Shown: piece by piece, positions 1-64,000 of the stretch
Position numbering within the stretch: the first letter of the stretch is position 1
Layout of the letters: each line of letters opens with the position of its first letter
NCBI GenBank assembly: GCA_029263315.1
Contig: JAJCXR010000048.1
Coordinates: 265,768-329,767 of the forward strand
Length of the DNA stretch: 64,000 bases
Direction: 5' to 3'
Source of the DNA: Acidobacteriota bacterium
GTDB taxonomy: Bacteria > Acidobacteriota > Thermoanaerobaculia > Multivoradales > J023
Translations under genes and position numbers: made by a program
Notes under the pieces: model-generated
Seen by the model: only the letters and a program-made list of their open reading frames with translations
What the model was told of the DNA's origin: nothing
Databases searched by the model: none

Positions 1-435
1 CACCAAGGACGCACCTTGCATCCTCGGCAGAAAGACGCCGGTCTCGACGATCTGCTGTGGGAGGTGGCCGCCCGCGAGCAAGCCACTGAGCGGCACCACC
101 TGATCAGCCTGGGGGACCTGGAACACTATGTTCCCCTCTGGGTACGGCCGCCCTCCGTCGACGAACGGCGTCGCATGCCGGACTCGGTGCGCGCCTTCTA
201 TCGCCAGCTCGACGGCAAGACACCGCTGCACGCCCTGCTATCAGAGGACGAGTTGGAGTGGCACCGTCAGGTGGACTTGCTGATGTTGCAGATCGGCAAG
301 AAGACCTTGGCCCTGCTCCCGGCGCCCTTGGAGCAGCTGAAGGCGGAAGCGGCCCAACAGCGGCCGGGGGAGGGGGTTGCCCTCGGCGACCTGGGGAGCC
401 TGTTCAAAGGCCCAAATAAAGACCTGGCCGACTAG
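1..435 (+). CDS. hypothetical protein, 5' end outside window (frame stays open to nt 1)
   Basis: ORF 16..435 has no in-frame stop upstream to position 1; no recognisable motifs. Confidence 0.3.
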   Translation, partial: HQGRTLHPRQKDAGLDDLLWEVAAREQATERHHLISLGDLEHYVPLWVRPPSVDERRRMPDSVRAFYRQLDGKTPLHALLSEDELEWHRQVDLLMLQIGKKTLALLPAPLEQLKAEAAQQRPGEGVALGDLGSLFKGPNKDLAD

Positions 436-438
436 CAC

Positions 439-505
439 TAGCACCCGAACGCAGAGCACCCGTATTCAGAGCACTCGTATTCAGAGCACCCGTATTCAGA
501 GCAGC
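439..505. repeat. 15-bp tandem repeat (gagcacccgtattca) x ~4 directly after the stop of the upstream ORF
   Basis: read directly: gagcacccgtattca / gagcactcgtattca / gagcacccgtattca / degenerate copy. Confidence 0.85.
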
Positions 506-1515
506 CCCGTCGCCAGGTCCTCCGGCAGACGCCAGTCTTGCCTCCGGAGACGCCCGAAGTCGAAATCTTTTACCAAGTCTCCGGGCGCCTTCGCCCGGGG
601 CCGTTCCAACAACCCCAAGCTGTATGCCAAGTAGCCGACCAGGCGCTGAGGACCCACTCCGGCCTGGCGCAGGGCCTGCAAAGTCAAACCGCCGTCCCGC
701 TTGGACAGCTTCTCGCCGTCGCCGTTGAGCACCAACGGTAGGTGGGCATAGCGCGGCGCCGGGCCGCCCAGGGCTTCGATGAGCTGCAGCTGACGGGGGG
801 TGGAAGCGAGCAAATCGACGCCCCGCACCACCTCGCTGATGCCCATCGCCAAATCGTCGACCACCACCGCCAGCTGGTAGGCGTAGAGACCGTCACGGCG
901 CTTGAGGACGACATCCCCCACTTGCTGCGCCACATCCTGCTGGCAACGTCCGTAGACGGCGTCGTCGAAACTCACCTCACCCGCCGCCACTTGAAATCGC
1001 AGGGCGGCGTCCGGGGGCCGGGAGGCTGAGGGGTCGGAGAAGTTGCGGTACCAATCCGCCGACAAGCCCTGGGGCCGCCAAGCGGCGGGATAGGGCGTGC
1101 CGTCGGCGCTGAGACGGGTCACCCCCTCCACCTCGGTTGGCGGCAGATCGTGGGGCGCCGTCGACAATGTTTGTAGATCCTTACGGGAGCGGCGGCAGGG
1201 AAAGAGGCGTCCGGCGGCGGCGAGGCGTCCCAAGGCAGCTTCGTAGAACGGGCCCCGCTCCGACTGGCAATAGGGACCGTGGTCGCCACCGAGGTCAGGA
1301 CCTTCGTCCCAATCGAGGCCGAGCCAGGCGAGGTCTTCGAGGGCCGCCTCGGCGGTGCCAGGCACCGTGCGGGGTGGGTCCAGGTCCTCCAAACGCCACA
1401 CCAGAACCCCCCCTTGGGCGCGCACCGACAGCCAGGTGACGAGGGCCGTGCGGGCGCTGCCAACATGCAACAACCCGGACGGCGTGGGTGCCCAACGGCC
1501 CCGTACCCGGCTCAC
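496..1515 (-). CDS. gluQ: glutamyl-Q tRNA(Asp) synthetase (truncated GluRS paralog lacking anticodon-binding domain)
   Basis: ~339 aa; HIGH-like 'LLHVGSARTAL' and KMSKS-like 'KLSKR' class-I aaRS motifs; GluRS catalytic-domain length only; GTG start. Confidence 0.75.
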   Translation of the reverse strand: MSRVRGRWAPTPSGLLHVGSARTALVTWLSVRAQGGVLVWRLEDLDPPRTVPGTAEAALEDLAWLGLDWDEGPDLGGDHGPYCQSERGPFYEAALGRLAAAGRLFPCRRSRKDLQTLSTAPHDLPPTEVEGVTRLSADGTPYPAAWRPQGLSADWYRNFSDPSASRPPDAALRFQVAAGEVSFDDAVYGRCQQDVAQQVGDVVLKRRDGLYAYQLAVVVDDLAMGISEVVRGVDLLASTPRQLQLIEALGGPAPRYAHLPLVLNGDGEKLSKRDGGLTLQALRQAGVGPQRLVGYLAYSLGLLERPRAKAPGDLVKDFDFGRLRRQDWRLPEDLATGLL

Positions 1516-1562
1516 CTTGGGGGGCTCACGGTGTCAGCTTCACGGCGACCGCAGGGACCGAC

Positions 1563-3245
<1,683 letters not shown>

Positions 3246-3369
3246 CGAGAATCCTTCTCGTTTCTTCTGTGATTGGGTTGTGGAGTGGGCAGCGTCCGCC
3301 GCCGGTCTGATCATACCCGAGGCGGCAGCGAGCGAGAAGCGGACAGCGCAGGCCATCCCGGTCAGTCGT

Positions 3370-3909
3370 TCAGCGGCAGGTTTCGAGGCGGCGTTGGAGA
3401 AGCCACATGATCCCCCCGGTGACGATCAGCGGTGGACCTTCGAGCAGGGTCCAAAACCACGGAAGGCCGGCATGCAGGTCGATACCGATGACCAAGCAGC
3501 CAAAAAAGATGTTCATCAAGGCGATGTAGACGACCACCGGCTGGAAGCGGCGCACGTCCGTCGAGACGAGCAGCAACAGGCAACCATGGAAGCCGTAGAG
3601 AGCTGCCACCGAGCGGCTCAAGTACTCCACCAGAACGGTGTCCGGGAAGGGTCCCAGACCCAACCAGCGGTGGGACCAAGCCATCCAGCCAGTGGGCAGG
3701 AAGATGCAGGGGAAGGCGCAGAGCAGGACGACGCCCGCAAAACGCAACAGGAAGACGAGCCACTTCTCTGCGATACCAGAAGCTGCGATACCAGAAGGCG
3801 CCGCAATACCAAAAGCCACCGCTGAAGCCTCCCTAGGAAGCTCAGTGCGGTGGCCAGGACGCAACTCCGGTGAGGTCTCAGTCACGCAAGCAAACGGGTT
3901 CCGGACCAC
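3370..3909 (-). CDS. hypothetical membrane protein (about 4 TM helices); start uncertain
   Basis: hydrophobic helices [43 protein letters not shown]...; sits directly upstream of ettA on the same strand. Confidence 0.35.
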
Positions 3910-4060
3910 CCTCGGCGTAATCCGCCAGCAGGGTCAGCTGGGGAGCAGCATAGCTCTTGCGGGGAAGCGGTTGCACCAACTCGGAAACCATCGGCTCCAC
4001 GGACCGGCGGCGGGAGCGGTTCTCGGTCAGGATGGCGATCTCGTTCTGCGTCACGTTCAT
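3878..4060 (-). CDS. small ORF (60 aa), divergent from the halogenase-fusion gene; candidate small protein/peptide
   Basis: ATG at 4060 with gaggaa SD-like 7-8 nt upstream; no homology recognised. Confidence 0.2.
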   Translation of the reverse strand: MNVTQNEIAILTENRSRRRSVEPMVSELVQPLPRKSYAAPQLTLLADYAEGGPEPVCLRD

Positions 4061-4275
4061 TGGGATTCCTCGTGGCCCCTCAGGGCGATAGCTCAGGCCG
4101 GTTACACCGATATTGCTTTTGCAAGCAAGAAATCTGCCACTCGACGACCACGCACGGCGAGAACGATAAACGCTGAAAACATTAGAGTTAGCACAACCGT
4201 GACTGATAGATCGCTATCCAGCTTGACCGGACCGCAACTCGGGAGGGGGGAATCTTCCCTACCTCGACGGGAGAA

Positions 4276-7023
4276 TTGCCCGATGACTCACAGCTTTGGG
4301 ACGTAGCGACGGCGGTGAGGACGAGAGTGAGCACGGGGGTGAGTCGGAAGCGACGCTGGCGGGCCCCTGGGCTGCTAACATCCGCCCCCATGAATTTGCC
4401 CCCTGACCCGCTGCACGAGCGGATCTTCTGGCAGCGACTCGAGACTGCCCAGTGGACCGCCTGGTATAGCGACCGCACCGACCGCGACGACACCGAGGGC
4501 GAAGCCGATGCCGTGCTGTTGCGTCAGGTGGAAGGTCTGGAAGTTCTTAGCGACATCGATGTGCCGTTGCTGCGCCGGGTCCTCGACTGCTTGACGACGG
4601 ACCATGTTGAGCCCGCGGTGCGCAGTGGCGCCGACCTCCGTCGCCTCTTGACACCGCAGGTCGACGCCGACGCCCTGCGCCGCCTGTTGCAGCGGCTGGC
4701 CGGCAAGCTCCTGCGCTTCACCGCGGCACCTCCGACGGGTCGTCGAGCCGACGTCCCGGAAGCTCGCCCCTCCACACCCCCCTCTCCTCGGCTCCACTCC
4801 CCGACCACCGGCACCCTGACCATCCAACTCCTGGGCCAGGGTCCCTTCACCGCGGCCCTGGCCAAGGCCCTGACCCGACAACCTTTTGTTGCCGCCTTGC
4901 GCCAGACGGCGTTGGACGATGACTTGGTCGAGGTCGAGGAAGGGTCCGACGAAGGGTCTGTGGCAGTGGTGATCGGCGAGGACTGTAGCTATGCCGCTGT
5001 CCGCCGCTGCCAAGAGCTTTGCCTCGAGGCTGGGCGCAGCAGTCTCTACTTCGGGCTCGATATCGACGGGGTCCGCCTCGGCCCGTTGAATCTGCCCGGT
5101 TTGTCCCCCTGTTGGGGTTGCGCCCAGATTTCCCTGCTGGCCGCTGTCGGCGGTGATGCCCCAACGCTTTGCGACGCCGCCAACAATTTCTTTTACCTGG
5201 GTGCGTATGAGCTACCCGCACCGCGCCTCGACCTCGCCGCCCGCCATTTGATCGCCGCCCTGGAACGTCTGGCCGACCCCACCCGGCGCCCCTCTCTGCT
5301 CGGCCGTCTGCACCATTTCAGCCTCTCCGGCCGGGATTTCGAACCGGCGGTCGAGCACTCTCCGGATTGCCCCCTCTGCCGTCTCGTGGAGCCACCCGAG
5401 ACCCATGGCCATGCCCAGCCCGCCTCGGCGAGCTCTGCCCTGGTGCAGCGCGTCGAGGAGAGCCCTACCCTGGTCTGCTCTGAAGCAGCGGAGGTCCAGC
5501 GGGTGGCGGTCCTCGGCGGCGGTACGGCCGGCTATCTCTGTGCCTTGGCCCTGCGCCGCTATCTACCGCACTTAAAAATCGCCCTCATCGCCTCCAGTCG
5601 TCACCCGGTGATCGGTGTCGGCGAAGCGACGACGCCCCTGATGCCGCAGTTTCTGCACGCCGACTTGGAGTTGGATGTCGACGACTTTTTCGCCACCGTG
5701 CAACCGACCCTCAAGCTCGGCATCGATTTCCATTGGGGGCCACAACCCGAACACTGCTTCTCCTATCCCTTTGGCCCCCTGCGTCCCCTCGAATCCTTGA
5801 CCTACGACGGTCACCTGCGCCACGCCAGTTGGCGCAGCATGGCCATGGCTGCGGGCAAGATCAGTCTGCTCGCCGACGGCCCCAGGCTGCCGGACCTCGG
5901 AAGCGAGGTGGCCTATCACTTGGACAATCGGCGCCTGGTCGATTTCCTCGAAGGCCAAGCCCGAAAACGCGGGGTGCAGGTGATCGACGCTGAGATCGTC
6001 GACGCCGAGCTCGGGGACGCCGGCCGTTATGTCGACACCTTGCGCAGCCGCGACGGCCGTGCCTTGAAGCACGACCTCTACCTCGACTGTAGTGGTTTCC
6101 AGGGGGTGCTGATCAACCGCACGTTGAGGTCTCCCTGGGTCAGCTTCGGCAACAGCTTGCTGACCGATCGCGCCTGGGTCACCCAACGACCCCACGACGG
6201 CACCGAGGTGCCCCCCTTCACCCGCGCCACCGCCATGTCCCATGGCTGGTGCTGGAATACCCCGCAGCGGCATGCCGATCACCTGGGTTATGTCTTCGCC
6301 TCCGCCTTCGTTGAGCCACAGGAAGCCGCCGACGAGCTGCTGCGGCTGGTTCCGGAAGCCACGACGCCCCGCCTTGTCAGCTTCACCAGCGGCCGACGCC
6401 AACACATGCGCCAGGGCAACGTCGTCGCCTTGGGCAATGCCTATGGTTTTGTCGAGCCGCTCGAATCCACGGCCCTCCACATGCTGCTGCGCCAGCTCGG
6501 TTGGTTGATCGAGGGCTTCCCACGCCGGCGGATCGAAGCGGCGTCACAAGCCGCCCTCAATCGACGCAGCGCCGAGGCTTGGGATTACGTGCATTGGTTC
6601 CTGGCCTTGCATTTCCGCTTCCAAACCCACTACCCCACGCCCTTCTGGCAGGCCTGTCGCGAGACCGCAGACATTTCCCTGCACCACGAGCTCGTCGAGC
6701 ATTTCCAGGCCCATGGCCCCCTCGCCTACGATCAACAGCTCCACCGCACGGCACCAGCCGCCGATCCCCTGTGGGGTCTTGCGGGCATCGACCAAATTCT
6801 GCTCGGCCAAGGCTTGCCTTGCCCCCTCCCCAAGCCGCGCATGGGTCAAAGGTCATGGCGTCGCTACATGGCGGCCCGCCAACGACTGTTGCTGCATTCA
6901 TCGGAGCACGCCGAGGCATTGGATCGCCTGGCCGCCAGTCCCGAGCTGCGCCGAGCCCTGGCAGGCTCCTTCGTCGATCGCGGACCGGCCATGGGACCCA
7001 GACGAAGCTCGGGTAGGTTTTGA
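4276..7023 (+). CDS. two-domain protein: N-terminal E1/ThiF-like domain with two CxxC motifs fused to a C-terminal flavin-dependent tryptophan-halogenase-family domain
   Basis: C-terminal half: GGGTAGYLCALAL (GxGxxG), IGVGEATTP (PrnA 'IGVGEATIP'), TLKLGIDFHW (catalytic Lys region), GWCWNTP (WxWxIP), GFVEPLESTAL (halogenase 'GFxEPLESTG'). N-terminal half: LLGQGPFTAALAKAL Rossmann-like, CWGC ... CPLC ~90 aa apart; start codon uncertain (TTG 4276 / ATG 4390). Confidence 0.75.
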   Translation: MPDDSQLWDVATAVRTRVSTGVSRKRRWRAPGLLTSAPMNLPPDPLHERIFWQRLETAQWTAWYSDRTDRDDTEGEADAVLLRQVEGLEVLSDIDVPLLRRVLDCLTTDHVEPAVRSGADLRRLLTPQVDADALRRLLQRLAGKLLRFTAAPPTGRRADVPEARPSTPPSPRLHSPTTGTLTIQLLGQGPFTAALAKALTRQPFVAALRQTALDDDLVEVEEGSDEGSVAVVIGEDCSYAAVRRCQELCLEAGRSSLYFGLDIDGVRLGPLNLPGLSPCWGCAQISLLAAVGGDAPTLCDAANNFFYLGAYELPAPRLDLAARHLIAALERLADPTRRPSLLGRLHHFSLSGRDFEPAVEHSPDCPLCRLVEPPETHGHAQPASASSALVQRVEESPTLVCSEAAEVQRVAVLGGGTAGYLCALALRRYLPHLKIALIASSRHPVIGVGEATTPLMPQFLHADLELDVDDFFATVQPTLKLGIDFHWGPQPEHCFSYPFGPLRPLESLTYDGHLRHASWRSMAMAAGKISLLADGPRLPDLGSEVAYHLDNRRLVDFLEGQARKRGVQVIDAEIVDAELGDAGRYVDTLRSRDGRALKHDLYLDCSGFQGVLINRTLRSPWVSFGNSLLTDRAWVTQRPHDGTEVPPFTRATAMSHGWCWNTPQRHADHLGYVFASAFVEPQEAADELLRLVPEATTPRLVSFTSGRRQHMRQGNVVALGNAYGFVEPLESTALHMLLRQLGWLIEGFPRRRIEAASQAALNRRSAEAWDYVHWFLALHFRFQTHYPTPFWQACRETADISLHHELVEHFQAHGPLAYDQQLHRTAPAADPLWGLAGIDQILLGQGLPCPLPKPRMGQRSWRRYMAARQRLLLHSSEHAEALDRLAASPELRRALAGSFVDRGPAMGPRRSSGRF

Positions 7024-7219
7024 ATAAGCCGAGCCAGTCCGAATATCCCCAGCCCGTGCAACGTATCCAGCAATTGACCCCACCCGGGGCCGTTGCTAAG
7101 CTGGAGCAAGACTTTGCATCCGCAGCTCAACGAGCTCCCCGAACCGAATTCGAATCTGCTGGCGAGTCGGCGCGGAGCCCCTTGAACCCCTCCGCCCTCC
7201 TCGCCCGAAAGGAGCCTCC

Positions 7220-7996
7220 ATGTTTCGGCGTCTGGCCAATTTGTTCCGTGGCTTCATGAGCCTTTTTGTTTCTGGCATCGAAAAGGCCAATCCGCGAGCC
7301 CTCATTGAGGCCGAGAAAGAGAATCTGCGCCATCAGATAGGACGCTTCAATGAAAGTCTCGCCAACCACGCCGCGTTTGTCGAGCGGCTGATGCGGCAGA
7401 CCAAGACCCAAGAAAAGCAAGAAAGCGAGCTGGCCGCCAAGACCGCCGCCCACTTGAAGCTCGGACACCGTCAAGTGGCCGGCCAGTATGCCCTGCAGCT
7501 CAAGAACCTGCGCGAGCAACTGGAAGAGAACCGGAGCCAGCTAGAGGCCGCTGAGGTGACCTATAAAAAGCTGGTCAAGGCCCGCGATGTCTCGGTGCGT
7601 GAGGCGCAGCAGAAAATCGATGCCCTCAAGCGCATGATTTCCGAAGCGGAGATGCTCGAAGCCCAAGCCGAGCTGCAGGAGATGGCCCAAGGCATGATCA
7701 CCTCCATCGGCGGCTCCGGCGATACCCTGGCACGGGTCGAGGAATACCTCACCGAGCGCCGCGATCATGCGGCCGGACGCGCCCGCGTCGCCGCCGGCGC
7801 CGTCGATACCAACCAAGTGGACCTCATGGAAGCCGAGCAGGAAGCCTTGGGCGACCAAGCCTTGGCCGAGTTCGCATCCGCCTATGGCCTCGACATGCCG
7901 GCACCGGAGGTCACCGCCGACGCCAGCTCCGATGTCGCAGCGGCGCCACCGGTGGCGGCACCGATCAAGGACATGGGGCCGAGCGGCAACGCTTAA
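7220..7996 (+). CDS. pspA: PspA/IM30/Vipp1 family protein (phage-shock protein A-like)
   Basis: ~258 aa all-alpha coiled coil; N-terminus MFRRLANLFRGFMSLFVSGIEKANPRALIE... typical of PspA; aaaggag SD before ATG 7220. Confidence 0.85.
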   Translation: MFRRLANLFRGFMSLFVSGIEKANPRALIEAEKENLRHQIGRFNESLANHAAFVERLMRQTKTQEKQESELAAKTAAHLKLGHRQVAGQYALQLKNLREQLEENRSQLEAAEVTYKKLVKARDVSVREAQQKIDALKRMISEAEMLEAQAELQEMAQGMITSIGGSGDTLARVEEYLTERRDHAAGRARVAAGAVDTNQVDLMEAEQEALGDQALAEFASAYGLDMPAPEVTADASSDVAAAPPVAAPIKDMGPSGNA

Positions 7997-8083
7997 CCGG
8001 CATTTGGTCCACTGATTCCCTATTGAATCCCTTTAGACTCGATCCCAGACGGGAGCCCATCCCAAGCCCCACGGAGGAGCACC

Positions 8084-9811
8084 ATGGCCGATAGCGTTGG
8101 ACCCACGAAACTCGGAAAGCTCGTCATGTTCCTATTCATCATCGCCCTGTTGGCGGTGGGTGGATATTTCTTCAAAGATCTCTTGGCACCGACCGGCAAA
8201 AAGGCCGGCGATGTGGACCTCGACGCCTTTCGCGACCAGGCCAAACTCGAGGCCCCGGACACCCAAGGAGTCACCACGGTCAACGAATACTCCTACGTCG
8301 CCAGTGAAAGGCTCCCGGCGGTACAGGGGGTCAGCAACTATCAATGGGACGCCGATGACCCGGTGGTCGAATTTCCCATCAACGTGTGGATCGGCTGGCT
8401 GCCCATCGTCGCCGCCAACAATGGCTTCAGCCCCAATGAGGACTCGATCTTCTTCAAAGAATATGGCTTCAAGGTCAATCTCAAGCTGATCGACGATCCG
8501 GTGGTGGCCCGCGACGCCTTCGCCGCCGGTGAGAGCCACATCCTGTGGGGCACCTTGGACATGATGGTGCTCTTCGCCCCCGAGCTGATGAAAGACTCCC
8601 GCACCGCGCCGCGCATTCTGCAGCAGGTCGATTGGTCCAACGGCGGCGACGGCATCGTGGTGCGCGGTGATATCTCTTCGGCGCAGGACCTGCGGGGCAA
8701 GACGGTGGTCTACGCTCAGAACAGCCCCTCCCAGTACTTCTTGAACAACCTGTTGCTCAATGCCGGCGTGCAACCCGGCGAGGTCAATCACAAATACACC
8801 GCCAGCGCCTTCGAGGCGGCGGCGGCCTTTGTCTCCGACAAATCGATCGACGCCTGCGTCTCCTGGGCACCGGACATCTACAACATTCCCGACCGGGTGC
8901 CGGGCACCAAGATCCTCACCACCACCGTCGAAGCCAACAAGCTGATCGCCGATGTGTGGGCCGCCCGGGCCGACTTCGCCAAGGACCACCCCGACATCAT
9001 CAAGGGTTTGGTGGCGGGCATCTTCAAGGGCATGGAAGAGCTGGACGACCCCACCTTCAAAGCCCAGGCCTTCCAGTGGATGGCCGACGGCTACGGTTTT
9101 GCCGTCGACGAGGTGCAGGCCATGGAAGCGGACGCCCACTCCACCAACTTCGCCGAGAACAAGGGTTTCTTTCTCAATCAGAACAATCCTGCCAACTTCG
9201 AGCGCACCTGGAAGAACATCACCTTCGTCTACCGCGAGTTGGGAATTCTGGGGACGCCGGTGCGTTTCGACGAGGTCATGGACTTCTCGGCCATCAAGGC
9301 CCTGGATGCCGAAGGTTCCTTCGCTTCCCAGAAGGATGAGTACCAGACCAGCTTCGTGCCCACCTCCTACCGCAAGGTCCAGGCCGAGGCGCCGATTCTC
9401 ACCCAGACCATCCGTATCAATTTCTATCCCAACTCGTCGGACATCTACGAGCCGGAGCACGACGCTTCCGGCCGCGGTATCGCCGACACCCTCTATGACC
9501 CGTCCGTCAAGGCGACCATCGAAAGGGTGGGCCGCTTGGCCGGCCAATACGAGCGCGCCACCATCGCCGTCGTCGGCCACACCGACGCTTCGATGAAGGG
9601 CAGCGGCGTACGCTTTGAAGACGTGCAACAGCTCTCCCTCGAACGGGCCCAGTCGGTGCTGGACGCCCTGGTCAAGGAGTTCCAGTTCGACCCCAACAAG
9701 TTTGTCGTCGAGGGCGAGGGATGGAATGTACCGGCGGACCCGGAAGACGCCGGCAATCACGCCCTGAACCGGCGGGTGGAGATCTCCGTGTACCCACCGG
9801 AAGCCCAGTAG
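8084..9811 (+). CDS. membrane-anchored NMT1/SsuA-family ABC substrate-binding protein fused to C-terminal OmpA-like peptidoglycan-binding domain
   Basis: N-terminal TM (LVMFLFIIALLAVGGYFF), SsuA/TauA-like periplasmic fold, C-terminus 'IAVVGHTDASMKG...LSLERAQSVLDAL...NRRVEISVY' = OmpA_C consensus; ggagga SD. Confidence 0.75.
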   Translation: MADSVGPTKLGKLVMFLFIIALLAVGGYFFKDLLAPTGKKAGDVDLDAFRDQAKLEAPDTQGVTTVNEYSYVASERLPAVQGVSNYQWDADDPVVEFPINVWIGWLPIVAANNGFSPNEDSIFFKEYGFKVNLKLIDDPVVARDAFAAGESHILWGTLDMMVLFAPELMKDSRTAPRILQQVDWSNGGDGIVVRGDISSAQDLRGKTVVYAQNSPSQYFLNNLLLNAGVQPGEVNHKYTASAFEAAAAFVSDKSIDACVSWAPDIYNIPDRVPGTKILTTTVEANKLIADVWAARADFAKDHPDIIKGLVAGIFKGMEELDDPTFKAQAFQWMADGYGFAVDEVQAMEADAHSTNFAENKGFFLNQNNPANFERTWKNITFVYRELGILGTPVRFDEVMDFSAIKALDAEGSFASQKDEYQTSFVPTSYRKVQAEAPILTQTIRINFYPNSSDIYEPEHDASGRGIADTLYDPSVKATIERVGRLAGQYERATIAVVGHTDASMKGSGVRFEDVQQLSLERAQSVLDALVKEFQFDPNKFVVEGEGWNVPADPEDAGNHALNRRVEISVYPPEAQ

Positions 9812-9823
9812 GGACACCCGACG

Positions 9824-10873
9824 GTGAGCGAAGAACAGGGCAAGAAGAATCTCCATCGTGATCAGCGGGTCACGACGGACGATACGCTGGCCAACCCCGA
9901 AACGGGTGAAGGGCCGGTCACCGTCGTCGATGTGCCGTCGTCGGTCGAGGCTGTGGCACCGACAGGGGGCGCCACGCCAGTAGACGGCATGACGTCCCCC
10001 GGAGACCTGGCAGCGGCCGAGACGGCGTCGAAGGTCGCCGCTGTCGGGTCTGCCAGCGCCTCCGGCCGCGGCACGTGGTTGGAGATCCGGGGCACGCTTC
10101 CCCTGTGGCAAGTGTGGCTCCTGGGCATCGTGCCCATCGCCATGTTGCTGGGAGTCTGGTGGTTTATGACCCAGGGCCCGACGGTGGAAGAGCGCCTCCT
10201 GTCGCCGACCATTCTGCCGAGCCCCGGAGAGGTGGTGCGATCGTTCCCCAATCTGTGGTTCGATCGCGCCTTGACCCGCAACACCATGGTGTCCCTGCTG
10301 CGGGTGGTCGAGGGTTTCGCCGTGGCGGTGCTGATCGCTTTCCCCCTCGGCTTGCTGATGGGCTCCTTCTCCCGCGTCAAGGCCATGTTCCAGCCCCTGT
10401 CGGTGCTCGGCGCCTACTTGCCGATCCCGGCCCTGGTGCCCCTCACCTTGAGCTTGCTGGGGACCGGCGAGAAACAGAAGATCGGCTTCCTGGCCTTGGC
10501 CTTTGTCATTTACCTGCTGCCGCTGATCGTCGCCGCCGTCGATCAGGTGGATTCCATCTACTTGAAAACCGCTTACACCCTGGGGGCCAACAAGTGGCAG
10601 AGCGTCAGCAAGGTACTCTTGGGGGTGGCCTGGCCGGACATCTTCCAGGCCCTGCGTTTCGGCTTCGGCATCGGTTGGAGCTATATCCTGTTGGCTGAGA
10701 TGGTCGATATCGGCCGCGGCGTCGGCGGCTTGATCATCACCTCCCAGCGCCGTGGCCCACGGGAGCACATCTACCTGGTGCTGCTGGTCATCGTCGCCCT
10801 GGCCTTTGTCACCGACAAGCTATGGGCCACCCTCGGCCACTACCTCTTCCCCTATCGGAGGAAAGGAAGATGA
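9824..10873 (+). CDS. ABC transporter permease (SsuC/TauC-like, BPD_transp_1) with ~100 aa N-terminal extension
   Basis: 6 TM helices; conserved 'LLAEMVDIGRGVGGLIITSQRRG' permease motif region; GTG start. Confidence 0.8.
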   Translation: MSEEQGKKNLHRDQRVTTDDTLANPETGEGPVTVVDVPSSVEAVAPTGGATPVDGMTSPGDLAAAETASKVAAVGSASASGRGTWLEIRGTLPLWQVWLLGIVPIAMLLGVWWFMTQGPTVEERLLSPTILPSPGEVVRSFPNLWFDRALTRNTMVSLLRVVEGFAVAVLIAFPLGLLMGSFSRVKAMFQPLSVLGAYLPIPALVPLTLSLLGTGEKQKIGFLALAFVIYLLPLIVAAVDQVDSIYLKTAYTLGANKWQSVSKVLLGVAWPDIFQALRFGFGIGWSYILLAEMVDIGRGVGGLIITSQRRGPREHIYLVLLVIVALAFVTDKLWATLGHYLFPYRRKGR

Positions 10874-11706
10874 GCCCGTCGACGCAAGAGCTGCCGCCCA
10901 TCGTCGAGTTTCGCGATGTCGAGAAGACCTTCGCGGCCGGCACCCCCAAGGCCTACACCGCCCTCAAGGGTCTGAGCTTCCGGGTCGATGACCTGCCAGG
11001 GGTCGGCGAGTTCATTTCCGTCGTTGGCCCATCCGGCTGTGGCAAGTCCACCATCCTCAACCTGATCCAAGGCTTCGACGACGTCTACCCCCCCACCTCC
11101 GGCGATGTCCTGGTGCGCGGCAAGCCGGTGATCGGCCCCGGTCGGGATCGGGGCATGGTCTTCCAGCGCTACAGCTCGTTCCCCCACCGCACCGTGCTGC
11201 GCAATGTCACCTTCGGCTTGGAGATCCACCGCAAGGAGCTTGGCCTGAACCGTTCCACCATGGACGACATGGCCATGCAATGGATCAACAAGGTGGGCCT
11301 TGGGGGTCACGAGAGAAAGTACCCGCACCAGCTCTCCGGCGGTCAGCAGCAACGGGTGGCCATCGCCCGCAGCCTGGTGCTGAAGCCCCGCATCCTGTTG
11401 ATGGACGAACCCTTCTCCGCCCTCGACGAGCCCACCCGCTACGAAATGCAACGCCTGATCACCCAGCTGTGGCACGAGATCGAGGCGACGGTGTTCATCG
11501 TCACCCACTCCATTTCCGAAGCGGTCTTCCTCGGCGACCGGGTGTGGATGATTTCCCACGCCCCCGGCCACATCGCCCGGCAATTCGACGATTTGGTGCC
11601 TCCCACCCACGACGAGGACCCGCTTCTCGTCCAACAGAGCGACGACTTCAAGACCTCCGTGGGAATCGTCGCCAAGGCTTTCCATGACGTCGAATCCCAG
11701 CGTTGA
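10870..11706 (+). CDS. ABC transporter ATP-binding protein (SsuB/TauB-like)
   Basis: Walker A GPSGCGKST, signature LSGGQQQRVAIARSL, Walker B LLMDEPFSALD; ggagg SD then ATG 10870 overlapping the permease stop. Confidence 0.85.
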   Translation: MSPSTQELPPIVEFRDVEKTFAAGTPKAYTALKGLSFRVDDLPGVGEFISVVGPSGCGKSTILNLIQGFDDVYPPTSGDVLVRGKPVIGPGRDRGMVFQRYSSFPHRTVLRNVTFGLEIHRKELGLNRSTMDDMAMQWINKVGLGGHERKYPHQLSGGQQQRVAIARSLVLKPRILLMDEPFSALDEPTRYEMQRLITQLWHEIEATVFIVTHSISEAVFLGDRVWMISHAPGHIARQFDDLVPPTHDEDPLLVQQSDDFKTSVGIVAKAFHDVESQR

Positions 11707-11732
11707 GGCATAGCACGGGGCCATAGCAGAGC

Positions 11733-12608
11733 ATGCCAGCCAAATCACTGAACTACTTCGATTATTTGAAAGCGGCCTTCCATCGTCGCTGGCCGGTGCC
11801 GGGCCTCGGGCCCTTGCCGGTCAACTACATGGCCTTGGGAGCCTTCGGCGTCTTGTCGTTGGCCAATCCTGGATTTCTCTTCATCGGCGCCGCCGCCGAG
11901 CTCATTTACCTGTTCTCCTTGGCTAGCAATCAGCGCTTCCAAAAGGTGCTGCAAGGGGAAGCCCTGCAAGACAAGCAACAGAGCTGGGAGGCGGAGATCG
12001 AGGCCGCCCTGGCCCGTTTGTCGACCGCTTCCCAGGCCAGGTTCAGTTATCTGCTGACCCAATGTCGGCAGATTCTCGGCATCGGCGAAGCGATGGGAGA
12101 CCGCGACTTGATGGGCATGTCGCAAATGCGCACCGGCGGTCTCAACCAGCTGTTGTGGATCTTTCTGCGGCTGCTGGCTTCGCGCGAGGTTCTGGAGCAG
12201 AACCTGAGCCGGGTCGATCCGGCCGCCTTGGAGAAAGAAGTGCAGCAATTGGAGAAGCGCCTGGAAAAAGCTGAGGAAGGTTCCGCCTTGGCCCGCTCCC
12301 TCGGCGGCTCCCTGGACATCCTGACCAAGCGCCTCGAGAACCTCGAGCGGGCCAAGGAAAGCATGACGGTGATCGACGCCGAGATCGAGCGCATCCAGCA
12401 CCAAGTGGTGCTCATCCGCGAAGAGTCGGCGGTGACCGGAAAGGCCGAGATCCTATCCAGCCGCCTCGATGCGGTGTCCGGCGCCCTGGCCGATACCAAT
12501 CGCTGGATGGAGCAAAACGCCACCATTTTCGGTGAGTTGGGGGCCGATCCCCTGGGCAGCACACCCCGCAACCTGCCCACCCTTCCCCACGCGGCAGACG
12601 AAACCTGA
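11733..12608 (+). CDS. hypothetical protein: 2 N-terminal TM helices + long coiled coil
   Basis: TM segments (PLPVNYMALGAFGVLSLA, FLFIGAAAELIYLFSLA) then heptad-rich region; stop overlaps start of downstream AAA ATPase (TGATG). Confidence 0.6.
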   Translation: MPAKSLNYFDYLKAAFHRRWPVPGLGPLPVNYMALGAFGVLSLANPGFLFIGAAAELIYLFSLASNQRFQKVLQGEALQDKQQSWEAEIEAALARLSTASQARFSYLLTQCRQILGIGEAMGDRDLMGMSQMRTGGLNQLLWIFLRLLASREVLEQNLSRVDPAALEKEVQQLEKRLEKAEEGSALARSLGGSLDILTKRLENLERAKESMTVIDAEIERIQHQVVLIREESAVTGKAEILSSRLDAVSGALADTNRWMEQNATIFGELGADPLGSTPRNLPTLPHAADET

Positions 12609-14509
12609 TGAGCCGAAGGCGGCGATCGATGGAGCCCGACCCGATGAAACCCGCCGCAGCCCAAGCTGACAAGACCAAGATGCCCAAGTCGTCCGTCAAC
12701 CCCTTGGCACCGTGGGCAGAAGAGGTGCGGCAGCTCTTCCGTTCGGGCAGCGCCAGCCAATTCATTCTGCATGGCAACGTGCACGACTTCGTGCCCAAGA
12801 AGCCGCCGGCCACCCACGACGGCAGCAGCCCGCCGGAGGGCGCCCTACGCTCCCTGCGCGGTTTTCTCACCGAGGTCATGTTCGAGCCCTTCGATGTGGT
12901 CATCCATTACGACCGCGGCCGTGGCATCCGCGTCAAGAAGGGGGGCGATCACTTTCATCGCTTTCTCGAAGCCTTCGACACCTTCCGCGGCACCGATTGG
13001 GCCAAGCTGCCCACCTCCCCCGGCGACAGCCTGGACCTCGGCTCCACCTTGCCGCGGGACGCCGTCCGTGCCCTGGAGCTGATCAACCGTTTTGTGCGCG
13101 GCAGCCAAGCCTTGACCCGGGTCGACAAACAAGGCAAGCGCCATCCCGATCCCCTCAAGGTGGCCGTCTTGCTGGAGCACGCGCAGTTCATCGCCCCCCG
13201 GGCCGACGCCCTGCACCTCTCCGGCGACAACAGCCAGGTGCTCATCCAGCTCTTGGATTGGGCCAGCGATCCGGCCATCACCAGCGCTTTCGTCGCCACC
13301 TTCTTGGTGACCGACACCCTCAACGACCTGAGCCAGTCCCTGGTGGCCAACCCCTTCAACGCCAAGGTGAGCATCCCCCTGCCCGACGCCGACGAGCTCC
13401 GGGACTTCGTGCACCTATTGACCGACCACGAAACCACCTTCGACGAGCTGTCGCAGGTCAGCCGCGACCAGTTGGCGGAGAAGCTCGTGGGCTTGTCGCG
13501 GGTCAATGTACGGGCCTTGATCCTGCGGGTGCTGCGCAACCACGAGAAACTCACCCACGAACGGGTGAGCGAGCTGCGCAAGCAACTGATCGAGAAGCAA
13601 GCCTCCGGCCTCATCGCCTTCATCGAAAGCGACCGCACCCTCGACGACGTGGCCGGCCACGTCGAAGCCAAGGCCTGGCTGCGTCAAGATGCCGAGCTGT
13701 TGCGTCGCGGGCGGATACGCGCTTTGCCCATGGGCTACCTGCTGGCCGGTCGCATCGGCACCGGCAAGACCTTCCTGGTGGAATGCCTGGCCGGTGAGGT
13801 GGGCATCCCGGTGGTGCAGATCAAAAACTTTCGCGACAAATGGGTCGGCGCCACCGAAGGCAACTTGGAGACCATCTTCACCATCTTGCACGCCCTCGGC
13901 CAAGTGTTGGTCTTCGTCGACGAAGCCGATCAGGCCACCGGTAAACGGGGCGGCGGCCTCGGCGACGGCGGGCTCGGGGGTCGCATCTACGGCATGCTGG
14001 CCAAAGAAATGTCCGACACCCGCAACCGCGGCAAGATCCTTTGGGTCTTCGCCACCAGCCGTCCCGACCTCTTGGAGGTCGACCTCAAACGGCAAGGCCG
14101 CCTCGATGTCCACATCCCCCTCTTCCCGCCCCAAGACGCCAAGAGCCGGGCCGACCTCTTCTACGCTATGGCCCGCAAGGTGGGCTTCGAGGTCAAGAAG
14201 AAGGATCTACCGACCTTGCCCGAGAGCCATCAAATCGGCGGCAACGAAATGGAGGGCATCCTGGTGCGCTCCCTACGCCTCTTCGAAACCCGCGACGAAG
14301 ACGACGATCGTTCCATGCGGCAGATCATCGCTGCGGTGATCAAAGATTTCCGTCCCTCCGCCCATGTCGACCGTCTCGAAATGATGGACTTGCTGGCCGT
14401 CAAGGAGTGCACCGATCGTCGTTTCCTGCCGGAGCGCTATCGGGATCTCGACCTGGCCGAGGTCAATCAACGATTGCGGGAGCTGAAGCTGCGCATCGGG
14501 GAGTTTTGA
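12608..14509 (+). CDS. AAA-family ATPase (classic clade with SRH), long N-terminal domain containing a degenerate P-loop-like segment
   Basis: Walker A GRIGTGKTF, Walker B VFVDEAD, SRH 'ATSRPDLLEVDLKRQGRLD'; N-terminus has 'FILHGNVHDF' degenerate Walker-A-like segment. Confidence 0.8.
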   Translation: MSRRRRSMEPDPMKPAAAQADKTKMPKSSVNPLAPWAEEVRQLFRSGSASQFILHGNVHDFVPKKPPATHDGSSPPEGALRSLRGFLTEVMFEPFDVVIHYDRGRGIRVKKGGDHFHRFLEAFDTFRGTDWAKLPTSPGDSLDLGSTLPRDAVRALELINRFVRGSQALTRVDKQGKRHPDPLKVAVLLEHAQFIAPRADALHLSGDNSQVLIQLLDWASDPAITSAFVATFLVTDTLNDLSQSLVANPFNAKVSIPLPDADELRDFVHLLTDHETTFDELSQVSRDQLAEKLVGLSRVNVRALILRVLRNHEKLTHERVSELRKQLIEKQASGLIAFIESDRTLDDVAGHVEAKAWLRQDAELLRRGRIRALPMGYLLAGRIGTGKTFLVECLAGEVGIPVVQIKNFRDKWVGATEGNLETIFTILHALGQVLVFVDEADQATGKRGGGLGDGGLGGRIYGMLAKEMSDTRNRGKILWVFATSRPDLLEVDLKRQGRLDVHIPLFPPQDAKSRADLFYAMARKVGFEVKKKDLPTLPESHQIGGNEMEGILVRSLRLFETRDEDDDRSMRQIIAAVIKDFRPSAHVDRLEMMDLLAVKECTDRRFLPERYRDLDLAEVNQRLRELKLRIGEF

Positions 14510-14932
14510 CGATCCGGGGAATCCACCCGACCTTGGCGTCCCTCGGACGCAGCGCCATCCGGCGCCGTTCAGCCCGATCGGGCAGGCGAAATCCAGGCAA
14601 GAGCATCTGTCAGCTGGGGCAAGGCGCTGCAACGGGGGAGATTGCGATCTGGACCACAAGCGGTGGGACAAGAGGGGGTAGCTTCGGCGAGATGACGGTT
14701 TGGAATGGGGCCCTCTGACCTACCTCCGATGAAGCAGCCTACCCCACAGCCTTAAGACCCAAGAAATCTCCGAGCATTCTAGCGGATCCATTGCCAGATC
14801 CACAAGGAGCCTCGTGGTGCCAAAGACCGCCGATTCCGTATTATTTTGACACCTTCGCCTAGCTTTTGGCCCCGGAGGTGACCAGGCGCCAGCGGCGAAG
14901 TGGTCGAGGCGGCTCTAGAGCTGGCGACCCGC

Positions 14933-15724
14933 TCAACCCTTGGATTTTGGCCAGGGGAAGAAGGCGGGTGTCGTCTCGATGTACTCACGGTAGCCGGGAC
15001 GCCGCTCGGCGATATCTTTCTCCAGTAGGGTGACACCCGAGACCTTGAGCAGCAGAAAGCTCATCAGGGCGACGCTGGCCACCGTCCAGAGGCCACCAGG
15101 AACGGCCAAGGTGAAGGCAAAATAGCCCCACCACAGGGTGAAATCGCCGAAGTAATTGGGGTGTCTGGTGAGACTCCACAAACCCTTGTCCATCACCTTG
15201 CCCTGGTTGCTGGGATCGTCCTTGAAACGGCTCAGCTGCCAATCGCCGCCGGCCTCGAAGACAAAACCGAGGCACCACAGCGCCAGGGCCAAGCCATCCG
15301 TCCATTGCCAGGAGGCGCTTTGAGGCATCAATTGCACCCACACCAGCGGCTGGGCGATGATCAAAATAAGGGCCCCTTGCAGACAAAAGACGGTGAAGAA
15401 GCTCTTCCACCAAAATCCCTCCCCGGCCCGCTGGCGCATGTCCGCATAGCGCCGGTCTTCCCCCTCGCCCAGGCCACGCAGGAAAATATGTACCGCTAGG
15501 CGCACCCCCCAGAGGGTGACCAGGGCCAAGACCAACCCGCGCCGCGGCGTCACTTCGATGGTGGAGGCTTGAAAAGCGACGGTGCTGACAACGACAAAAC
15601 CGAGACCCCAGAAGATGTCGATCAAGCCGGTGTTACGACGCCAGACGCTGATCAGCCAAACGCCGAACATCATCAGCAAGACGGCGACGCCTGACCACAT
15701 GAGAACATCGAGGTAGTAATCCAT
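14933..15724 (-). CDS. DUF1295 / steroid-5-alpha-reductase-like membrane protein
   Basis: hallmark 'TRHPNYFGDFTLWWGYF'; multi-TM; ATG 15724 with aggaagg SD (track ORF extends to 15976). Confidence 0.75.
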   Translation of the reverse strand: MDYYLDVLMWSGVAVLLMMFGVWLISVWRRNTGLIDIFWGLGFVVVSTVAFQASTIEVTPRRGLVLALVTLWGVRLAVHIFLRGLGEGEDRRYADMRQRAGEGFWWKSFFTVFCLQGALILIIAQPLVWVQLMPQSASWQWTDGLALALWCLGFVFEAGGDWQLSRFKDDPSNQGKVMDKGLWSLTRHPNYFGDFTLWWGYFAFTLAVPGGLWTVASVALMSFLLLKVSGVTLLEKDIAERRPGYREYIETTPAFFPWPKSKG

Positions 15725-15987
15725 ATTCAATCGACCTTCCTGGAAAAAACGGTGGAGCCTTGGTGGCCGAGCGTAGGTGCGCACGGGGGACTCTTTGATC
15801 TTCGCCACCCCCCACCGGGTGGATTTGCTTTCCGCGCATTCTAGTGATAAAAGCCATAGACGCCGCCGCGCCCTCTCATCCCGTCCACGCGCATCCGCCC
15901 CCCTCGGGCACAGGACCCGGGCGCCCCGGCCCCACGCGCTTACCCACACCGCCAGCCAGTGCGGTCGGCAGAACACAGGAGAGCCTC

Positions 15988-17235
15988 ATGGATAGCCAGA
16001 AATTCGTCGAGCTCGAAGAGCGCTTTGGCGCCCACAATTACCACCCCCTCGATGTCATCATCGACCGCGGCGAAGGGGTGTGGGTTTGGGATGTCGAAGG
16101 CAAGAAGTACATGGACTGCCTGGCCGCCTACTCGGCCGTCAACCAAGGGCACTGCCATCCGCGCATTGTCGAGGCGCTGCTAGAGCAGGCACCGCGCCTC
16201 AGCTTGACCTCCCGCGCCTTCCGCAACAACCGCCTGGCGGGTTTCTACGAGAAGCTGGCCAAGCTCACCGGATTCGACAAGGTCTTGCCGATGAATACCG
16301 GCGCCGAAGCGGTGGAGACGGCGATCAAGGCGGCCCGCAAATGGGCCTACACCGTCAAGGGCACGGCGGAGGATCAAGCCGAGATCATCGTTTTCGACGG
16401 CAACTTCCACGGTCGTACCACCACCATCGTCAGCTTCTCCACCGAGGCCCAGAGCCGCAACGGCTTCGGGCCCTTCACGCCGGGTTTCAAGATCGTCCCC
16501 TACGGCGATTTCGACGCCATCAGCGAAGCCATGCACGGCGATGTGGCGGCCATTCTCATCGAGCCGATCCAGGGCGAGGGCGGCATCATCGTGCCTCCCC
16601 ATGGTTTCCTCAAGCATCTGCGCGACTTGGCCGACGAGCACAATTCGCTGCTCATGATGGACGAGATCCAGGCCGGTCTGGGACGCACCGGCAAGCTCTT
16701 CGCCTACCAGCACGAAGGCATTCGTCCCGACGTGGTGGTCATTGGCAAGGCCCTTTCCGGAGGCCTCTACCCGGTCTCCGCGATGCTCGCCGACGACGCG
16801 GTGATGAGCGTCTTTCACCCCGGTGACCACGGCTCCACCTACGGCGGCAATCCGGTGGCCGCCGCCGTCGCCATGGCCGCCCTGGACGTCCTGGTGGACG
16901 AGAAGCTGATCGAAAACTCCGCCAGCCTCGGTGCCTATGCCATCGAACGCCTCAAGAAACTCGAAGGCGATGCCCACGTCAAAGAAGTGCGCGGCAAGGG
17001 CCTATGGATCGGCATCGAGTTGCACGAGTCCTCCGGCGGTGCCCGGCGCTTCTGTGAGGTGATGCAACACCGTGGGGTGCTGTGCAAGGAGACCCACGTG
17101 CACGTCATCCGCCTGGCACCGCCGCTGATCGTCACCCGCGAGCAACTGGATTGGGCCCTCGACATCATCGAAACCACCCTGGCGGCGGATGATCCCAAGT
17201 CCCTGTTGCTGGAAGAGGCGGTGAGCGTCAGCTGA
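15988..17235 (+). CDS. rocD: ornithine aminotransferase (class-III PLP aminotransferase)
   Basis: class-III aminotransferase fold with PLP-Lys region 'VVVIGKALSGG', 'FHGRTTTIVSFS'; aggagag SD before ATG 15988. Confidence 0.75.
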   Translation: MDSQKFVELEERFGAHNYHPLDVIIDRGEGVWVWDVEGKKYMDCLAAYSAVNQGHCHPRIVEALLEQAPRLSLTSRAFRNNRLAGFYEKLAKLTGFDKVLPMNTGAEAVETAIKAARKWAYTVKGTAEDQAEIIVFDGNFHGRTTTIVSFSTEAQSRNGFGPFTPGFKIVPYGDFDAISEAMHGDVAAILIEPIQGEGGIIVPPHGFLKHLRDLADEHNSLLMMDEIQAGLGRTGKLFAYQHEGIRPDVVVIGKALSGGLYPVSAMLADDAVMSVFHPGDHGSTYGGNPVAAAVAMAALDVLVDEKLIENSASLGAYAIERLKKLEGDAHVKEVRGKGLWIGIELHESSGGARRFCEVMQHRGVLCKETHVHVIRLAPPLIVTREQLDWALDIIETTLAADDPKSLLLEEAVSVS

Positions 17236-17312
17236 CCTGGGCGGCGGACACCGCACCCGTGGCGACGACAAAAACCCCTCTCGGTTTCGGCCGTGAGGGG
17301 CCTATCTCGATG

Positions 17313-18914
17313 TCAATCGAATTCGACGCGAATCACCAGCTGCCGCCCCTCGGGACGGAGCTCGGTCACTCTCACACTGGAACCGGTCAAGTCGAGCACC
17401 AACCGCAGCTCCTTGCCGCCATTGCGTTCGTTGAGACCGGAGCGGATTTGTCGCACGCCGGGGCCACCCACCGCCAGGGTCTTTTCACCGTAGCCGACGC
17501 CGATGCCGAGAAGCTGGATCACTTCCCTGGGAGAATCCCCACCGAGGCGAAAGCTCTTGACCCGGCGGCTCGGTATTTGGCCGTCGGCGGTGACGGTGAT
17601 CTCGAGACCTTGCCCGGCCCGACGCCATTGGATGTCCTCGATGCGTCGCATTTCCGGACCTGCGGACGCGGCGGGCGGAGGCGGGGCCGCCTCGGCACTG
17701 GAGGGGCTCGTCGGCGGTGGCTCGGCTCGAGAAGCCGGCCCCCTTGGTGGGCTGGCGACGGCGTCCACCGGCACCTCTACACCCACCTGCGGCGCCGCCT
17801 GGGTAGCGGTACTCCCACCTGCAGAACCTTCTTGGCCGGCCGTCGGTGAGCCGGCGGACGTTGGCTCTGCCATGGTTCCGATTTGGCTCGGTAACGGCTC
17901 ATCCATGGGCGGCGGCGGACCAAAGATGCGATCCCTGAAGAAGAATACCAACAGGGCCAGCACCACTCCCAAGATCAGCAAAGGCAGCAATGAGGACCGT
18001 CTCTTGGGACGTCGAGAGGTTTTACGGGGCACCTGTGGCATGGCTGGCGCGTCGGCAGCGCCGAAGGTCGGGGCGTCGATGGCTCCGGTGAGCTCGGGGT
18101 CCGGATGCCACACGGGCTCCTGCTCACGGGCATTGAGGTCGATGGGAGCGTCGTCGAAGTACGACGGTGCGCCGGGCGCCGATGCGCCGGGTGTCGACGG
18201 GGCAGCCGCGAACGGGGCGGATGGGGCTGGCGACTCGCCCACCGACTCGACGGCCTCGCCGGGCCATGGCGAGGGTGCGCCGCCCTCGAAGGTACCGGAT
18301 TCACCTGCGGCCTGGGCATCAAGTGTCGAAAGCTCTTCCGTCGTAGCCCGGTCTCGAGGGAGGGGCGACAACTCGGCTGCGGCGCCATAGCGCAGAGCCG
18401 ATGGTGACGCCACGTCACTGGGCCTGGCAGGGCTCACCTGCGGTGCATTCTTCACCGGCGGATCCGGTGGCTGAAGTATCTCGCCGCTCGGCTGGGCGGG
18501 GGCCGGATCCAGGCTCATGGGCGGACGGCTGGCCAAGCGCTCCTTGATATACTGACTCACCAGCTTGAAGATGAGCTGACGATCCTGTTGTTCCAAAAAG
18601 CGAAACTTGATGCCGATGCCGGACTCATGGCCGGGGCCGAAGGCCTTGCTCCGCACCCAGACGACCTCGGCCAATCCCCGGATGGAGCTGTCGTCGTCGA
18701 GCACCAGCTCGAAGCGCACTAAGCTGCCGTGGGCGCAATCCACACTGGCCTCAATGAACATGCCGCCGATGGAAATATTGCGGCAAACCCCTTCGGCGAT
18801 GTCCGAGGTGCCGTCGAATTGCAGCCGGATGGGCTTGCCGACGGGAGCTCGGGTGGCGGTGCGTTGCGGAGAGGAATCTTGTGTCGTCATGGGGGTGTCC
18901 AGTTGGCGCCCCAT
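17313..18914 (-). CDS. PilZ-domain protein with central TM helix and C-terminal AMIN-like domain
   Basis: PilZ motifs RTATR (RxxxR) and NISIGGMFI (D/NxSxGG); Pro/Ala-rich linker; TM 'LLPLLILGVVLALLVFFF'; C-terminal 'LRLVLDL...VIRVEF' AMIN-like; start ambiguous (18914/18890/18941). Confidence 0.7.
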   Translation of the reverse strand: MGRQLDTPMTTQDSSPQRTATRAPVGKPIRLQFDGTSDIAEGVCRNISIGGMFIEASVDCAHGSLVRFELVLDDDSSIRGLAEVVWVRSKAFGPGHESGIGIKFRFLEQQDRQLIFKLVSQYIKERLASRPPMSLDPAPAQPSGEILQPPDPPVKNAPQVSPARPSDVASPSALRYGAAAELSPLPRDRATTEELSTLDAQAAGESGTFEGGAPSPWPGEAVESVGESPAPSAPFAAAPSTPGASAPGAPSYFDDAPIDLNAREQEPVWHPDPELTGAIDAPTFGAADAPAMPQVPRKTSRRPKRRSSLLPLLILGVVLALLVFFFRDRIFGPPPPMDEPLPSQIGTMAEPTSAGSPTAGQEGSAGGSTATQAAPQVGVEVPVDAVASPPRGPASRAEPPPTSPSSAEAAPPPPAASAGPEMRRIEDIQWRRAGQGLEITVTADGQIPSRRVKSFRLGGDSPREVIQLLGIGVGYGEKTLAVGGPGVRQIRSGLNERNGGKELRLVLDLTGSSVRVTELRPEGRQLVIRVEFD

Positions 18915-19109
18915 CGTAGCGCACTCTGCGCCGCTATGCATCTTCCTCGATCACTCTCCTCGGCACCAACCCGGGGGCGTTCAGCGGTATGATCGCACCC
19001 CGCGACGGACGACTCCACCGGGTTCTTTCGGCAGGTCGTTGCAGCAGACCGTCGTCCATGCCGATATCGAGCTGGCGGGGCCCCGGTCCGCTTGCCAAGG
19101 AGGTCTCGA

Positions 19110-20762
19110 ATGTCCGTTGATAGCCCCCCACAAATGCCTTTGTACGAGCAGCTTCTCAGCTCTCTGGGGACACCCCCGGGACCGCCCAAGCTGAGGCCGT
19201 CGGCGGCTGTGGTGCCCTGGCGTCTGGATGACCACGGCGATGTCGAGGTCTATTGGGTGCGGCGCAATCCTGCGCTGCGTTTCATGGGGGGATGGCACGC
19301 CTTTCCCGGCGGCGGTCTGTCCCGACGCGACGCTGCCCTACCGCTCCGTGGTGCGCCCCGGGGGATGGCGCCGGAGGGTCGCTCCCCGGCCAGCGGATCG
19401 GCGGAGATCGACCAAACCTTGCCGCAAGATTTGATCGACGGCTTGCTCGCCTGCGCCCTGCGGGAACTGTTCGAAGAAACCGGCCTGCTGCTGCATTGCG
19501 GTGCCGCTACGGTAGATCCTGGGGCGCTGCTCGAAGGGCGCCAGAGCCTGCTGGCCAAGGAGGTCGACTTCGCCGCCTTGCTCGAACGCTGGCAGACCGA
19601 GCTCGACGCCGGCCCGCTGCACTATGCCGGGCGTTGGCTCACCCCACCGCTGGCCCCGATGGGCTTCGACAACCGCTTCTTCCTCCTCCACTGGCCGATG
19701 GATCGGGCCCTGCAACCGACGATCCTCGAAGGCGAGCTGGTGCACGGCGAGTGGATTCGTGCCGCCGACGGCGTCGCTTGCTGGCGCCGCAGCAAGGTGC
19801 TGATGGCACCGCCTATCCTCCACCTGCTCAGGGCCCTGGCCGAGGACGGACCCGAGACCGGGTTGCCTCGCCTACAACGACCGCAGGAGACCTTCTGGGG
19901 ACCGATGCGCCACATCGAGTTTCGTCCCGGTATCCATCTGCTGCCCGTGCGCACCCCCACCCTGCCACCGGCCACCCACACCAATGCGTTCCTGCTGGGA
20001 CATCGCGACATGGTGCTGGTGGACCCGGCCACCCCCTTCGAGGACGAGCAGGAGCGTCTCCTGGCAGCGCTACAGGCGGCTCAACAACAGGGCGCAAGAC
20101 TGCGGGCCATTTGGCTGACCCATCACCATGTCGATCACATCGGAGCCGTCGAGATGATGCGCCGCCGGCTCGATCTCCCCGTCTTCGCCCACGCCGCCAG
20201 CAAAGCGCCGTTGGCTCGCCTCGGCATCCACCTCGACGGCGAGCTGCGGCATGGCCAACGGGTGGTGCTGGACGGCGACCCGCCCTGTGTCATCGCCGTG
20301 CACCACACACCGGGCCATACCCGCGGCCATCTTTGCTTCTGGTTGGAAGAGCACGGTTCCTTGATCGCCGGCGATCTGATCTCCGCCCTCAGCACCATCG
20401 TCATCGATCCCCCGGAAGGGGATATGGGCGACTACCTGGCTTCCCTCGAGGCCATGATGAAATTACAACCGCGGCTACTGTTTCCCTCCCATGGCCCGGT
20501 GATCCTCGACGCCATGGGCAAGCTGGAGGAATTTCACAGCCATCGCCTGGAACGTGAGCGGCAGGTGTTGAGCCTATGGCGAGGGGGGGAACGGGATACC
20601 GCCGCCATGGTGCGGAGCATTTACCCCGATCTGCCGCCGATGGTTCACGGCATCGCGCAACGTCAAGTGCTGGCCCACCTGCAACATCTGGCGCAGCTCG
20701 AGGAGATCGAGGATTTCAAGCTGGAGGGGACTGAGCTCGACCCTAGAGCCGCCGACCGCTGA
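19110..20762 (+). CDS. fusion protein: N-terminal NUDIX hydrolase + C-terminal MBL-fold metallo-hydrolase
   Basis: Nudix box 'GGWHAFPGGG...ALRELFEETGL'; MBL motif 'HHHVDHIGA' (HxHxDH) plus downstream His/Asp; ggagg SD before ATG 19110. Confidence 0.75.
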   Translation: MSVDSPPQMPLYEQLLSSLGTPPGPPKLRPSAAVVPWRLDDHGDVEVYWVRRNPALRFMGGWHAFPGGGLSRRDAALPLRGAPRGMAPEGRSPASGSAEIDQTLPQDLIDGLLACALRELFEETGLLLHCGAATVDPGALLEGRQSLLAKEVDFAALLERWQTELDAGPLHYAGRWLTPPLAPMGFDNRFFLLHWPMDRALQPTILEGELVHGEWIRAADGVACWRRSKVLMAPPILHLLRALAEDGPETGLPRLQRPQETFWGPMRHIEFRPGIHLLPVRTPTLPPATHTNAFLLGHRDMVLVDPATPFEDEQERLLAALQAAQQQGARLRAIWLTHHHVDHIGAVEMMRRRLDLPVFAHAASKAPLARLGIHLDGELRHGQRVVLDGDPPCVIAVHHTPGHTRGHLCFWLEEHGSLIAGDLISALSTIVIDPPEGDMGDYLASLEAMMKLQPRLLFPSHGPVILDAMGKLEEFHSHRLERERQVLSLWRGGERDTAAMVRSIYPDLPPMVHGIAQRQVLAHLQHLAQLEEIEDFKLEGTELDPRAADR

Positions 20763-22008
20763 CGCCACCCCCGGTGACATCTTCCACGGTCACCGTCTCC
20801 AGACGACCGGTGAGATCGTCAGGCACTTGATCGGCGGCGGCCCTGACCCTGACGTAGTTGTCGGACAGGCCCGTCCACCAGCCACCACGGCGCTCTTCCC
20901 ACACCACGTCCAAGTCTTCGCCCACCTGCCGGCGATGAAAGGCCTCCTGGCTGGCATTGGCGACGGCCAGCATGCGGTGAACACGCTCCTTCTTGACCGT
21001 CGGCTCCACTTGCTGATCGTGGGTGGCGGCGTCGGTGCCTTGGCGTGGCGAATAAGTGAACACGTGGGGCCGGGCAAAGGCCATGGATTCGACAAAATCC
21101 AGGCTGGCCTGGAACTCGTCGTCACTCTCGCCGGGGAATCCGACGATGACATCGGTGGTCAGCGCCAGGCCAGGAATGGCCTGCCGCAGGGTCGACGCCA
21201 ACTCGCCATAGGCAGCGGCCGAGTAGGGGCGTCGCATGCGACGCAGGGTGGCGCTACAGCCACTTTGTAGCGACATGTGGATGTGGCGACACAGGCGCCG
21301 GTCCTGCCACAGGTCGAGCAGCCGGCGGTCGAGCTTCCAAGGCGCGATGGAGGTCAAGCGCAAGCGCCGCACGTCGGTATCGGCCAGCAGCGCCGACACC
21401 AAGTCGTAGAGACGCTGTCCGGCGTCGTCGTACTCTGAAATCTGCACCCCGGTGACCACCACCTCCGGGTAGCCTCCAGAAGCCAGACTCTGCACCTCAG
21501 CCACCACCTCGGCGATGGAACGACTGCGTTGACGACCCCTGGTGCTGGGGATAATGCAGAACGAGCAACGCATGTTGCAGCCGTCCTCCACCTTCACCAA
21601 GGCCCGCACATGGCCGTAGTCCAGCGGCACATAGGGGACCGGCACCGGCGAGGTCGACGGCTGGACCTCCGGGAAGAAGGCATGCACCTGCTCCAACAAT
21701 TGATGCTTCTGGGTGTTGTCCACCACCAAATCGACACCGGCCAAGGCCGCCGCCTCTTGTGGCGCATGGCTGGCATAACAACCGGTCAGCACGGTGCGCG
21801 GAGCATTGGGTAGCCGGGCCCCACGGCGGGCCGTCTTGCGTGAGTCACGGGCCGCCAAATGGGTGACGGTGCACGAGTTGATGACGTGCAGATCCGCCTC
21901 TTCTAGGCAAGGCGCCAACCGATGCCCCGCCGCCACAAAACGACGGGCCAGGTGGTCGACTTCCGCTTGGTTGAGCTTGCAGCCCAGGTTGGTGAAAAAG
22001 ACGCGCAT
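20743..22008 (-). CDS. mtaB: tRNA methylthiotransferase (MtaB-like radical SAM MTTase with TRAM domain)
   Basis: N-terminal 'FFTNLGCKLNQAEVD...HVINSCTVT' resembles B. subtilis MtaB; radical-SAM CNMRCSFC; gggag SD before ATG 22008. Confidence 0.8.
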   Translation of the reverse strand: MRVFFTNLGCKLNQAEVDHLARRFVAAGHRLAPCLEEADLHVINSCTVTHLAARDSRKTARRGARLPNAPRTVLTGCYASHAPQEAAALAGVDLVVDNTQKHQLLEQVHAFFPEVQPSTSPVPVPYVPLDYGHVRALVKVEDGCNMRCSFCIIPSTRGRQRSRSIAEVVAEVQSLASGGYPEVVVTGVQISEYDDAGQRLYDLVSALLADTDVRRLRLTSIAPWKLDRRLLDLWQDRRLCRHIHMSLQSGCSATLRRMRRPYSAAAYGELASTLRQAIPGLALTTDVIVGFPGESDDEFQASLDFVESMAFARPHVFTYSPRQGTDAATHDQQVEPTVKKERVHRMLAVANASQEAFHRRQVGEDLDVVWEERRGGWWTGLSDNYVRVRAAADQVPDDLTGRLETVTVEDVTGGGVSGRRL

Positions 22009-22149
22009 GGCAGAATCTGTCGACTCCCGAAGGTGGGTTGAAGGCGCCTCGGCAAGAGACCGCCGATGACGGCGCGATCTTACCAGCCCGGGGCGAGTCG
22101 AGAGCAATACTCCAGGCAAGACGAGAAAGACTCTCCTCCCTCCCCCAAC

Positions 22150-23577
22150 TCAACCCAACACGGCGGCGCTCTTTGGATACAGGGACTTCAACACCTCAGC
22201 CGACGCCCCGCGCAAGGTCGGGGCCAGGCGTTCGGCCAAGTCCTCGCGGCTGCCCCGCTGGGCTTCTTTCCATGCCCCTTGCAGGGTTTCATGATGTCGC
22301 GACAGCTGGCGTTCGACCGCCTCTCGCCATCGGCCATGGGCTTCTTCCCGCTGGAACTCGCCGCGACCACGACCGAAATGGGCCACCGCCAAGTAGCGTA
22401 GGAGCAACTGCTCGCTGAGCTCGTCGAGGAAGGCCGGGGACCACGCCACCGCCGGTGTCTTATCGCCGCTGAGCTCGCGGTAACCCTTGGCCAGACCAGC
22501 GCCGCCCAAGGCGCCGAGGATGGCGCCGGCCACCACCCCGCCGCCGAAGGTCAGGCCACCGGCCAGCAGGTCCGCCGCCAGACCACCGACGGCACCGCTG
22601 ACGACGCCCGCTAACAGGGCACTCTTCTCGGTCTCCAGCAACTCGCCGCGCACCAGGAAAGCCTCGAGGGCGGTTTCCAGAGCCTCACCCGCTTGCCCCT
22701 CCAGGCCGTGCAGGAGCAATAGATCGGCCATCAACTCTTCGGTCTGGTGCTGCAGCCGTCGCGCCAGGCTGGCCATGCCCTGCTGCCGATCTTGCTTGCG
22801 CAGGCCGGTGCTCAATCCACGACGCTGCGGCAGCGACTCGCGATCCGTCGCCGCTCGAGCCAAGTAGTCGGCCATGGCGGCGATGGCCTGGTCGAAGATA
22901 TCGAGGTTGCGCCGGTTCCAGGCCGCCACCAGCTCTTCCATCAAGGGGCGGGAGGTTTCCGGAAGATGGTGTTGCAGGGCCTCAAAGAGGCTGCCCTCCT
23001 GCACCCAACAACGGGAAAAGGCGTCCAGGGCCATGATCTCCACCACCCGCGGCCAACGCTGGCAATGGTGGCGCCACAGGGCCAGACGGGCCTCCATCTG
23101 ACGGGGGGTGTGCACCGCCTCACCACTTTGGTTGAGCAGCACGACGATGGGCCGCTCCATCCAGTCCAGCAGCTCCAGCTCCGGTTCCACATAACCCGCC
23201 GACGCCGGTTCCTCGCTGTCGTTGACCAGGTAAAGCACCACGTCCGCTTCCTGCCGCACATTGACCGCCGCCTGCTGGGCACACCACAGGGGACGATCGG
23301 TGAAGCGGTCCCACACCTGCGAGACAAACCAGCCGATGGGATTCTCCTGCTGCTGCAAGCGGCGCAACAACCGTACCGAATCGCCGAAACCCGGCGTGTC
23401 CCACAGGATGAGCTCGCCATGCTGGCTGGCGATCAGCGGATAGGCGGTGTTTTGATCGGTGACATGGGCTTGGTCCAAGACCTCGCCGACATCACGCCGC
23501 AGCAGGGTGCGGGCCAGGGTGGTCTTGCCGACATTGGTGTGGGAAACCAAGCTCAGGGTGATGCGTTGCTCCGTCAC
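22150..23577 (-). CDS. P-loop GTPase with C-terminal Gly-zipper membrane segment (DUF3482-like)
   Basis: G1 'SHTNVGKTT', G3 'DTPGFGD'; C-terminal 'GVVSGAVGGLAADLLAGGLTFGGGVVAGAILGALGGAGL'; GTG start preceded by ggagga and overlapping upstream stop (GTGA). Confidence 0.7.
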   Translation of the reverse strand: MTEQRITLSLVSHTNVGKTTLARTLLRRDVGEVLDQAHVTDQNTAYPLIASQHGELILWDTPGFGDSVRLLRRLQQQENPIGWFVSQVWDRFTDRPLWCAQQAAVNVRQEADVVLYLVNDSEEPASAGYVEPELELLDWMERPIVVLLNQSGEAVHTPRQMEARLALWRHHCQRWPRVVEIMALDAFSRCWVQEGSLFEALQHHLPETSRPLMEELVAAWNRRNLDIFDQAIAAMADYLARAATDRESLPQRRGLSTGLRKQDRQQGMASLARRLQHQTEELMADLLLLHGLEGQAGEALETALEAFLVRGELLETEKSALLAGVVSGAVGGLAADLLAGGLTFGGGVVAGAILGALGGAGLAKGYRELSGDKTPAVAWSPAFLDELSEQLLLRYLAVAHFGRGRGEFQREEAHGRWREAVERQLSRHHETLQGAWKEAQRGSREDLAERLAPTLRGASAEVLKSLYPKSAAVLG

Positions 23578-25099
23578 TTCTCCTCCAAGCTGCCGGGCGG
23601 CCAAGCCACGGTGGGAAATCGCAACAGGTCGGCGTCCTGGGGTGACTCCAAATCCAAGACCAAGGGCTTGATGGACAATGGATCGAGCAGCCGCCGCCAA
23701 GCGGCGCGCTTTTCGTCGAGCCGAGCGGCCACCACCTCGCCTTGCTGGCGACGCCGATACGGCCCGCTATCGACCCAAACCACCAACGACTGGCCGGGGG
23801 CGAGCACTTCCTGCAATTGTCGCAGCAGCTCGCCGTGCACCTCTTTCTCCGGCGTCTGGGCCAGGTTGAAGATGATCACCAAGCAACGGCCCCGAGGCGG
23901 CTCGGTGTCATCCAGCAGATCGCCGTAGGCCAAGGACGCCGCCAAGCGCACTTGGCAGCGCCGGCCGAAGACGTCCAACAGGAGCCGTTGCCCCTGTTCC
24001 GCCGCCTTGCTGGACGGCTGGTAGCTGTAGGGCCAGACATCCACTTGGTGGGCCACGGTTTGCCCCGCGGCCAGCAGACGGCGACGATAAACCTCCGGCA
24101 GTTGCACCGGCAAGCGCTTCTCGAGGCGACGCACCCGCCAGCTCTCCCAGAGCCACGCCAGGGCCCTCGGTAGGCCCACGAAGAGTAAGGCGGTGGCGGC
24201 CCACAGATGAATGAAGGGGGCGGCGTCGAAGGTCTCCGGCCACGGATAGAGAGCCACCGAAGGGATCTCCATCTGCAAGAGCTTGCTGGCCGGTGCCAAT
24301 ACCAGTCCGAGGATGGCGTCCACCTGCTCGCCGTCGAGGAAGGTGCTTTCCCACCCCACCCGGTACTCCCGCACCAGCCCCCTCACATACATGCCGGCCA
24401 CCGTACCGGCCACCAGGGCGCTGGAACCGACGTGCAGCAGGCGACGTAAACGAGCCGCCAGGAGCGGTGCCTGGGCGACGGACCAGAGGCTGAGGAAATG
24501 CAGCAGGCTGCGGGCCAGCAAGCCGTCTTCCCCTGCCACCGCGTCGTCGTCCCCTTGAGTCTTGGACGACCCCTTGGGCAGCTTGGACGACCCCTTGGGC
24601 AGCAACGACGGCAGCCGACGCATCGATCGTCCCTGCAACCAGGCGACCCAGCGGGCCACCGGCGCGGGTTTCGGCAGCCCAGAAGGCAACAGGCCGAGGA
24701 GGAAGGAGAGGGATAGGACGCCGACATTCCAAACCACCAGCACCATCAAGGGAACTGCTAGGACGCTGATCTGGCGAGCCGACCCCAAACCTTGGGACGC
24801 CAGGCCGAGGAGACCGGAGACCACCGCAACCGGCCACGTCCAACGACCGTCGAAACGACTCCAACGGCGGAGCTTGGGGAGCTCCGGAAAGCGCTGATCC
24901 AAGTCTTTCAGCAGGGCCTCAGCACGCCCCGCCAAGGCGTCCGCCTCGCGCCCCTTGGAAGCGCCGACGCCAGACGCCAGGTGGGCCTCGGTCGCCAGCC
25001 GACGGGCACCATGGCTGAGCAAAACCCCGCCCCGGTCCGTTTCCTCGATGGCCTGCACGAGGAGCACCGCCTGGGCAGGCTCCTCGGCCAATCGAAGCA
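23574..25099 (-). CDS. hypothetical polytopic membrane protein (DUF2868-like) translationally coupled to downstream GTPase
   Basis: several TM helices, repeat 'PKGSSKLPKGSSK'; start must lie after KAS stop (~25110) - GTG ~25099 proposed (track ORF extends to 25256). Confidence 0.5.
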
Positions 25100-25110
25100 C
25101 CGACCGCGTG

Positions 25111-26709
25111 CTAATCGTCGCTCTCCTCGCCCATCTTTGGCAGCGGTCGCGAGACCACCGCCGCGTTGATGCCACCGACCCCCATGGACATCTTGCCCAC
25201 CGCGCCGTCCGGGGCGGCACAGGAAGAATCAAAGACAAACTTGTCGTGCACGGCACCGATCTCCCGGTTGAGCTCCCCCTGCGACAGGGCGGTCGGATAG
25301 AGGGCGCCCCGCTGGTAGCCCAGGTACTGCGCCGTCAGCTCCCAACCACCACCGGCCGACATGCCGTGACCGAAGGTACCCTTGCGGGCCGTCACTAGCA
25401 CCTCTTCCGACATCATCTTGCGAACCATCTCGACTTCGTTGAAATCACCCGGCGTAGCGGTGGCGTGCAGATCCCAGGACACGACGTCACCGCCCCTGGT
25501 GGAGGCTGCGTCGAGGGCCATCCGCATGGCCGTGGTGGGGCCTTCTTGGGACGGCGTGATGATGTGATCGGCGTCCGACGTGACGCCCACCGAAACCGGC
25601 TCCAAACCGAGGGGACGCAACCCCAGGCCAGTCATGTGCTCCATGTCACCGAGGATCCACACCACCGAGCCACCGGCGATATGCGTCCCCCGCAGCTCGG
25701 TGAGGGGTTTCGACACCTGGGCGTCGGCGGAGATGACTCGGGCGCTGTAGAAGGCGCCGACGCTCAACGGGCTGGGGGGCGGATCGGTGGCACCGATGAC
25801 CACCGCCTTGGCTTCACCGCGACGGATGGCGTCCAAGGCCAGCTTGAGGGTGACGCCAAACGTCGAGCAAGCGGCACCCACCGCCAAGGACATGCCGGTG
25901 ATCTGGCCGAGCATGGTGATTTGCGCCGCCGCGATGTTGTCGATATTCCAAATGATGTTCGACGACACCGCCTGCCACGGCGGCAAGGGGGCTTGCCACT
26001 TCTCCTGCAGGCGGCGCAGGCGGCGTCCCTTCTCCTTCATCAGGGCCAGCTTGCCGCTCTCGACGCTGCCCTGCACCGCCAGGCCTTCGATCTCCCGTTG
26101 CTCATCGAGGTACTGGCGCAGCTCCGGGGACAGGGCGGTCCAGAAGCCCCACCAGGTATCTTCCACCGCATCCCGGTGGTCGAGGTCGGTGGCCGAATCC
26201 GGCTCCGCCGGCAGCTCGACATCGGCCAGCTCGGCAACCGTCTCACCGGCCTCGAAGCGACGCCGCAGGCTGTTGTTGTCCGGTCGCGACCAAAATCGGT
26301 TCCAATGGCGCTGCGCCCTGTAGAGGGATAAGGACTCCTCGTATTGGGTGAAGAGGTCACCCAACCCGGTTCCGACGTAGACATGGGTCTCGGTTCCCAA
26401 GCGCTTGAGCTCTTCCTCCAAACCCGGGTTCTGTCCCAGTGCCTGGATGAAGGCGCCGATGGCGTACTGCACCGGCAGCCCCATCTTGTTCTCCAGTTGC
26501 CCAAAACGATTGGGCTTGAAGCGCTCGTCGACCCACCGGCGATAGACGGAAAAATCGAACTGTGGATAACCGACCAAGAAGTTGTCCGGGCCGAAACCGT
26601 TGAACGGCTCCAGCCAGCTCTCTGAGCTGTCGAGGTTGTTGGCGAAGGTCTCGATATCAGGTGAGCGAGGGGCGACGACGCCCCAGCCGAAAATACCAAC
26701 TCTGCGCAC
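25111..26709 (-). CDS. beta-ketoacyl-ACP synthase (KAS I/II-like) with ~130 aa insertion before active-site Cys
   Basis: Cys-His-His triad motifs 'GAACSTFG', 'HATATPGD', 'GHGMSAGG'; N-terminus 'RVGIFGWGVVAPRS' KAS-like; extra segment between residues ~125-255; GTG start. Confidence 0.75.
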   Translation of the reverse strand: MRRVGIFGWGVVAPRSPDIETFANNLDSSESWLEPFNGFGPDNFLVGYPQFDFSVYRRWVDERFKPNRFGQLENKMGLPVQYAIGAFIQALGQNPGLEEELKRLGTETHVYVGTGLGDLFTQYEESLSLYRAQRHWNRFWSRPDNNSLRRRFEAGETVAELADVELPAEPDSATDLDHRDAVEDTWWGFWTALSPELRQYLDEQREIEGLAVQGSVESGKLALMKEKGRRLRRLQEKWQAPLPPWQAVSSNIIWNIDNIAAAQITMLGQITGMSLAVGAACSTFGVTLKLALDAIRRGEAKAVVIGATDPPPSPLSVGAFYSARVISADAQVSKPLTELRGTHIAGGSVVWILGDMEHMTGLGLRPLGLEPVSVGVTSDADHIITPSQEGPTTAMRMALDAASTRGGDVVSWDLHATATPGDFNEVEMVRKMMSEEVLVTARKGTFGHGMSAGGGWELTAQYLGYQRGALYPTALSQGELNREIGAVHDKFVFDSSCAAPDGAVGKMSMGVGGINAAVVSRPLPKMGEESDD

Positions 26710-26829
26710 GATGTTCCCCTATGTGGCGTCTTGCCTTGATGGCGACGAGGATGGTCGGCCCGACGCGCTGACGCGGAACCGTTGGCAGCGGATTATGCCA
26801 CGGTGCGGCACGGCGACGGGCGGGAAGTG

Positions 26830-28638
26830 TCAGGAGTTTATCAAGCCCGGCGCGGCGGCGTGCGGCGGTAACATCCGGTGCTGGTAGAGGGCCCCGTCGA
26901 CAAAGCCGAGCCCCCGGTAGTAGTCGCGGGTGCCGATGGAAGAAATCACCGCCAGATCGTCGAAACCCGCCGCCACCGCCAGCTCGGCGGCGCGCTCGAC
27001 GAGCCGCCGTCCCAGCCCCAAGTGCTGCCCCTTGCCGGGACGCTGCTCGCCGATCGCCACGACCACACCGTAGACGTGCACTTCGCGGATCATGGCGCTG
27101 TCGGCGATCTCGTCGATGAACACCGCCCGGTCGGGCAAGGAAAGCCGACAGAAACCGACGATGTGGTCGTTGTCGGTGACAAATTGCAGGAAGACCTCCC
27201 GGCCGACGGCGGTGGCGTACTCGATCTCTTGCAGGCGCAACGCCGAGGCGTCGACCTTGCGACCGCGGATCTCCCGGGCCCGGATGTCGCGGCTGCGCTC
27301 GCCCCGCTCCGCCAGGCGCTGCTCCACGACTTCGCGGAAATTGGTGATCTTGTTGCCCACCAAGATATCGTCGCCTGGGATATCGCGGATCACCCGCGTC
27401 ACCCGGCAATAGGCCGGCACTTGCAACATGCAGGCGGTGAGAACCTCGAGCAGCTCGTCCTCCTCGTAGGGACGCCAGTCGCCGCGCTCGTAGACCTGCA
27501 TCAGCTCGGCGCTCTCGATGAGCGAGCAGGGGTAGATCTTGAGCTCGTCGGGCCTGAAATCAGGGTCGCTGAACAGCTTTCCAAAGTCGACGATATCGCT
27601 CTGCGGATCGGAGCCGTGCAAGTTGGGCATCCAATGGGCGTGCAGCTTGAAACCCCCTTGCCGCAGCAGGGCAACGGCGCGGCGGGTGGCGGCGACGTCG
27701 TGGCCCCGTCGATTGACCTCCAGCACGTGGTCCGACAGGCTTTGGAAGCCGATCTGCACTTTGGTGCAACCCAGGCGACGGATGCGCACCACTTCGTCCT
27801 TCGTCAGGTGATCCGGCCGCGTCTCCACCACCAAACCGACGCAACGGGCGACGGTGCTCTCGTTGGCCAGCTGCACCGCTTCGAGCTCCTCCCAAGTGGC
27901 GGATTCGGTGTCGTCCAACAGGGCACCGTCCAGTTGCTGACGCAAGTAGTCGCTGACCACCTGGTTGTAGGTGCGATCGAAGTCGCTGCCGTCCACCTCT
28001 TCGTCCAGGGTCTCGAAGCTCACCTTGCCCTTGGGCAACATGCCCTCTTCCAGATTGGCGAGGTCCGCCACCTTGACAAAATCGTTCATGGCATCGAAGC
28101 AACGCTTGATGAACCAAATCTGGTAGGTCTCCGGATAGAACGACCAGGTGCCACCGAGCACGATGAGCTCCACCTTGTCGACCCGGTGGCCGGTGTGATG
28201 GAAGGCGACAAGCCGCCCCAGGGTCTGAGCGTAGGGGTCAAAATCGTGCTGCGCCGCCCGTTGCGCCCCCGGCTCCCGCGACAGGTAGCTCTTCGGCATG
28301 CGCACGTCGTTGGGGCAGAAGATGCACTTACCGGGGCAAGGATAGGGCTTGGTCAACACCGTCACCGGTGCCACACCGCTGGCCGTACGGATGGGTTTCA
28401 TGCGCAGGCGCTCGACAAAAGCGCGGTCGTCCGGCCAGCCGTACTGCTCGGCGAAGTAGCGGAACCCGCGGATCACCTCGCTCTTGGAAAAAGCCCCTTT
28501 GCCCTCCTTGGGGAATTGTCGCACCAGGAGATTCCAGCTCGCGGCATCCACCCCGTCCGCCGCCTGGATGGCGCGGATGATGGGGATCAATTGCTCCTCG
28601 TGGGCACGGGGATCGAAGTGATAGCGTGGCATGGTCAT
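26830..28638 (-). CDS. Elp3-like radical SAM + GNAT acetyltransferase fusion
   Basis: 'CPGKCIFCPND' cluster motif and 'HDFDPY' resemble Elp3; C-terminal GNAT motif A 'QHLGLGRRLVERA'; start ambiguous (28638/28632). Confidence 0.75.
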   Translation of the reverse strand: MTMPRYHFDPRAHEEQLIPIIRAIQAADGVDAASWNLLVRQFPKEGKGAFSKSEVIRGFRYFAEQYGWPDDRAFVERLRMKPIRTASGVAPVTVLTKPYPCPGKCIFCPNDVRMPKSYLSREPGAQRAAQHDFDPYAQTLGRLVAFHHTGHRVDKVELIVLGGTWSFYPETYQIWFIKRCFDAMNDFVKVADLANLEEGMLPKGKVSFETLDEEVDGSDFDRTYNQVVSDYLRQQLDGALLDDTESATWEELEAVQLANESTVARCVGLVVETRPDHLTKDEVVRIRRLGCTKVQIGFQSLSDHVLEVNRRGHDVAATRRAVALLRQGGFKLHAHWMPNLHGSDPQSDIVDFGKLFSDPDFRPDELKIYPCSLIESAELMQVYERGDWRPYEEDELLEVLTACMLQVPAYCRVTRVIRDIPGDDILVGNKITNFREVVEQRLAERGERSRDIRAREIRGRKVDASALRLQEIEYATAVGREVFLQFVTDNDHIVGFCRLSLPDRAVFIDEIADSAMIREVHVYGVVVAIGEQRPGKGQHLGLGRRLVERAAELAVAAGFDDLAVISSIGTRDYYRGLGFVDGALYQHRMLPPHAAAPGLINS

Positions 28639-28696
28639 GGCCGTGTCTGATGGGATGAGCCCGCAGGGCGGGCCGTTGGCGACGCAGCGTATCACG

Positions 28697-29479
28697 ATGA
28701 AAGCCGAAACCCGACGCCACCTAGTGGCCCTCAACCGGCGCTTCTACCAGCGCCATAGTCAAGCCTTCGACGGCAGCCGGCAGCGGCCGTGGCGCGGTTG
28801 GCAACGCCTGGTGGAGTTACTGGAAGCCCCGTCGACAAGATCGGCGGACGGCGAGCCCCTGCGGGTGCTCGACGCCGGCTGCGGCAACGGTCGCTTGGCC
28901 TCCTTTCTACGGGATGCCTTGCCACGTCCCCTACACTATGTCGGCGTCGACTCCAGCCCGGAGCTGCTCGCCCAGGCGGCACAACGGCCGGCGGCTCAGA
29001 CCCTCGTCGAGGCCGATCTGCTGTCCGATGAGCTGGAGCAGAAGGTCGGTGAGCGGCGCTTTGATCTGGTGACCAGCTTCGGAGTCTTGCATCATGTGCC
29101 CGGTTTGGCGACGCGCCTCGAGCTGTTGCAAACCCTGGCGGGATTCTGCCGTCCAGGAGGACTCCTGGTGGTCTCGGTGTGGCGCTTGGATCGGCAACCC
29201 CGCTTCGCCGACAAGGTCATCCCATGGACTGAGTACCTGGGTGCCGAAGAGACGGCTGGCCCACCCCTCGACCTGAACGATCTAGAGCCGGGGGATGTCT
29301 TGCTCGGCTGGTCCGGCGATCGCAGCCACCCGCGCTACTGCCACTTCCCCGACGACGCCGAGTTGGTGGTTTGGCAGCAGCATTTCGATCGGCAGCACCT
29401 CGATCGTCCAACGGTGCATCGGTGGCCCGCCGATGGCGCCGACGGTGCCACCAATCTCTACCTGGCCTGGCCTTGCTGA
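28697..29479 (+). CDS. class-I SAM-dependent methyltransferase
   Basis: motif I 'VLDAGCGNGRLA'; ~260 aa from MKAETRRH (track ORF starts 28631 but would overlap the divergent Elp3 start). Confidence 0.7.
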   Translation: MKAETRRHLVALNRRFYQRHSQAFDGSRQRPWRGWQRLVELLEAPSTRSADGEPLRVLDAGCGNGRLASFLRDALPRPLHYVGVDSSPELLAQAAQRPAAQTLVEADLLSDELEQKVGERRFDLVTSFGVLHHVPGLATRLELLQTLAGFCRPGGLLVVSVWRLDRQPRFADKVIPWTEYLGAEETAGPPLDLNDLEPGDVLLGWSGDRSHPRYCHFPDDAELVVWQQHFDRQHLDRPTVHRWPADGADGATNLYLAWPC

Positions 29480-29617
29480 CACTGGCTGTCAGGGCACCGT
29501 GTTAGGATAGCGAAAATGCCGCAGCACGGCATTCGCGCCGCACGGCGGCACACAACCATTGCATCTACGGGTCGGGCTCGACGCCCCACCTTCGCCACAC
29601 TTCGGAAGTCCCGCCCC

Positions 29618-30373
29618 ATGCTGAGAACCTACATCCGCTTTCCACTGCTGATCTTGGTCACCTTGATGGCCTATGCCATCAATCTGGCGTCCCACTGGTT
29701 CCTTCGCCCCTTTTCACAGCGTCTCTATGTACGCGGCCGAGGCGTCGCCTTCCGCTTCTGGTGCCGTAGCTTCGCCCTCCTTTGCGGTATGCGGGTCAAG
29801 CTGGTCGGCACCCCTCCCCGGGGACGTTTTTTCCTGGTATCGAACCACGTGAGCTACGTCGACATCATCCTCTTGGGCCACTTCATCGACGCCGCCTTCA
29901 TCGCCAAATCAGAGCTTCGGCAGTGGCCGGTCCTCGGCCGGGTCTTCGCTACCGCCGACACCATTTTCATCGATCGCAGCCGCAAGAAGGACATCCTGCG
30001 GGTGATGGAAGATGTGGACACACGCCTCGACATGGGGCTCGGCATCCTGCTCTTCCCCGAGGGCACCAGCGGCAAGGGCGACCAATTGCTGCGCTTCAAG
30101 CCTTCGGTGTTGCAAGTCCCCGCCGAGAGTCGCGACCCGGTGTATTGCGCCACCCTCCACTACCAAACCCCGGAGGGCTGCCTGAAGGCGTCGGAAGCGG
30201 TCTGCTGGTGGGGCGATGAAGACTTCCTACCCCATGCCAAGCGCCTGACCCGGCTCCCCCATTTCGAGGCCACCGTCCATTTCAGCGAAGAGCCCTTCGT
30301 GGCCGACGATCGTAAGGTGCTGGCGGACCGATTGCGGGTTGCCATGGAAGAGCAGTTCGTTCCCATGGAGTGA
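29618..30373 (+). CDS. lysophospholipid (1-acyl-sn-glycerol-3-phosphate) acyltransferase family protein
   Basis: 'NHVSYVDI' (HX4D) and 'FPEGTSG' motifs; N-terminal TM; start at MLRTYIRF (track 29516). Confidence 0.75.
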   Translation: MLRTYIRFPLLILVTLMAYAINLASHWFLRPFSQRLYVRGRGVAFRFWCRSFALLCGMRVKLVGTPPRGRFFLVSNHVSYVDIILLGHFIDAAFIAKSELRQWPVLGRVFATADTIFIDRSRKKDILRVMEDVDTRLDMGLGILLFPEGTSGKGDQLLRFKPSVLQVPAESRDPVYCATLHYQTPEGCLKASEAVCWWGDEDFLPHAKRLTRLPHFEATVHFSEEPFVADDRKVLADRLRVAMEEQFVPME

Positions 30374-30394
30374 GGCGGCAAACGCCCGAACCCT

Positions 30395-32620
30395 CTACAT
30401 CCCTTCCCCGCCACCGGCCTCACCTTCGTCCACGGCAATGCCGTAGACGTGCTCGATACCCCGCAGAATCAGCAGACCTTCGGAGATCGCCGGGGTGGTC
30501 ATCACCACTTCACCGAGCTCGTTACGTCCTAGCTCTTCGTAGGTCTTACCGGCCCGCACGACATAGGTAATTCCCTCCTCGGAGGTGATTAAGAGGCGTC
30601 CATCGGCGGCCACCGGCGAGGCGCTGAAACTGGTGCCGGAATCCACCCGTTGCCGGTACAACCGTTCGCCGGTGGTGGCGTCATAGGCGGCGAGCCGTCC
30701 TCCGTTGTTGAGCATGTAGAGGATGCCGCGGTAGTAGATGGGCGTCGGGATATAGGTGCCACCGGGATTGACCGACCAGGCGATGTGGTCATTGGAAGTG
30801 GCGTCGTCAGTCAACGACAGGTCGCCACGGCCGCCGGGTTTTATGGCATAAATGGGGCGAGCAGGTGGATAGCCCCCGGTGACAAACGCCATGCCCTCGC
30901 CGATGACCGGCGTGCCGACGGTGACCTCCGAGTTGGGCGACAAGGTCCACAGCTCCTCGCCGGTGGCGGCGTTGTAACCGCGCACCGTCGTACCGTTGGT
31001 AACGATCTCGTCGACCCCATCCGGGTCGGTGGCAGGCAATACCGTCGGCGTCCCCCAAGTAGGAATCTCATCCCGCTCGGTACGCCACAATTGCTCGCCC
31101 GTCTCGAGGTCCAGGGCGGCGATGAAGGAGCCCTGGTGGATGTCGGTCTGCAAGATGATGCGACCGTCGTGGAGAATCGGTGAGCTGGCGAACCCCCACT
31201 CGTAGGACGCATCGTAGAACCAGCCACTATTGAGCGTGCCGAGATCCTTCTTCCACTTCAGATTGCCATCCATGTCGTAACAGAAGATGCCCTCGGAGGC
31301 GAAATGGGCCACGACAAACCGTCCATCGGTCACCGCCGTTGGGTTCGCATGGCTCGACTTGAGATGCCGCTTGACCTGGGGCGATCGACGGCTGGCCTCC
31401 CGCTGCCAAAGGATCTCACCGCTGAGCCGGTCGAGGGCATAGACCTTCCAAACGTGCTCCGACACATCATCGACGGAATCCACGTCGCCGTAAAGACCGG
31501 TGCGGAAGGTGTCGTCCGCCGCCCCCGAAATAGCCGTGGTGATGAAGACACGGTCGCCCCACACCACCGGGCTGGAAAGGCCGATTCCCGGAATCTTCGT
31601 CCGCCATCGGATGTGCTCGCCGCTCTCCCCCTGCCAGGTGAAGGGGATACCCTGGCCGTCCCCGTCGCCCGACGCGTTGGCCCCCCGGAAAGCGGGCCAA
31701 GGTCTAGCAGCTTGGCGCTGCGCCGGTGGCAGTGCCACCGAAGCCGTCACAGGAGCGGTCTCGGACTGAGCGTCCGGCGCATGACGGGCAAACGTCAGCT
31801 CGAAGTCGCCCCGCCGCAAGACAAAACCTTCGACGAGCCCACCTCGGCCCCTGAAGGTGATTTCGATGCCCGGCTCCTGACGTACCAAGAAAGAATCCTC
31901 GCCGACACCATCCAACGTCCAGACAGGGGGATCGCCGACCTGGGCTTTGAGCTCTTCCCCTTCGACGAACAATCTGGCCATCAACTCCCGTTCTTCGTTC
32001 CGAAACTGGCCCACATAGCTTTGCCGCTGAGCGTCGTTCAGGGTGCGAACCTGCTGCGCCACCACCGCCGTCTCCGGCAAGGCCGACGCCAACAACGCCG
32101 CCACCTCCGGCTGCGCATCCGCCGCCTGCCGCTGAGCTGCTTGGATGTCCGCCGGCTCGATCTTCTGCGTCTTCAAAGCCGCCTTGGCCAGCTCGACATC
32201 CCCCTGACGCACCGCCATCGAAAGCGCCTCCTTGGCGTCCGCCGGGCCTTCCTCCAGCAACCGCAGCACGATCTGACGATGCACCGCCGAGTCTTCCATC
32301 TTCGAAAGCCCCCATCCAAGGGGCGTCGCTTCGTAAAACGTGTCGGTAACGTCGACGCTAGCGCCCTTGGCCAGCAGCACCTCCACCATCTCCCGGTGCC
32401 CCTTGTCGACGGCAAAGAACAATGCCGTGGCCCCGTAGCGGGACTTGCTGTCAACGTCCACGCCAGCCGTCAAGAGACGCTTCACCGTCGGCAAGTCTTG
32501 GCGTTGGGATGCGGCGATCAACTCACGGCCGGAGTCCTCGTCCGCCGACGCCGTCACGCCGGCCCCAAGGCACCAAGCCAGCAGGAATACCAAGGTCAAT
32601 GCTCTTCGACGATCGCTCAT
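30395..32620 (-). CDS. secreted protein with ankyrin repeats and PQQ/BamB-like beta-propeller
   Basis: signal peptide MSDRRRALTLVFLLAWCLGAGVTASA; ankyrin 'GATALFFAVDKGHREMVEVLLAKGASVDV'; repeated W/G propeller blades; aggag SD before ATG 32620 (track ORF extends to 33013). Confidence 0.7.
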   Translation of the reverse strand: MSDRRRALTLVFLLAWCLGAGVTASADEDSGRELIAASQRQDLPTVKRLLTAGVDVDSKSRYGATALFFAVDKGHREMVEVLLAKGASVDVTDTFYEATPLGWGLSKMEDSAVHRQIVLRLLEEGPADAKEALSMAVRQGDVELAKAALKTQKIEPADIQAAQRQAADAQPEVAALLASALPETAVVAQQVRTLNDAQRQSYVGQFRNEERELMARLFVEGEELKAQVGDPPVWTLDGVGEDSFLVRQEPGIEITFRGRGGLVEGFVLRRGDFELTFARHAPDAQSETAPVTASVALPPAQRQAARPWPAFRGANASGDGDGQGIPFTWQGESGEHIRWRTKIPGIGLSSPVVWGDRVFITTAISGAADDTFRTGLYGDVDSVDDVSEHVWKVYALDRLSGEILWQREASRRSPQVKRHLKSSHANPTAVTDGRFVVAHFASEGIFCYDMDGNLKWKKDLGTLNSGWFYDASYEWGFASSPILHDGRIILQTDIHQGSFIAALDLETGEQLWRTERDEIPTWGTPTVLPATDPDGVDEIVTNGTTVRGYNAATGEELWTLSPNSEVTVGTPVIGEGMAFVTGGYPPARPIYAIKPGGRGDLSLTDDATSNDHIAWSVNPGGTYIPTPIYYRGILYMLNNGGRLAAYDATTGERLYRQRVDSGTSFSASPVAADGRLLITSEEGITYVVRAGKTYEELGRNELGEVVMTTPAISEGLLILRGIEHVYGIAVDEGEAGGGEGM

Positions 32621-32879
32621 AATGCGTCTCCTAGTGGATAGAGCCTCGACTCTACCGGAAATAGGTGCCATGCACCTTGTTGGAATGTGCGTGGCACTTG
32701 GTTGGAAGTGGTTGAAAGTGGCCCCGCAGAAGGTGCCTGCCCAGCTCACCCTCCACCTATGCTCCACCCAAAGACGCACCCCCTCCAACTCGAGCCACCA
32801 GCTCGACGGATTCCCGGAAGTCAAAGGTTCTCGGGACCTCATCGGCCAGCTTCTCCGGCAAAGCCGACCGACAGCGGCC

Positions 32880-33845
32880 TCAGGCAGGCTGCCCTCTAGC
32901 CACCGCTGGACCACCGGGGACGGCGAAGGGCACAAAGGGTAGCGACGGCGGAAACGTTCCTGCGGGGAATACAGCCGTGCGATCACCGGAGCGCAAGGCC
33001 TCCGATGCCGCATAAAAGGCAGCGAGCACTTGCCGCCAGGTCTCGATCATGGACTCCAAGACTTCCCGCGCCACAGCATGGAAGCGCGGCTGTGGAGAGC
33101 TCTCGACATCTTTTGGACATTGATAAGGATCCTGAGCCAAGACAGCCTCGACGCCCAGGCTGGTCTTGCCCGTGACTCGACGTTCCTCTGCCCCTTGCCG
33201 ATCGATGTCCTCCACCAAGTCTGCCACCGCCAGTCGCCAAGCGGCTTCCGGCAGGTGCTCCCAGCAAGGCAGTGGCGACAGTCTAAGCTCCATCACTTGC
33301 CTTCTCTCCAATCTCTCGACAGCATTCTTGTGCTTCCGCTTGTCGGCCCATGCGGCGGTTCGATCGAGCCAAAGCCCCAGGAGCGGAGTGTCATCGATCA
33401 GCGACGCCGCACAGTGGACGCCGGGCCATTGACGGACCCTATCGACGAGATTCTCTTTGACGCCATGGCTCAGCACGTATCGCAGCACACGGACTTGCGC
33501 CGCTTCTTCATCACTGACCGTGGTCGAGTGGTAGCGCCGGGCGAAAAAGGGGCCAGGGAGTCCCCGCAGGCGGCCACCGATCTCCTTGGCGAGATTGGTT
33601 TTCAAGAAACACATGAAATCCGCCAAGTGGCGACCATCCCGTGGACGCAACAAAAGGTGGTAGTGCGACGAAAAAACCACCGCCGCACAGATCGTCATGC
33701 CGTGCTTCTCTTGTGCCTTGCCGAGGACACCCAAAAAAGTTTCGTTGAGCATCTCGCTCGGGCAGAGCAGGAATCGGTGGTGAGCGACCACGTCGACGAC
33801 ATGTTGCAGACTGTTGGCGAGAATGTATCTGGGATCGCGGCCCAT
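32880..33845 (-). CDS. IS200/RayT-like HUH (Y1) transposase-domain protein, ~320 aa
   Basis: N-terminal 'AAVVFSSHYHLLLRP' HuH-like motif, 'RRYHSTTV' Tyr region; aggagg SD before ATG 33845. Confidence 0.45.
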   Translation of the reverse strand: MGRDPRYILANSLQHVVDVVAHHRFLLCPSEMLNETFLGVLGKAQEKHGMTICAAVVFSSHYHLLLRPRDGRHLADFMCFLKTNLAKEIGGRLRGLPGPFFARRYHSTTVSDEEAAQVRVLRYVLSHGVKENLVDRVRQWPGVHCAASLIDDTPLLGLWLDRTAAWADKRKHKNAVERLERRQVMELRLSPLPCWEHLPEAAWRLAVADLVEDIDRQGAEERRVTGKTSLGVEAVLAQDPYQCPKDVESSPQPRFHAVAREVLESMIETWRQVLAAFYAASEALRSGDRTAVFPAGTFPPSLPFVPFAVPGGPAVARGQPA

Positions 33846-33920
33846 GGCGGGTCCTCCTGGGCCCAAGGGAGCTCGCGACATTGCGAGGCCCAACCTGGGC
33901 TTCTAGGAGGACATGACGTA

Positions 33921-34037
33921 AAACGGACCGGTTATTTGAACGACCTGATACTAGAACGGCCTGTTATTGGAACGGACCTGTTATTGGAACGGACCTGAAG
34001 TTGGAACAGACCTGTAGTTGAAACGGCCTGCGATGCG
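33921..34037. repeat. ~17-bp degenerate tandem repeat (aacggacctgttattgg) x 7, upstream of the HUH-transposase-like gene
   Basis: read directly: aaacggaccggttatttg / aacgacctgatactag / aacggcctgttattgg / aacggacctgttattgg / aacggacctgaagttgg / aacagacctgtagttga / aacggcctgcgatgcg. Confidence 0.85.
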
Positions 34038-34128
34038 AGCCGCCGAAGAAAAGCAGCGGCGCCTTCCCACGCCCCAGGGCGATTTAGCAGTCGTGTCATC
34101 GCCGTAGTAGCGATTTCCACGAGGGGGC

Positions 34129-34872
34129 TCAGAAGCCAATCCGCCGCATGACGAAGCGCGGCAACAGGCGGATCACCCACATGATGAGACGCCACATGAA
34201 CGGTGTGTAGACCAAGGGCTCACCTCGGTCCATGGCCTTCAGAACGCGTCGCGCCACGGCATCGGGCTCACCGGCAAAGGGCGGTGGTTTCAGACCAGCC
34301 GTCATACCGGTCTTGATAAAACCCGGTTTGACCGCAACCGTTACCAGCCCTTGACTGCGAAATTTGTGATCTAGGGATTCCAGATAGTGGGCCAGCCCCG
34401 CCTTGCTGGCGCCGTAGATCGCCACCGGCTTGCGGCCACGATCCCCGGCCACCGAGCCGAACACGCAGAGAATACCGCCGCCGACGGTCAGAAGACGCTC
34501 CCGCGCCTCTTCGCAGAACAACACCGTGTTGGTGAAATTGACGGTCAACAGCTTCTTGGCCCGCTGTCGGTCTTGCTCGAGCTCATCTTGGGGTGCAAAA
34601 AGCCCCGCCGTCACCACCACGGCGTCGATCTTGCCGAGGGTGGCCGTCGCCGCGTCCAAGGCGGGTGAAAACGTGCTGTCGTCCAGCAAGTCACAGGGCG
34701 CCTGGCCAACAAATCCTACCTTCTGTTGACCGCGCACCTCCAGATCTCGGGCACTGCGTTCCAGATCCTCGGCATCACGGCCCAAAAGGAAGAGACGATC
34801 CCCCCGCTCCGCCATCAGGCGAGCCAGCGCCCGCCCCATACCCTTGGTAGCACCTAGAAATACGATATTCAT
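34129..34872 (-). CDS. short-chain dehydrogenase/reductase (SDR)
   Basis: 'VFLGATKGMGRALA' cofactor motif, 'YGASKAGL' YxxxK. Confidence 0.8.
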   Translation of the reverse strand: MNIVFLGATKGMGRALARLMAERGDRLFLLGRDAEDLERSARDLEVRGQQKVGFVGQAPCDLLDDSTFSPALDAATATLGKIDAVVVTAGLFAPQDELEQDRQRAKKLLTVNFTNTVLFCEEARERLLTVGGGILCVFGSVAGDRGRKPVAIYGASKAGLAHYLESLDHKFRSQGLVTVAVKPGFIKTGMTAGLKPPPFAGEPDAVARRVLKAMDRGEPLVYTPFMWRLIMWVIRLLPRFVMRRIGF

Positions 34873-34918
34873 GATCCCCGCAGCCTATCCTAGAAATCTT
34901 CTTGTTAGTACGCCTTCT

Positions 34919-35176
34919 CGGGAATACGCTGACCTATCGAGCAGCAAGCGAAACGCCGCGGGCGGATGCATCGGCGCTCGAATACCAGCTATTTTTGAAA
35001 AGGTGTACTTAGTACACCTTTCCGGAAATACGGTGACGTATTGAGAGCACCGAGGCGCCGCGTCCGCAAGGCTTGCGAGCGAGGCATAGTGGGGCTCTGT
35101 TGCAGCGAGCGTAACGCCGCGGACGCGGATGCTTCGGCGCTCGAATACCAGCGTATTTTTGAAAAGGTGTACTTAG
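34919..35176. repeat. composite direct repeat: two ~75-bp imperfect copies (...gcgctcgaataccagc(g)tatttttgaaaaggtgtacttag) plus duplicated 'gaatacgctgacctatcgag'-like sub-repeat
   Basis: copy 1 ~34939-35011, copy 2 ~35107-35176; sub-repeats 34919-34941 and 35022-35045; lies between Hpt gene stop and SDR gene start. Confidence 0.8.
34998..35020. promoter_or_regulatory. perfect 23-bp palindrome aaaggtgtact-t-agtacaccttt (candidate operator/dimer-binding site or bidirectional terminator core)
   Basis: 11-bp perfect arms around a single central nt; flanked by ttttt upstream; only the left half-site recurs at 35163-35176. Confidence 0.6.
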
Positions 35177-35610
35177 CTGCCAGGCGCCGGGTCGATACCT
35201 ACCAGATGGGCGATCAGCTCGTCCGCCGCCTGCTGCACCTCGCCGAGGAGACGCCGACAGCCCGCCGCGTCACCGTCGGCGGCCCGTGTTTGCAAGGCGT
35301 TGCATTTGCGGTACAAGGCCCTGCCTCCGAGGGCACCGGCGGACCCCGCCAAACCATGGGCCCAGCGCCCCACCGCAGCGTAATCCCTAGCCTCCAGGGC
35401 CGACCCCATGGACGCTAACGACACCGGAACCTGACGCCGGAAAGCGACCAGCACCTCCTCGAGCACCCCCCTCGACCCCTCGGCGGAGCGTCCGCCACCG
35501 TCGAGCTGACGGATCTGGGCAAGGCGCTCCGCGATCGAGGTCCGGTCCTCGTAGTCCCTAGCCCCAGGCATGGAGATTTTCCCGCTGCTCACCATCCGCA
35601 AACTCCGCAT
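35173..35610 (-). CDS. Hpt (histidine phosphotransfer) domain protein
   Basis: 'AHGLAGSAGALGGRAL' = Hpt 'HxxKGSxxxxGA' motif; start uncertain. Confidence 0.55.
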   Translation of the reverse strand: MRSLRMVSSGKISMPGARDYEDRTSIAERLAQIRQLDGGGRSAEGSRGVLEEVLVAFRRQVPVSLASMGSALEARDYAAVGRWAHGLAGSAGALGGRALYRKCNALQTRAADGDAAGCRRLLGEVQQAADELIAHLVGIDPAPGS

Positions 35611-35736
35611 TTAAGCAACCCCGCGATTTCAGCTCGGCACCAAGGGAGGCCCGCGCCGAGTCTGACTCCGACGCTTTGTCCGTAAAGACTGATACTATCC
35701 TCTCACCATTTCACTGCCTTAAACGCGTCAAAGATC

Positions 35737-36396
35737 ATGATGCCACCGAACATCCAAGTTCTGATTGTCGACGACCATTTCATCGTGCGCAAAGGCATTG
35801 AGGCGATGCTGACTGGTTTTGAAGACATCGTGGTGATCGGGGAGGCAAACAACGGTCTCGACGCCCTGCAACTCAGCCAAAGCCTCGAGCCGGACATCAT
35901 CTTGATGGACCTTCTGATGCCCAAGATGGACGGTGTTGAAGCTACCCGCCGCATCCTGGAATCGAAGCCCACATGCCGCATCCTGATCCTCAGCGGCTAC
36001 GCGACCGAGCGGGAAACCCTGGAAGCCGTCCGCGCCGGGGCCTCTGGCTTCCTTTCCAAGGACTGCACCGCCGAAGCCCTTGCCGAAGCCATCCACAAGC
36101 TCCACCGTGGTGAGCTGTCCCTACCCGCCGATATGCTGCCACGGCTCATGCGACACCTTGAAAAGCCGGTCGCAACCAGCCAAGACCTGACCCCACGGGA
36201 GCAAGACGTCCTCAACCTGCTGGCCCAAGGGCTGGATGATAGAGAAATGGCACGCCAGCTCGGCGTTTCCAAGGTGACGGTGCGCTCCCACATCAGCAAT
36301 CTGCTCGCCAAGCTTCAGCTCAAGAACCGTGTCGAGGCAGCCCTCTACGCCCTGCGCCGTAACCCTGCGCTGCAACAGGACGACATAGAGCCCTAG
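35737..36396 (+). CDS. NarL/FixJ-family response regulator (REC + LuxR-type HTH)
   Basis: REC 'VLIVDDH...ILMDLLMPKMDG', HTH 'LTPREQDVLNLLAQGLDDREMARQLGVSKVTVRSHISNLLAKL'. Confidence 0.85.
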   Translation: MMPPNIQVLIVDDHFIVRKGIEAMLTGFEDIVVIGEANNGLDALQLSQSLEPDIILMDLLMPKMDGVEATRRILESKPTCRILILSGYATERETLEAVRAGASGFLSKDCTAEALAEAIHKLHRGELSLPADMLPRLMRHLEKPVATSQDLTPREQDVLNLLAQGLDDREMARQLGVSKVTVRSHISNLLAKLQLKNRVEAALYALRRNPALQQDDIEP

Positions 36397-36610
36397 GGAC
36401 CGAATCTCCACAATCGCTCAGATCAGCCTCAACAAACGTGGAGGAAAAATCCACAAATGGACGGAGACATAGCGAGCGCTGAGCGAAATAATCTAGAGAT
36501 CTCGAACCTGTTGGCGGCTGGAGCGCTCTCTTCACAATCGGGATCACGTTGGCATCCCCTCCCAGAGCGCCTTGAATCGGCTGCCGATACCTAGTGAGCT
36601 CGATGATGTT

Positions 36611-36687
36611 TAGTGACCTGGTGTCAACTTCAAGGTCCTCAAGTGACTCAGGTCCCAAGTGATTCAGTCACCAAGTGTCTCAGGAAG
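36611..36687. repeat. ~15-bp tandem repeats (caagtgactcaggtcc-like) x 3-4 inside a lower-GC intergenic island
   Basis: tcaagtgactcaggtcc / caagtgattcagtcac / caagtgtctcaggaag, preceded by related agtgacctggtgtcaacttcaaggtcc. Confidence 0.75.
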
Positions 36688-36790
36688 CATATTCGGCATT
36701 GATATTCGATGGTCTTGAGATTCAAGAGTGGTAGACACGCTGGATCCTCAAGATCCTTCATCTCCGAGGGTTTTCATATTCGATAGTTCT

Positions 36791-36817
36791 TAAAAGGAGT
36801 CGGCATCCGGAGACTCC
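36791..36817 (-). terminator. candidate terminator of the kinase gene (short hairpin followed by UUUU on minus strand)
   Basis: minus strand: ggagtc...gactcc stem then ttttaag; ~100 nt after the kinase stop at 36914. Confidence 0.35.
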
Positions 36818-36818
36818 A

Positions 36819-36853
36819 GCGGGATCGGCCCAGGGGCCGATCCCGCTATTTAT
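36819..36853 (+). terminator. strong hairpin (12-bp perfect GC-rich stem gcgggatcggcc/ggccgatcccgc, loop cagg) followed by tatttat on plus strand
   Basis: read directly at 36819-36846; U-tract imperfect (UAUUUAU). Confidence 0.45.
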
Positions 36854-36913
36854 CGCTTACCATCTCGGCAGCTCCCAACAATAACTCCGCCTGCCGACCT
36901 CTGCGAAAGCTGC

Positions 36914-38152
36914 TCAGAGGGTAGAGATCAGCTCTTCGAGCCGTCGCCGCAAGGCGCCGATGCTGGGCAGACGATCGTCCTTGGCCTTGGCCATCGCCTG
37001 GCGTACCAAATCTTGTAACGCCCCTCGCAGGACTTGCGACATCTCATCCACCGTCACACGACGCTGCGCCGCCAGACCTTGGCGGGTCGACTCGTCCAGC
37101 CCCTGCCAGCGCTCGCCGAGGCCGACCGTCTCACCCCGCAAGATGGCCTGCACCACCCTCATCAGGCTGAAATTTTCGACCTCGATGGGTAAAACACCGG
37201 CACAGAGCTCGAACAGCAGGATGCCCAGCGCATAGACGTCACTCTGGCCATCGACCGGTCCAAGCTCGCCGTCGATGGATTCGGGAGACACATAGAGGGC
37301 CATCTCCAGGCCTCCACGGGTCAGCACGGCGGATTCGGTGAGGGCATTGGGCAAGACGCTGACGATCCCCGTGTCAGTGATTTTGGGAAGCGGCGATCCG
37401 CCGTTTGTCGACACCAGAATATTGGAGGGTTTGAGCCCCAAGTGGAAATACCCGAGACGGTGGGCATGCTCTAAACCGCGACAAACGTCCAGCACCAAGC
37501 CCAGGCGGTGCTTCAAGGACAGACGGTGTTGTCGGCAATAGCGCATCAGGGTGGGTCCCTCCACCCATTCCGAGCCGTAATAGGCCCTACCATCGGCCTC
37601 GACTCCGCCGTCGATCAAGGTTGCCAGGTTGGGATGCGAAAGTTCCCGCAGCTCGGTCATCGCCTGTGCAAACTGTACCTGCGCGTCCTCTTCCGTCAAA
37701 ACACCGCGCAGCACCTTGAGGGCAGCGATTCTCGGCCTCGAGCCCTCTTCATGGCCCTCAGGGCCGTGGAATTCAGCTCGATAGACCTTGCCGACGCCCC
37801 CCGTACCGACAACTTCCAGCAGATTGAAGAGCCCCAGGGAACGGCGAGCCTTGATCTTGACCCGCCAATCCTCGGGGGCTGGGCCGCGCCGACGACGCGT
37901 CGGGAGGTGCTCGAGATGGGCCCTCAACGAGGCTTGGGAGTCCGACGCCAGCTTGACCGCAGGGCCCTCGAGGAAAACGTCCATGACGTCGCTCTTGCCC
38001 TCGTCCAGACAATTGCGAAGCTCCTTGGCGAGGCTCGGCTCGTCGACTTCGAGGCTTGCCAGGAGGACCTCCCTCGACTGCGTATCACTGGTCAGCGCCT
38101 GTTCCAGCAAGGCGTGGAAGCGGCGCTCGACATCCAGATCCGAGCTTTTCAT
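36914..38152 (-). CDS. Hanks-type Ser/Thr protein kinase homolog with degenerate catalytic motifs (predicted pseudokinase or atypical kinase)
   Basis: G-loop VGTGGVGKVYRA, VAIK Lys 'AALKVL', but HRDLKPxN -> 'HLGLKPSN' (catalytic Asp replaced by Gly) and DFG -> 'DTG'; APE -> 'SPE'. Confidence 0.75.
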   Translation of the reverse strand: MKSSDLDVERRFHALLEQALTSDTQSREVLLASLEVDEPSLAKELRNCLDEGKSDVMDVFLEGPAVKLASDSQASLRAHLEHLPTRRRRGPAPEDWRVKIKARRSLGLFNLLEVVGTGGVGKVYRAEFHGPEGHEEGSRPRIAALKVLRGVLTEEDAQVQFAQAMTELRELSHPNLATLIDGGVEADGRAYYGSEWVEGPTLMRYCRQHRLSLKHRLGLVLDVCRGLEHAHRLGYFHLGLKPSNILVSTNGGSPLPKITDTGIVSVLPNALTESAVLTRGGLEMALYVSPESIDGELGPVDGQSDVYALGILLFELCAGVLPIEVENFSLMRVVQAILRGETVGLGERWQGLDESTRQGLAAQRRVTVDEMSQVLRGALQDLVRQAMAKAKDDRLPSIGALRRRLEELISTL

Positions 38153-38159
38153 CTGAGAT

Positions 38160-38744
38160 TCACGTTCCCAGCTTGCGATAAAGCCAACGTTTTGCGATGC
38201 GCCAGTCCCGCGCCAGGGTGGCGAGGGAAATACCCAAGACCTCGGCCGCCTCTTCGTTGCTCAAGCCACCGAAGTAGCGGAGCTCCACCAGTTGGGCCTG
38301 TCGGGGACTGATTTGACTCAGTAGCTCTAGGGCTTCGTGCACCGCCAGGACGTTAGTATTGTGCTCCGCCTGGGGTTCTGGAGCCTCTTCCAATGGTACC
38401 TGTTGACGGGGTCCGATGCGTTTGCCTGCCTGCTGCCGCCGGGCGTGGTCCACTAAAATGCGTCGCATGGCCTGGGCGGCCACGGCAAAAAAGTGGGAAC
38501 GATCTGAGACATCGGGTGTGCCGCCACCCCAAAGACGGAGATAAGCTTCGTGCACTAAGGCGGTCGTCTGCAAGGTGTGGCCCGCCCGCTCCCTGCGCAA
38601 ATAGCTGGCCGCCAAGACCCTCAGCTCTCGATACACCAGGGGCAGTAGATCTTCCGGTGCTCCGCTGTCGCCCTCACGCCAGCTCTTGAGAAGCTGGGTG
38701 ATCTCGCTAGTGCGATCCTCGGTCGAATCTTGCCGCGCTTCCAT
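38160..38744 (-). CDS. ECF (sigma-70 family) RNA polymerase sigma factor
   Basis: region 2 'LVHEAYLRLW', region 4 'LSNEEAAEVLGISLATLARDWRIAKRWL'. Confidence 0.8.
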   Translation of the reverse strand: MEARQDSTEDRTSEITQLLKSWREGDSGAPEDLLPLVYRELRVLAASYLRRERAGHTLQTTALVHEAYLRLWGGGTPDVSDRSHFFAVAAQAMRRILVDHARRQQAGKRIGPRQQVPLEEAPEPQAEHNTNVLAVHEALELLSQISPRQAQLVELRYFGGLSNEEAAEVLGISLATLARDWRIAKRWLYRKLGT

Positions 38745-38777
38745 GCCCCCATCGTAACAGGCTGAGCCGCCGGACCA

Positions 38778-39686
38778 TCAGAGGGTTGCTACCAAAGGAA
38801 GACGCTCACGGCTCGACACCACAACCCCTCCGGGCTTCTCTATGGTGATGGCGAAAAGATAGGGCTCATCGATCTCCAGTTGGGTCTGGATGGGCACAAC
38901 GACAGAACCGTCTGTCCCCACATCGAAGACGCCGCCGTCGACGGGATAGCGCTCGTCCTGGCGACGATCGAAAATCCACAACTGGTATTGCCACTCGCTG
39001 GGGTCATTGACCGGCAACCCATTGAACAGCATGTAGCCTTCTTGTAGCTCGATGCTCCATACCAGATCACCGGATACGCCTTGCGCGGCGGGATCTTCCG
39101 TCGCGGTCCAAGACGCTTGCACGATCTGAGGGGCTTGTCTGAGCAACTGCTGCCGACGAATTGTTGGGGCGTTGCCCGTCTGCGGAGGCTCACCAACGGG
39201 TCCGCTAGCGATTTCCGTCGGTGTGCCCGCCAGCTGCTGGGCGATGCGCGGCGACCAACCCCAGATCGCCAGCAAGGAGGCGGCGACCGCCACGCTCCAG
39301 CCGGTCCAACGGCTTCGCTTTGAGATCGGGGGCGGGACGACGGGCTGCGTCGGTGCACCGTCGGACTCTGGAAAGGGAATCACCTCGGCGCCAGCCCCTT
39401 GGCTAGGCTTTGAAGCTTCTGTTTGAGCGGCTTGTCGCCCTGCAAAGAAACCGCTGGCCTGGTCTTCCACCCGCTGCCGCAACGACTCCGGGAGAGGCGC
39501 CTCCGCAGCCCGGGCGGCATGACTGTAGGCCACGTCGATGGCCGCGGCAGCCCATTCGAATCGACGGTCCGTCGGGATACCCTGGGCTCGCCGTTGATTT
39601 TGAAGCTCTTGCCATCGCGCCTCATCGAGCCCTTCCGTGGCGTAGTCGACCAGCAGCTGATCATGGGCTTCCCGCGATTCCTTCAC
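38778..39686 (-). CDS. anti-sigma factor, RskA-like (N-terminal anti-sigma helix, TM, periplasmic RskA-type C-terminal domain)
   Basis: single TM 'WSVAVAASLLAIWGW'; C-terminal 'YQLWIFDRRQ...' RskA-like; 4-nt overlap with upstream ECF sigma gene. Confidence 0.6.
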   Translation of the reverse strand: MKESREAHDQLLVDYATEGLDEARWQELQNQRRAQGIPTDRRFEWAAAAIDVAYSHAARAAEAPLPESLRQRVEDQASGFFAGRQAAQTEASKPSQGAGAEVIPFPESDGAPTQPVVPPPISKRSRWTGWSVAVAASLLAIWGWSPRIAQQLAGTPTEIASGPVGEPPQTGNAPTIRRQQLLRQAPQIVQASWTATEDPAAQGVSGDLVWSIELQEGYMLFNGLPVNDPSEWQYQLWIFDRRQDERYPVDGGVFDVGTDGSVVVPIQTQLEIDEPYLFAITIEKPGGVVVSSRERLPLVATL

Positions 39687-40363
39687 CTCCCCACCCCCTT
39701 CGTCGTAGGGGTTGGATTCTCGAGAATGTCCCGAACCCTCTGGAGACCGCGGCGAATGTATGTCTTGACGGTACCCAAGGGGATACCGGTGTGATTGGAA
39801 ATTTGGCCGTGCGACATGCCTTGGTAGGTGGAGAGCAGGATGACCCGTTTCTCTTGCGGCGCCAAGGTGGCCAAGGCACGCGCCGCCAAGCTGGCATCGG
39901 CGCTGGCCTCGATCTGTCTCTGTTGGGGATCGGACATCAGCTCCAGGGCCGGGTCCAAGGCATCGGAGGTCGGTCGACGCTGGCGATACCGGTGCCGGTC
40001 AATGAGTCTCCGGCGGGCGATCATGGCAACAAACGTGGTCTCTGATGCCTTGCTGCCGTCGAAACGGTCGGCACTCTTCCAGAGATCGATGTAGATCTCC
40101 TGGACACCGTCTTCGGCGTCGCCGGAAGACGGTGAATGGCGGCGGGCCAAGGACCAGATCAGGGCACCGTAACGTTCGATGCAAGCCTGGATCGCATCGG
40201 CATCACCGGCCGCAATACGAGGCAGCAGATCTTCGCTCAAGTCGGGGGTCCTTAGAAAGTCATTTGCAGGGCCCCGTGAGTCTAACCGAAATGCTACCGC
40301 CTGTCGTTGCGAGGAGATTGCAGTCGGTGTCGAAAACAACCATCTTTGCCTTGCATTTTGCAT
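39683..40363 (-). CDS. ECF RNA polymerase sigma factor (second copy, cognate of downstream anti-sigma)
   Basis: region 2 'DGVQEIYIDLWKSADRFD', region 4 'MSHGQISNHTGIPLGTVKTYIRRGLQRVRDIL'. Confidence 0.75.
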   Translation of the reverse strand: MQNARQRWLFSTPTAISSQRQAVAFRLDSRGPANDFLRTPDLSEDLLPRIAAGDADAIQACIERYGALIWSLARRHSPSSGDAEDGVQEIYIDLWKSADRFDGSKASETTFVAMIARRRLIDRHRYRQRRPTSDALDPALELMSDPQQRQIEASADASLAARALATLAPQEKRVILLSTYQGMSHGQISNHTGIPLGTVKTYIRRGLQRVRDILENPTPTTKGVGR

Positions 40364-40450
40364 ATCGCCAAGCCTGTTACTTTGGATGCCTTGAGCATCC
40401 TGTTATTCAGTGTTGTCTACCGGCTCCGCTTCGGCTCCCAGGCCAGCGCA

Positions 40451-41488
40451 TCAGCTGGCCCGCCGCACCAGTCGATAGTGGTTGACCATCCATTCCTGTC
40501 CCTCGCGGAATCCGAAGAGCTCGGCACAAGAAAGAAAGAAAACCCGCCAATAGACCCACCAGCGCCGCTGCTCGTCGGCCCCGTAGACGTCATTCAGAAT
40601 CGGCAAGAGGTGCTCCCGCTGTCGATCCATGTTGCTCAACCAGGCCAAGGAGGTCTTCTGGTAATGCTGGCCATCGACATCCCACTGGGCTTCGATCACC
40701 ATGGCACCGTCGAAACGCCCCAAGAGATCGGCGGAGGGCATCAATCCCCCGGTGAAGAAATACCGCGCCATCCAGTCGCCCGCATCACGGGCCTCAAATC
40801 GGTAGGCCAGTCGGCGATGGCAGAAGATATGGACAAAGAGCTTGCCTTCGGGGTGCAGCCAGGAAGCGATGTTCTGTAGCAACTGACGGTAGTCGCGCAG
40901 ATGCTCGAACATCTCGACGGAGACCACACGATCGAAGCGCCGTTCCAAGGTCAAATGGCGCACATCGACGGTGCGCACCTCGAGATTACGAAAGCCACGC
41001 TGCTCTGCCTGGTCGTCGATGTATTGCTTCTGCGTCGCCGAGTTGGAAATCGCCAGGATCTTAGAGTTGGGGAAATGCTCCGCCATGAAGAGGCTCAGCG
41101 ATCCCCAGCCGCAACCGAGCTCGAGGATGTCCTGGCCGTCGGCCAGCTGAGCCCGTCGGACGGTCAAATGCAGCATCGCCTCCTCCGCCCGGTCGAGGTC
41201 ATGGCAATCCGGCTCGAAGAGGGCCGAGCTGTACTTCAGGCGCTTGCCCAGCACCCGGTGGAAAAACTCCGTCGGCACTTCGTAGTGCTGCGCATTCGCC
41301 TCTTGCGTATGGACCGCCAAGGGGCCTGAAGCCAAATCATCAGCGAAGGCCTGAAGCTTGCTCTCCAGGGCTTGTGGGCTTCCCGGGTCCTCGCTGCGCA
41401 AGCGCTCCGCCAGGAGGCGGCGGATGCCGAATCGGAGGATCGGGTCCGGCAGGAGATCCTTGCTCAACAGAGTATCGATCCAGCTCAT
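40451..41488 (-). CDS. cfa: cyclopropane-fatty-acyl-phospholipid synthase family methyltransferase
   Basis: 'ILELGCGWGSLSLFMAE' SAM motif; CMAS-family length; ATG 41488 overlaps upstream stop (ATGA). Confidence 0.8.
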   Translation of the reverse strand: MSWIDTLLSKDLLPDPILRFGIRRLLAERLRSEDPGSPQALESKLQAFADDLASGPLAVHTQEANAQHYEVPTEFFHRVLGKRLKYSSALFEPDCHDLDRAEEAMLHLTVRRAQLADGQDILELGCGWGSLSLFMAEHFPNSKILAISNSATQKQYIDDQAEQRGFRNLEVRTVDVRHLTLERRFDRVVSVEMFEHLRDYRQLLQNIASWLHPEGKLFVHIFCHRRLAYRFEARDAGDWMARYFFTGGLMPSADLLGRFDGAMVIEAQWDVDGQHYQKTSLAWLSNMDRQREHLLPILNDVYGADEQRRWWVYWRVFFLSCAELFGFREGQEWMVNHYRLVRRAS

Positions 41489-41829
41489 GGGCGGTGCGTC
41501 TCCGGTTTCTCGAAGAGGCCGGTCCATGGCGTCGACGGCGGCAGCCTCTTCAAGGCGATCAGAAAATAAGCGGCGATAGCAAAATTGCCCAAGACCAGCA
41601 GCAGTACCAGCCAGATACCGCGCCGCAGCCAGTTGGGTTCGCGATAGGCGATCCAAATGAAGACGGTGAGGAAGGCGAAATAGGCGTCGAAGAGGGTTGC
41701 CTTGCCCCAAGGATCGGCCCAGATCTCCGACGCCGCCTGCAGCACACTGCGCTCCATGCTGGCGGTGACCGTCACCCACAACATGCCGAGCAGGACGAAG
41801 CTGAAGAACAAATAGAGCAACGCTTTCAT
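41485..41829 (-). CDS. small integral membrane protein (DUF1475-like), ~114 aa
   Basis: 3 TM helices 'LLYLFFSFVLLGMLWV', 'AYFAFLTVFIWIAY', 'IWLVLLLVLGNFAIAAYFLIAL'; ATGA overlaps on both sides. Confidence 0.6.
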   Translation of the reverse strand: MKALLYLFFSFVLLGMLWVTVTASMERSVLQAASEIWADPWGKATLFDAYFAFLTVFIWIAYREPNWLRRGIWLVLLLVLGNFAIAAYFLIALKRLPPSTPWTGLFEKPETHRP

Positions 41830-42359
41830 GACCGTGCCTCCTGCCATCGAGGTGGGGTGACGATGATCACGGCCAGCGGACAGGCCACTGCCCAGACCAA
41901 GGCCAAAACAAGAAGGGATAGCGCCGGAGTCAAACCGAAGGACGCGGCCCCCATGCCGACGCCCCCGGAATAGGCCAAGGGGCCTCCGACCATGCCCAAC
42001 AAGGCCGCCAAGGGCAGGCGCCGGTGTAGAAAATCGAGCGGCCCCAACAACATCAAACCGAAGTGCACCCACAGGGCGATGATCCATGGGGGACACAGCC
42101 AAACCGCCGGAGCACCATCAAAGGTCAGAACTTGAAAAAGGCTTTGCAGAGAATCCACCGCCGTGCCCATGAGGGCCAAGACGGCCAAATGCCAGACCCG
42201 GTGCCGAGGCCATGCCTGCACCAGATGGGCCACCACCAACAACGCTACCACCACCGGGCCGAGCCAGAAGCGGCCCGACGCTGCCCCCCACACGGCCAAG
42301 AACCAGGCCCCTTGCAGAGCACCAAAGGTCAGCCCCGATACCAATGCGGACCTTTTCAC
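41826..42359 (-). CDS. hypothetical polytopic membrane protein (DUF2878-like), ~177 aa, GTG start
   Basis: 4-5 TM helices; GTG overlaps stop of upstream methyltransferase gene (GTGA). Confidence 0.5.
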   Translation of the reverse strand: MKRSALVSGLTFGALQGAWFLAVWGAASGRFWLGPVVVALLVVAHLVQAWPRHRVWHLAVLALMGTAVDSLQSLFQVLTFDGAPAVWLCPPWIIALWVHFGLMLLGPLDFLHRRLPLAALLGMVGGPLAYSGGVGMGAASFGLTPALSLLVLALVWAVACPLAVIIVTPPRWQEARS

Positions 42360-43690
42360 CAGCCACCTTCGAGACCAGCCGGCTCGCTCAAACGTCCTAG
42401 GGGAGCGGGCTGCCGATACCCCGGCGCCGCCAGCAAGATCTGGGCGTTGCTGATCGCCCGTTCGCGGAATCCGCCCTCGCAGTAGCAGAGATAGAAGTCC
42501 CACATGCGGACGAAGCGCTCGGAGAATCCCAAACGCCGAACCTCCTCGAGGCGGGACATGAAGCGCTGTCGCCAGTGCTGCAGAGTGGTCGCATAGTGCA
42601 GCCCGATATCCTCCAGGTGAATCGGAGTCAGGTGGCTGACCTGCTTCAAGGAGCCCAGCATCGCCCCCAGGGAAGGGATGCCGCTGCCGGGGAAGATATA
42701 GCGCTGGATGAAGTCGACGGAGCGCTTGGCTTCGTCGTAGTAGCGATCATCGATGGTAATGACCTGCAGCAGCATCAAGCCGTGGGGGGCCAACAGGCCC
42801 TGGCAGGCCGCGAAGTAGGTATCGAGATGGTCTAGCCCCACCGCCTCGATCATCTCGACGGAGACCAGTTTGTTGTATTGGCCTCGCAGGTCCCGATAAT
42901 CCTGCTGCATGATTTCCACCCGCTGCTCGAGACCCGCCTCGACCACCCGGCGACGGGCGTAATCCGCCTGGGCCGGTGAGATCGTGGTGGTGGTGACCCG
43001 ACAGCCGTAGCGGTGCGCAGCGTGCATGGCCAGGCCACCCCAACCGGTACCGATCTCCAGCAGATGATCCTTCGGTGACAAATCGAGTTTGCGACAGATA
43101 CGCTCCAGCTTGGCCTCCGAGGCTGCGTCCAGGTCCATGTCTGCCTGCTCGTAGACGGCGCAGGAGTACATCATCCGGCGATCTAGAAAGAGCTCGAAGA
43201 ATTCGTTGCTCAAGTCGTAGTGGGCCTCGATATTGCGACGGCTGCCGCGACGGTTGTTGCGGCGCAGGCGGTGGAAGGCCTTGTTCAACGGCGCGCTCAG
43301 CTTGGCCCAGCCGCCTTCGAGACTTTGCATCAAGGCGCGGTGGCGGACCAGCAGGCGGACCAGGCCGGTGAGATCGTCACAGTCCCAGTAGCCTGCCATA
43401 TAGGCCTCGCCCGCCCCGACACTTCCGCCGCTCAGCGCCTTGGTGTAGAAGCGGAGGTCGCGGACCCGCAAAGTAACAACGAGCTCGGCGCTATTGGCCA
43501 CCTTCCGCCGACTGCCGAAGACCTTTTCCTCCCCCGGGGCGCCGTCGTAGCTTTCTTGCAAACGCAGCACATCACCGCTCAGCTGCGCCAGCTTTCCGAG
43601 CAATAGTCGACGGGCAAAGAAGGCGACAGCACCGGAAGCCAGCAGCCCACGACGCTCCAAATCAGCTAAATCCGCCACGCTTTCAGTCAC
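42356..43690 (-). CDS. cyclopropane-fatty-acyl-phospholipid synthase-like SAM methyltransferase (second paralog)
   Basis: 'LLEIGTGWGGLAMHAAHRYGCRV' SAM motif; 'YDLSNEFFELFLD' CMAS N-region; GTG 43690 overlaps DUF1365 stop (track ORF to 43936). Confidence 0.8.
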   Translation of the reverse strand: MTESVADLADLERRGLLASGAVAFFARRLLLGKLAQLSGDVLRLQESYDGAPGEEKVFGSRRKVANSAELVVTLRVRDLRFYTKALSGGSVGAGEAYMAGYWDCDDLTGLVRLLVRHRALMQSLEGGWAKLSAPLNKAFHRLRRNNRRGSRRNIEAHYDLSNEFFELFLDRRMMYSCAVYEQADMDLDAASEAKLERICRKLDLSPKDHLLEIGTGWGGLAMHAAHRYGCRVTTTTISPAQADYARRRVVEAGLEQRVEIMQQDYRDLRGQYNKLVSVEMIEAVGLDHLDTYFAACQGLLAPHGLMLLQVITIDDRYYDEAKRSVDFIQRYIFPGSGIPSLGAMLGSLKQVSHLTPIHLEDIGLHYATTLQHWRQRFMSRLEEVRRLGFSERFVRMWDFYLCYCEGGFRERAISNAQILLAAPGYRQPAPLGRLSEPAGLEGGW

Positions 43691-44580
43691 GATGCTTCTC
43701 CTGACGGGGGCACGGTGGACACCTCCCTCGAATGCTTGGGATGGGAATGGAAAGGCGTCTTCTTGAGCCACAGGCGCAAGGCTTGGTAGTAGATGCCGAA
43801 GGCGATGCGCCCGCTCATCCAGGGATGGCGGCACAGAGCCCTGGCCAGCGCAGGACCTTGGATGGGCCGCCGTTCCAAGGTCAAGGTGGCGTCGAAGATC
43901 CGATCTCCTCGCCGCAGATTCTGCATCTGAACCCACAGACGCCGGCCAGGGGTACCAAAACGCCAGAGATAGTCCAGCTGCATGGGCATGAACGGCGAGA
44001 CATGAAACTCCTTGGGCAATCGGAAGGAGGTTTCATTCACAGCTCCCTGCCCATCTGCCGACGCCTGATGGTCCACCGAAAGAACGTAGCTATGGCGCTC
44101 GCCCCACGGCGTGTTGGTGATCTCGGCGACGATGGCCTGCACCGCGTTCTCTGCCGGAGGCGCCATCGATGGATGCCGTACACCGCCCGCCGCAGGGGCC
44201 GGATCGTCCCGGAAGCAGTAATAGAAGGTCACCGGATTGATCTGGTATCCCCAATAGCGCAGGTGGGTGAGCATGCGGATAGGTCCCTCGGGCCGTCGTC
44301 CCACGCTACTCTCCACCCGCCGTCGCACACTCTCGTCCAACGGTATTTCGACGGGGCCCAGGAAATCCTGACGTCGAAACCAAGCCGGGGCCGGCCCCCT
44401 GGACGACCACAACCATCGACCATCGAAGAGGTGTGGGAGCTCGTCGAGATCCAGGTACATCATGAACAGGGGGTAGGAGAAGTGGTGCGGCCGAGGCCGG
44501 TGGCGACGATGACGCACCCGTCCCTCGTAGATGGCGCTATGGAGGTCGCCGCCGCCCGGCCGTGTCGGTTGAGCGGTCAC
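43687..44580 (-). CDS. DUF1365 family protein
   Basis: hallmark N-terminus 'SAIYEGRVRHRRHRPRPHHFSYPLFMMYLDLDEL'. Confidence 0.8.
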   Translation of the reverse strand: MTAQPTRPGGGDLHSAIYEGRVRHRRHRPRPHHFSYPLFMMYLDLDELPHLFDGRWLWSSRGPAPAWFRRQDFLGPVEIPLDESVRRRVESSVGRRPEGPIRMLTHLRYWGYQINPVTFYYCFRDDPAPAAGGVRHPSMAPPAENAVQAIVAEITNTPWGERHSYVLSVDHQASADGQGAVNETSFRLPKEFHVSPFMPMQLDYLWRFGTPGRRLWVQMQNLRRGDRIFDATLTLERRPIQGPALARALCRHPWMSGRIAFGIYYQALRLWLKKTPFHSHPKHSREVSTVPPSGEAS

Positions 44581-45818
44581 CAGGCCACCCCGAGTTGCCG
44601 CGCCACCCGCCTCGCCGACACCACCCCATCCTCATGGAAACCAAAACCCCAATAGGCGCCGCAGAAGTGGGTTCGGCGCTGGCCGCTGATCTCTTGCCAG
44701 CGCTTTTGCGCGGCGATCCCCGCCGCCGTGAAGAGGGGATGATCGAAGGTGGTGCGGTGCAGGACGGTCTCGGGATCGATCTCGTCACTGCGGTTGAGGG
44801 TGACGCAGTAGTGTTGATCGGTGGTCAGCTGTTGCAGACGGTTCATGTAGTAGGTCAGCTGCACGCCGCCGGAGCTGTCCGATTGCTGGTGGTAATTCCA
44901 GCTGGCCCAAGCCCTGCGCCGGCGCGGCAGGAAACGCCGGTCGGTGTGCAAGACGGCCTCGTTGCTCTGGTAGGGAATGGCCTCCAAAATCTGCTTCTCT
45001 ACTTCGCTCAGGTCGCTCACCAAGGCCAGGGTCCGCTGGCTGTGGGTCGCCATCACCACCTGGTCGAAGGTCTCCACGTCGCCGCCCCGGGGACGGATCT
45101 CCACCTTCTCTGCGAAGCGTCGAACGGATTGCACCGGCGTCGCCAGGCGGAGATTGTCGCCGAGCAACTTTTCGATGGCCTGCACATAGCGCCGGGAGCT
45201 GCCCGCCACCGCCAGCCATTGCGGGCGGTCGTTGACCGTCAACATGCCGTGATTGGAGAGGAAAGCCACCAAGGTACGGGCCGGATATTCCATCAACCGA
45301 CGCGGGTCCGTCGACCAAATAGCCGCCACCATGGGAACCAAATAGTTGTCGACGAAGGGCTTGCTGAAACCCTGCTGGTCGACGAACTGCCCCATGGTCA
45401 GCCCCCCATCGGCCTGCAACAGGGAGGGCGCCACGCGGTGGAAACGCAAGATACCCAGCAACATGCGGTAGAAGTCAGGACGCACCAGGTTGCGACGCTG
45501 GGCAAAGAGCTGATTGAGATTGCCGCCGTTGTATTCGAAGCCGGTGGCATCATTGCGCACGCTGAAGCTCATGTCGCTGGCCTGGCTGGCGATGCCAAGC
45601 TCGCTCAGCAGGCGTAGGAAATGGGGATAGGTCCGACGATTGAAGACGATGAATCCCATGTCGACGGCCAACCGACCTGTTGCGCTCTCCACATCGACGG
45701 TATAGGTATGTCCGCCGGCGATGGCCGAGGCCTCGAAGAGCTGCACGTCGTGCTGGCGCGATAGGAGGTAGGCGGCCGTCAGGCCGGAGATGCCACCACC
45801 GATGACGGCGATCTTCAT
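44577..45818 (-). CDS. NAD(P)/FAD-dependent oxidoreductase (amine-oxidase-like) of the CFA-like cluster
   Basis: 'KIAVIGGGISGLTAAYLL' dinucleotide motif; ATGA overlap with DUF1365 gene. Confidence 0.8.
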   Translation of the reverse strand: MKIAVIGGGISGLTAAYLLSRQHDVQLFEASAIAGGHTYTVDVESATGRLAVDMGFIVFNRRTYPHFLRLLSELGIASQASDMSFSVRNDATGFEYNGGNLNQLFAQRRNLVRPDFYRMLLGILRFHRVAPSLLQADGGLTMGQFVDQQGFSKPFVDNYLVPMVAAIWSTDPRRLMEYPARTLVAFLSNHGMLTVNDRPQWLAVAGSSRRYVQAIEKLLGDNLRLATPVQSVRRFAEKVEIRPRGGDVETFDQVVMATHSQRTLALVSDLSEVEKQILEAIPYQSNEAVLHTDRRFLPRRRRAWASWNYHQQSDSSGGVQLTYYMNRLQQLTTDQHYCVTLNRSDEIDPETVLHRTTFDHPLFTAAGIAAQKRWQEISGQRRTHFCGAYWGFGFHEDGVVSARRVARQLGVAW

Positions 45819-45953
45819 CGCCAGATCCTCCTCTGGCGGACTGCCGATCCACCTCGGCCCAGGCGAGCTACTTGTGCTCGATGACGAATACCCATATCCC
45901 GGCTATTCGCCTTGAGCCTCGGGAATGGATGCGCCGACGGATAAAGTAGGGGC

Positions 45954-46691
45954 ATGCGCCTGCCTTCCCCTGGCTTCAGCCCCTGGATACGACGTCGCTG
46001 GCGTGCCCTGTTCGCCACCGCTGAACGCCGACGCCTACTCCTGGTGCTGTTGCTGGCCGTCCTGCTCTACCCGTGGACATCCGGGGAACCGCTTCCCGTC
46101 AACCGCCACGACCTTTGCGCCCTGTTCGCCGAGAAGCCCACCTGGCACGAGGCCCTCGCCGCCTCGGCGGAGCGCTGGCAGGTGCCCATTGCAGTGCAGA
46201 TGGCCATCGTGCAGCGGGAGTCCGGCTTCCACTCCAAGGCCCGGCCACCTCGCAAGAAAATCCTTGGGCTGAGAATCGGCCCCCGACCTTCCTCGGCCTA
46301 CGGCTACGGCCAAGTGCTCGACGCCACTTGGGACGATTTTCGTCAACGCCCCGGCCGCCGCGCCGCCCGCCGCGACCGCTTCACCGACGTCGCCCCGTTC
46401 ATGGGCTGGTACCTGCAGCACCTGCATCGCACCACCGGCGTCGCCAAGGACGATGCCTACAACCTGTACTTGGCCTACCACGAGGGGCCCAAAGGATTCT
46501 TACAGGCTCGCCATCGGGACAAGCCATGGCTGCAGCGGGCCGCTCGGCAAGTGGCTCTGCAAAGCGATCGCTTCGCCGATCAGCTTGTTGCCTGCGAAAG
46601 ACGGCTCTTGCGTCTGCGTTATTTGCGCTGGCTGATCCGCGGTGGGCTGATCGCCCTGCTCATCGCCTTGGTTTGGCGATGCTGGTCTTGA
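45954..46691 (+). CDS. lytic transglycosylase (SLT) domain protein with N- and C-terminal hydrophobic segments
   Basis: 'IVQRESGFHSKA...YGYGQVLDATW' resembles SLT catalytic 'ES..' / 'GLMQ' region. Confidence 0.55.
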   Translation: MRLPSPGFSPWIRRRWRALFATAERRRLLLVLLLAVLLYPWTSGEPLPVNRHDLCALFAEKPTWHEALAASAERWQVPIAVQMAIVQRESGFHSKARPPRKKILGLRIGPRPSSAYGYGQVLDATWDDFRQRPGRRAARRDRFTDVAPFMGWYLQHLHRTTGVAKDDAYNLYLAYHEGPKGFLQARHRDKPWLQRAARQVALQSDRFADQLVACERRLLRLRYLRWLIRGGLIALLIALVWRCWS

Positions 46692-46720
46692 AGTGCCACC
46701 GGCCGAGCTCCGACCCAAGC

Positions 46721-48073
46721 TCAAGGGCTGAGCACAAAATCCAACATCCGCTGCAAGGTCGCCGGATCGATGATCAGCTCGAAGTGTTTTCCCGGCACCA
46801 AGAAGGGCTCCGCCGCCAAGGAGGCGTGCTCGTGGGGCGATAGGTGGTGTTGGCTGTCAAGGGTGGCATGGCCGTCGCCGGGGGCGCTGGCTAGGGCGTC
46901 CAGGTAACCGTCCACCGCCAGATCCTTGTCGCCGCTGAACAACAATCGTGAGCGCCCGTGTCCAGCTTGGACCACGGCACGCTGCGGCGTCCGGTAGTAG
47001 GCATTCTGCAACAGGTAGTAGCGGGTGCCAGGCAGGTTGGGGCCATCGCGGTGCAGCACCGCGTGCAGCCGCCGAGCCCGATCGAGGCAGCGGCCGAGGA
47101 AGTCGATGCGACTTGGGCGGTCGGCGAAGAGGTCCGGCCGCAGCGCCAACCGCGCCTCCACCTCGGGATCGAAGACCGACCAGCCTTGCTCGACCCAGGT
47201 CTGCACATCGTAGAGATCCAACTCCATGGGCTGCCCTGCCGCATCGAGGAAAGGACGCTCCAGATACGAAGGCAAATCCTGGTAGATGGACGGAAAGGTG
47301 AAGATCACCTCCGGCGACATGCGACGCCCCATGCCGGAGACGTAGATGCGACCTCGGTCCACTTCCCGAAGAATCCGCATCGCGCCGCCATTGGAGGTAC
47401 CGATGAGGATCATCTTGCGGATCGACACACCCGCCGGCGGCACCTGCACGCCCTGCTCCGCCTCTTCGAGGGTCGCCAGACCGTACTTGCTCAAGTAGCG
47501 ACAAATGTAGGCGCCATTGGACTGGCATACCAAATCCACCGCCAAGGAATCGCCAGGACGCTGGGCCGCCATGGCTTCTAGCAGCCTGGCGAGGCGATGG
47601 GCCGCGACGACGTTGTCGCTACGCCAATCATAGGCGTAGAGAAAGAGGTCGTCCCCTTCCTCCGGCGCCGTCAGCTCACCACGCTCGAATCCCTGTGCTT
47701 CGAGGGCCGCCGGCACGGGTCCGTAGATCGGTTTCCGCACCAATCCGGCGAACAGCCGCAGGTTCTCGATCACCGCCGTCGCTTCGACCGTCGGATCGGC
47801 GCCACTCAACGGCAGGTTCAAGGGCCGCGCCAAGGCATAACCTCCGTCGCGGGGCCGCATCACATGTTTGCCTTCGCCCCATATCAGCTCACCACTGCGG
47901 GTCGAGCGCAGCTTGCTGCCGGTGGTCCCGGGGACGATCACCACCGGCGTCCGGGCCTGCGCCGTCGCCAGGGGGTGGCGGGGCACGACAGGGGGCGCTT
48001 GGCTACAGGCCAGCAGCCAGGCGACACCGCAGGCCACAAACCACATGCCCCCTAGGCGCCTCAGGGCGGTCAT
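46721..48073 (-). CDS. lipoprotein, LCAT/PGAP1-like alpha/beta hydrolase (lipase/acyltransferase family)
   Basis: lipobox 'WLLAC'; nucleophile-elbow-like 'VCQSNGA'; start uncertain (track 48094). Confidence 0.6.
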   Translation of the reverse strand: MTALRRLGGMWFVACGVAWLLACSQAPPVVPRHPLATAQARTPVVIVPGTTGSKLRSTRSGELIWGEGKHVMRPRDGGYALARPLNLPLSGADPTVEATAVIENLRLFAGLVRKPIYGPVPAALEAQGFERGELTAPEEGDDLFLYAYDWRSDNVVAAHRLARLLEAMAAQRPGDSLAVDLVCQSNGAYICRYLSKYGLATLEEAEQGVQVPPAGVSIRKMILIGTSNGGAMRILREVDRGRIYVSGMGRRMSPEVIFTFPSIYQDLPSYLERPFLDAAGQPMELDLYDVQTWVEQGWSVFDPEVEARLALRPDLFADRPSRIDFLGRCLDRARRLHAVLHRDGPNLPGTRYYLLQNAYYRTPQRAVVQAGHGRSRLLFSGDKDLAVDGYLDALASAPGDGHATLDSQHHLSPHEHASLAAEPFLVPGKHFELIIDPATLQRMLDFVLSP

Positions 48074-48588
48074 CCTCGCGACAAGTACTTGCACCGCAGC
48101 ACCTCGACGTGGTGCCGCTCGTGGCCGGCGACGATGAAAATCAAGGCCCGCACGGTGAAGCCGAGGCCGGACGCCGTGCCCACCCGATTGAGGATGGTCT
48201 CGTCAAAGCTCCTGAGCAAGGCCAGGGCCGCCAAACGAAGATGCCGGAGCTCCTGCAACAGGCCATCGATGGATCGCTGGTGGTGATTGGACCCGGCAGC
48301 AAAGTCGTCCGGGTCCATGCCGGGCATCGGCGTCTGATCGCCACGGGCAATCCGCAGGATGCGATTGAGGAGGACCCACTCGGTGTCCAATACGTGGCCC
48401 ACCACTTCGTTGACCGACCACTTGCCCGGCCCATAGCGGTATTGCTGCTGCGCGGCGTCGAGCCCAGCCAGCAACTCGCAGGTGGCTTCCATTTGCTGCT
48501 CCAGCAATTGCAGCACATCTCCGGCCGGCACTTGCTCGATATAGCGCTGGTAATAGGCGTCGCACTCCTCCGCCGTCGGACGTTGCAT
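48070..48588 (-). CDS. DinB/YfiT-like (DinB_2) metal-dependent hydrolase family protein
   Basis: His triad pattern 'VGHVLDTEW ... AGHERHH'; start at MQRPTAEE (track 48612). Confidence 0.65.
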   Translation of the reverse strand: MQRPTAEECDAYYQRYIEQVPAGDVLQLLEQQMEATCELLAGLDAAQQQYRYGPGKWSVNEVVGHVLDTEWVLLNRILRIARGDQTPMPGMDPDDFAAGSNHHQRSIDGLLQELRHLRLAALALLRSFDETILNRVGTASGLGFTVRALIFIVAGHERHHVEVLRCKYLSRG

Positions 48589-48700
48589 GGCTACCGTTGA
48601 ATTCAAAATCATCTCCTCGCGGACTCGGGTTGTGTCTCGTCATCGCCGGGCCGAGCCGAAGATCGTCTCGGGGCCCGCCGTCGGTCGCCGTCCTTGCCCC

Positions 48701-48790
48701 TCAGCGCTCATCCTCAAACGCTTGGTCCCCCAACGCTTTCTCGCCCAACGCTTCGTTCTTCAAACCTTCGTCCCTCAAACTTTGGTCCCT
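48701..48790. repeat. ~15-16 bp degenerate tandem repeat (caacgcttnnnnnncc) x 5 in intergenic region
   Basis: ctcaaacgcttggtccc / ccaacgctttctcgcc / caacgcttcgttcttc / aaaccttcgtccct / caaactttggtccct. Confidence 0.75.
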
Positions 48791-49037
48791 TGCCCCCATC
48801 TGCTTATACTATGGCTTGGGGTTCGCAAAGAAACAGGTTCCCCGCATCGAGGGGGCAAGGGCGCGCCCCTTGCCAGGCGCGCCAAAGGGGCGTACTGGTG
48901 GTACGTCGCACCGAGCGCAACGCCGCGAGAAGGTGATGCAATTGTCCCCCAATGCGGAAGCTATTTTCGCGCGGCCCTTAGTTTGACTCCGTTCCCTGGT
49001 TTACTTCAACAGGCATTCTCAACCGGAAGGAGAGCCC

Positions 49038-51194
49038 ATGAACCCCAGCTCCGGGCGGCCATTGCCGCTCCATTGGCCCATTGCCTCGATCTTGTCTTGC
49101 CTGATCGGCTTGACCTGGTTCGTCACCCCGCTGTCGGCCAACCCGACGGCCGACCCCACCCTCGAAAGCCGTGACTTCGACGCTCGCATCGCCCAGACCC
49201 AAAACCTGGAGGTGGCACCGACGCCTATCCAGCGGCAGCATCTACGGGCCTTTCGGCAACACCAAGCGGACCTACTGGTCAGCTTCGATGCCGTCACCGG
49301 CGTCACCCGCAGCCTCTACAACCCCCTCGGCTACTTGAGCGACAGCCAATCCGGCGACGCCCTGACCTCGAGCCAAGCCTTCCTGCAGCAGCATCTTCCG
49401 CTGCTCGGTTTGAGCAGTGACGATATCGCCGACTTCGAGATCACCGACGATGTGGTGTCGACCCCCACCGGGGCCCGGCGCATCTACCTACGCCAAACCC
49501 TTGGCGGCTTGCCGGTCTTCAACGGCCAACTGCATTTCAACTTCAATCGCGACGGACGGCTGATCAGCCTCAACAACGCCTTCTTCCCGAACCTCGCCCA
49601 GGCTGTGCCGTCCGCCGTCCCCACCTTGGCTGCCCCCCAGGCCCTCGGCTTGGCGGCGCAGCATCTGGGAATCGCCCCGGAAAGCGCGCCGACGATGCTG
49701 CAAGCCGCCGTCGGCAACCAGCAACGAACCTTGCTGCGCTGGTCGGAAATATCCTACGAGGACATCGAAGCGCAGCTCATGTGGCTGCCGGTGCAGAAGG
49801 GTCAAGTCGAGCTGGTGTGGAATTTCCAACTCTTCACCACCGATCGCCTGCACATGTACGACTTCAACGTCGACGCCCACTCCGGCCAGCTGTGGAGCCG
49901 CTTCGATTGGATCGACGACGCCAGCTATCGCGTTTTCCAACAGCCGGTGGAGAGCCCGAATCATTCCACCATGCCGCCTCCCGCCGATGGTCGTATGCTG
50001 ATCGTCAACCCTGAGAACGCCACGGCGTCGCCCTTGGGCTGGCATGACAACGGCTCCACCAGCTTCACCACCATGCAAGGCAACAACGTGCACGCCTTCG
50101 ACGATCTCGACGGCAACAATCTGCCCCCGGCCGTCGAGCCGGACTGCGGCGCCGGGCTGCTGTGTGATTTCGACAGCCCGATCGATTTCTCCACCGACGA
50201 CCCGACCGCCTATACCAGCGCTTCGGTGGCTAACCTCTTCTACTGGGCCAATACCATCCACGATATCCAGTACCAATATGGCTTCGACGAGGCGGCCGGC
50301 AACTTTCAGACCAACAACTTCGCCAATGGTGGCTCCGGCAACGACGACGTCACCGCCTTCACCCAGAAGTCCGGCTCCCCGTGCCCCAACAACGCCTTCT
50401 TCGGCACCCCGCCGGACGGTTCGTCGCCCAATATGTTCATGTGCCTGTGGACCCCCTCGACCCCGCGACGGGACTTCTCTTTCGACAACGGAGTGGTCAT
50501 CCACGAGTACGGCCACGGCATCTCCAATCGCCTGGTGGGTGGCCCCAGCAACGTCAGTTGCCTGGGCAACAATCAGCAGCCGGGGGAAGGTCTCAGCGAT
50601 TGGTGGTCCTTGGCCTACACCGGTGAGGTGGGAGATGCCGGTACCGATGTTCGGGGCTCCGGCACCTACATCTTGGGGCAGCCCCTGGGCGGTCCCGGCG
50701 TGCGCACCCAGCCCTACAGCACCGACCCGGCGGTCAATAACCACACCTACGCCAGCATCAACGGCATGAGCATTCCCCATGGTGTCGGCGAGGTCTGGGC
50801 ACAGGCCGCTTGGGAAGCCTACTGGGCCCTTGTCGATGTGCATGGATTCGACGCCGACCTCTACGATGTCGACGGTGGCGCCGGCAACCAGCGCATGATG
50901 CTCTACGTCAACGAAGGTTTGAAAAACACCGCTTGCTCGCCCACCTTCACCGATGTGCGGGACGGCATCATCCAAGCCGCCACCGACAACTACGGTGGGG
51001 TCGATGTTTGTCGTCTGTGGGAGGCCTTCGCCGCCTTCGGCCTGGGCACCGATGCTGTCAGCGGTGGGTCCAGCAGCACCTCACCGAGCAATGGTTTTGC
51101 CATTCCGATGGCCTGTGAGGGAGCCGGTGGCGCCATCTTCGACGACGGCTTCGAGAGCGGTAGCGTCGACGCCTGGTCGACGACGTTCCCCTGA
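49038..51194 (+). CDS. secreted M36 (fungalysin-family) zinc metalloprotease
   Basis: signal peptide; 'HEYGHGISNRL' HExxH + fungalysin-type 'GEGLSDWW'; propeptide-like N-region. Confidence 0.85.
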   Translation: MNPSSGRPLPLHWPIASILSCLIGLTWFVTPLSANPTADPTLESRDFDARIAQTQNLEVAPTPIQRQHLRAFRQHQADLLVSFDAVTGVTRSLYNPLGYLSDSQSGDALTSSQAFLQQHLPLLGLSSDDIADFEITDDVVSTPTGARRIYLRQTLGGLPVFNGQLHFNFNRDGRLISLNNAFFPNLAQAVPSAVPTLAAPQALGLAAQHLGIAPESAPTMLQAAVGNQQRTLLRWSEISYEDIEAQLMWLPVQKGQVELVWNFQLFTTDRLHMYDFNVDAHSGQLWSRFDWIDDASYRVFQQPVESPNHSTMPPPADGRMLIVNPENATASPLGWHDNGSTSFTTMQGNNVHAFDDLDGNNLPPAVEPDCGAGLLCDFDSPIDFSTDDPTAYTSASVANLFYWANTIHDIQYQYGFDEAAGNFQTNNFANGGSGNDDVTAFTQKSGSPCPNNAFFGTPPDGSSPNMFMCLWTPSTPRRDFSFDNGVVIHEYGHGISNRLVGGPSNVSCLGNNQQPGEGLSDWWSLAYTGEVGDAGTDVRGSGTYILGQPLGGPGVRTQPYSTDPAVNNHTYASINGMSIPHGVGEVWAQAAWEAYWALVDVHGFDADLYDVDGGAGNQRMMLYVNEGLKNTACSPTFTDVRDGIIQAATDNYGGVDVCRLWEAFAAFGLGTDAVSGGSSSTSPSNGFAIPMACEGAGGAIFDDGFESGSVDAWSTTFP

Positions 51195-51320
51195 TCGTCT
51201 AGCCATCGTCCTCGACGCGTACCCAGGCCCCTTGTGCTCAGCACAGGGGGCCTTTGCTGTTGGCGCCACGGGTGATGTCCGTAGCGGAAAGGGCTGAGAT
51301 AGAGTGCCGGCTAGCATCAG

Positions 51321-51368
51321 GTCCTCAAGGCGATCAGTGCTCAAGGCGAGCAGTGCTCAAGGCGATCC
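51321..51368. repeat. 16-bp tandem repeat (gtgctcaaggcgatca) x 3 upstream of the cytochrome-like gene
   Basis: gtcctcaaggcgatca / gtgctcaaggcgagca / gtgctcaaggcgatcc. Confidence 0.85.
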
Positions 51369-51396
51369 CACCTTACGGCGTCCCAAAGGAGAGACC

Positions 51397-53667
51397 ATGG
51401 CCACCGCACGCAGGTTCTGCATCACGCCTTTGTTCTTTGCTCCTAGCCGCTGGCTGAGTGCCGGCCTGCTGCTGCTCTGCCTGGCCTGCGCAGGTCCCGA
51501 GGAAGACTCGGTGGTGACCACCCCTGGGCCGCCCTTGGACCTCGACCGTAGCGAGCTGTTCAATTTCATCACCACCGGCGATCCGCAACGGCAACAACCG
51601 GTCGGTACCCTGCCCTCCGACCCCTTCTACGGCTCCTGGCAGCTGTTCCCCGGCCCGGCGGGCAATGCCGATGAATTCCACGACAAACGCCTCGGCCTCG
51701 CCACCCATGGACGTTGGGTGACGGTGTACGTCAACCCGACGGCCGAGCAGGCCATCCGGGCCCACTTGTCCGCCGTCGCCGAGGCGGGGGGCGAGATCCC
51801 CGCCGTCGACATGCCCGACGGCTCGATCATCGTCAAGGTCAACTATCCCAACATCAACGAGCCGGGAGTCATCGCCCGTTCCGACGCCCCCGCCGTGCTC
51901 ACCGTCCTCTACAAGCCGGGCAATGGGCTGTGTCAGTCGGGGGCCACCTTCAACGGCAGCGTCTGCCTTGGTGGCGGTTGGATGTGGGCCTTCTACGGCA
52001 TCGATGCGCCCCATCTTCCCCGCGATGTCTTCGATAAATTTGTCGGTGAGAATGCCGGTGCCTTCTGCATCAACTGCCATGACCCGGCGTTTCACAACGA
52101 CTACCTGCGCGGCCTGGAGCGTCTCTCCCGCAACCTCGCCCATGGCCAGAGGCCCACCCGTGACCCCGCCCCGCCGCCCAGCATCGACGACGCCGACCCC
52201 CTGTGCAAGGTACCTCAGTTGTCCTCCGTCTTGCCTTCCGATGTGGCGGTCGATCCCCTGAGCTTGCCGGCGGAGCAACGGCAACGCCTGTTCGATTGCT
52301 TCTCCTGGCGCGCCTTCGTGGCCCTCAACTGGCCCGCCGACCGGGCACAGCGGGGCCGACCCGACAGCGGCGTCGCCTTTGGTGATTTCAGCGACCGCCG
52401 GGAAACCGTCTGGGAGACCTACAAAGCCACCTACGAGCTGTTTCAACCGCAGGATGCCGACTGGGACCCCACGGATCCACAGAATCCGGCGTCGCAATTC
52501 AATGCCCCCCGTCCCGTGCCCGCCAGTTGCCAGAGCATGGAGGAGGAGGGACCCAACCGACCCGTGATGTCGATGATCAGCAAGTCGAATTCGCGCTTCG
52601 ACGATACGCCGCCGGATGTGGCCAACGAAACGGGCCAGGCCTTCGCCGGGCAATTTGGCACCTTGACCGACCGCAACGGTAACCTGGCGCGCTACCAGGT
52701 GCTATTCAATGAAACGGAATTCGACTTCCTGCGCCCCAGCGCCATCACCAAAGACCTCACCCCCGGCGGCCCCGGAGGCGGCCAGGACGTCTACTTCCCG
52801 GACGGCTCCTTGGAGGTCAAGGCCGCCTGGAAGATCCTTTGCACGCCGCAGGACGTGGCGGCGGGTTCCTGCACCGTGGCCGACGACATCGACACCTTCT
52901 ACCGTCGGCAGGTCTATCTCTACGACGCCGCAAGCGACCACTGTGAAACCTCACAGGTCGGTCTGATCGGCCTGCATCTCATCACCAAGACCTTCTGGGC
53001 GCCGCAGTGGATATGGGGCACCTTCGAGCATGTCAACAACGTGCCCCCGGCGGGCCAAAGCGGGGACGGCTACAGCTTCTTCGACGCCAGCTGCAAACCC
53101 CAGCCCGGTCATTTCCCCGTCGTCGCCTGCTCGGCCCAACCCTTCCTGGCGCCCGAGGGCAAGGCGGATCCCTGCTGCCCCAACGCCCTGCTCAACCGTT
53201 GGCCAGACATCGGCTTCGGCTCGCGGCCCAATCAGCTCACCCGCCTCGATCCGATCGACGGCTCGGACCTCAACTCGGCTTTCCAAGCCCTGATGGCAGC
53301 CAAAAACCCGGTCTTCGGCAACTATGCGCTGGTGCGCACCCAGTGGCCCCTGCACGGTCGTCGTCCGATGGCGGCGGGCCAGCCCTTGCCGGTCAACATG
53401 GAGCTGTGCGGCAGCCAGCAGGACGACTCCAGCAATCCGTTGCGGGGCGACGAAGGCAGCAAAAAGGACCCGAGCTGCTACACCGCCATCCCGGAGTTTT
53501 CCCGCAACAGCGTCATCGAGTCCTTCATGACCACCTACGTCGCCGACCAGGCCGGCGACGTGCACCAAGTCTCCAACCGGTCCTGCATGGGCTGCCACAA
53601 GGCCGGCACCGACTTCAGCTACATTTGGCTGGATGCCGTGGAGCAGATCGTCCCCATCGCGCCCTAG
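51397..53667 (+). CDS. large secreted/lipoprotein-like protein with two c-type haem-binding motifs (CxxCH)
   Basis: signal sequence 'LSAGLLLLCLACAG'; 'FCINCHDPAF' and 'SCMGCHKAG' CxxCH motifs ~530 aa apart; aaaggagag SD before ATG 51397. Confidence 0.6.
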   Translation: MATARRFCITPLFFAPSRWLSAGLLLLCLACAGPEEDSVVTTPGPPLDLDRSELFNFITTGDPQRQQPVGTLPSDPFYGSWQLFPGPAGNADEFHDKRLGLATHGRWVTVYVNPTAEQAIRAHLSAVAEAGGEIPAVDMPDGSIIVKVNYPNINEPGVIARSDAPAVLTVLYKPGNGLCQSGATFNGSVCLGGGWMWAFYGIDAPHLPRDVFDKFVGENAGAFCINCHDPAFHNDYLRGLERLSRNLAHGQRPTRDPAPPPSIDDADPLCKVPQLSSVLPSDVAVDPLSLPAEQRQRLFDCFSWRAFVALNWPADRAQRGRPDSGVAFGDFSDRRETVWETYKATYELFQPQDADWDPTDPQNPASQFNAPRPVPASCQSMEEEGPNRPVMSMISKSNSRFDDTPPDVANETGQAFAGQFGTLTDRNGNLARYQVLFNETEFDFLRPSAITKDLTPGGPGGGQDVYFPDGSLEVKAAWKILCTPQDVAAGSCTVADDIDTFYRRQVYLYDAASDHCETSQVGLIGLHLITKTFWAPQWIWGTFEHVNNVPPAGQSGDGYSFFDASCKPQPGHFPVVACSAQPFLAPEGKADPCCPNALLNRWPDIGFGSRPNQLTRLDPIDGSDLNSAFQALMAAKNPVFGNYALVRTQWPLHGRRPMAAGQPLPVNMELCGSQQDDSSNPLRGDEGSKKDPSCYTAIPEFSRNSVIESFMTTYVADQAGDVHQVSNRSCMGCHKAGTDFSYIWLDAVEQIVPIAP

Positions 53668-53730
53668 AGCTAGGTCCTAGAGCTCCGTCCTAGAGCTCCG
53701 TCCTAGGGCGACCGTGCGCCCTGGAGCTAC
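53661..53730. repeat. 13-bp tandem repeat (gtcctagagctcc) x 4-5 between two convergent genes
   Basis: gccctagagctag / gtcctagagctcc / gtcctagagctcc / gtcctagggcgacc / ... Confidence 0.85.
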
Positions 53731-54782
53731 TCCGCCAGTCGGGCCAGCTCGTCATCGATCATGGCGGTGATCTGCTCGCTGGGCGGACGGCCCCCTTGCA
53801 GCTCCAGGAGTCGTCCGTTGACCAAGAAGGTCGGGGTACCGCTGACTCCGGCGGCCCGTCCAGCGGCCATCTGGCGCCGCACCTCAGCGGCGCTCTCACC
53901 GCCGTCGAGGCAGGTGGAGAAAGCGGTCATATCGAGCCCAAGATCCTTGGCCCGTTGCTCGAGATCGCCGGGGGTCAGCTTCTTGGGTTGGGCAAAAAGG
54001 CCATCGTGCATGGGCCAGAAATCACCTTGGGCATCGGCACAGAGGGCGGCCTCGGCGGCCTTGAAGGCCTGCGGGTGAATCGAGGTCAGCGGAAACTGCA
54101 TGAAGACCAGCCGCACTTGATCGCCGTAGGATGTCAGGACTTCGTCCAGCACCGGGTTGATGCGCTGGCAGTAGGGACATTGAAAGTCGGAGAATTCCAC
54201 CAGGGTCACCGCTGCCGTCGCTGATCCTTTGCTCGGCGCCGTGCCGAGATCGATGGCCGCACGCTGGGGTTCGAGGAAGGTCACCACCGGGATCTCGCTC
54301 CTCAGCTCCTTGACCAAGGCCCCCCGCGCCTCTTGCTGCCGTTGCTGCTCGAGGAACGAGCGAATTTGGTCTTCCACCGCCTCCTTGGGCTGCCGCACCC
54401 GTTGCTGATTGGCCTCGTACCAGGCATCGATGTCCGCGTCCGTCACCGCCGTCGAACGGCTCTGTGTCGCCTCCAGCAGCAAGGCGTCCACCTCGACACC
54501 TCGCCGGCCGGCCGCTACGCTCAATAGGCGCTGCTCCACCAATCGCTGCAAACCCGCTTCGAGGATCTGATGGCGTTGACGATCCAGCTCCCGCAAGGCA
54601 TCTCCAGTGAACGCCTCGAGCTCCTGCAACGAGACGGCCTGGCCATCGACCTGCGCCACCACCGGCGGCAGCTCACCGGCGGCGGGCGGCAACGCCCACA
54701 GGTAGCTCGGCAAAGCGCCGGCCACCAGCACCAGGATCAGGAACATCAAACGACGGTTGAAGATCAAGCTTTCAGTCGACAT
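53727..54782 (-). CDS. DsbA-family thiol:disulfide oxidoreductase with N-terminal TM and SurA-N-like chaperone region
   Basis: 'FSDFQCPYCQR' CxxC thioredoxin motif; aggag SD before ATG 54782. Confidence 0.8.
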   Translation of the reverse strand: MSTESLIFNRRLMFLILVLVAGALPSYLWALPPAAGELPPVVAQVDGQAVSLQELEAFTGDALRELDRQRHQILEAGLQRLVEQRLLSVAAGRRGVEVDALLLEATQSRSTAVTDADIDAWYEANQQRVRQPKEAVEDQIRSFLEQQRQQEARGALVKELRSEIPVVTFLEPQRAAIDLGTAPSKGSATAAVTLVEFSDFQCPYCQRINPVLDEVLTSYGDQVRLVFMQFPLTSIHPQAFKAAEAALCADAQGDFWPMHDGLFAQPKKLTPGDLEQRAKDLGLDMTAFSTCLDGGESAAEVRRQMAAGRAAGVSGTPTFLVNGRLLELQGGRPPSEQITAMIDDELARLAE

Positions 54783-54978
54783 GGTCAAACTCCTACAGGC
54801 AATGAATAGGGCCACGGCGCCGTTGTAGTGCGACGGCCCAGCGGCCAGGGGATCGAGTCACCGAGCATCGGCGACGTCCCACTGAAGGTGCCATGTGGGG
54901 GCCTGCCCAACCTGAGATTTACCTCAGGTTCAGGTCAGATGAGGCTGAAAACTAGGCTCTCGGGCCAAAAACCGCAGC

Positions 54979-56073
54979 TCAAACCCCTGGAGTCGGCGCC
55001 GGGACGCCCTGCGGTCTCCACCCTTCGGGCCGCTCACTGGCGGCGGCGGTGGACGCCGCTTCGACGACGATACGGCGCACCTCGTCGGTGATCGAGCCGG
55101 CCAGATCCCTTTGGATCAACAGGGCATCCTCCACTTGCCTTTCGTAGGAACCGCCCCACAGCAAACGACCGCTGGCCGTATCCACCAACTGCACCGACAG
55201 CCACAGACGCTCCCCCGAGCGGATGACCGAACCTTCGATCACCAGATCCGCCTCCAGCTCGGAAGTGACAGCCCCCAAACTCCAGGGCTGGTTCAACGTC
55301 CGGGTGGCCAGGCTCGGCAGCACTTCCAGGGGCACCGCCTCCGCCAAATCGACCACCAGCATTTCGGTGAGACCGCCGGCAAAACCGTCCTCGCCGCAGG
55401 TTTCGCCAAAGGAGTGCAAGGGTAGGACGGCGAGGGAGGCGAGACGCGGCGCCGTCTCAGCCGCTTCGATCGGCATCGAGACGGGCTCGGCCGCCGCCTC
55501 CGGAGCCGGCGAACGTCCGACGGACCCAGCGATGACGACGGCCACCAACAAGGCGGCCAAACCCGTCGACATCAGGGCCCTACGGTTGAGCCCACGGAGC
55601 GGCGCCGCGGGCGCAGGCGGCTCCGAAGCGTCTGGGGTTTCGATGCCGCCAAGCGCCGACACCGCTTCGGGGCCGTCGGTTGTCCCGGGGGAGACGGCGA
55701 CCGGTCTATCCACAGCCACAGGCCCTCGGGGGGAGGAGGTAGCCTCGGCCACGGTCAAGGGCTCCACCTCGGCCATCAAGCGGTAGCCACCCTTGCGAAT
55801 GGTCTCGATGAAGCGGGGCCGGCGAGCGCTGTCGTTCAACGCCTTGCGCAACTCGTAGATCACCGTGGTCAACGATTCATCGCTGGTGAAGGCACCCTCC
55901 CAGACCCGCTCGATGAGCTCTTCCTTGCGTACCACCTCACCGGGCCGGGAAGCCAAGCAGACGAGCACCGCCATCACCTTGTGGCTGACCACTCGGGCTT
56001 CGACGTCGTCGCCACAAATGCGGTGCAAGGGGGGCTCAATGGTCCAAGGACCCATACGGAAGGGTTGTGTCAT
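54979..56073 (-). CDS. membrane-anchored winged-helix (OmpR/CadC-type trans_reg_C) transcriptional regulator
   Basis: N-terminal 'EELIERVWEG...TVIYELRKAL...ETIRKGGYRL' wHTH; central TM 'LAALLVAVVIAG'; C-terminal periplasmic domain. Confidence 0.7.
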   Translation of the reverse strand: MTQPFRMGPWTIEPPLHRICGDDVEARVVSHKVMAVLVCLASRPGEVVRKEELIERVWEGAFTSDESLTTVIYELRKALNDSARRPRFIETIRKGGYRLMAEVEPLTVAEATSSPRGPVAVDRPVAVSPGTTDGPEAVSALGGIETPDASEPPAPAAPLRGLNRRALMSTGLAALLVAVVIAGSVGRSPAPEAAAEPVSMPIEAAETAPRLASLAVLPLHSFGETCGEDGFAGGLTEMLVVDLAEAVPLEVLPSLATRTLNQPWSLGAVTSELEADLVIEGSVIRSGERLWLSVQLVDTASGRLLWGGSYERQVEDALLIQRDLAGSITDEVRRIVVEAASTAAASERPEGWRPQGVPAPTPGV

Positions 56074-56167
56074 GGTGCTCCAAGGGTCGATTCGACCGCG
56101 GGCCCCAGTCTACAACGTCTGCGCTCGAGCGCTCCCCGGTGAAGGTCCGCGGGGGGAGTCGAATGGC

Positions 56168-58753
56168 TCAGGGGCTGGTCGCCGACCAACCGCCGGCGGT
56201 GCCGCCCTCGAAACCATCGTAGAACAGACCCGCGAAGCAACTGGCGGATACCTGAGCGTGGGTGATCTCGATATCGTCCAGGTACCAACCTTCCAAGGTC
56301 AACCCACCGTCGGTGGAGAAGATCCAACGCAGCTGAACCGTCTCCCCGGCGTAGGCGCTGAGATCGGCCGTAAACTCGTTGAAGCTCAGGTTGGTGCCGG
56401 TGAAGCTCGGCGAGCCGGTGGCGAAGCCGCAGGCATCGGAGCTCTGGATGAAGCTGCCCGGGTATCCCTGGTCGAGATCGATGCGGGTCCACTTGCCGCC
56501 TCCGTCCATGGTGATCTCCACCACTCCACCGTCGTAGCCGCTCTCGATCTCATAGGCGGTCCAGAAGCTCAGCCGGGGGCTCTGGGACGGCGTCAGCTCG
56601 ATCGGTGGCGTGCCCACCGAAATGCATTGCCCGTCGGCATAGGTGGAGAAGTAGCTGCGACTTCCGCTGTGCACGCGGGCATCGGAGGGTTCCCAGCCGA
56701 TGTGCTTGGAGGTCGGATCGGTGAAGGTGGCGCCGGTGGAGTAGATCACCGAGGGGTCCGTCAGCTCCGCCCCAGAGTTCCAAGCTCCATCGGAAATGGG
56801 GCCGGTGGGCGTGCCCACCAAGACCTGCAGATTGCTGTCTTCCGTGCCGCTGCCCAAATCCGTGGCGCGCACCGCATAGTAGTAATCCTCGGTGCGATCC
56901 ACCGTGCTGTCGGTGAAGGTCGTCGCGACGAGATCGGCGGCGATTCGATTGGCCTCGGAGGGCACAAAACCCGGGCCGTCTCCGCGGTAGACGTTGTAGG
57001 TCACCGAGCCACCGCAGTTGGCCGTGGCGGCGGTCCACGAAAGCTCCAGCGCACAGGTCGGCTCACCCAAATTGGTGATCGTATCGAGACCCGCGAAGAT
57101 CGGCGGCGCGTTGCAGGTTCCCGTCGTCGTCGCCGAGGCACAGGCAGACGGTGCCGATTCACAAAGGCCGGAATCGTCGGATTGGCTGACCTCATAGGCG
57201 TAGGCCACTCCGCCGGAGACGCTATCGCTGAAGGTCGTGCCCACCAGATCGCTGGCCACCAGCTGGCGCTGACCGCCGGGGCAAGCTCCGAACGAACGGT
57301 AGACGTTGAAGGTGCCGCCGGGCTCCCCCGCCGCCCAGCTCAGATCGATCTGGTTGTCTCCCGCCGCCATCGCCGCCAGGGCAGAAGGCTCGGCCGGATT
57401 GGTGCACAGGTTGGGCCACAGAACAAAGAGCCCCCCTTGGGTGCTACTGACCAGGACGACGCCACTTTCGAAGAAGGGATAGACGCTCCATGCACCTGAA
57501 GTCCCCGAAGCATCGCTGCCCGGCACCACATCGAAGAATGCGACCTCCTGCATATTGCCGTTGGCGATATCGGAAATATCGAAAATGCGCAGCCCGGCTC
57601 GATAGTTGGCCTGATAGGTGTAGTTGCCGCGCACATACTGATTGTGATCGCTGGCGGTGCTGGACGAGGTGAAAGGCACCATGGTGGGGGCCTCGAGATC
57701 GGAGACATCCCAGATGTAGGTCTTGGTGTTGTGCCCGAAGCTGAGCTCGTCGACCTCGTCGTCCAACAGGTGATAGACGTGATCCTCGGTCAGCCAACCT
57801 TGATGGGTGTAGCCGGAGCCCGAATAGCTATTGCGCGACAGCTGGAGCGGGTTGTTCTTGTCCGTCACATCGACGATGGTCAGAGTGTCCGTATTGGAGC
57901 CGAAGCAGATCTCATCCCCCTGATGCTCGACGTCGGGCCCTTGGTAGATCACGCATTGGGCGTCGTGGGTATAGCCATCGGCGCTGAAACAACCTGCGTC
58001 GACCGGCTGCACCGGATCCTGGATATCGATCATATGCAGGCCACCGTTGCAGGTGGCGGCGCCCACCGCATAGGCGAAACCGCTCTCCTCGTTGATGACG
58101 ATGTTGTGGGCGCTGCCGAAACCGTCGAAATGGGCCGTGTTGGAGAACACCACCGGCGGCGACGCCACATTGCGCAGATTCTTCAAGTCGAAGATCTGCA
58201 TACCGTGACCACCGGCCTCACTGACGATGAAGGCATGGTCGGCATACACCTTGATATCGCGCCAGCTGGAGTTGCTGGTGTGGGTGGGCAAGGTTCCGAT
58301 GAGGACGCCGTCGTCCGGGACTGACAGGTCGACAAAAGCCGTGCCGTTGTTCAACCCCATGAGCGCATACTCGGTTCCCGTCACGGGATCGGTCCAGCCC
58401 CAAAGATCGTTGCCGGCGCTGGCCCCGAGCTGGGCCGGCGAAAAGACCTCCAAGAGATCGACATTCAGGCAAGGGAACCCGTTGGCCATACCATTTTCAC
58501 AAGCCACGTGGTGTTCCGGAGAGGCGGGCAGATCCGTGTCTTCGGGCAGCGTCTCACCGTCCAAATGCGCATGGGTTGCGGGCCTTTGCGCGGGCGTTTG
58601 CGCCATCGAGACGGAGACCGGAGCCAAAAGCAGGAGCACGGCTGCACCGAGGATGGCAGACCGACTGTCGGCGGTCCAAGAAGTTAGAAGACCTGACGGC
58701 AAGAGACCTGAGGGAAAGAGACCTGGCGGAGAAATACCTAGGAGAAGCTTCAT
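56168..58753 (-). CDS. secreted multidomain protein: LVIVD-repeat beta-propeller (choice-of-anchor-B-like) + two FN3-like domains + C-terminal beta-sandwich
   Basis: signal peptide; LVIVD-like 'MQIFDL','LHMIDIQDP','LTIVDVTDKNNP','LRIFDISD'; FN3-like 'YNVYRGDG...YYYAVRATD'; ggagg SD before ATG 58753. Confidence 0.6.
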   Translation of the reverse strand: MKLLLGISPPGLFPSGLLPSGLLTSWTADSRSAILGAAVLLLLAPVSVSMAQTPAQRPATHAHLDGETLPEDTDLPASPEHHVACENGMANGFPCLNVDLLEVFSPAQLGASAGNDLWGWTDPVTGTEYALMGLNNGTAFVDLSVPDDGVLIGTLPTHTSNSSWRDIKVYADHAFIVSEAGGHGMQIFDLKNLRNVASPPVVFSNTAHFDGFGSAHNIVINEESGFAYAVGAATCNGGLHMIDIQDPVQPVDAGCFSADGYTHDAQCVIYQGPDVEHQGDEICFGSNTDTLTIVDVTDKNNPLQLSRNSYSGSGYTHQGWLTEDHVYHLLDDEVDELSFGHNTKTYIWDVSDLEAPTMVPFTSSSTASDHNQYVRGNYTYQANYRAGLRIFDISDIANGNMQEVAFFDVVPGSDASGTSGAWSVYPFFESGVVLVSSTQGGLFVLWPNLCTNPAEPSALAAMAAGDNQIDLSWAAGEPGGTFNVYRSFGACPGGQRQLVASDLVGTTFSDSVSGGVAYAYEVSQSDDSGLCESAPSACASATTTGTCNAPPIFAGLDTITNLGEPTCALELSWTAATANCGGSVTYNVYRGDGPGFVPSEANRIAADLVATTFTDSTVDRTEDYYYAVRATDLGSGTEDSNLQVLVGTPTGPISDGAWNSGAELTDPSVIYSTGATFTDPTSKHIGWEPSDARVHSGSRSYFSTYADGQCISVGTPPIELTPSQSPRLSFWTAYEIESGYDGGVVEITMDGGGKWTRIDLDQGYPGSFIQSSDACGFATGSPSFTGTNLSFNEFTADLSAYAGETVQLRWIFSTDGGLTLEGWYLDDIEITHAQVSASCFAGLFYDGFEGGTAGGWSATSP

Positions 58754-58874
58754 GATGACCTCCGATGCTGACCGTTGAATTTTCAGCGACGGTTCAGTAT
58801 AAGGTCTGCTGTCGAAAAGCGCATCCTCCGGCAAGACGGGATGACCATCGAAGCCCGAGCCTCAACATCGACTA

Positions 58875-60622
58875 TCAAGTCCCGATGTCGACGCCACGCC
58901 CTTCCAGTTGTAACAGCCCCCGGGAGGCGAGCTCCGACAACGCCTCTTCCAGATCACCCATGCGCAAGGGCTTGCGCAGATGAAGATTCATGCCCACCGC
59001 CAGGCAGGCTTTGCGATCCTCGAGGGAGGCGTTGGCCGTCAACGCCACGATCGGCAAATGTTGGCCCGCCGCCTCCGAGGCACGGATCCGACGGCAGACC
59101 TCCAGACCATCGAAAACCGGTAGCTGGATATCCAGAAGCACAAGGTCGTAATCTTTCTGGGCGACTCGATCCAATGCCTCTTGCCCGTCCTCGGCCATGT
59201 CCCAAGACAAATTCAACCGATCGAGGAAACCGCAGATCACCAGCTGGTTGACCGGATTATCCTCCACCACGAGCACCGAGATGGCAGTCGACGACGAAGC
59301 TACTTGCGGCTCCGCCGGGGCGTCTTTCCCGGTGAGCGAAGGCATCAGCGGAATCGTTTGCTCGGAAACCTCCAACTGCAGCTGGAGGCGAAAGACCGAC
59401 CCTTTGCCGACCTCCGACTCGACGCTGATCTCGCCCCCCATCATGTGGGCCAATTTCCGGCTGATGGCGAGCCCGAGACCGCTTCCCCCGACCTGTCGAT
59501 GCAGCCGAGAGTCCGCTTGCTCGAACTTCTCGAAGATCTGCTCCCGATGGGCCTTGGAGATCCCGATACCGGTATCGATGACCGCCAGGGACACCGCCGC
59601 CCGCCCCAAATGGCCCGGCCCTTCGTTCACCTCGATGCGCACCATGCCGCGCTCGGTGAATTTGATGGCGTTGCCGATCAGATTGAGCAGGATCTGCCGC
59701 AAACGCGTCGAGTCACCCAAGTAGCTACGCCGTTTCCCCTGATGCTCAAAATGCAGCTGCAGATCAAGACCTTTACTATTGGCTCCGGGGTGCAGCAAGT
59801 CGAACACGTCCTCGACTAAACCGCGGAGATCGAAGGCCGTCGACTCCAGGGACAATCTTCCCGCCTCGAGACGGGAAAACTCGAGGACATCGTCGATGAT
59901 CGACAACAGCGCGGTGGCCGAGCGCTGGATCAGATCCACATATTTCCGCTGCTGCGCGTCCAAGGAAGTCAATCGCAGCAGGTCCACCACACCGACGACA
60001 CCGCCCATCGGTGTTCGTAACTCGTGGCTCATGTTGGCCAGCAGCTCGGTCTTGGATTGGGCCAAGGAGCGGGAACGCTCCAGCTCTGACTTCAGCTGTT
60101 CTTGTATCTGGTGCAATCGACGAATCAGTGACAAGTAGAATAGGGGCAAGACCACCAAGCCAGCCAGCAGTCCGCTACCCGCAACAGCGTTGGCGCGCCA
60201 GTAGTCGTTCCACAGCAGCATGGGCAAGAAGTAGGCGACCGCCCCGGCCATCGAAACGATCAGTTGGCGAGCCCCAAAACGCACCCCATTGCCGACGATG
60301 ATCCACAGGTACATGGGGTAGAAGAAGGCCCCCTTGGCTTGCAGGGAGTGCATGAAGAAGGTGTTGATGCCGAGATCCCCGAAGATGATCGCATAGCGCC
60401 GCCACGAATGAGCTCGGGGTTGCTGCTTGACCCAAAAGAACCAGATGATCGACAACGCCGTGTAGGCGAGAAGAGCCCGCACCGTCCATCCGGAAACCGG
60501 GGTGGACAGCGAGGACCAGACGGTGATGTAGAGCAGGGCAAAGATGCAGACCCCGAGCCTAGCCTTGGCCTGGGCCAGCTCCTGCCCGGCTTCCTTGGCC
60601 GATACCTCAGTGTCAGGTTGCA

Positions 60623-60623
<1 letters not shown>
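58875..60623 (-). CDS. hybrid sensor histidine kinase / response regulator (TM sensor, HisKA, HATPase_c, REC)
   Basis: H-box 'MSHELRTP', N/G boxes 'NLIGNAIKF','GGSGLGLAI'; REC 'VLVVEDN...LVLLDIQLP'; aaggaga SD before ATG 60623 overlapping upstream stop. Confidence 0.85.
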
Positions 60624-62607
<1,984 letters not shown>

Positions 62608-62611
<4 letters not shown>

Positions 62612-63639
62612 CGCAGTGGCCGCCGGGTCCACAGGCCATCGACGGCCATGAAACACATAAAGAAGCCGAGCAACAGAGCCGCGACGACGGGCCCATGGGA
62701 ACGGCTGATCTCCACCTCACGACCCTGTAACGGTGCCCCTTCCAGGCGCGCCAGCTCCGCCAACAGACGCTCCAAGCTACCGACATCGATGGCCCGGTCG
62801 TAGCGCCCTTCGGCGGCTTCGGCTATGGCCTTCAGCTGGGCATCGTCGAGCACCGCCATATAGGGCGTGTCGCCACCCAGGGGTTTGCCGTGCCGCATCA
62901 CCGGCACCGGCTGCTCGCTGCCGATGCCCAGGATGTAGGTGCGAATCCCGAGGTCGCGGGCGTAGCGGGCCGCCAACAGGGGATCGCTGCCGGCATTGCT
63001 CTCGCCGTCGGTCATCAAGATCAACGCTTGGTCACGCCCTTCGACCTTGACCTTGCGCAACACCTCCGAGGCCACCAAAAGGGCATCGCCGATCGCCGTG
63101 CCACCGCTCTTGGTGGTGCTGATCGCCTCCACCGTCACCCCCTCGAGAAGCTCCAGCACGGCGTCCCGTTGCAGGGACGGCGGCGCCTGGACATAGGTAT
63201 CTCCCGCGAAGACGACGATGCCGAGACGGTGTTGACCGCTCTGAAAAATGAATTGCCGCGCCAGCTGGCGCAGGACCGCGAGCCGACTGGGGGGGAAGTC
63301 CTCCGCCAACATGCTGAGGGAAACGTCGAGCACCAGGACGAGATCGATGCCCTCTTCTTCCAGCAACTGTAAGCGATCCAAACGGCGGGGCCCGGCCAAA
63401 GCCACCACTAGCAAGGCCACCAGCAGGACATCCATGGCGAGGAGGGAGCGCCACGCCAGCCGACGCCATCGTCCACCGGGACGGGGTGCCCGTTGGAGGG
63501 GGGCGAAGGTCACCCGATCGCGCCTCAAGAGGCGACGGCGCCACAGCCAGTAGGCGGGGAGCAACAGCAACCCCAGCAGCACCCAGGGGCGATCCAGCGG
63601 CCAGGCGCTCACCAAATTCATCCAGGAGGTCGTCACCAA
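62608..63639 (-). CDS. BatA-like vWA-domain membrane protein
   Basis: N-terminal TMs; MIDAS 'LVLDVSLSM', 'LMTDGESN'; C-terminal TM. Confidence 0.75.
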
Positions 63640-64000
63640 CGACGCCCCTGACTGGCCTCGGCGGCCAGCTCACAGGCCCCTTCGAAATCGTCGCGCCCGG
63701 GCGCTCGGCGACCGAACTGCAGCTCCGCCAACAGGGCCATCGCCCGGCTCAATGGAATATCCCCCAGATAGGCGGTGATCTCGCCTTGGGTCCACACCGT
63801 CATCGGCTGGGACTCCGCCTCTTCCCCCCGTTGACGCAACAGGGCCGCCAAGCGATGGCATCCCTCCCGATAGCGCCGGGTGAGCAAGACCTGCTGGCGC
63901 AAGCGTTCGATTTTGTCGGCCAGCTCGCTGCCTAGCGGCAACCGTTTGGGGACCTCTATAGGCGTCACCGGGCGAGGTTTGGGCGCAACCCTCCGCTGTT
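63633..64000 (-). CDS. hypothetical protein, 5' end outside window (first gene of Bat-like operon portion seen here)
   Basis: frame open from 63968 to window end 64000; overlaps BatA-like start. Confidence 0.35.
   Translation of the reverse strand, partial: QRRVAPKPRPVTPIEVPKRLPLGSELADKIERLRQQVLLTRRYREGCHRLAALLRQRGEEAESQPMTVWTQGEITAYLGDIPLSRAMALLAELQFGRRAPGRDDFEGACELAAEASQGRRW

Follow-up and report, generated by a model that had tools for sequence, protein, structure and literature searches.

The question raised by this locus is which substrate is served by a flavin-dependent tryptophan halogenase that carries a long N-terminal extension. The gene lies in a stretch of 64,000 nucleotides from an Acidobacteriota bacterium (contig JAJCXR010000048.1), which is called the window throughout. 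A preliminary description of this DNA had proposed the fusion of an E1-like domain with the halogenase in a single ORF and, based on this arrangement, a peptide as the possible substrate. The ORF list and the translation confirm the fusion. The nature of the extension, its distribution in other genomes and the genes that accompany it were taken into account in order to approach the substrate.

Modules of the Fusion Protein

The maximal ORF opens with a TTG (table 1), but the likely start codon is the ATG at 4390, because an identical protein (P0001, 877 aa, present in NCBI and Logan records) begins there and the N-termini of the homologs align to its Met. The GC3 of the gene is 0.77, a gene-like codon bias. 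All motifs given in the preliminary description were located and their coordinates were verified in the numbering of the 877-aa protein. The extension that had been put at about 400 aa is present, but the nonhalogenase part is shorter (~370 aa), and consists of an RRE (RiPP recognition element), a disordered linker and an E1-like domain. The linker is unconserved and gappy across the family alignment, with pLDDT <50 at residues 134–139 in the model of the N-terminal half and at 117–139 in the full-length AF2 model. In the latter (pTM 0.60), the packing of the domains is too uncertain to be used. A pair of genes joined by a frameshift is excluded, since over 100 full-length homologs, distributed over Acidobacteriota, Nostoc, and Polyangiaceae, span ~90% of the query, and 37 fusion loci in three phyla were confirmed by a genome scan with the full-length alignment.

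Table 1. Features of the Fusion Gene in the Window (Residues in 877-aa Numbering)
Feature	Residues	Position	Strand	Basis or remark
Maximal ORF		4276..7023	+	First in-frame TTG at 4276; 915 aa
Whole gene		4390..7023	+	877 aa plus stop
RRE, PqqD-like winged helix	1–112	4390..4725	+	Fold; family RRE profile
Pro/Ser/Thr-rich disordered linker	113–141	4726..4812	+	pLDDT and alignment
E1-like (ThiF/MoeB/MccB-fold) domain	142–340	4813..5409	+	Profile homology
Rossmann-like LLGQGPFTAALAKAL	147–161	4828–4872	+	Coordinates verified
First CxxC, CWGC	Cys241, Cys244	5110..5121	+	Invariant in alignments A1 and A2
Second CxxC, CPLC	Cys327, Cys330	5368..5379	+	Invariant in alignments A1 and A2
MibH-like flavin-dependent tryptophan halogenase domain	371–877	5500..7020	+	Pfam PF04820, PDB match
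GGGTAG, FAD-binding GxGxxG motif	376–381	5515..5532	+	Coordinates verified
IGVGEATTP motif		5611–5637	+	Coordinates verified
Presumed catalytic lysine in TLKLGIDFHW	Lys442	5713..5715	+	Invariant in family
GWCWNTP, WxWxIP variant	619–625	6244..6264	+	Coordinates verified
GFVEPLESTAL with conserved Glu	Glu689	6445..6477	+	Coordinates verified

The C-terminal module belongs to the Trp_halogenase family of Pfam. Its score of 353.5 bits (E 2.4e-105), for a cutoff of 21, is far above chance, and the match spans residues 409–848 of the 915-aa translation and profile positions 1–445 of 458. Its best match in the PDB is 5UAO (E 5.8e-108; 42% identity over 485 residues), which the literature confirms to be MibH, the Trp-5 chlorinase of the lanthipeptide NAI-107. 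RebH, PrnA, Thal, and other halogenases of free tryptophan match at E 3e-54 or weaker, so that the domain is closer to MibH by ~50 orders of magnitude in E-value.

The four cysteines of the E1-like domain and all the catalytic motifs of the halogenase are invariant across the fusion family. In detail, this refers to G376, G377, G378, A380, and G381 of the FAD-binding motif, to G619, W620, C621, W622, T624, and P625, and to residues 686–697, which in MibH are aligned with the segment AFVEPLESSGL. Glu689 lies in this region, and its functional role is known from PrnA and RebH. The WxWxIP signature appears as WCWNTP (620–625), in which Thr replaces Ile but the Pro and the two Trp are retained; the aligned position of MibH reads GWCWTIP. 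Lys442 is aligned with the Lys of PTWKLGI in MibH (chain position 102), and the role of this conserved Lys in flavin halogenases is described in the paper on ChlH. With its FAD motif and WxWxxP variant, as well as Lys442 and Glu689, the third module is a complete MibH-like flavin-dependent halogenase.

In the middle module, the two CxxC pairs lie ~83 residues apart in about 95 of 120 homologs and reproduce the CxxC...CxxC pattern of E1 enzymes. CWGC is aligned with GCWHC of TruD, and CPLC with QCPTC of the same protein. The four cysteines presumably make up a structural Zn(Cys)4 site, which would bind zinc within the E1-like scaffold. The glycine-rich ATP loop is not conserved: The family consensus is LGxGxxA, in which only G151 reaches a conservation of ≥90%, and the protein of the window reads LLGQGPFT. 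The alignments thus identify an E1-like domain of the Rossmann type, in which four Cys are invariant and the ATP-binding glycine loop is degenerate.

An N-terminal fold of the E1-like/TOMM-docking type had been anticipated, and the family profile agrees, since it matches TruD at E 2e-13 and LynD at E 1.4e-8. The match to MccB is weak (E 1.6e-3) and covers the second half of the domain only. Similarly, TIGR03882 ("TOMM precursor leader peptide-binding protein") is matched by every one of the 21 members tested, with E-values of ≤0.01 that reach 7.6e-11 in the best case. The protein of the window itself scores 21.6 bits (E 2e-4) under a curated cutoff of 36.9; it is clearly homologous at the profile level but falls short of formal membership by this score. 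The domain shares its fold with TruD, LynD, and McbB and, as in these proteins, is probably a noncatalytic scaffold.

The first module has the fold of a PqqD-type RRE, and its sequence is compatible with one. Three helices are packed on a small beta-sheet, as in solved RREs, and the model of the N-terminal half is confident (pLDDT 83.9, pTM 0.82). A noncircular test, with a family RRE profile built without the protein of the window, gave 35.1 bits versus 13.4 for the best shuffle. Searches of the window protein itself with PF05402 and TIGR03859 gave no match; among its homologs, PF05402 is found in three and TIGR03859 in one. Peptide recruitment by the N-terminal region is probable, and the element most likely to bind a leader peptide is this RRE, which the preliminary description had overlooked.

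Origin and Distribution of the Fusion

Modules 1 and 2 together are identified by profile comparison as homologous to domains 1 and 2 of TruD and LynD. Among the best 150 representatives retrieved with the N-terminal profile (50% identity clusters), the halogenase is present in 59, and YcaO was found in all seven of the long nonhalogenase matches tested. The N-terminal profile matches TruD and LynD, and outside the halogenases the module pair has its nearest relatives in RRE/E1-like-YcaO fusions. The protein therefore seems to derive from a heterocyclase, with a halogenase substituted for the YcaO domain. No YcaO partner, either fused or adjacent, exists in the protein or in the window; the halogenase occupies the YcaO position. 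In the fused cyanobactin heterocyclases TruD, LynD, and PatD (RRE + E1-like + YcaO), the C-terminal domain is an ATP-dependent YcaO, whereas here it is a flavin halogenase. McbB, the scaffold of microcin B17 synthetase, and Ocin-ThiF-like partner proteins such as PbtF are separate subunits which serve YcaO or dehydrogenase partners; on the contrary, the module of the window protein is covalently fused to its halogenase.

The nearest homologs of the window protein come from MAGs of Acidobacteriota, and the window gene sits on a long branch of the tree. Most homologs are named "tryptophan 7-halogenase" in the databases. The fusion is invisible to Pfam-based mining of architectures, because PF04820 alone is reported for these proteins. 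The full-text literature within reach, which does not include most papers of subscription journals, contained no account of a halogenase fused to an RRE or to an E1-like domain.

Genes around the Fusion in the Window and in Relatives

The genomic surroundings of the gene in the window are of housekeeping character, with no biosynthetic cluster. On one side of the fusion gene lies pspA, on the other a conserved ORF of 60 aa; the slot between them is variable, and the fusion gene stands there by itself. Among close relatives, the same slot contains the full gene, a gene without RRE, an unrelated ORF, or nothing. For instance, the syntenic sister contig (L085) carries an ortholog (P0002) of 69% identity that has no RRE and keeps the E1-like domain and the halogenase intact under constraint, and in two further relatives the gene is absent entirely. 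Because P0002 is devoid of the RRE, leader docking may be dispensable in this lineage. Comparison with the syntenic ortholog gave a dN/dS of 0.21 overall, 0.17 for the halogenase part, and 0.30 for the E1-like part; these values indicate that the gene is still under purifying selection and its function retained.

The 60-aa ORF (3878–4060, minus strand) was considered as a dedicated substrate and was rejected, as it has no Trp and adjoins pspA without a halogenase in two close relatives. Its codon bias is gene-like, and it contains a GG pair as well as a YxxPxL-like motif; its homologs number only three, all of the same lineage.

Around the variable segment (~4141–7039), the search for insertion scars and signs of mobile elements showed only short, chance-like repeats, and promoter and terminator matches were at or below the level of shuffled sequence. 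The tRNA and Rfam scans of the 64-kb window found nothing. The window yielded neither a precursor-like ORF nor a gene for YcaO, LanB/C/M, a peptidase-ABC exporter, or a flavin reductase, and searches for double-glycine leader ends, for the Nostoc precursor, and for peptide A of locus L023 were also negative. The putative substrate of the enzyme must be encoded elsewhere.

The relatives present a different picture. In Nostoc/Aliinostoc, for example in Aliinostoc sp. HNIBRCY26 and Nostoc sp. C117, the fusion is part of a RiPP cluster that also encodes YcaO, TfuA, a split LanB, and a second, 500-aa halogenase. The precursor of this cluster is of the Nif11 type, ends in GG|...MCCW, and is conserved in at least eight loci; that of the Nostoc locus L077 has 121 aa. 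Its MCCW end resembles the core LCCCW of SrpE, the terminal Trp of which is brominated by SrpI. In four loci of Thermoanaerobaculia, a peptide with a leader and a Cys/Trp-rich part is located downstream of the fusion, at a distance of 160–210 nt in three of them and of about 2.5 kb in the fourth (L018). In one of these loci (L023), genes for an S9 peptidase and an ABC exporter are present as well. A double-glycine precursor was found in another locus (L006), with a core that has no Trp. The leader type of peptide A is not exclusive to fusion clusters, because a peptide with this leader and a different core (P0261) belongs to a locus that lacks a halogenase. No conserved neighbor could be recognized in some 20 further fusion loci of Acidobacteriota, and an all-against-all clustering of ORFs from the acidobacterial loci returned generic ABC ATPases only.

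The peptide substrate that had been proposed for this gene thus gains support at the level of the family, from the likeness to MibH and from the Trp-containing precursors beside the fusion in Nostoc and the four Thermoanaerobaculia loci, but not from the window, where none was found. The same is true of the precursor, YcaO, or transporter genes expected in the neighborhood: They accompany the relatives in Nostoc or Thermoanaerobaculia and are missing from the window.

A Proposed Docking Device for Peptide Halogenation

The known halogenases of RiPPs are described as lacking an RRE. MibH, the closest solved relative of the halogenase domain, with its FAD motif, Lys, WxWxxP variant, and VEPLES aligned, has 541 residues in the PDB chain and no N-terminal docking module, whereas the window protein has 370 additional N-terminal residues with the RRE and the E1-like domain. 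ChlH of chlorolassin is a relative of MibH (58% identical). Both are halogenases of peptide Trp that need a separate flavin reductase and work without a leader, and MibH accepts the mature lanthipeptide only. SrpI and MppI, on the other hand, are leader-dependent brominases which act on precursors of the NHLP and Nif11 types. To these leader-guided Trp halogenases the Nostoc system is alike, with MCCW similar to LCCCW of SrpE and a Nif11 leader like that of MppE. According to its authors, SrpI has no embedded RRE, needs none in trans, and binds the LxxxxL motif of the leader directly; it modifies the C-terminal Trp only. MppI requires the leader on its cognate macrocyclized substrate.

On balance, and with moderate confidence, the fusion is best read as a peptide tryptophan halogenase built from three modules and equipped with a docking device of its own for the leader peptide. 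In such an enzyme, the RRE would capture a ribosomal precursor by its leader, which would be added as a beta-strand, while the E1-like domain would serve as a zinc-stabilized, noncatalytic scaffold or dimerization unit, and the tethered core would be handed to the halogenase. The latter would form hypohalous acid from chloride or bromide with O2 and with FADH2 supplied by a separate reductase, and Lys442 would steer this acid onto the indole of Trp. The halogenase chemistry of this scheme is derived from the literature.

A more far-reaching proposal is put forward only tentatively, as it is rather doubtful: The RRE/E1-like cassette of the YcaO heterocyclases may have been reused as a portable leader-recognition module for a halogenase, which would constitute an unrecognized RiPP route. 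In the Thermoanaerobaculia, compact clusters would then make disulfide-rich, halogenated peptides with no modifying enzyme other than the fusion, which would be accompanied by an ABC exporter, a Cys/Trp-rich precursor, and an S9 peptidase. In Nostoc, it would act together with YcaO-TfuA and the split LanB on the ...MCCW peptides, and orphan copies like the window gene would serve in trans, on precursors or proteins whose genes lie elsewhere.

It is unlikely that the enzyme is a leader-independent halogenase of peptide or protein Trp, which recognizes the core or the mature scaffold as MibH and ChlH do, with the RRE/E1-like part inherited as a structural or oligomerization appendage. The ortholog P0002, which is without RRE and yet under constraint in its other domains, would fit such an enzyme, as would the lack of a leader requirement in MibH and ChlH, the absence of a cis-encoded precursor in the window, and the faster evolution of the E1-like part (dN/dS 0.30 vs. 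0.17). However, the window protein keeps a recognizable RRE with a confidently predicted fold, and the module is retained in three phyla and adjoins precursors in Nostoc and Thermoanaerobaculia. The proximity of these precursors to family members also argues against a halogenase of free tryptophan or a small molecule, with an extension for regulation or localization. The prevailing database name and the housekeeping context point in this direction, but the E-value gap between MibH and the group of RebH, PrnA, and Thal, as well as the homology of the extension to peptide-docking modules, makes it very improbable.

The probability is smaller still that the protein is bifunctional, with an E1-like domain that is active in ATP-dependent adenylation, like MccB, PaaA, and other ThiF-like RiPP enzymes, and that modifies the same peptide as the halogenase. 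MccB, MoeB, and ThiF are catalytic E1 enzymes of this kind, but their glycine-rich nucleotide loop is not conserved in the fusion family, where no GxGxxG is kept beyond G151 (at 90%) and the window protein has GQGPFT, and the best relatives in sequence are the domains of the TruD/LynD type. Just as little probability is given to a nonfunctional relic of an accessory gene that is being lost. The variable contents of the slot and the long branch of the window gene may recall such a fate, but the 877-aa ORF is intact, with every family-invariant residue, a gene-like codon bias, and an overall dN/dS of 0.21.

Site-selective halogenation of peptides is wanted for cross-coupling chemistry and for drug leads. 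The few characterized RiPP halogenases (MibH, SrpI, MppI, and ChlH) are hard to retarget, and one with an embedded RRE would follow a modular logic of "leader in, modification out." This logic made the cyanobactin heterocyclases engineerable. If the cassette is indeed portable, the fusion would be the first naturally RRE-guided peptide halogenase and, being RRE-guided, a reprogrammable one. For the genome of the window itself, the significance is smaller, as the gene is an orphan accessory with a putative substrate encoded elsewhere. The family is widespread and sizeable, its design is uncharacterized, and it seems to display a domain exchange, from YcaO to halogenase, on a conserved docking scaffold. 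A direct test is possible, because cultured members of Nostoc and Aliinostoc have an obvious precursor. The fusion probably directs halogenation to ribosomal peptides.

Gene, halogenase half and N-terminal module

The maximal ORF extends over 4276..7023 (+), with 915 aa counted from the first in-frame TTG. The N-termini of the homologs line up with the Met encoded by the ATG at 4390 in the N-terminal family alignment (A1), and the gene is therefore taken as 4390-7023. Its 877-aa product is identical to a protein (P0001) recorded in both NCBI and Logan assemblies, and its codon bias is gene-like (GC3 0.77). The ORF and all motifs quoted in the preliminary description were found at verified coordinates, and the Trp halogenase proposed there was recovered by Pfam (Trp_halogenase, 353.5 bits, cutoff 21), an assignment of the C-terminal half which is beyond doubt.

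The closest solved relative of this half is 5UAO (E 5.8e-108), the structure of MibH; this enzyme chlorinates NAI-107, a lanthipeptide, at Trp4 and shares 42% identity with the window halogenase across 485 residues. In characterised halogenases of the MibH class, FADH2, O2 and halide give hypohalous acid, and a conserved Lys steers it onto Trp. On sequence grounds, this half belongs with the peptide-modifying halogenases.

The N-terminal part had been described as one E1-like domain. The E1-like fold was recovered, but the N-terminal 370 residues hold two domains, a RiPP recognition element (RRE) preceding the E1-like domain. The structure predicted from A1 (the window sequence and 20 homologous N-termini) is confident (pLDDT 83.9, pTM 0.82). 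Against the PDB sequence set, the A1 profile matched TruD (E 2e-13, chain residues 40-330), LynD (1.4e-8) and MccB (1.6e-3). The NCBIfam model TIGR03882 ("TOMM precursor leader peptide-binding protein") is matched by 21/21 members, the window protein scoring 21.6 bits, under the curated cutoff of 36.9. Because the sister species has no RRE, the RRE of the window was tested non-circularly with a profile of the other 20 sequences, the window sequence left out; the first 125 residues reached 35.1 bits, against 13.4 for the best of 1000 shuffles.

The segment LLGQGPFTAALAKAL, previously called Rossmann-like, indeed forms strand 1, loop and helix A of the E1-like domain in the model. The two CxxC motifs reported with it, Cys241/244 and Cys327/330, are invariant in the fusion family and match the equivalent Cys pairs in TruD; the simplest reading is a putative zinc site of four structural cysteines, as in E1-fold proteins. 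Since the glycine loop is unconserved in the alignments (G151 alone reaches 90%), the E1-like domain is regarded as a probable non-catalytic scaffold, as in heterocyclases.

Features of the fusion protein, of the gene's surroundings and of candidate peptides in relatives (residues of the 877-aa protein; nucleotides of the window or of the named locus)
Feature	Position	Strand	Remark
GluQ-RS-like gene	496-1515	-	
ABC-F ATPase	1563-3356	-	
Small membrane protein, ~149 aa	3370-3909	-	
60-aa ORF	3878-4060	-	MNVTQNEIAIL...
PqqD-type RRE	residues 1-112		
Disordered Pro-rich linker	residues 113-141		
E1-like domain	residues 142-340		
FAD motif			aligned with MibH FAD motif (pairwise alignment); invariant in 20 family members
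Lys442	residue 442		aligned with MibH Lys at chain position 102; invariant in 20 family members
GWCWNTP			aligned with MibH GWCWTIP; invariant in 20 family members
GFVEPLES			aligned with MibH AFVEPLES; invariant in 20 family members
pspA	7220-7996		after fusion gene
OmpA-linked ABC transport system			after pspA
72-77-aa ORF, L012	12399-12620		
72-77-aa ORF, L018	14718-14948		
72-77-aa ORF, L023	12270-12497		
72-77-aa ORF, L026	12691-12885		

Family spread and precursor-like ORFs beside relatives

More than 100 homologs of about 800-880 aa span ~90% of the query with 38-47% identity, mostly from MAGs of Acidobacteriota, Thermoanaerobaculia and Holophagae, and in ~95 of the 120 listed homologs the two CxxC motifs lie roughly 83 residues apart. 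Scanning a single genome of each species gave 80 loci, and the fusion is present in 37 of those examined, including 11 of Nostoc/Aliinostoc (several from cultured strains) and one two-copy Polyangiaceae contig. The fusion, as described preliminarily, is therefore real and no one-off. On the Polyangiaceae contig (L083, a MAG) the paralogous fusion genes, 9434-11992 (+) and 13014-15788 (-), adjoin an adenylate/guanylate cyclase gene.

When the N-terminal module served as profile in an exhaustive search, 355 representatives reached E <= 1e-10. Among the top 150, which were classified, 59 carry the halogenase, ~30 are stand-alone proteins of about 310-390 aa and ~30 are proteins of 718-820 aa without it; a C-terminal YcaO domain was found in 7/7 long non-halogenase proteins tested. 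In the simplest reading, a MibH-like halogenase would have taken the place of the YcaO domain in a TruD/LynD-type heterocyclase. A neighbour-joining tree, built without support values, groups the acidobacterial fusions, among them the long-branched window protein, in one clade and the Nostoc and myxobacterial fusions in another, nearer MibH.

Other extensions occur in MibH-like homologs outside the window. P0120 (588 aa) has an RRE alone and no E1-like domain, P0110 (1314 aa) bears a 2OG-Fe(II) oxygenase domain (PF13640) in an extension of ~800 aa, and the proteins of L028 and L048 have ~900-aa extensions free of CxxC motifs.

In four Thermoanaerobaculia MAGs (L012, L018, L023 and L026) the fusion gene is followed, 160-210 nt past its stop or, in L018, at ~2.5 kb, by a 72-77-aa ORF. 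The leader (KKKLTL-ETLAHLE) weakly matches NF038153 (class I lanthipeptide leader, 20.3 bits vs cutoff 22), and the core is Cys/Trp-rich: ...CTDWxTC...CDTCPPWC... (also given as CTDWxTC..C.SCDTCPPWC..). L023 further has an upstream ABC exporter and a downstream S9 prolyl oligopeptidase, and no further modifying enzyme is recognisable around fusion gene and peptide. The same leader also occurs, joined to a different core, in a relative whose locus is halogenase-free. No recognisable precursor was seen in ~20 acidobacterial fusion loci.

In an Acanthopleuribacteraceae MAG (L006, about 12270-12500, +), the fusion gene is followed at ~600 nt by an ORF with a double-glycine leader (...DDDELEGVAGG) and the Cys-rich, Trp-free core LALATERNDTSGCCGSTEGTGTCAGPTPTSGCCGTAIE. 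A second conserved small ORF of 63-69 aa (...AWDLWFDLAQ...DPPW/YTHGVF..., no family match) adjoins the fusion gene in L025 (2486-2677, -) and L026 (9539-9748, -).

In Aliinostoc sp. HNIBRCY26 (L077, NZ_CP189852), the fusion gene belongs to a cluster (1323-19485) in which the gene of a 500-aa stand-alone halogenase precedes it and overlaps its start. The cluster also encodes a split LanB (Lant_dehydr_N and Lant_dehydr_C), YcaO, TfuA, two MBL-fold proteins and a cupin/JmjC protein. Between YcaO and Lant_dehydr_C sits a 121-aa ORF with a Nif11-like leader (TIGR03798, 26.5 bits, under the cutoff of 32.3; the NF038153 match is likewise below its curated cutoff), ending in ...ELESVAGG and followed by the core LASSDTPKSTIMCCW. 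This precursor ORF is kept in at least eight Nostoc loci, the core always ending in MCCW, and closely resembles SrpE, whose LCCCW core has its terminal Trp brominated by SrpI. The cyanobacterial RiPP cluster is apparently undescribed. Ten other Nostoc loci have a cluster of this type (L047, L049, L051-L054, L062, L067, L076 and L079); that of L077 is interrupted by an inserted GmrSD restriction enzyme.

Window neighbourhood and variable slot

The neighbours of the fusion gene are housekeeping genes. The rest of the 64-kb window has no LanB/C/M, YcaO, precursor-type ORF, C39-peptidase ABC exporter or flavin reductase, and tRNA and Rfam scans of it were empty. The peptide substrate proposed preliminarily is favoured by the precursor-like ORFs beside Nostoc and Thermoanaerobaculia relatives, but the precursor and YcaO genes looked for around the window gene are both missing within 64 kb.

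The 60-aa ORF shows the codon bias of a gene, encodes a YxxPxL-like motif as well as a GG pair, and matches no family. It has just three homologs among 5.8 billion protein clusters, all of the narrow window lineage. One lies on L085, a fully syntenic contig which carries the sister ortholog P0002 (69% identical to the fusion protein); dN/dS between the two 60-aa ORFs is 0.19. The window, P0254 and L085 (P0256) share the last 19 residues exactly, and P0255 differs by A49G. As it lacks Trp, is restricted to this lineage and stands beside pspA without a halogenase gene in two relatives, it was rejected as a dedicated substrate. With the ~149-aa membrane-protein ORF it forms a conserved, lineage-restricted gene pair unlinked to the halogenase.

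The slot from pspA to this ORF (about 4141-7039) is variable among close relatives. It holds the full fusion gene in the window, an RRE-less version in L085, an unrelated 249-aa secreted-looking ORF with no halogenase remnant in L086, and about 480 nt without a halogenase gene in the contig of P0254. No insertion scars, repeats or mobile-element marks were found at its flanks.

Elsewhere in the window, a lipid-modification-type gene group (about 25100-45800 and 14933-15976) includes a KAS-like protein, a radical SAM protein with a Radical_SAM_C domain, an acyltransferase, an SDR, two cyclopropane-fatty-acid-synthase-like methyltransferases, a phytoene-desaturase-like amine oxidase and, farther upstream, a DUF1295 protein. 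Large probable secreted proteins are an 872-aa ankyrin and PQQ-like beta-propeller protein (30395-33013, -), an M36 fungalysin-type metallopeptidase (49038-51194, +) and an InhA-like MAM-domain protein (56168-58834, -).

Proposed function and relation to known systems

The preliminary interpretation is supported with refinements, namely the RRE, linker and E1-like domain order and the orphan state of this copy. It is fairly probable that a leader peptide docks at the RRE, that the E1-like domain, stabilised by zinc, serves as scaffold or for dimerisation, and that the MibH-like domain would halogenate a Trp of the tethered core with FADH2 supplied by a separate reductase. What the domains are, how they are conserved and which catalytic motifs they carry is established; binding of peptide and of zinc is predicted. 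The main alternative, leader-independent action in the window lineage with a merely structural N-terminal part, is rather unlikely. MibH acts once the leader is removed and ChlH is leader-independent, and the strongest argument for such action is P0002, which starts at the E1-like domain with too little upstream space for an RRE; the window protein itself has retained one.

A halogenase of free Trp or small molecules is very improbable, as free-tryptophan halogenases (RebH, PrnA, Thal and others) match at only 3e-54 or weaker. Catalysis by the E1-like domain, whose fold and cysteines are kept and whose glycine loop is not, is hardly credible. The same holds for a decaying relic: dN/dS against L085 is 0.21 overall, 0.17 in the halogenase part and 0.30 in the E1-like part (0.04 to 0.15 in neighbouring genes), values which are approximate because dS (~1.1) is near saturation, and the gene is constrained despite its variable slot.

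Peptide-Trp halogenases (MibH, ChlH, SrpI and MppI) and YcaO-fused RRE/E1-like docking modules (TruD, LynD and PatD) are known separately; what seems new is their combination. It was not found described in the full-text literature, the coverage of which leaves out most subscription journals, a 2025 peptide halogenation review and a 2025 RRE survey make no mention of it, and the PDB sequence set has no structure of this architecture. SrpI, in contrast to the window protein, has no embedded RRE and requires none in trans. The NCBI pipeline already labels at least one member "TOMM precursor leader peptide-binding protein". Because it scores below the TIGR03882 cutoff and lacks YcaO, the defining partner in that system, the window protein is better called built from a heterocyclase docking module than a TOMM C-protein.

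The fusion is of moderate to high relevance for RiPP enzymology and biocatalysis, tempered by the window copy being an orphan with no identifiable substrate in the window, and the cultured Nostoc strains give direct experimental access to the family.

Follow-up and report, generated by a model that had tools for sequence, protein, structure and literature searches.

A conserved six-gene operon linking pspA, an ABC importer and a tandem AAA ATPase: a possible bacterial membrane-remodelling module

When a gene of the ESCRT-III superfamily stands beside one for a classic-clade AAA ATPase in a bacterial genome, do the two products act as a counterpart of ESCRT-III and Vps4? The question arises at 7220–14509 (+ strand) of the window, i.e. 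the whole 64-kb stretch of DNA analysed here, which comes from an uncultured organism and is Acidobacteriota/Thermoanaerobaculia-like by its nearest relatives. The initial annotation had proposed a PspA polymer with a dedicated AAA remodeller and a membrane partner. Of this, the synteny and the integrity of the operon hold, while the Vps4-like architecture and kinship do not. The ESCRT-III/Vps4-like idea was already put forward for an identical gene order by Ravi, Anantharaman, Aravind and Gennaro (mSystems 2024; PMC11237479, main text and Table S3): PspA, PBPB+OmpA, permease, ABC ATPase, TM+Snf7 and (inactive AAA + classical AAA), with OGG56892.1 of Candidatus Handelsmanbacteria as an example in Table S3. 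On comparative-genomic grounds they proposed an ATP-dependent remodelling of this kind tied to solute transport. Both the operon class and the remodelling idea are therefore published, and that analysis reached the same prediction independently. The window cassette, from a different organism than that example, agrees with the class in gene content and order, in the two-domain ATPase with an inactive N-terminal copy, and in the fusion of the SBP with OmpA. What is added here is a synteny quantified from both ends, a wider range of phyla, a promoter, a tail motif in PspA and the affinity of the ATPase to Cdc48 D2. An experimental test of the proposal for this operon class was not found in the literature.

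The six ORFs are tightly packed on one strand, as first annotated. The reported spacings of 12, -4, 26 and -1 nt are correct but that between pspA and the SBP gene is 87 rather than 88 nt (pspA stop at 7996, SBP start at 8084). The SBP and permease genes are 12 nt apart, and the permease gene overlaps that of the ABC ATPase by 4 nt (ATGA, 10870–10873); an earlier ATG at 10822 is possible for the latter, and homologues align from the 10870 start. A 26-nt gap precedes the gene for the membrane-hairpin coiled-coil protein (TMcc), which overlaps the AAA gene by 1 nt (TGATG, 12606–12610). Translational coupling or close spacing also marks the related loci, where the distance from the ABC ATPase gene to TMcc is at most 150 nt in 69 of 69, and TMcc lies directly 5' of the AAA gene, again within 150 nt, in 65 of 72. 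A scan of the window reveals no terminator-like sites between the six genes, and neither there nor in 114 orthologous gaps is pspA parted from the downstream genes by a terminator or internal promoter. The 87-nt gap has no match in Rfam and folds no better than shuffled sequences (z = 0.17), in line with the earlier remark that it holds no hairpin. The region 7220–14509 appears to be a single transcription unit, its genes presumably co-transcribed.

A putative sigma-70-type promoter is present at 7074–7102 (+ strand), about 120–145 nt 5' of the pspA ATG, with a -35 box TTGACC (7074–7079), a 17-nt spacer and a TGC-extended -10 box TAAGCT (7097–7102). It was missed by a simple consensus promoter scan, and its function is suggested by conservation: 68 of 127 orthologous regions 5' of pspA contain the pattern TTGACn-N13-15-TTGCTA (median position -120), compared to about 1% of background 250-nt windows, and it occurs only once in the 64-kb window. 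This conserved element probably drives the operon.

Genes two to four encode, as annotated, a three-gene ABC importer; it is of the NitT/TauT type, with domain matches for SBP, permease and ATPase. The SBP (8084–9811, +) is NMT1/SsuA/TauA-like (Pfam NMT1, 1.4e-07) and consists of an N-terminal membrane anchor, a periplasmic binding domain (residues ~100–390) and a C-terminal OmpA-like peptidoglycan-binding domain (472–570; Pfam OmpA, 5.7e-09), ending in ...NRRVEISV. The initial annotation made no mention of this OmpA domain. All NCBIfam matches of the SBP are far under their equivalog cutoffs, and its similarity to binding proteins of the osmolyte type (OpuAC, E 0.0099; TauA) is weak. The permease (9824–10873, +; TauC/SsuC/SaoP-like; BPD_transp_1, 1.8e-14) matches SaoP (4e-31) and TauC (4e-27) in NCBIfam, both under cutoff; its N-terminal extension of ~90 aa is poorly conserved, and tblastn alignments elsewhere begin at about residues 50–85. 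The ATP-binding subunit (10870–11706, +; TauB/NrtCD-like; ABC_tran, 6.3e-28) matches TauB at 7e-58, likewise under cutoff. The transporter genes are the best-conserved part of the cassette, that of the SBP most of all (median identity 74%), and they are left unexplained by the ESCRT analogy.

Searched from the ATPase side, the complete cassette, with the same order and strand, is found in 56 of 61 genome loci (those with at least 6.2 kb upstream of the ATPase). From the PspA side it is complete in 10 of the 14 metagenome loci whose downstream sequence is long enough, and among shorter metagenome loci the SBP-OmpA gene comes next after pspA in 49 of 50. Since the same order recurs in 66 of the 75 related loci with enough flank (88%), the arrangement is far beyond chance. 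It extends over Acidobacteriota, Eisenbacteria, Krumholzibacteriota, Riflebacteria and Methylomirabilis, so that the linkage of PspA, membrane partner and AAA, which the initial annotation had left to be checked, is conserved in relatives from several phyla. The cassette proteins are 50–80% identical across phyla, and among the genome loci none of the genes flanking the cassette is conserved.

The ATPase gene is separable from the cassette: inserted unrelated genes (3–9 kb) precede it in 3 loci, it is not found within 3.7–5.5 kb after TMcc in 3 metagenome loci, and one further locus is without both TMcc and AAA. Such displacement and local absence would fit co-regulation only, i.e. an operon for envelope or osmotic stress in which membrane stabiliser, solute importer and generic chaperone act independently and without physical contact; the weak osmolyte-type similarity of the SBP points the same way. 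Yet the strict order of the genes, stop codons that overlap the next start, the high proportion of complete cassettes over several phyla and the non-conserved flanks are typical of the subunits of one machine, and the TMcc and AAA families are rarely apart, which makes co-regulation by itself quite unlikely. An anti-phage defence or mobile-element module is highly implausible. The PADLOC matches that might suggest one (the ATPase to IetA/IteA-type AAA, the ABC ATPase to mad3) are weak, and NCBIfam IteA scores 33.8 bits with the AAA ATPase against a cutoff of 510; all are generic, domain-level similarities far under family thresholds. The neighbours of the cassette are ordinary chromosomal genes (tRNA-synthetase-like, ABC-F ATPase, aminotransferase, MiaB-like radical SAM enzyme) and composition is uniform, neither of which, nor the identity across phyla, fits a defence island.

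The first gene, pspA (7220–7996, +), encodes a divergent PspA/IM30 protein of 258 aa, from the ESCRT-III superfamily. It matches PspA_IM30 (PF04012) at 37.9 bits, above the cutoff of 33.9, with residues 2–218 aligned to model positions 3–214 of 220; 24 of 24 orthologues tested also match this family (best E 9.5e-12). Orthologues across the loci are 56–80% identical to the window protein. The family profile recovered no PspA or Vipp1 by sequence among solved structures, which places the window protein in a divergent subfamily. Its hydrophobic/amphipathic N-terminal helix (MFRRLANLFRGFMSLFVSGIEK) is followed by a coiled-coil body and a variable, Ala/Pro/Glu-rich linker, after which the motif KDMGP (residues 250–254; 7967–7981, +) lies four residues before the stop. 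Scored as [KRQ][DEGNQ][ML]G[PL] (core form [KR][DEG][ML]GP), the motif lies among the final 25 residues in 136 of 138 orthologues and is followed by a median of 5 residues. In ESCRT-III, the MIM motifs are likewise conserved short motifs that end a flexible C-terminal tail, and the PspA motif is a candidate recognition tag, or handle, for the AAA ATPase.

TMcc (11733–12608, +; 291 aa), annotated as a 2-TM coiled-coil protein, does have a hydrophobic hairpin and a coiled-coil bundle. An N-terminal amphipathic helix leads into a short, hydrophobic helical hairpin that is interrupted by NPG (residues ~30–65, nt 11820–11927), beyond which come a long, predicted cytoplasmic coiled-coil bundle and a tail rich in Pro (…NLPTLPHA). 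AlphaFold2 models the protein as helical throughout (pLDDT 75). Clustering at 50% gives 1411 representatives of the family, which corresponds to no family in Pfam or NCBIfam. Proteins of this type were labelled 'SIG+TM+Snf7' by Ravi et al. (PMC11237479), but, contrary to this "Snf7-like" call, ESCRT-III/Snf7 homology was not reproduced with the tools of the present analysis.

The AAA ATPase (12608–14509, +; 633 aa) is a tandem protein; the NCBI model begins at M13, and residues 1–33 are disordered. D1 (residues ~35–340; 12710–13627, +) is a degenerate AAA-like alpha/beta domain with a helical lid, lacks a P-loop (ILHGNVHDF at the place of GxxxxGK[ST]) and is predicted to bind a substrate or partner. 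D2 (residues ~341–633; 13628–14509, +) is an intact classic-clade module (PF00004, 8.3e-22, residues 378–504) with a lid and a conserved additional C-terminal helical region. The initial annotation had recognised Walker A (GRIGTGKT, 381–388), Walker B (VFVDEAD, 435–441) and a canonical second region of homology (ATSRPDLLEVDLKRQGRLD, 482–500). All of these, including the Arg fingers R495 and R498 of the last, are invariant in 31 family members, among which pore loop 1 (KWVG, 411–414, i.e. K-W412-V-G414) is also conserved, as expected of a substrate-threading unfoldase. The ATPase is a family of its own and does not group within a housekeeping one. The best PDB matches of D2 are the D2 domains of Cdc48/p97/VAT (E 7e-34 to 1e-32), and NCBIfam scores are 71 bits for CDC48, 67 for FtsH and 37 for CdvC. 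A search for an MIT-like fold in the N-terminal region, suggested by the initial annotation, found none; these ~300 residues are the degenerate AAA-like domain instead. Because Vps4 recognises ESCRT-III through MIT, and D2 is nearer to Cdc48/FtsH than to Vps4/CdvC, the Vps4-like reading is weakened, and any likeness of the ATPase to Vps4 is one of function at most, not of homology.

Compared to ESCRT-III/Vps4 of eukaryotes and Asgard archaea and CdvB/CdvC of TACK archaea, the likeness consists of a superfamily polymer protein encoded beside a classic-clade AAA in which the pore loop is aromatic (KW[VLM]G) and Arg fingers are present. The window ATPase differs in being MIT-less, in its tandem D1/D2 rather than single AAA cassette, in a second region of homology of the Cdc48/FtsH type (LKRQGRLD) and in an affinity to Cdc48 D2 far above that to CdvC; the polymer protein belongs to the PspA and not the Snf7 branch, and the operon also contains an ABC importer. 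The likeness would thus be convergence, not orthology. From type II classic AAA unfoldases whose first ring is inactive (Pex1/Pex6, Cdc48/p97/VAT, NSF/Sec18), the window protein is set apart by having no double-psi barrel or other N-domain before D1, by a D1 that has lost all nucleotide-binding motifs and has no detectable sequence similarity to D2, by its shorter length and by the extra C-terminal helical region.

The proteobacterial PspF-PspABC system also links a PspA/IM30-family effector to an AAA+ protein, and E. coli PspA binds and inhibits the AAA+ domain of PspF (summarised in PMC7619361). By the same logic PspA might here inhibit the ATPase and free it under membrane stress for another target, and gene linkage fits a regulator–target pair equally well. 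This reversal is decidedly unlikely. As had been annotated, PspB and PspC are missing from the cassette and the ATPase is not an enhancer-binding protein: domain searches of this classic-clade unfoldase found no sigma-54 activator domain (Sigma54_activat), GAFTGA or HTH, and no sigma-54 promoter signal is present 5' of pspA in 127 loci. Both the degenerate D1 and the pore loop suggest that a polypeptide is threaded, and a minimal cassette (L022), consisting of PspA, TMcc and AAA alone, encodes no other target.

We give roughly even credence to the operon being an inner-membrane maintenance and remodelling module in which PspA is turned over by the AAA ATPase, an interaction that we infer from gene neighbourhood. 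PspA, with its N-terminal amphipathic helix, would assemble at the inner membrane on the cytoplasmic side, with TMcc as its membrane-embedded partner or platform. The ATPase would form a ring in which D1 binds and D2, with its aromatic pore loop, is active; it may grip an exposed tail, most likely the PspA C-terminal motif and/or the Pro-rich tail of TMcc, and pull subunits from the assembly using ATP. The resulting polymer turnover would be as by Vps4 on ESCRT-III, but the ATPase would be of the Cdc48 type and have arisen independently. The importer, whose SBP has its anchor in the inner membrane and is linked to peptidoglycan via OmpA, may couple the module to uptake or sensing of some periplasmic solute or envelope state. 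In the Chlamydomonas chloroplast, VIPP1 oligomers are assembled and disassembled by the HSP70B-CDJ2-CGE1 chaperones. The proposed ATP-driven chaperone control of the assembly state of an IM30/PspA-family polymer is similar, although the ATPase there is Hsp70 rather than AAA, and the genes are unlinked, with no operon. Disassembly of PspA/Vipp1 polymers is viewed as an open problem in the field (PMC11746142, PMC7619361); PspA also shows nucleotide-dependent dynamics of its own (PMC11746142), and a dedicated remodeller is then not an absolute requirement.

The ATPase and TMcc may instead serve the transporter or an envelope complex. An AAA that TMcc recruits to the membrane would then act on the peptidoglycan-tethered importer, or on other proteins of the inner membrane, as assembly chaperone or extractase (Msp1/ATAD1-, FtsH- or Cdc48-like), with PspA merely co-expressed and sealing the membrane meanwhile. 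The closest relatives of D2, Cdc48/p97/VAT and FtsH, do extract and unfold membrane or complexed proteins; the transporter genes, besides being the best conserved, always lie between pspA and TMcc-AAA, and TMcc is not detectably ESCRT-III-like. This explanation is nonetheless unlikely, as four loci (L086, L103, L112, L084) have lost the ATPase yet keep the transporter, and a conserved, exposed PspA tail motif is what the substrate of an unfoldase would carry. Conversely, L022 is without the transporter and an AAA-PspA dyad alone is published for Clostridium (PMC11237479); the link between PspA and the ATPase is therefore independent of the transporter.

The six plus-strand ORFs of the initial annotation (7220–14509) are all present, and form a compact cassette. 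The first, pspA (7220–7996), encodes a protein matched by the PspA/IM30 profile PF04012. According to profile searches, it is followed by three genes for an ABC importer. The first (8084–9811) encodes a binding protein (SBP) of the NMT1/SsuA/TauA type, anchored in the membrane at its N-terminus and ending in an OmpA peptidoglycan-binding domain; the other two encode a TauC/SaoP-like permease (9824–10873) and a TauB-like ATPase (10870–11706, with an alternative upstream ATG at 10822). The last two genes specify a membrane-hairpin coiled-coil protein of 291 aa without a known family match, here called TMcc (11733–12608), and a 633-aa AAA ATPase with one PF00004 domain (12608–14509). From one gene to the next there are 87 nt, 12 nt, a 4-nt overlap (ATGA), 26 nt and a 1-nt overlap (TGATG), so that the close spacing described earlier stands, the sole slip being a pspA-SBP gap of 88 nt. 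Good Shine-Dalgarno sequences lie ahead of pspA and of the SBP gene.

Terminator-like sites are absent between all cassette genes, in agreement with the earlier remark on the pspA-SBP gap. In predicted folding this spacer does not outdo its shuffled versions (z = 0.17), and Rfam has no match to it. Its counterparts in 114 orthologous loci are short, at a median of 58 nt, vary in sequence, and contain T-runs in four cases and TTGAC in four; together these results rule out a terminator, attenuator or riboswitch at this position. Upstream of pspA there is a conserved, predicted sigma-70-type promoter, TTGACn-N13-15-TTGCTA. Of 127 orthologous upstream regions 68 contain it, compared with about 1% of background windows, and its median distance from the pspA ATG is 120 nt. 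The window carries a single copy, at 7074–7098. The best matches to a sigma-54 −24/−12 signal in the same 127 regions are at background level, and control of the sigma-54/PspF type was rejected on this count. With no terminator in the gaps and a conserved promoter before pspA, co-transcription of the cassette is well supported by inference.

Relatives of the AAA ATPase number in the thousands in the database, the top 120 all being at least 62% identical. When one genome per species was scanned, 369 genomes had a relative. According to their record labels, the best 80 loci include the Acidobacteriota classes Thermoanaerobaculia, Holophagae, Vicinamibacteria and Terriglobia, along with Eisenbacteria, Krumholzibacteriota, Riflebacteria/Ozemobacteraceae, Methylomirabilis, Gemmatimonadota and several MAGs labelled Proteobacteria. 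Conserved linkage of PspA and AAA genes, which had been proposed as a check, is borne out: searched by tblastn with the window proteins, 56 of 61 loci having at least 6.2 kb upstream carry the complete six-gene cassette with order and strand unchanged, and in none of them are the genes that flank the cassette in the window (halogenase, DUF1295, aminotransferase) conserved beside it. Searched in the opposite direction, from PspA outwards in metagenome contigs, the cassette is complete in 10 of 14, and SBP-OmpA is the next gene in 49 of 50 contigs that are shorter. Median identities to the window proteins are highest for SBP (74%), PspA (71%), permease (69%) and ABC ATPase (67%), followed by the AAA ATPase (62%) and TMcc (48%). 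Functional linkage of the cassette genes is strongly corroborated, while the mechanism is a proposal.

Variant loci show several departures from this arrangement. An Acidobacteriota MAG (L022, 8121–11833) has just three genes, PspA-TMcc-AAA, the ABC importer genes being absent throughout its 22-kb locus; it would offer a natural minimal system for experiments. Unrelated genes (3–9 kb) are inserted ahead of the ATPase in L035, L063 and L091, among them those for a SpoIIE-HAMP-Cache phosphatase, a metallophosphoesterase and an AhpC/TSA protein. A sublineage of metagenome loci (L086, L103, L112) keeps the order PspA-SBP-permease-ABC-TMcc, and no ATPase gene was found in the 3.7–5.5 kb past TMcc, where the ORFs of L103 have no Pfam family match. 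At L084, TMcc and the ATPase are both missing after the ABC gene. The Riflebacteria and Methylomirabilis loci (L059–L061, L071–L073, L080) carry a second SBP-OmpA paralogue about 25 nt before the pspA start (e.g. L060:2222–3985). The TTGACn…TTGCTA promoter was not found before pspA in these loci, and their operon probably starts one gene earlier, at the second SBP-OmpA gene.

The importer (8084–11706) is of the NitT/TauT type, composed of an NMT1/SsuA/TauA-type SBP, a BPD_transp_1 permease and a TauB-like ATPase. All of its profile matches stay under the equivalog cutoffs, too low to assign a substrate. The permease begins with an extension of about 90 residues (9824–10100) rich in Glu, Thr, Pro and Val. 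Orthologues do not conserve it, their alignments beginning at about residues 50–85; it could be a disordered stretch in the cytoplasm, or else the real start codon may lie further downstream.

PF04012 matches the window PspA with 37.9 bits (cutoff 33.9), covering residues 2–218 of the protein and 3–214 of the 220 model positions, and it also matches 24 of 24 orthologues tested (best E 9.5e-12). A profile of the subfamily, compared with solved structures, retrieved no PspA or Vipp1 at E values up to 10. The assignment to PspA is accordingly that of Pfam, the structure library having given no match, and the lack of any solved PspA or Vipp1 among the hits argues for a divergent subfamily within the PspA/IM30 family of the ESCRT-III superfamily. 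The N-terminal pattern MF.RL.NL.RGF.SLF.SG.E is kept in 24 orthologues, with R4, G11, F12, L15 and F16 invariant; by its sequence it is a hydrophobic/amphipathic helix alpha0, predicted to bind membranes. At the other end, beyond a variable Ala/Pro/Glu-rich linker and about five residues from the C-terminus, 136 of 138 orthologues have the motif [KR][DEG][ML]GP, which reads KDMGP in the window protein (residues 250–254). An AAA unfoldase or its adaptor domain would hold just such a conserved peptide at the tip of a flexible tail, making this motif a candidate grip site for either. The C-terminal MIM motifs of ESCRT-III provide a parallel. The motif is also kept where the ATPase gene is not adjacent, an observation that is neutral for a role as a tag.

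TMcc belongs to a large family (1411 representatives at 50% clustering). Its predicted structure (pLDDT 75) opens with an N-terminal helix, continues in two short hydrophobic helices (residues ~30–65) divided by a conserved NPG and then in long helices in the cytoplasm, and closes with a Pro-rich tail. The tails are lineage-specific (alignment A2): LPxLP in Thermoanaerobaculia-like members, PPPPPR..QRQR in Vicinamibacteria and SGPPI...PPP in Riflebacteria. Of these, LPxLP is similar to the proline-type MIM2 motif of ESCRT-III, and there is no MIT domain present as its binder. Ravi et al. 2024 annotated the counterpart of TMcc as “SIG+TM+Snf7” (PMC11237479). This Snf7 call was not reproduced: seven independent comparisons were negative or non-significant, all-helical proteins being hard cases. 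No Snf7 or PspA Pfam match occurs in 34 close or 44 diverse members, hhalign of the TMcc and PspA profiles gives a probability below 1%, and profile searches of the PDB returned coiled-coil noise only. With Foldseek the best E is 0.26 and CdvB2 appears at rank 35 (E 1.5), and phmmer yields one yeast SNF7 match at E 2.1.

The Walker A, Walker B and second region of homology (SRH) strings quoted for the AAA ATPase in the initial annotation are present in the protein and invariant within its family. PF00004 matches residues 378–504 (8.3e-22), the SRH ATSRPDLLEVDLKRQGRLD is conserved, and by these two features the protein is assigned to the classic AAA clade. Across 31 sequences there is no or almost no variation in GRIGTGKT, VFVDEAD, the K-W412-V-G414 segment, R495 and R498. 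With KWVG of pore loop 1, the two Walker motifs and the pair of Arg fingers all preserved, the enzyme should be an active, substrate-threading unfoldase. An AlphaFold2 model (pLDDT 78) shows a disordered segment (1–33), an alpha/beta domain with a helical lid (35–340), the AAA module (341–~560) and extra C-terminal helices. The domain at 35–340 has ILHGNVHDF and no P-loop, and hhalign detected no similarity between the N-terminal and C-terminal halves; in the model it looks AAA-like and, on these grounds, is a degenerate D1, the N-terminal AAA domain of a tandem. An internal duplication visible in the sequence itself was rejected, hhalign being blank and the AAA-like form of D1 appearing only in the predicted structure.

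The nearest sequence relatives of the C-terminal domain, D2, are the D2 domains of Cdc48/p97/VAT (E 7e-34). Its profile scores fall in the order CDC48 (71 bits), FtsH (67), PAN (53) and CdvC (37), and its SRH is that of the Cdc48/FtsH type, reading LKRQGRLD. Membership of the Vps4/CdvC family was rejected, as a MIT domain is absent from the N-terminal region, the AAA cassette is tandem rather than single, and the closest kin is Cdc48 D2. The proposed Vps4-like remodeller therefore survives in part: synteny and functional linkage are corroborated and the threading motifs are intact, but the protein lacks MIT and is not of the Vps4 family. It is a Cdc48-like tandem AAA protein that could work like Vps4. 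The statement that it is not a PspF-type bEBP was correct, GAFTGA and an HTH being absent from it, and profile searches found no PspF-type AAA+ protein (GAFTGA, Fis-type HTH), PspB or PspC among the six cassette proteins.

The cassette is a member of an operon class already defined computationally by Ravi et al. 2024, whose Table S3 lists the same gene order for Candidatus Handelsmanbacteria OGG56892.1 (PMC11237479). That class consists of PspA, PBPB+OmpA, permease, ABC ATPase, TM protein and an inactive AAA plus classical AAA, in the order seen here, and the degenerate D1 with active D2 agrees with their “inactive classical AAA + classical AAA”. They proposed ATP-dependent membrane remodelling comparable to Snf7/Vps4 and tied to solute transport (PMC11237479); no experimental test of this was found in the literature searched, nor anything linking Ycf46 with Vipp1. 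Because the idea was already published, the value of the present analysis is corroboration and sharpening rather than discovery: it puts numbers on the synteny, contributes the promoter and the PspA tail motif, and places the ATPase more clearly. What disassembles PspA/Vipp1 polymers in bacteria is an open question, a 2024 structural study of PspA having left the factor open and invoked unspecified chaperones or PspF (PMC11746142), and the cassette offers a concrete, widely conserved candidate remodeller. We suggest tentatively, as a reading more doubtful than probable, that several bacterial phyla have a true functional counterpart of ESCRT-III/Vps4, arisen independently of the archaeal one. 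The Cdc48-type tandem AAA ATPase would bind the [KR][DEG][ML]GP tail of a specialised PspA, and perhaps also the Pro-rich tail of its membrane-hairpin partner, and thread it so that the polymer is disassembled. An ABC importer tethered to peptidoglycan would be coupled to the whole cycle and signal how the envelope is faring. According to a 2025 review, bacteria appear to lack a Vps4-like ATPase (PMC7619361); should the suggested functional counterpart prove real, it would overturn the textbook statement, given there, that bacteria lack a Vps4-like ESCRT-III remodeller. Handles for reconstitution are the PspA tail motif, pore-loop W412, Walker B E439 and the minimal locus L022.

The genes around the cassette are ordinary chromosomal genes, the composition is uniform, and there is no defence or mobile-element sign; a role in anti-phage defence was discarded, PADLOC having returned generic domain-level matches only. 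Upstream (4276–7023, +) is a 915-aa ORF ending 196 nt before pspA, whose C-terminal ~440 residues are of the tryptophan-halogenase family (PF04820, E 2e-105) and whose N-terminal ~400 residues have no Pfam match; it is not conserved beside the cassette in other loci. Downstream, about 420 nt (14510–14932) separate the convergent AAA and DUF1295 genes, a stretch that holds neither a convincing ORF of 80 aa or more nor a consensus terminator. The Pfam match of the DUF1295 protein starts at residue 106, and its true start is therefore probably well within the listed 347-aa ORF. The 542-aa product of a gene at 17313–18941 (−) begins with a PilZ domain (E 1.6e-11), which a long low-complexity linker rich in Pro and Ala joins to an unassigned C-terminal domain. 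Some 8 kb away from the cassette (22150–25256, −), a 560-aa ORF without a Pfam match comes after a GTPase (MMR_HSR1) fused to DUF3482, and the two may represent one of the paired membrane-associated GTPase systems.

Follow-up and report, generated by a model that had tools for sequence, protein, structure and literature searches.

The 64-kb window, a stretch of 64,000 nucleotides of DNA from an acidobacterium (Thermoanaerobaculia), carries on its minus strand a run of five genes (positions 20743-28632) whose products are, in order, Elp3 (26830-28632, refined limits, 600 aa), a divergent FabF-fold β-ketoacyl synthase (KS; 25111-26709, 532 aa), a DUF2868-like membrane protein (23574-25100, 508 aa), a dynamin/LeoA-like DUF3482 GTPase with a Gly-rich membrane hairpin (22150-23577, 475 aa) and MtaB, a predicted tRNA ms2t6A37 methylthiotransferase (20743-22008, 421 aa). 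Before gene limits were refined, the five ORFs extended over 20743-28734. The Elp3, KS and GTPase products match residue for residue proteins on a 423,912-bp NCBI contig (the exact 600-aa Elp3 product is P0121). The five collinear genes of the preliminary description are confirmed; its end coordinate, 28638, is an ATG two codons 5′ of the called Elp3 start. Its five family assignments were also correct as judged by Pfam and TIGR profile matches, the membrane protein matching DUF2868 only weakly. Divergently from Elp3, across a 64-bp intergenic region (28633-28696) that we read directly, the plus strand encodes a Trm9-like class I SAM methyltransferase (28697-29479, 260 aa; its ATG at 28697 was placed by homologue N-termini) and, in the same direction, a PlsC/OlsA-like acyltransferase (29516-30373, 285 aa).

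Two gaps of the run were read directly. A scan of the 120 bp between Elp3 and KS (26710-26829, minus strand) found no consensus sigma-70 promoter or terminator, and the 141 bp between the GTPase and MtaB (22009-22149, minus strand) gave no consensus promoter or terminator either. An extended -10-like element, TGGCATAAT, at 26792-26800 in the former is a possible internal promoter; in relatives this gap ranges from an overlap to 1.8-4 kb. The membrane protein starts with GTG at 25100, 10 nt beyond the KS stop, and its own stop is overlapped by 4 nt (GTGA) by the GTG start of the GTPase, which is preceded by a GGAGGAG Shine-Dalgarno sequence. The genes of the cluster may be co-transcribed. The window has further same-strand runs, for example at 53727-63639; a five-gene run is thus not unusual per se, and its significance must rest on conservation.

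Elp3 and its methyltransferase partner

By sequence, Elp3 looks canonical, an unremarkable representative of a large clade of bacterial Elp3 proteins of the tRNA U34 carboxymethylation type, since it passes the curated model TIGR01211 (473.8 bits, cutoff 350), has bona fide Elp3 proteins as its best relatives and keeps the residues for acetate, acetyl-CoA and SAM. In a phmmer search of the PDB its closest relatives were MinElp3 (6iaz, 3e-99; 41.6% identity over 450 aligned positions) and DmcElp3 (5l7j, 8e-98), followed by eukaryotic Elp3 (~1e-82). It shares the two-domain rSAM and KAT architecture of the archaeal and Dehalococcoides mccartyi enzymes (Radical_SAM and Radical_SAM_C matches, plus a weak GNAT match), and residues C99/C103/C106, E270, K365/Y367, Q536-H-x-G-L-G541 and Y571-Y572 are invariant in a 15-sequence alignment. 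MinElp3 residues E207/K302/Y304, without which acetate-dependent modification of tRNA fails (PMC13315578), correspond to the ETRPD and KIYP motifs, which are invariant in the clade, as are the Fe-S cysteines, QHxGxG and YYR. The cysteines are spaced CX3CX2C, with one extra residue in MinElp3 by alignment. All acetyl-CoA, acetate and SAM residues examined are thus kept, which argues against the proposal in the preliminary description of a second rSAM/GNAT function using a non-acetyl donor. Nor does the statement that Elp3 is rare in bacteria hold for this lineage: at least 8000 homologues were found, the best 120 of which are 61-100% identical.

Unlike the archaeal and Dehalococcoides enzymes, Elp3 of the window has an acidic insertion of ~65 aa in the rSAM domain (27889-28080, minus strand) and its own N-terminal extension of ~70 aa; DmcElp3 has no such extension and that of MinElp3 is basic (PMC6367351). 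The insertion appears as residues 219-282 (ORF numbering), which HMMER leaves out between the two domains that it aligns to 6iaz, and is also missing from eukaryotic Elp3. It is present in 15 of 15 aligned clade members, including P0236, P0192 and P0239, which come without KS, and within the clade both insertion and extension occur with or without an adjoining KS.

In Pfam and NCBIfam, the methyltransferase is recognised by generic methyltransferase models alone. The best PDB match of profiles built from its family was Trm9 (5cm2_Z), with E=5.7e-14 for 8 sequences and 1.8e-12 for a larger profile of 43 sequences, the latter aligned from the TRxxPW to the RY[C/Y]H motif; in E-value, Trm9 leads generic methyltransferases by just 2-4 orders of magnitude. 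The TRxxPW, D-x-GCGNG, HH, W (β-4) and RY-x-H motifs align with those of Trm9, an enzyme that acts with Trm112 and is found in eukaryotes and Haloferax. Among the residues essential in ScTrm9 (PMC4678810), the equivalents of R29, D72, H115/H116, W145, W168 and R241 are conserved. The catalytic Y243 is not kept, being Cys in the window and Cys or Leu in the family, and the protein differs from Trm9 further in its bacterial origin, its generic domain matches and the modest E-value margin.

In a survey of 80 diverse metagenomic Elp3 loci, a divergent methyltransferase adjoined Elp3 in 49 of 68 informative loci (median distance between match ends 57 bp across 49 other loci), whereas KS lay beside Elp3 in only 2 of 55. 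A divergent methyltransferase is likewise found beside Elp3 in L088 and in three loci whose Elp3 is 61-65% identical and which lack KS (L081, L083, L085). The Trm9-like methyltransferase, not KS, is therefore the widely conserved partner of Elp3. Clustering of Elp3 and Trm9 genes has been reported in Sulfolobus (PMC6144793).

From the conserved residues and the published Elp3 mechanism, Elp3 would bind tRNA and hydrolyse acetyl-CoA in its GNAT domain, and the acetate would pass to the radical-SAM site for attachment to C5 of the wobble U34, giving cm5U. The methyltransferase then most likely catalyses the methyl-esterification of cm5U34 to mcm5U34, as suggested by its Trm9 signature residues and its pairing with Elp3.

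The acyltransferase matches PF01553 (68.3 bits), and its best NCBIfam model is lyso-ornithine-lipid O-acyltransferase, of which it is not an equivalog, scoring 117.6 against a cutoff of 300. A PlsC-like gene lies beside the methyltransferase in L003, L005, L009, L010, L019, L022, L088, L100 and L128 and about 2.8 kb from it in L007; none adjoins it in L081, L083 or L085. The adjacency is conserved only within the clade in which KS is linked to Elp3. It is curious that the tRNA pair is flanked on both sides by lipid-type genes, PlsC-like and KS.

The ketosynthase, the membrane-protein/GTPase pair and MtaB

KS passes PF00109 and PF02801. The catalytic residues of FabF align with C281, H415, H448 and K443, none of which varies across 43 sequences; at the position of the FabF gate Phe, KS has Val, and the family Val or Ile. 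An AF2 model (pLDDT 87.3, pTM 0.87) had FabF as its best Foldseek matches (target-normalised TM ~0.8). KS thus shares with FabF/FabB (KAS I/II) the thiolase fold, the Cys-His-His triad and the catalytic Lys, and differs from them in its gate residue, its occurrence as a solitary gene and a large insertion. As the preliminary description had supposed, it is not housekeeping FabF, as shown by a TIGR03150 score of 118.7 bits against a cutoff of 493.75 and a structural-alignment identity of 17-21%; KS scores far under the cutoff of every KAS equivalog. The insertion that the same description had pointed out is real. Residues ~120-254 (25948-26352, minus strand) stand in for about 25 FabF residues, a net gain of ~110 aa, and when HMMER aligns the query to FabF 4qav, the alignment is interrupted between residues 119 and 255. 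In the model the insertion forms a subdomain of five helices (119-141, 147-153, 176-192, 195-208 and 216-238) predicted at high confidence (pLDDT mostly 85-97), and its invariant residues are W136, W140, W187, W190, P243-P244-W245 and W254.

Relatives of KS occur at no fewer than 566 genomic loci, and both Thermoanaerobaculia and Myxococcaceae have conserved the family. No cluster partner was seen near KS in 62 of 80 species-representative genomes, Myxococcaceae included. Which genes adjoin a solitary KS depends on the clade: in Myxococcaceae they include genes for LamG-like proteins, a sigma factor and a DEAD-box helicase, and in other groups those for SPFH proteins, SurA-like proteins or a histidine kinase and response regulator. 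The conserved neighbouring families that we examined included no recognisable fab or acpP gene. KS would be a stand-alone FabF-fold Cys-His-His condensing enzyme, presumably catalysing decarboxylative Claisen condensation on some acyl substrate.

The membrane protein, hydrophobic at residues 105-140, belongs to no family at standard thresholds and gives a weak full-length match to DUF2868 (E=0.073, profile positions 13-313 of 315); its orthologues in L086 and L088 give weak or faint ones. The GTPase passes both PF01926 (MMR_HSR1, 39.8 bits) and PF11981 (DUF3482, 56.6 bits), has a hydrophobic, Gly-rich segment at residues 320-362 and resembles the bacterial dynamin-like LeoA weakly (2.1e-7, 28 bits). 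In these GTPase domains, in the membrane-embedded partner and in translational coupling, the two resemble the DUF2868/DUF3482 pairs of Proteobacteria, and a fused form exists (P0321 is a single 810-aa product with DUF2868, GTPase and DUF3482 domains); a difference is that the membrane partner here falls below the DUF2868 threshold. The pair stands alone in L086 and L087 and would be membrane-associated; the literature that we searched on the two domains gives no function.

MtaB passes TIGR01579 by a margin of just 10 bits (367.4, cutoff 357.05) and the subfamily model TIGR00089 more widely (330.3, cutoff 251). As in MtaB (YqeV), UPF0004 and Radical_SAM domains and both Cys triads are present, the N-terminal one (LGC, NSC, TGC) and CNMRCSFC having been read in the sequence; unlike in MtaB (YqeV), a Pfam search at E<=0.01 showed no TRAM domain. 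The enzyme would make ms2t6A37. Its gene follows that of the GTPase in 7 of ~10 informative linked loci and is absent from L088.

Origin and meaning of the cluster

The gene order is kept in 18 of 80 species-representative loci, as well as in L082, L088, L100 and L128. This conservation is confined to one monophyletic clade of the KS tree, which holds all linked KS genes. It follows that the linkage of Elp3, KS, membrane protein, GTPase and MtaB arose once. Within the clade the cluster varies. In L006, YbeY-CorC-Era replaces Elp3 upstream of KS, with the other four genes kept; L010 and L019 keep Elp3-KS and have lost the membrane protein, GTPase and MtaB; and L012 and L082 have insertions of 1.8-4 kb. 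The deeply diverged L088 (63% identity for KS, 51% for the GTPase) retains the block from the PlsC-like gene through methyltransferase, Elp3, KS and membrane protein to the GTPase with tight spacing (a 35-bp gap and two overlaps), and L100 and L128 retain it too. Since this block is more persistent than the outer flanks, it may be under selection for co-expression.

We consider it probable that the run is a composite cluster of independently distributed modules, joined once, rather than a single biochemical pathway, and that KS supplies no acyl donor to Elp3. The modules, namely Elp3 with its divergently transcribed Trm9-like methyltransferase, the solitary-type KS, the DUF2868-like protein translationally coupled to its GTPase, and MtaB, would have come together in an ancestor from which a single deep clade of Thermoanaerobaculia-like Acidobacteriota descends. 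The absence of a shared pathway is read from the distribution of neighbourhoods, which, like family membership, residue conservation and the single origin, is shown here, and not from biochemistry; the enzymatic activities of all modules and the transcript structure we infer.

Operons of the rpmF-plsX-fab type couple translation and lipid genes, and KS could join the DUF2868-like protein, the GTPase and perhaps also the PlsC-like protein in a module for the synthesis or remodelling of membrane lipids, with the tRNA genes as hitchhikers or co-regulated. The close junctions on either side of the membrane-protein gene (overlapping in L088), the contiguity of the three genes in L082, the membrane hairpin and LeoA similarity of the GTPase and the nearby PlsC-like gene fit this explanation. 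It is nevertheless unlikely, because KS is solitary in most genomes, membrane-protein/GTPase pairs occur without KS, Elp3-KS occurs without the pair (L010, L019) and the association has a single origin.

It is far less probable that Elp3 and KS serve one pathway, in which KS would make or load an unusual acyl donor and the rSAM/GNAT enzyme transfer the acyl group to tRNA or lipid. The two genes are adjacent, from overlapping to about 400 bp apart, in ~15 species-representative loci and in L088, L100 and L128, KS is distinct from housekeeping FabF, and the Elp3 clade carries its extra insertion and extension. However, these additions are common to Elp3s without a KS neighbour, neither the acetyl-CoA motif nor the residues that position acetate vary, and a scan of neighbouring genes recognised none for an ACP or a CoA ligase. 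The rarity of KS beside Elp3, its mostly solitary occurrence, the Elp3-less L006, the membrane-protein/GTPase pairs that stand alone and the single origin with later decay speak against the joint pathway that had been suggested. That the substrate of the Elp3/methyltransferase pair in this lineage is something other than tRNA (a lipid head group, protein or small molecule), as its lipid-type neighbours in the linked clade, the generic matches of the methyltransferase and the lack of any tRNA gene in the window might suggest, is similarly hard to credit, given that Elp3 passes the curated tRNA-Elp3 model, the bacterial Elp3 of Dehalococcoides is tRNA-dependent (PMC6367351), the closest solved relative of the methyltransferase is the tRNA cm5U enzyme Trm9, with catalytic residues conserved, and the pair recurs without lipid genes.

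With the run read as a composite cluster, two leads are left over: a bacterial Elp3/Trm9-like pair of the mcm5U type, and a highly conserved KS family awaiting characterisation.

Organization of the gene run

As stated in the preliminary description, five minus-strand genes lie collinearly in the window, and we confirmed the extent of the run as 20743-28632 (the five ORFs occupy 20743-28734). In the direction of transcription, the genes encode Elp3 (26830-28632), a divergent FabF-fold ketosynthase (KS; 25111-26709), a DUF2868-like membrane protein (23574-25100), a DUF3482 GTPase (22150-23577) and MtaB (20743-22008). Proteins identical to the products of the Elp3, KS and GTPase genes are called on a 423,912-bp NCBI contig, which confirms three of the gene starts. 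The membrane protein and GTPase genes share a 4-nt GTGA overlap with a ribosome-binding site (GGAGGAG) ahead of it, and 10 nt separate KS from the membrane protein gene; the Elp3-KS and GTPase-MtaB gaps are 120 and 141 bp, respectively. These gap sizes suggest tight coupling only among the middle three genes, KS, membrane protein and GTPase. The Elp3-KS gap carries an extended -10-like sequence, TGGCATAAT, at 26792-26800. A scan of 20400-29600 found no sigma-70 consensus promoters and fewer terminator-like sites than in shuffled sequences, and tRNA and Rfam scans across the window gave no matches. The GC content of the window is high (60-67%), and its best matches point to a Thermoanaerobaculia-like acidobacterium.

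Several other genes of the window were noted. A plus-strand gene at 19092-20762, syntenic in the relatives' loci L001 and L016, encodes a fusion of NUDIX, metallo-β-lactamase-fold and winged-helix domains, and is convergent with MtaB, their ORF ends overlapping by 20 nt. The minus-strand gene at 496-1515 encodes a 339-aa protein consisting solely of a class I Glu/Gln-tRNA-synthetase catalytic domain (PF00749), whose size and architecture suggest GluQ-RS, a tRNA-modification enzyme. The minus-strand stretch 38778-45818 encodes two CMAS-family lipid methyltransferases (40451-41779 and 42356-43936), an ECF sigma factor (39683-40363) with an adjacent protein that matches nothing in Pfam and, at 44577-45818, an FAD amine-oxidase-like protein; it resembles the sigmaE/ChrR-linked cyclopropane or furan fatty-acid clusters. 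An 872-aa ankyrin and PQQ/BamB β-propeller protein (30395-33013) adjoins a minus-strand gene (32880-33893) whose 337-aa product has a Y1 transposase domain of the IS200-like type and may be a REP-associated tyrosine transposase. Plus-strand genes also encode a 915-aa tryptophan-halogenase-like protein (4276-7023) and a fungalysin (M36) metallopeptidase (49038-51194).

The ketosynthase, the membrane protein-GTPase pair and MtaB

KS passes both Pfam ketosynthase models (PF00109 and PF02801; 69.4 and 40.6 bits, cutoff 20.8), and its Cys-His-His triad (C281, H415 and H448) and catalytic Lys (K443) align to FabF and are invariant in 43 sequences. As the preliminary description had recognized, KS has an insertion. 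It is not a housekeeping FabF: the FabF/KAS II equivalog TIGR03150 scores 118.7 against a cutoff of 493.75, and all 17 KAS models matched far below their cutoffs. The gate Phe of FabF is Val in KS, and residues 120-254 stand in for about 25 residues of FabF. In the AlphaFold model (pLDDT 87.3, pTM 0.87) the insertion is predicted as five confident helices, and Foldseek returned FabF as the closest fold (target-normalized TM of about 0.8 at 17-21% identity). Since FabF is about 410 residues long and KS 532, its solved relatives lack the extra segment.

Conservation in the family is strong: its members in Thermoanaerobaculia and in Myxococcaceae (Myxococcus, Corallococcus, Archangium and Hyalangium) are 62-73% identical to KS, and at least 566 genomic loci encode a relative. 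Among the 80 best species-representative loci, 62 have none of the other four genes within 10 kb. The genes around KS instead vary from clade to clade. Those of Myxococcaceae encode LamG-like proteins, a sigma factor and a DEAD-box helicase; in other clades KS lies near a histidine kinase and response regulator, near SPFH proteins, near a SurA-like protein, or near an aminotransferase and a nitrilase. KS thus appears to represent a separate, usually stand-alone, uncharacterized family in which the predicted fold is that of FabF, the triad is intact and an insertion of 110 aa is helical. The literature searched, a single library, gave no functional report on a Myxococcus ketosynthase with such an insertion and no description of the family. 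Three ideas, of a FabY-like initiating ketosynthase, of iso-diabolic-acid or ether-lipid synthesis, and of an OlsB/OlsA-type ornithine-lipid pathway, were dropped, as no result of the analysis supported them. A genetically tractable host for work on the family is available in Myxococcus xanthus, whose orthologue is 64-65% identical.

The GTPase exceeds the cutoffs of PF01926 (MMR_HSR1; 39.8 against 21.9) and of PF11981 (DUF3482; 56.6 against 29.2), and a hydrophobic, Gly-rich hairpin spans its residues 320-362. It weakly resembles the dynamin-like LeoA; PADLOC gave only a weak LeoA/LeoBC match and assigned no defence system from it. The membrane protein belongs to no family at standard thresholds, its match to DUF2868 (PF11067) being full-length but weak (13 bits against 26.8), and its orthologues show weak or faint matches to the same model. 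In P0321, a database protein of 810 aa, the DUF2868, GTPase and DUF3482 domains are joined in one chain, and this fusion supports the view that the products of the two genes at 22150-25100 associate physically. Pairs of the two genes (51-52% identity) are also found in the loci L086 and L087 without KS, Elp3 or MtaB. The membrane protein and the GTPase, therefore, are a unit of their own. No function for DUF3482 or DUF2868 was reported in the literature searched. The last gene of the run matches the curated MtaB model (TIGR01579; 367.4 against 357.05), and its product has UPF0004 and radical-SAM domains and two Cys triads that can be read in the sequence; no TRAM domain was detected.

Distribution of the linkage

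In a neighbour-joining tree of 80 KS sequences and the window KS, all KS genes linked to Elp3 or to the GTPase fall in one clade (18 loci and the window); the linkage has a single origin. Gene order persists within this clade. In the locus L088 (KS 63% and GTPase 51% identical to those of the window), a PlsC-like acyltransferase gene and a methyltransferase gene (in the window at 29516-30373 and 28697-29479, both plus strand) are divergent from Elp3, which is followed by KS after a 35-bp gap and then by the membrane protein and GTPase genes, each overlapping the gene before it; MtaB is absent. The loci L100 and L128 have the same block. Elsewhere in the clade, L010 and L019 kept Elp3-KS and lost the remainder, L012 and L082 have insertions of 1.8-4 kb, and in L006 YbeY-CorC-Era replaces Elp3. 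MtaB is next after the GTPase in about 7 of 10 informative linked loci. In the close relatives L001 and L016, synteny extends beyond MtaB to unrelated genes downstream on the opposite strand, so part of the conservation of the run reflects simple shared ancestry. We also noted that in L006 (1-5638) the KS/membrane protein/GTPase/MtaB genes follow immediately on a ribosome-maturation run of 7TM-HD, YbeY, CorC and Era, and that in L088 a gene for an OLD-family nuclease/ABC ATPase (14591-16393) follows the GTPase, in the position that MtaB has in the window, with a Cas3 gene nearby (21339-21593).

The persistence of the order did not extend to a general linkage of KS with Elp3. A metagenome scan, for which a distant Elp3 headed the alignment, followed by tblastn of the loci, gave 80 loci with Elp3 49-66% identical to that of the window, and in only 2 of the 55 informative for KS (1.5 kb or more downstream) was KS beside Elp3. 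The adjacency from which the preliminary description started is conserved within one KS clade and in L088, L100 and L128; elsewhere KS is mostly solitary. The genes neither recur together in independent lineages nor co-occur obligately, and each module is found alone. With a linkage of single origin, the joint Elp3-KS pathway proposed there is not borne out.

The run is thus probably a composite of four modules, possibly co-transcribed, with no shared biochemical pathway. The modules would be Elp3 with a divergent Trm9-like methyltransferase, the solitary KS, the DUF2868-like protein with the DUF3482 GTPase, and MtaB. The components are members of known families, and their arrangement is lineage-specific. 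The families of Elp3 (U34) and MtaB (A37) have anticodon-loop modification in common, and in other organisms tRNA-Lys(UUU) bears both kinds of modification. By analogy, modification of U34 and A37 in one tRNA may offer a soft rationale for the proximity of the two genes.

The persistence of the six-gene block across deep divergence (L088, L100 and L128) could alternatively reflect selected co-expression of the membrane module with the tRNA pair; given that each module also exists alone, we consider this rather unlikely. A stronger form of the idea is improbable. It posits, for one deep acidobacterial clade, a selected operon that comprises the genes for Elp3, KS, the DUF2868-like protein and the GTPase together with the PlsC-like and Trm9-like genes divergent from them, and that couples wobble-uridine modification physically or regulatorily to a membrane-lipid process. 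Acetyl-CoA-dependent tRNA modification would in that case be tied to a lipid process carried out by a dynamin-like GTPase and a ketosynthase of a new subfamily.

Elp3 and its divergent methyltransferase

Within the composite run, Elp3 scores 473.8 bits with the curated model TIGR01211 (cutoff 350; model positions 50-517 of 522), and its closest solved structures are the archaeal MinElp3 (PDB 6iaz; 3e-99; 41.6% identity over 450 aligned positions), Dehalococcoides Elp3 (8e-98) and eukaryotic Elp3 (about 1e-82). The triad of the radical-SAM [4Fe-4S] cluster (C99-x3-C103-x2-C106, in CPGKCIFCP) aligns with that of MinElp3 and is invariant in 15 sequences. According to a recent study, Elp3 hydrolyses acetyl-CoA and the free acetate passes via a tunnel to the radical-SAM site, E207, K302 and Y304 of MinElp3 being essential residues that position the acetate (2026, PMC13315578). 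A chain offset deduced from the alignment places E207 in the IETRPD and K302 and Y304 in the KIYP of MinElp3; in the window protein they correspond to E270 (in ETRPD), K365 and Y367 (in KIYP). All three, the acetyl-CoA motif (Q/RxxGxG, here QHLGLG) and a C-terminal YYR are invariant in the 15-sequence alignment of the bacterial clade; the Pfam GNAT score is slightly under the cutoff (20.0 against 20.7). Members of the clade share an N-terminal extension of their own and an acidic insertion of about 65 aa; since those without a KS neighbour have them too, these are no marker of a KS-linked subtype. To judge from its sequence, the window Elp3 is a canonical Elp3. The suggestion in the preliminary description of a second radical-SAM/GNAT function with another acyl donor, prompted by the adjacent condensing enzyme, is highly improbable in view of the invariant acetate and acetyl-CoA residues.

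Nor is Elp3 rare in this lineage, as had been supposed for bacteria: we found at least 8000 homologues, the best 120 of which are 61-100% identical. The literature describes DmcElp3, of Dehalococcoides mccartyi, as 'a rare example' (2019) and, later, Elp3 in 'numerous bacteria' (2026). The literature searched gave no functional report on Elp3 in Acidobacteria or Thermoanaerobaculia. The outcome for the run is mostly deflationary, with no evidence for new radical-SAM/GNAT chemistry or an Elp3-ketosynthase pathway.

A class I methyltransferase gene (28697-29479, plus strand) diverges from Elp3 across 64 bp; its 260-aa start had no match in an exact-sequence look-up of the protein collection. In the loci L081, L083 and L085, where Elp3 is 61-65% identical and KS is absent, the methyltransferase gene, immediately upstream and divergent, is the only shared neighbour. 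Among the 68 metagenomic Elp3 loci informative for this gene (at least 800 bp of upstream sequence), it was adjacent and divergent in 49 (median distance between match ends 57 bp), elsewhere in the locus in 5 and not found in 14. Profiles of the family gave Trm9 (5cm2_Z) as the top PDB match (E=5.7e-14 with 8 sequences and 1.8e-12 with 43), and the matches of the 8-sequence profile included CmoM, a tRNA cmo5U methyl-esterase. In the alignment of the 43-sequence profile with Trm9, positions 26-232 of the 250 in the profile are covered, beyond the generic Rossmann core, from the N-terminal TRxxPW motif to the C-terminal RY[C/Y]H motif. The C-terminal 98 aa alone, a region later covered by that profile, had only chance matches in the PDB, and the single-sequence AlphaFold model was unusable (pLDDT 36).

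Yeast Trm9 needs R29, D72, H115/H116, W145, W168 and R241, and its catalytic and substrate residues also include Y243 and N271 (PMC4678810). Of their equivalents in the methyltransferase, R28, D59, H132, H133 and R213 show no variation and W162 and W205 almost none. C215 takes the position of Y243, and N253 is nearly invariant, its equivalence to N271, beyond the HMM alignment, being only suggested. In Sulfolobus, Elp3 and Trm9 genes are reported to cluster (PMC6144793). To judge from sequence and gene neighbourhood, the conserved partner of Elp3 is a Trm9-like methyltransferase and not KS. No description of a bacterial Elp3/Trm9-like pair was found in the literature searched, one library, whose silence does not by itself prove novelty. 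As a novel element, the pair is better supported, though weaker, than the lipid-coupled operon reading.

The textbook wobble modification of bacteria is (c)mnm5U, made by MnmE/MnmG (PMC5400242). In bacteria with the archaeal/eukaryotic-type pair, Elp3 would make cm5U34, which the Trm9-like methyltransferase would then convert to mcm5U34, and the chances are about even that these bacteria make mcm5U34 in place of (c)mnm5U34. Since many bacteria carry the pair, widespread as it is among the informative loci (49 of 68), mcm5U-type wobble modification is predicted to occur in many of them.

Follow-up and report, generated by a model that had tools for sequence, protein, structure and literature searches.

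A conserved Hanks-type pseudokinase encoded beside an ECF43-like sigma factor is a candidate non-catalytic sigma-factor partner

Introduction

The textbook example of sigma-factor activation by direct Ser/Thr phosphorylation is provided by the ECF43 sigma factors, which remain inert on this model until a neighbouring receptor kinase modifies a Thr in their σ2.2 region. Members of the class are encoded with a Hanks-type kinase and have no anti-sigma factor of their own. In these proteins, the acidic DAED motif of σ2.2 is replaced by a [S/Q]xTA motif that contains the phospho-acceptor Thr (PMC8999054, PMC13147305). In the described systems EcfP–PknT and EcfK–PknS, both PknT and PknS are active, autophosphorylating receptor kinases (PMC13147305, PMC8999054), and PknS directly phosphorylates the ECF43 sigma factor EcfK (PMC13147305). 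Operationally, a pseudokinase is a kinase homolog that lacks at least one of the β3 Lys, the HRD Asp and the DFG Asp (PMC12599244). Almost none of the catalogued bacterial pseudokinases has a known partner or function. The protein described here is small and soluble and has an obvious candidate ligand, which makes it a tractable case for the role of bacterial "dead" kinases.

Results

Organization of the four-gene stretch

Four minus-strand ORFs (Table 1) were located in the window, the whole 64-kb stretch of DNA analysed, exactly where the first-pass annotation had placed them and with the spacing it had given: a 4-nt overlap between sigA and the RskA-like gene, then gaps of 33 nt and 7 nt. 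The four genes are not conserved together. The stretch is composed of two separable modules, sigA with the RskA-like anti-sigma factor gene and sigB with the Hanks-kinase homolog, and the former adjoins the latter solely in the window and in locus L001. The best explanation is that the first two genes form a separate canonical sigma/RskA-like anti-sigma pair, which lies upstream by happenstance in this lineage.

Table 1. Positions of the genes, domains and motifs within the window.
Feature	Coordinates	Strand	Size or residues	Remarks
sigA	39683..40363	-	226 aa	canonical ECF sigma factor, module 1
RskA-like anti-sigma factor	38778..39686	-	302 aa	module 1
sigB	38160..38744	-	194 aa	ECF43-like sigma factor, module 2
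σ2.2 motif QTTA of SigB	38559..38570	-	residues 59-62	direct translation
Hanks-type pseudokinase	36914..38152	-	412 aa	module 2, 7 nt 3' of sigB
N-terminal three-helix domain	38000..38143	-	residues 4-51	AF2; proposed sigma-docking module
Clade-specific linear motif RRGPAPEDW[QR]VK	37853..37891	-		predicted disordered linker, pLDDT <50
Kinase-like domain	36917..37840	-	residues 105-412	AF2 secondary structure; extends to C-terminus
Gly-loop GTGGVGKV	37784-37810	-		kept, invariant in clade
β3 (VAIK) Lys in AALKV	37715..37717	-	K146	clade-invariant; 55/56 active relatives
Catalytic loop HLGLKPSN (aligned to HRDLKPSN)	37421..37444	-		Lys/Asn kept
DTG aligned to DFG	37367..37375	-		metal-binding Asp kept, Phe gone

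SigA contains Sigma70_r2 (1.3e-17) and Sigma70_r4_2 (1.9e-13) domains, carries the acidic DAED motif in σ2.2 and shares 86% identity with its L001 ortholog. It passes the general ECF model TIGR02937 (97 bits, cutoff 42.9) and none of the SigK-type models (104-108 bits, cutoffs 222-226), among which PRK09646 of the SigK family gives 103.7 bits, under its cutoff of 226. The 302-aa protein, which has a weakly hydrophobic central segment (best KD19 1.23 at residue 131), yields no Pfam or NCBIfam match, and the RskA model PF10099 is unmatched even at E ≤ 10. Among its homologs at 40-69% identity, the majority carry PF10099 and some bear the name anti-sigma-K factor RskA. The earlier designation "RskA-like" therefore stands by homology only, through these homologs and not through a domain match of the protein itself. 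The pair resembles SigK–RskA (ECF19/ECF18-type) in that an ECF sigma factor with an acidic σ2.2 is followed by an overlapping anti-sigma gene whose homologs carry PF10099, and departs from it in that SigA lies far under the SigK NCBIfam cutoffs and its anti-sigma factor under the Pfam RskA model.

SigB is an ECF43-like sigma factor with an invariant acceptor Thr

SigB is classified as ECF43-like by the PF07638 (3.1e-56, 190.7 bits, cutoff 21.1) and TIGR02999 (223.8 bits, cutoff 126.15) models together with its σ2.2 motif. The σ2.2 sequence, HTLQTTALVHEAY, has no acidic residues and contains the conserved Thr of the [S/Q]xTA type, T61, at the position of the Thr that is phosphorylated in EcfP and EcfK (PMC8999054, PMC13147305). 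QTTA is invariant across the sigma factors of the clade loci, which share 85-94% identity, and T61 is invariant in 18 sigma factors down to 61% identity. In relatives of sigB at 49-60% identity, a gene for an HRD kinase follows; 7 nt downstream of sigB itself lies a Hanks-fold gene whose product has no catalytic Asp. The RskA-like anti-sigma factor encoded upstream of sigB belongs to SigA, and its gene shows no synteny with sigB in L003, L005 and L006.

The kinase homolog descends from the PknS/PknT-like family

The 412-aa protein matches Pfam Pkinase (7e-24), and PknS (9eed) is both its closest PDB sequence match (1.1e-31) and its top fold match (Foldseek TM 0.90 on target). Its AF2 model, with an overall pLDDT of 86 and values >90 over residues 105-412, adopts a bilobal kinase fold. 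These matches place the origin of the protein in the PknS/PknT-like partner-kinase family, and its gene occupies the place of the cognate kinase of a Ser/Thr kinase-associated ECF sigma factor, in agreement with the earlier assignment. Canonical sigma-adjacent partner kinases are usually 800-1100 aa long and have a TM segment; no transmembrane, TPR or sensor region was found in the pseudokinase, its sole hydrophobic stretch being the buried αF helix. Because the protein has no TM/TPR region and ends with the kinase domain, the usual extracytoplasmic sensor role, one of two suggested at first, is unlikely, whereas the other, a scaffold role, would be plausible. The linear motif between the N-terminal and kinase-like domains is invariant in the clade and missing from active relatives.

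Five catalytic-core positions are lost together

The motifs were verified on an HMMER alignment with PknS and StkP and on the direct translation, and residues were counted in the 8 clade members versus 56 aligned active relatives. Both approaches bear out the first-pass description of a kept G-loop and VAIK Lys, of HRD changed to HLG and of DFG changed to DTG. Specifically, the position of the HRD Asp is Gly (G239) in 8/8 clade members and Asp in 56/56 active relatives, and that of the HRD Arg is Leu in 8/8 and Arg in 54/56. In the clade, I, L or T replaces the DFG Phe, which is present in 56/56 active relatives. The αC Glu position (164) is Glu in 56/56 active relatives and varies among A, D, G and R in the clade, so it is unconstrained there. 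Additionally, the P+1-loop Thr, which normally positions the catalytic base, is lost in 8/8 clade members. The five lost positions are 91-100% conserved in the 56 active relatives. No compensating acidic residue is seen in the catalytic loop or beside DxG. On the other hand, the residues predicted to bind nucleotide and metal are kept, and the Gly-loop, the β3 Lys (K146), the catalytic-loop Lys and Asn (K241 and N244) and the DFG Asp (D260) are invariant in the clade.

All 8 clade members, each assembled independently, carry HLG, against 0 of about 260 other homologs (~269 in total); sequencing error or chance is ruled out as its source, with the Gly in all eight members and the Asp in 56/56 active relatives. 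With the HRD Asp replaced by Gly in 8/8 orthologs, the protein is a pseudokinase in the operational sense, and the earlier reading as such extends to the whole clade, together with the loss of the HRD Arg, αC Glu, DFG Phe and P+1 Thr.

The pseudokinase is conserved with sigB

The pseudokinase clade comprises 8 members from related uncultured lineages, at 50-78% identity; in a set of 1.84 billion representatives clustered at 50% identity, they fall into one cluster. sigB and the pseudokinase gene lie in synteny in the window, L001, L003, L005, L006 and L007 and are partly visible as a pair in L002 and L004, with a spacing of -4 to +20 nt across loci. All 8 pseudokinase ORFs are intact and full length, dN/dS is about 0.10-0.34, and about 130 columns are invariant in the clade, the clade-specific motif set included. 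By these measures of sequence conservation, the gene is functional and under purifying selection, not decaying. Its dN is 4-6x that of sigB and of the neighbouring SDR gene in the same genome pairs, whereas the kinase-to-sigma rate ratio is ~1 in canonical pairs.

The N-terminal domain co-occurs with sigma factors

AF2 places the helices of the N-terminal domain at residues 4-21, 24-37 and 39-51, with a pLDDT of about 90. The domain is present in 34/35 sigma-adjacent kinases and is common to canonical ECF43-partner kinases; the catalytic loop reads HRD in every canonical sigma-adjacent partner where the loop was present. In L172, the domain is fused to TM and TPR segments with no kinase domain (hhalign 94%), and this protein adjoins a sigma factor 69% identical to SigB; the sigma factors of L170 and L171 have no partner. 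The L172 arrangement points to the N-terminal domain as a sigma-linked element, and its co-occurrence with sigma factors singles out this domain of the ECF43-partner kinases, uncharacterised so far, as a probable sigma-docking element.

Discussion

Proposed role of the pseudokinase

We hold, with moderate confidence, that SigB and the pseudokinase are a pair in which a soluble former cognate Hanks kinase would act as a non-catalytic, nucleotide-binding partner that docks SigB, genes 1 and 2 being independent of it. The pseudokinase would bind SigB non-catalytically at roughly 1:1, docking on it through the N-terminal domain, and either the ATP-binding pseudo-active site or the retained activation-loop Thr278 would serve as a conformational switch. 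As an outcome, the pseudokinase would control the availability of SigB; alternatively, an active Hanks kinase whose gene lies elsewhere, a trans-acting enzyme hypothetical at this point, would phosphorylate T61 of SigB presented to it by the pseudokinase. As a broader and more tentative idea, a Hanks-fold pseudokinase might serve as a dedicated non-catalytic ECF regulator, with binding through the N-terminal domain, a nucleotide- or phosphorylation-gated switch and an MLKL-like combination of helical bundle and pseudokinase.

Several points weigh against the preferred reading of a non-catalytic docking partner. Anti-sigma-like sequestration fits poorly with an ECF43 sigma factor that is intrinsically inactive on the EcfP model. 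The invariance of T61 and the missing acidic motif in SigB imply that phosphorylation is still needed, and the adjacent gene would be its simplest supplier. The retained ATP/Mg ligands would also be expected of a weak but real phosphotransferase. The HLG protein may have residual kinase activity; weak activity remains in JAK2 JH2 (HGN) and HER3 (HRN), neither of which has the catalytic Asp.

Alternative explanations

The most serious alternative is that the HLG protein has remained the kinase of SigB, a slow, atypical and base-less enzyme that phosphorylates T61 of a bound stoichiometric substrate and whose activity is set through its expression level and not through a membrane sensor. The ATP/Mg ligands and the Lys that contacts the γ-phosphate are invariant across 50%-divergent proteins, SigB keeps its phospho-acceptor Thr with no acidic residues in the motif, the sigB/pseudokinase spacing suggests translational coupling, and no second Hanks kinase is encoded within the 64-kb window. 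In addition, catalytic-Asp mutants of kinases usually keep 0.1-1% activity. This explanation is nonetheless doubtful: five catalytic-core positions, the αC Glu and P+1-loop Thr included, are gone together, no acidic residue within the catalytic loop or beside DxG compensates, the pseudokinase diverges 4-6x faster than SigB where canonical pairs keep a ratio of ~1, and the related sigma lineage of L172 has a partner entirely without a kinase domain.

We consider it unlikely that the four genes constitute a single two-sigma cascade, in which SigA, once freed from the RskA-like anti-sigma factor, would transcribe sigB and the pseudokinase gene as the output stage of an envelope or oxidative-stress response. 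The modules lie on the same strand with very short spacers (33 nt in the window, 64 nt in L001), and neither a convincing terminator nor a sigma70-type promoter was found between the anti-sigma gene and sigB; the two modules may be co-transcribed. Against this, sigB and the pseudokinase gene stand alone in L003, L005 and L006 with their own upstream intergenic region, the RskA-like gene lies elsewhere on the L003 contig, and a search 5' of sigB found no conserved promoter motif.

It is highly improbable that the kinase fold has turned to another chemistry, such as AMPylation or other nucleotide transfer, on SigB or another substrate. Nucleotide-binding residues kept beside a lost phosphotransfer base would fit such a change, and SelO, SidJ and SdjA are precedents for a repurposed kinase fold (PMC12599244); however, the protein shows neither insertions nor motif rearrangements of the SelO or SidJ type, superposes on PknS with a TM of 0.90, and offers no positive support of any kind for this idea. 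Finally, the idea that the gene is a remnant of the cognate kinase that no longer functions and is decaying, as might be suspected of the fastest-evolving gene of the neighbourhood (50-67% identity vs 81-94% for its neighbours), is effectively refuted by the ORFs intact in 8 lineages, the about 130 invariant columns, the dN/dS of 0.10-0.34, the high-confidence AF2 fold and the conserved synteny and tight spacing with sigB.

Implications

SigB keeps its acceptor Thr though its conserved neighbour has lost both the catalytic machinery and the sensor, and then one of two things must hold: either the phosphorylation model fails in this sublineage, where binding or trans-phosphorylation would be the mode of regulation, or the catalytic base can be dispensable to a Hanks kinase. 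If the pseudokinase is indeed a regulator, it would, together with L172, L170 and L171, mark an ECF43 sublineage governed by partner binding and not by cognate phosphorylation, and the N-terminal domain would be a previously unrecognised sigma-binding module.

Comparison with known systems

The sigB–pseudokinase pair resembles EcfP–PknT of Vibrio parahaemolyticus and EcfK–PknS of Xanthomonas citri in having a PF07638/TIGR02999-type sigma factor with [S/Q]xTA in σ2.2 and, directly 3', a kinase-family gene whose product has a helical domain at its N-terminus and a Hanks fold after it. Unlike PknS and PknT, the partner in the window has neither the catalytic Asp, HRD Arg, αC Glu, DFG Phe and P+1 Thr nor the membrane-spanning and periplasmic (TPR) sensor portion.

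With the ActPs1-3, GLW, CP1, DYD and DLHK families, the window protein shares a Hanks fold whose degenerate catalytic motifs are conserved family-wide. Neither O'Boyle et al. 2025 nor the bSTK atlas preprint mentions sigma factors or ECF. Most of the described bacterial families also lose the DFG Asp, whereas the HRD Asp is the one triad residue that the window clade loses; its motif is HLG and not GLW as in the GLW family, and the β3 Lys and DFG Asp are invariant. Set against the published descriptions of the seven bacterial pseudokinase families, the protein appears to match none of them.

JAK2 JH2, HER3, STRADα and MLKL are eukaryotic ATP-binding pseudokinases that have no catalytic Asp or act as switches. 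By analogy, the window protein is like such pseudokinases in losing the HRD Asp while keeping the nucleotide-binding residues, and like MLKL in its order of helical bundle, linker and pseudokinase domain. It differs from them in showing no specific homology past the kinase fold and in having a bacterial sigma factor as its partner.

Two separable modules

The four minus-strand ORFs reported by the first-pass annotation, which encode the ECF sigma factor sigA, an RskA-like anti-sigma factor, the second sigma factor sigB and a Ser/Thr kinase homolog, match its coordinates exactly, as well as its 4-nt overlap and its gaps of 33 and 7 nt. Its overall interpretation is partly supported: a pseudokinase partner of an ECF43-like sigma factor stands, a conserved four-gene unit does not, and a membrane sensor role is unlikely. 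Specifically, a sigB-type PF07638 sigma gene lies directly 5' of a kinase-homolog gene with HLG in place of HRD, at a spacing of -4 to +20 nt, in the window and in L001, L003, L005, L006 and L007 (loci of the same clade in other assemblies), and can be seen in part in L002 and L004. The sigA/RskA-like pair adjoins it only in the window and L001, and the L003 contig carries an RskA-like ortholog elsewhere; the four genes therefore form two separable modules.

Features of the window, with positions, strand and product
Feature	Position	Strand	Product
sigA (ORF1)	39683-40363	minus	226 aa
RskA-like anti-sigma (ORF2)	38778-39686	minus	302 aa
sigB (ORF3)	38160-38744	minus	194 aa
Start of sigB as called	38724-38744	minus	MEARQDSTEDR...
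Pseudokinase (ORF4)	36914-38152	minus	412 aa
Linker motif of ORF4	37853-37891	minus	RRGPAPEDW[QR]VK
LuxR-type response regulator	35737-36396	plus
Hpt-domain protein	35173-35610	minus
SDR	34129-34872
Genes upstream of sigA	40451-45818	minus
Other annotated genes	1563-3356, 49038-51194, 56168-58834, 58875-60656

No promoter- or terminator-like site among those scanned divides the two modules (2 promoter-like sites vs 0.8 +/- 0.8 in shuffles; 4 terminator-like sites vs 2.9 +/- 1.8), and no conserved motif emerged when the sequences preceding sigB were aligned. On the 3' side of the pseudokinase, L001, L003 and L005 carry SDR and M24 peptidase genes, directly or past one inserted gene; the LuxR-type regulator and the Hpt-domain protein between pseudokinase and SDR are confined to the window. 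The 64-kb window holds no other Hanks kinase.

In the first module, sigA carries the Sigma70_r2 and r4_2 domains, and the general ECF model is the only one it passes; SigK-type models reach 104-108 bits against cutoffs of 222-226. The anti-sigma assignment holds through relatives of ORF2: no Pfam or NCBIfam model matched ORF2 itself, even at E<=10, and PF10099 (RskA) is found in most of its homologs at 40-69% identity, several of them named anti-sigma-K factor RskA. "RskA-like" is therefore used by homology only. Immediately upstream of sigA lie genes for two CMAS-type cyclopropane-fatty-acid synthases, DUF1475, DUF2878 and DUF1365 proteins and a flavin amine oxidase, and in L001 DUF2878 and DUF1475 likewise precede sigA. 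We take this gene set, a likely sigA target, to resemble the conserved core regulon of the singlet-oxygen sigmaE-ChrR system. Genes in the four remaining annotated spans include EttA (959 bits), a choice-of-anchor B family protein, a hybrid histidine kinase and an M36 metallopeptidase whose best match, a T9SS-dependent subtype, is below its cutoff.

sigB is an ECF43-like sigma factor

sigB scores 191 and 224 bits against PF07638 and TIGR02999, both over cutoff. ECF43 sigma factors lack the acidic DAED of sigma2.2 and have [S/Q]xTA instead, the Thr of which is phosphorylated by the cognate kinase, allowing RNAP binding (PMC8999054; PMC13147305). The corresponding sigB sequence is HTLQTTALVHEAY; the motif is invariant across the clade, and its acceptor Thr (T61) is invariant in 18 sigma factors at identities down to 61%. 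The called sigB start is 7 residues longer than the clade orthologs, which begin GTG-MTEER, and the true start may be slightly downstream. At 80 metagenomic loci whose sigma factors are 49-60% identical to sigB, every downstream partner with the catalytic loop present is an HRD kinase, mostly of 800-1100 aa, and where the downstream sequence extends 1.5 kb or more, 34 of 35 kinase partners have the same N-terminal helical domain as ORF4.

The partner of sigB has lost the catalytic base

ORF4 contains a Pkinase domain (7e-24). In HMMER alignments with solved structures, its FHLGLKPSN aligns with IHRDLKPSN of PknS and VHRDLKPQN of StkP, and KITDTGI with the DFG segment, while the Gly-loop and beta3 Lys align normally. 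Together with translation of the exact coordinates, this confirms the earlier reading of the motifs (Gly-loop and beta3 Lys kept, HRD as HLG, DFG as DTG). The best PDB match is 9eed (sequence 1.1e-31; Foldseek TM 0.90 on the target, from an AF2 model of pLDDT 86), the structure of Xanthomonas citri PknS, a kinase whose phosphorylation of the ECF43 sigma factor EcfK has been demonstrated (PMC13147305). ORF4 is therefore related to the cognate-kinase family of ECF43 sigma factors.

A search of 5.8 billion proteins yielded 8 clade members of 405-421 aa at 50-100% identity, all with HLGLKPSN and D[T/L/I]G. When 1.84 billion 50%-identity representatives were searched exhaustively by HMM, the clade came out as one cluster at 711 bits, the next matches reaching at most 390 bits. 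The clade is rare (eight 90%-identity clusters) and comes from uncultured organisms, possibly related to Acidobacteriota; the hints of this are indirect, namely the nearest named sigma relative, at 67% identity, and L173, from an assembly of that name. Relatives were at most 38% identical among the matches listed for GTDB genomes with the clade profile, and at most 60% identical in JGI metagenomes with the sigma profile. Among about 269 homologs HLG is confined to these 8, the rest being HRD or second domains of tandem kinase proteins. Tandems joining an HRD domain to an HGN, HGG, HRN, HCA, HCS or HRG domain (P0075, P0080, P0104, P0112, P0113, P0115, P0254, P0290, P0294 and P0307) resemble the JAK kinase-pseudokinase tandem; P0119 (333 aa) is a lone HRN protein. 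P0009 and P0010, the closest active relatives by sequence, are neither sigma-linked nor equipped with the N-terminal domain, and were rejected as pointers to the immediate ancestor.

An alignment with 56 active relatives shows that the clade has replaced five catalytic-core positions, each of them 91-100% conserved among the active proteins.

Catalytic-core positions replaced in the clade
Position	Active relatives	Clade
alphaC Glu	E 56/56	variable A/D/G/R
HRD Arg	R 54/56	L 8/8
HRD Asp	D 56/56	G 8/8
DFG Phe	F 56/56	I/L/T
P+1-loop "GT" Thr	T 51/56	M 7/8

The Thr of the P+1 loop forms a hydrogen bond with the catalytic Asp (T201-D166 in PKA). The ATP/Mg ligands are all kept (Gly-loop, beta3 Lys K146, catalytic-loop K241 and N244, and D260), as is activation-loop T278. 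Among clade-invariant residues rare in active relatives, no acidic residue is found within the catalytic loop or adjacent to DxG; the clade-specific acids D294, D353 and E9 are elsewhere in the sequence. The idea that an Asp at another site compensates thus finds no candidate at these places. A membrane sensor is also unlikely: in relatives a TM segment directly follows the kinase domain (present in 55 of 58 long canonical partners), and ORF4 stops at the end of the kinase domain, its sole hydrophobic stretch being the buried alphaF helix.

The N-terminal domain as common element

The AF2 model of ORF4 places a confidently predicted three-helix bundle at residues 4-51, ahead of a disordered linker and the kinase domain. 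The linker carries a clade-specific, invariant motif, not found in active relatives, which could be a short binding motif. The equivalent helical region of PknS is of unknown function and not visible in the crystal (PMC13147305). The nearest outgroup sigma factors are 69-76% identical to sigB, and those of L170, L171 and L172 all keep the phospho-acceptor Thr. L170 (75%) and L171 (71%) have no kinase within 5 kb downstream. In L172 (5001-7131), only 20 nt separate a sigma gene, its product at 69% identity to sigB, from the downstream gene for a 513-aa protein. This protein has the N-terminal domain (hhalign 94%, E 1e-7), an AKQQG/S repeat of low complexity, a single TM segment and TPR repeats, and no kinase domain. 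In the HLG clade the TM/TPR part is gone and the N-terminal domain and a dead kinase domain remain; in L172 it is the kinase domain that is gone, with the N-terminal domain and the TM/TPR part retained. As this domain is the common element beside the sigma factor, we propose, from co-occurrence only, that it is a sigma-docking module.

Selection and possible function

Between clade genomes, identity is 88-92% for SDR, 81-84% for the M24 peptidase, 86% for sigA, 85-94% for sigB, 64% for the anti-sigma factor and 50-67% for the pseudokinase. Nei-Gojobori dN is 0.13-0.44 for the pseudokinase, 0.05-0.10 for sigB and 0.06-0.09 for SDR. The pseudokinase is under relaxed yet real purifying selection, at a dN/dS of about 0.10-0.34 that is approximate because dS (0.8-2.5) is near saturation. 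In canonical pairs sigma identity is about equal to kinase-domain identity; drawn from only 8 clean pairs, whose sigma identities all fall within 40-67%, this rate contrast is suggestive, not rigorous.

For the sigB-pseudokinase pair we infer that ORF4 is somewhat more probably than otherwise a non-catalytic and probably nucleotide-binding partner. It would bind sigB at about 1:1 through the N-terminal domain and may either regulate how much sigB is available or present it to an active kinase acting in trans, with T278 or nucleotide binding as the putative switch. The main rival, residual base-independent phosphotransfer from ORF4 to T61, is possible but doubtful: the ATP/Mg ligands and the acceptor Thr are strictly retained, which speaks for it, but five core positions were lost together and constraint on the pseudokinase is relaxed. 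An integrated sigA-to-sigB cascade in the window's lineage is possible but unlikely, and the arrangement is not conserved; other chemistry by the kinase fold, for which there is no positive evidence, is very improbable. A simple anti-sigma role is awkward, since the EcfP model has the unphosphorylated ECF43 sigma factor already inactive. A decaying relic of the cognate kinase is effectively refuted, the gene showing real purifying selection.

Comparison with known systems

Kinase-associated ECF sigma factors activated by phosphorylation are an established class, as the first-pass annotation held (PMC7826278; PMC8999054; PMC13147305). For bacterial pseudokinases the literature describes seven families (PMC12599244); neither that review nor the bSTK atlas preprint mentions sigma or ECF, and a full-text literature search for ECF sigma factors together with pseudokinases found a single paper, an unrelated one. 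By those families' descriptions, the clade is set apart in keeping the beta3 Lys and DFG Asp: of the catalytic triad only the HRD Asp is lost, and the protein is soluble and sigma-linked.
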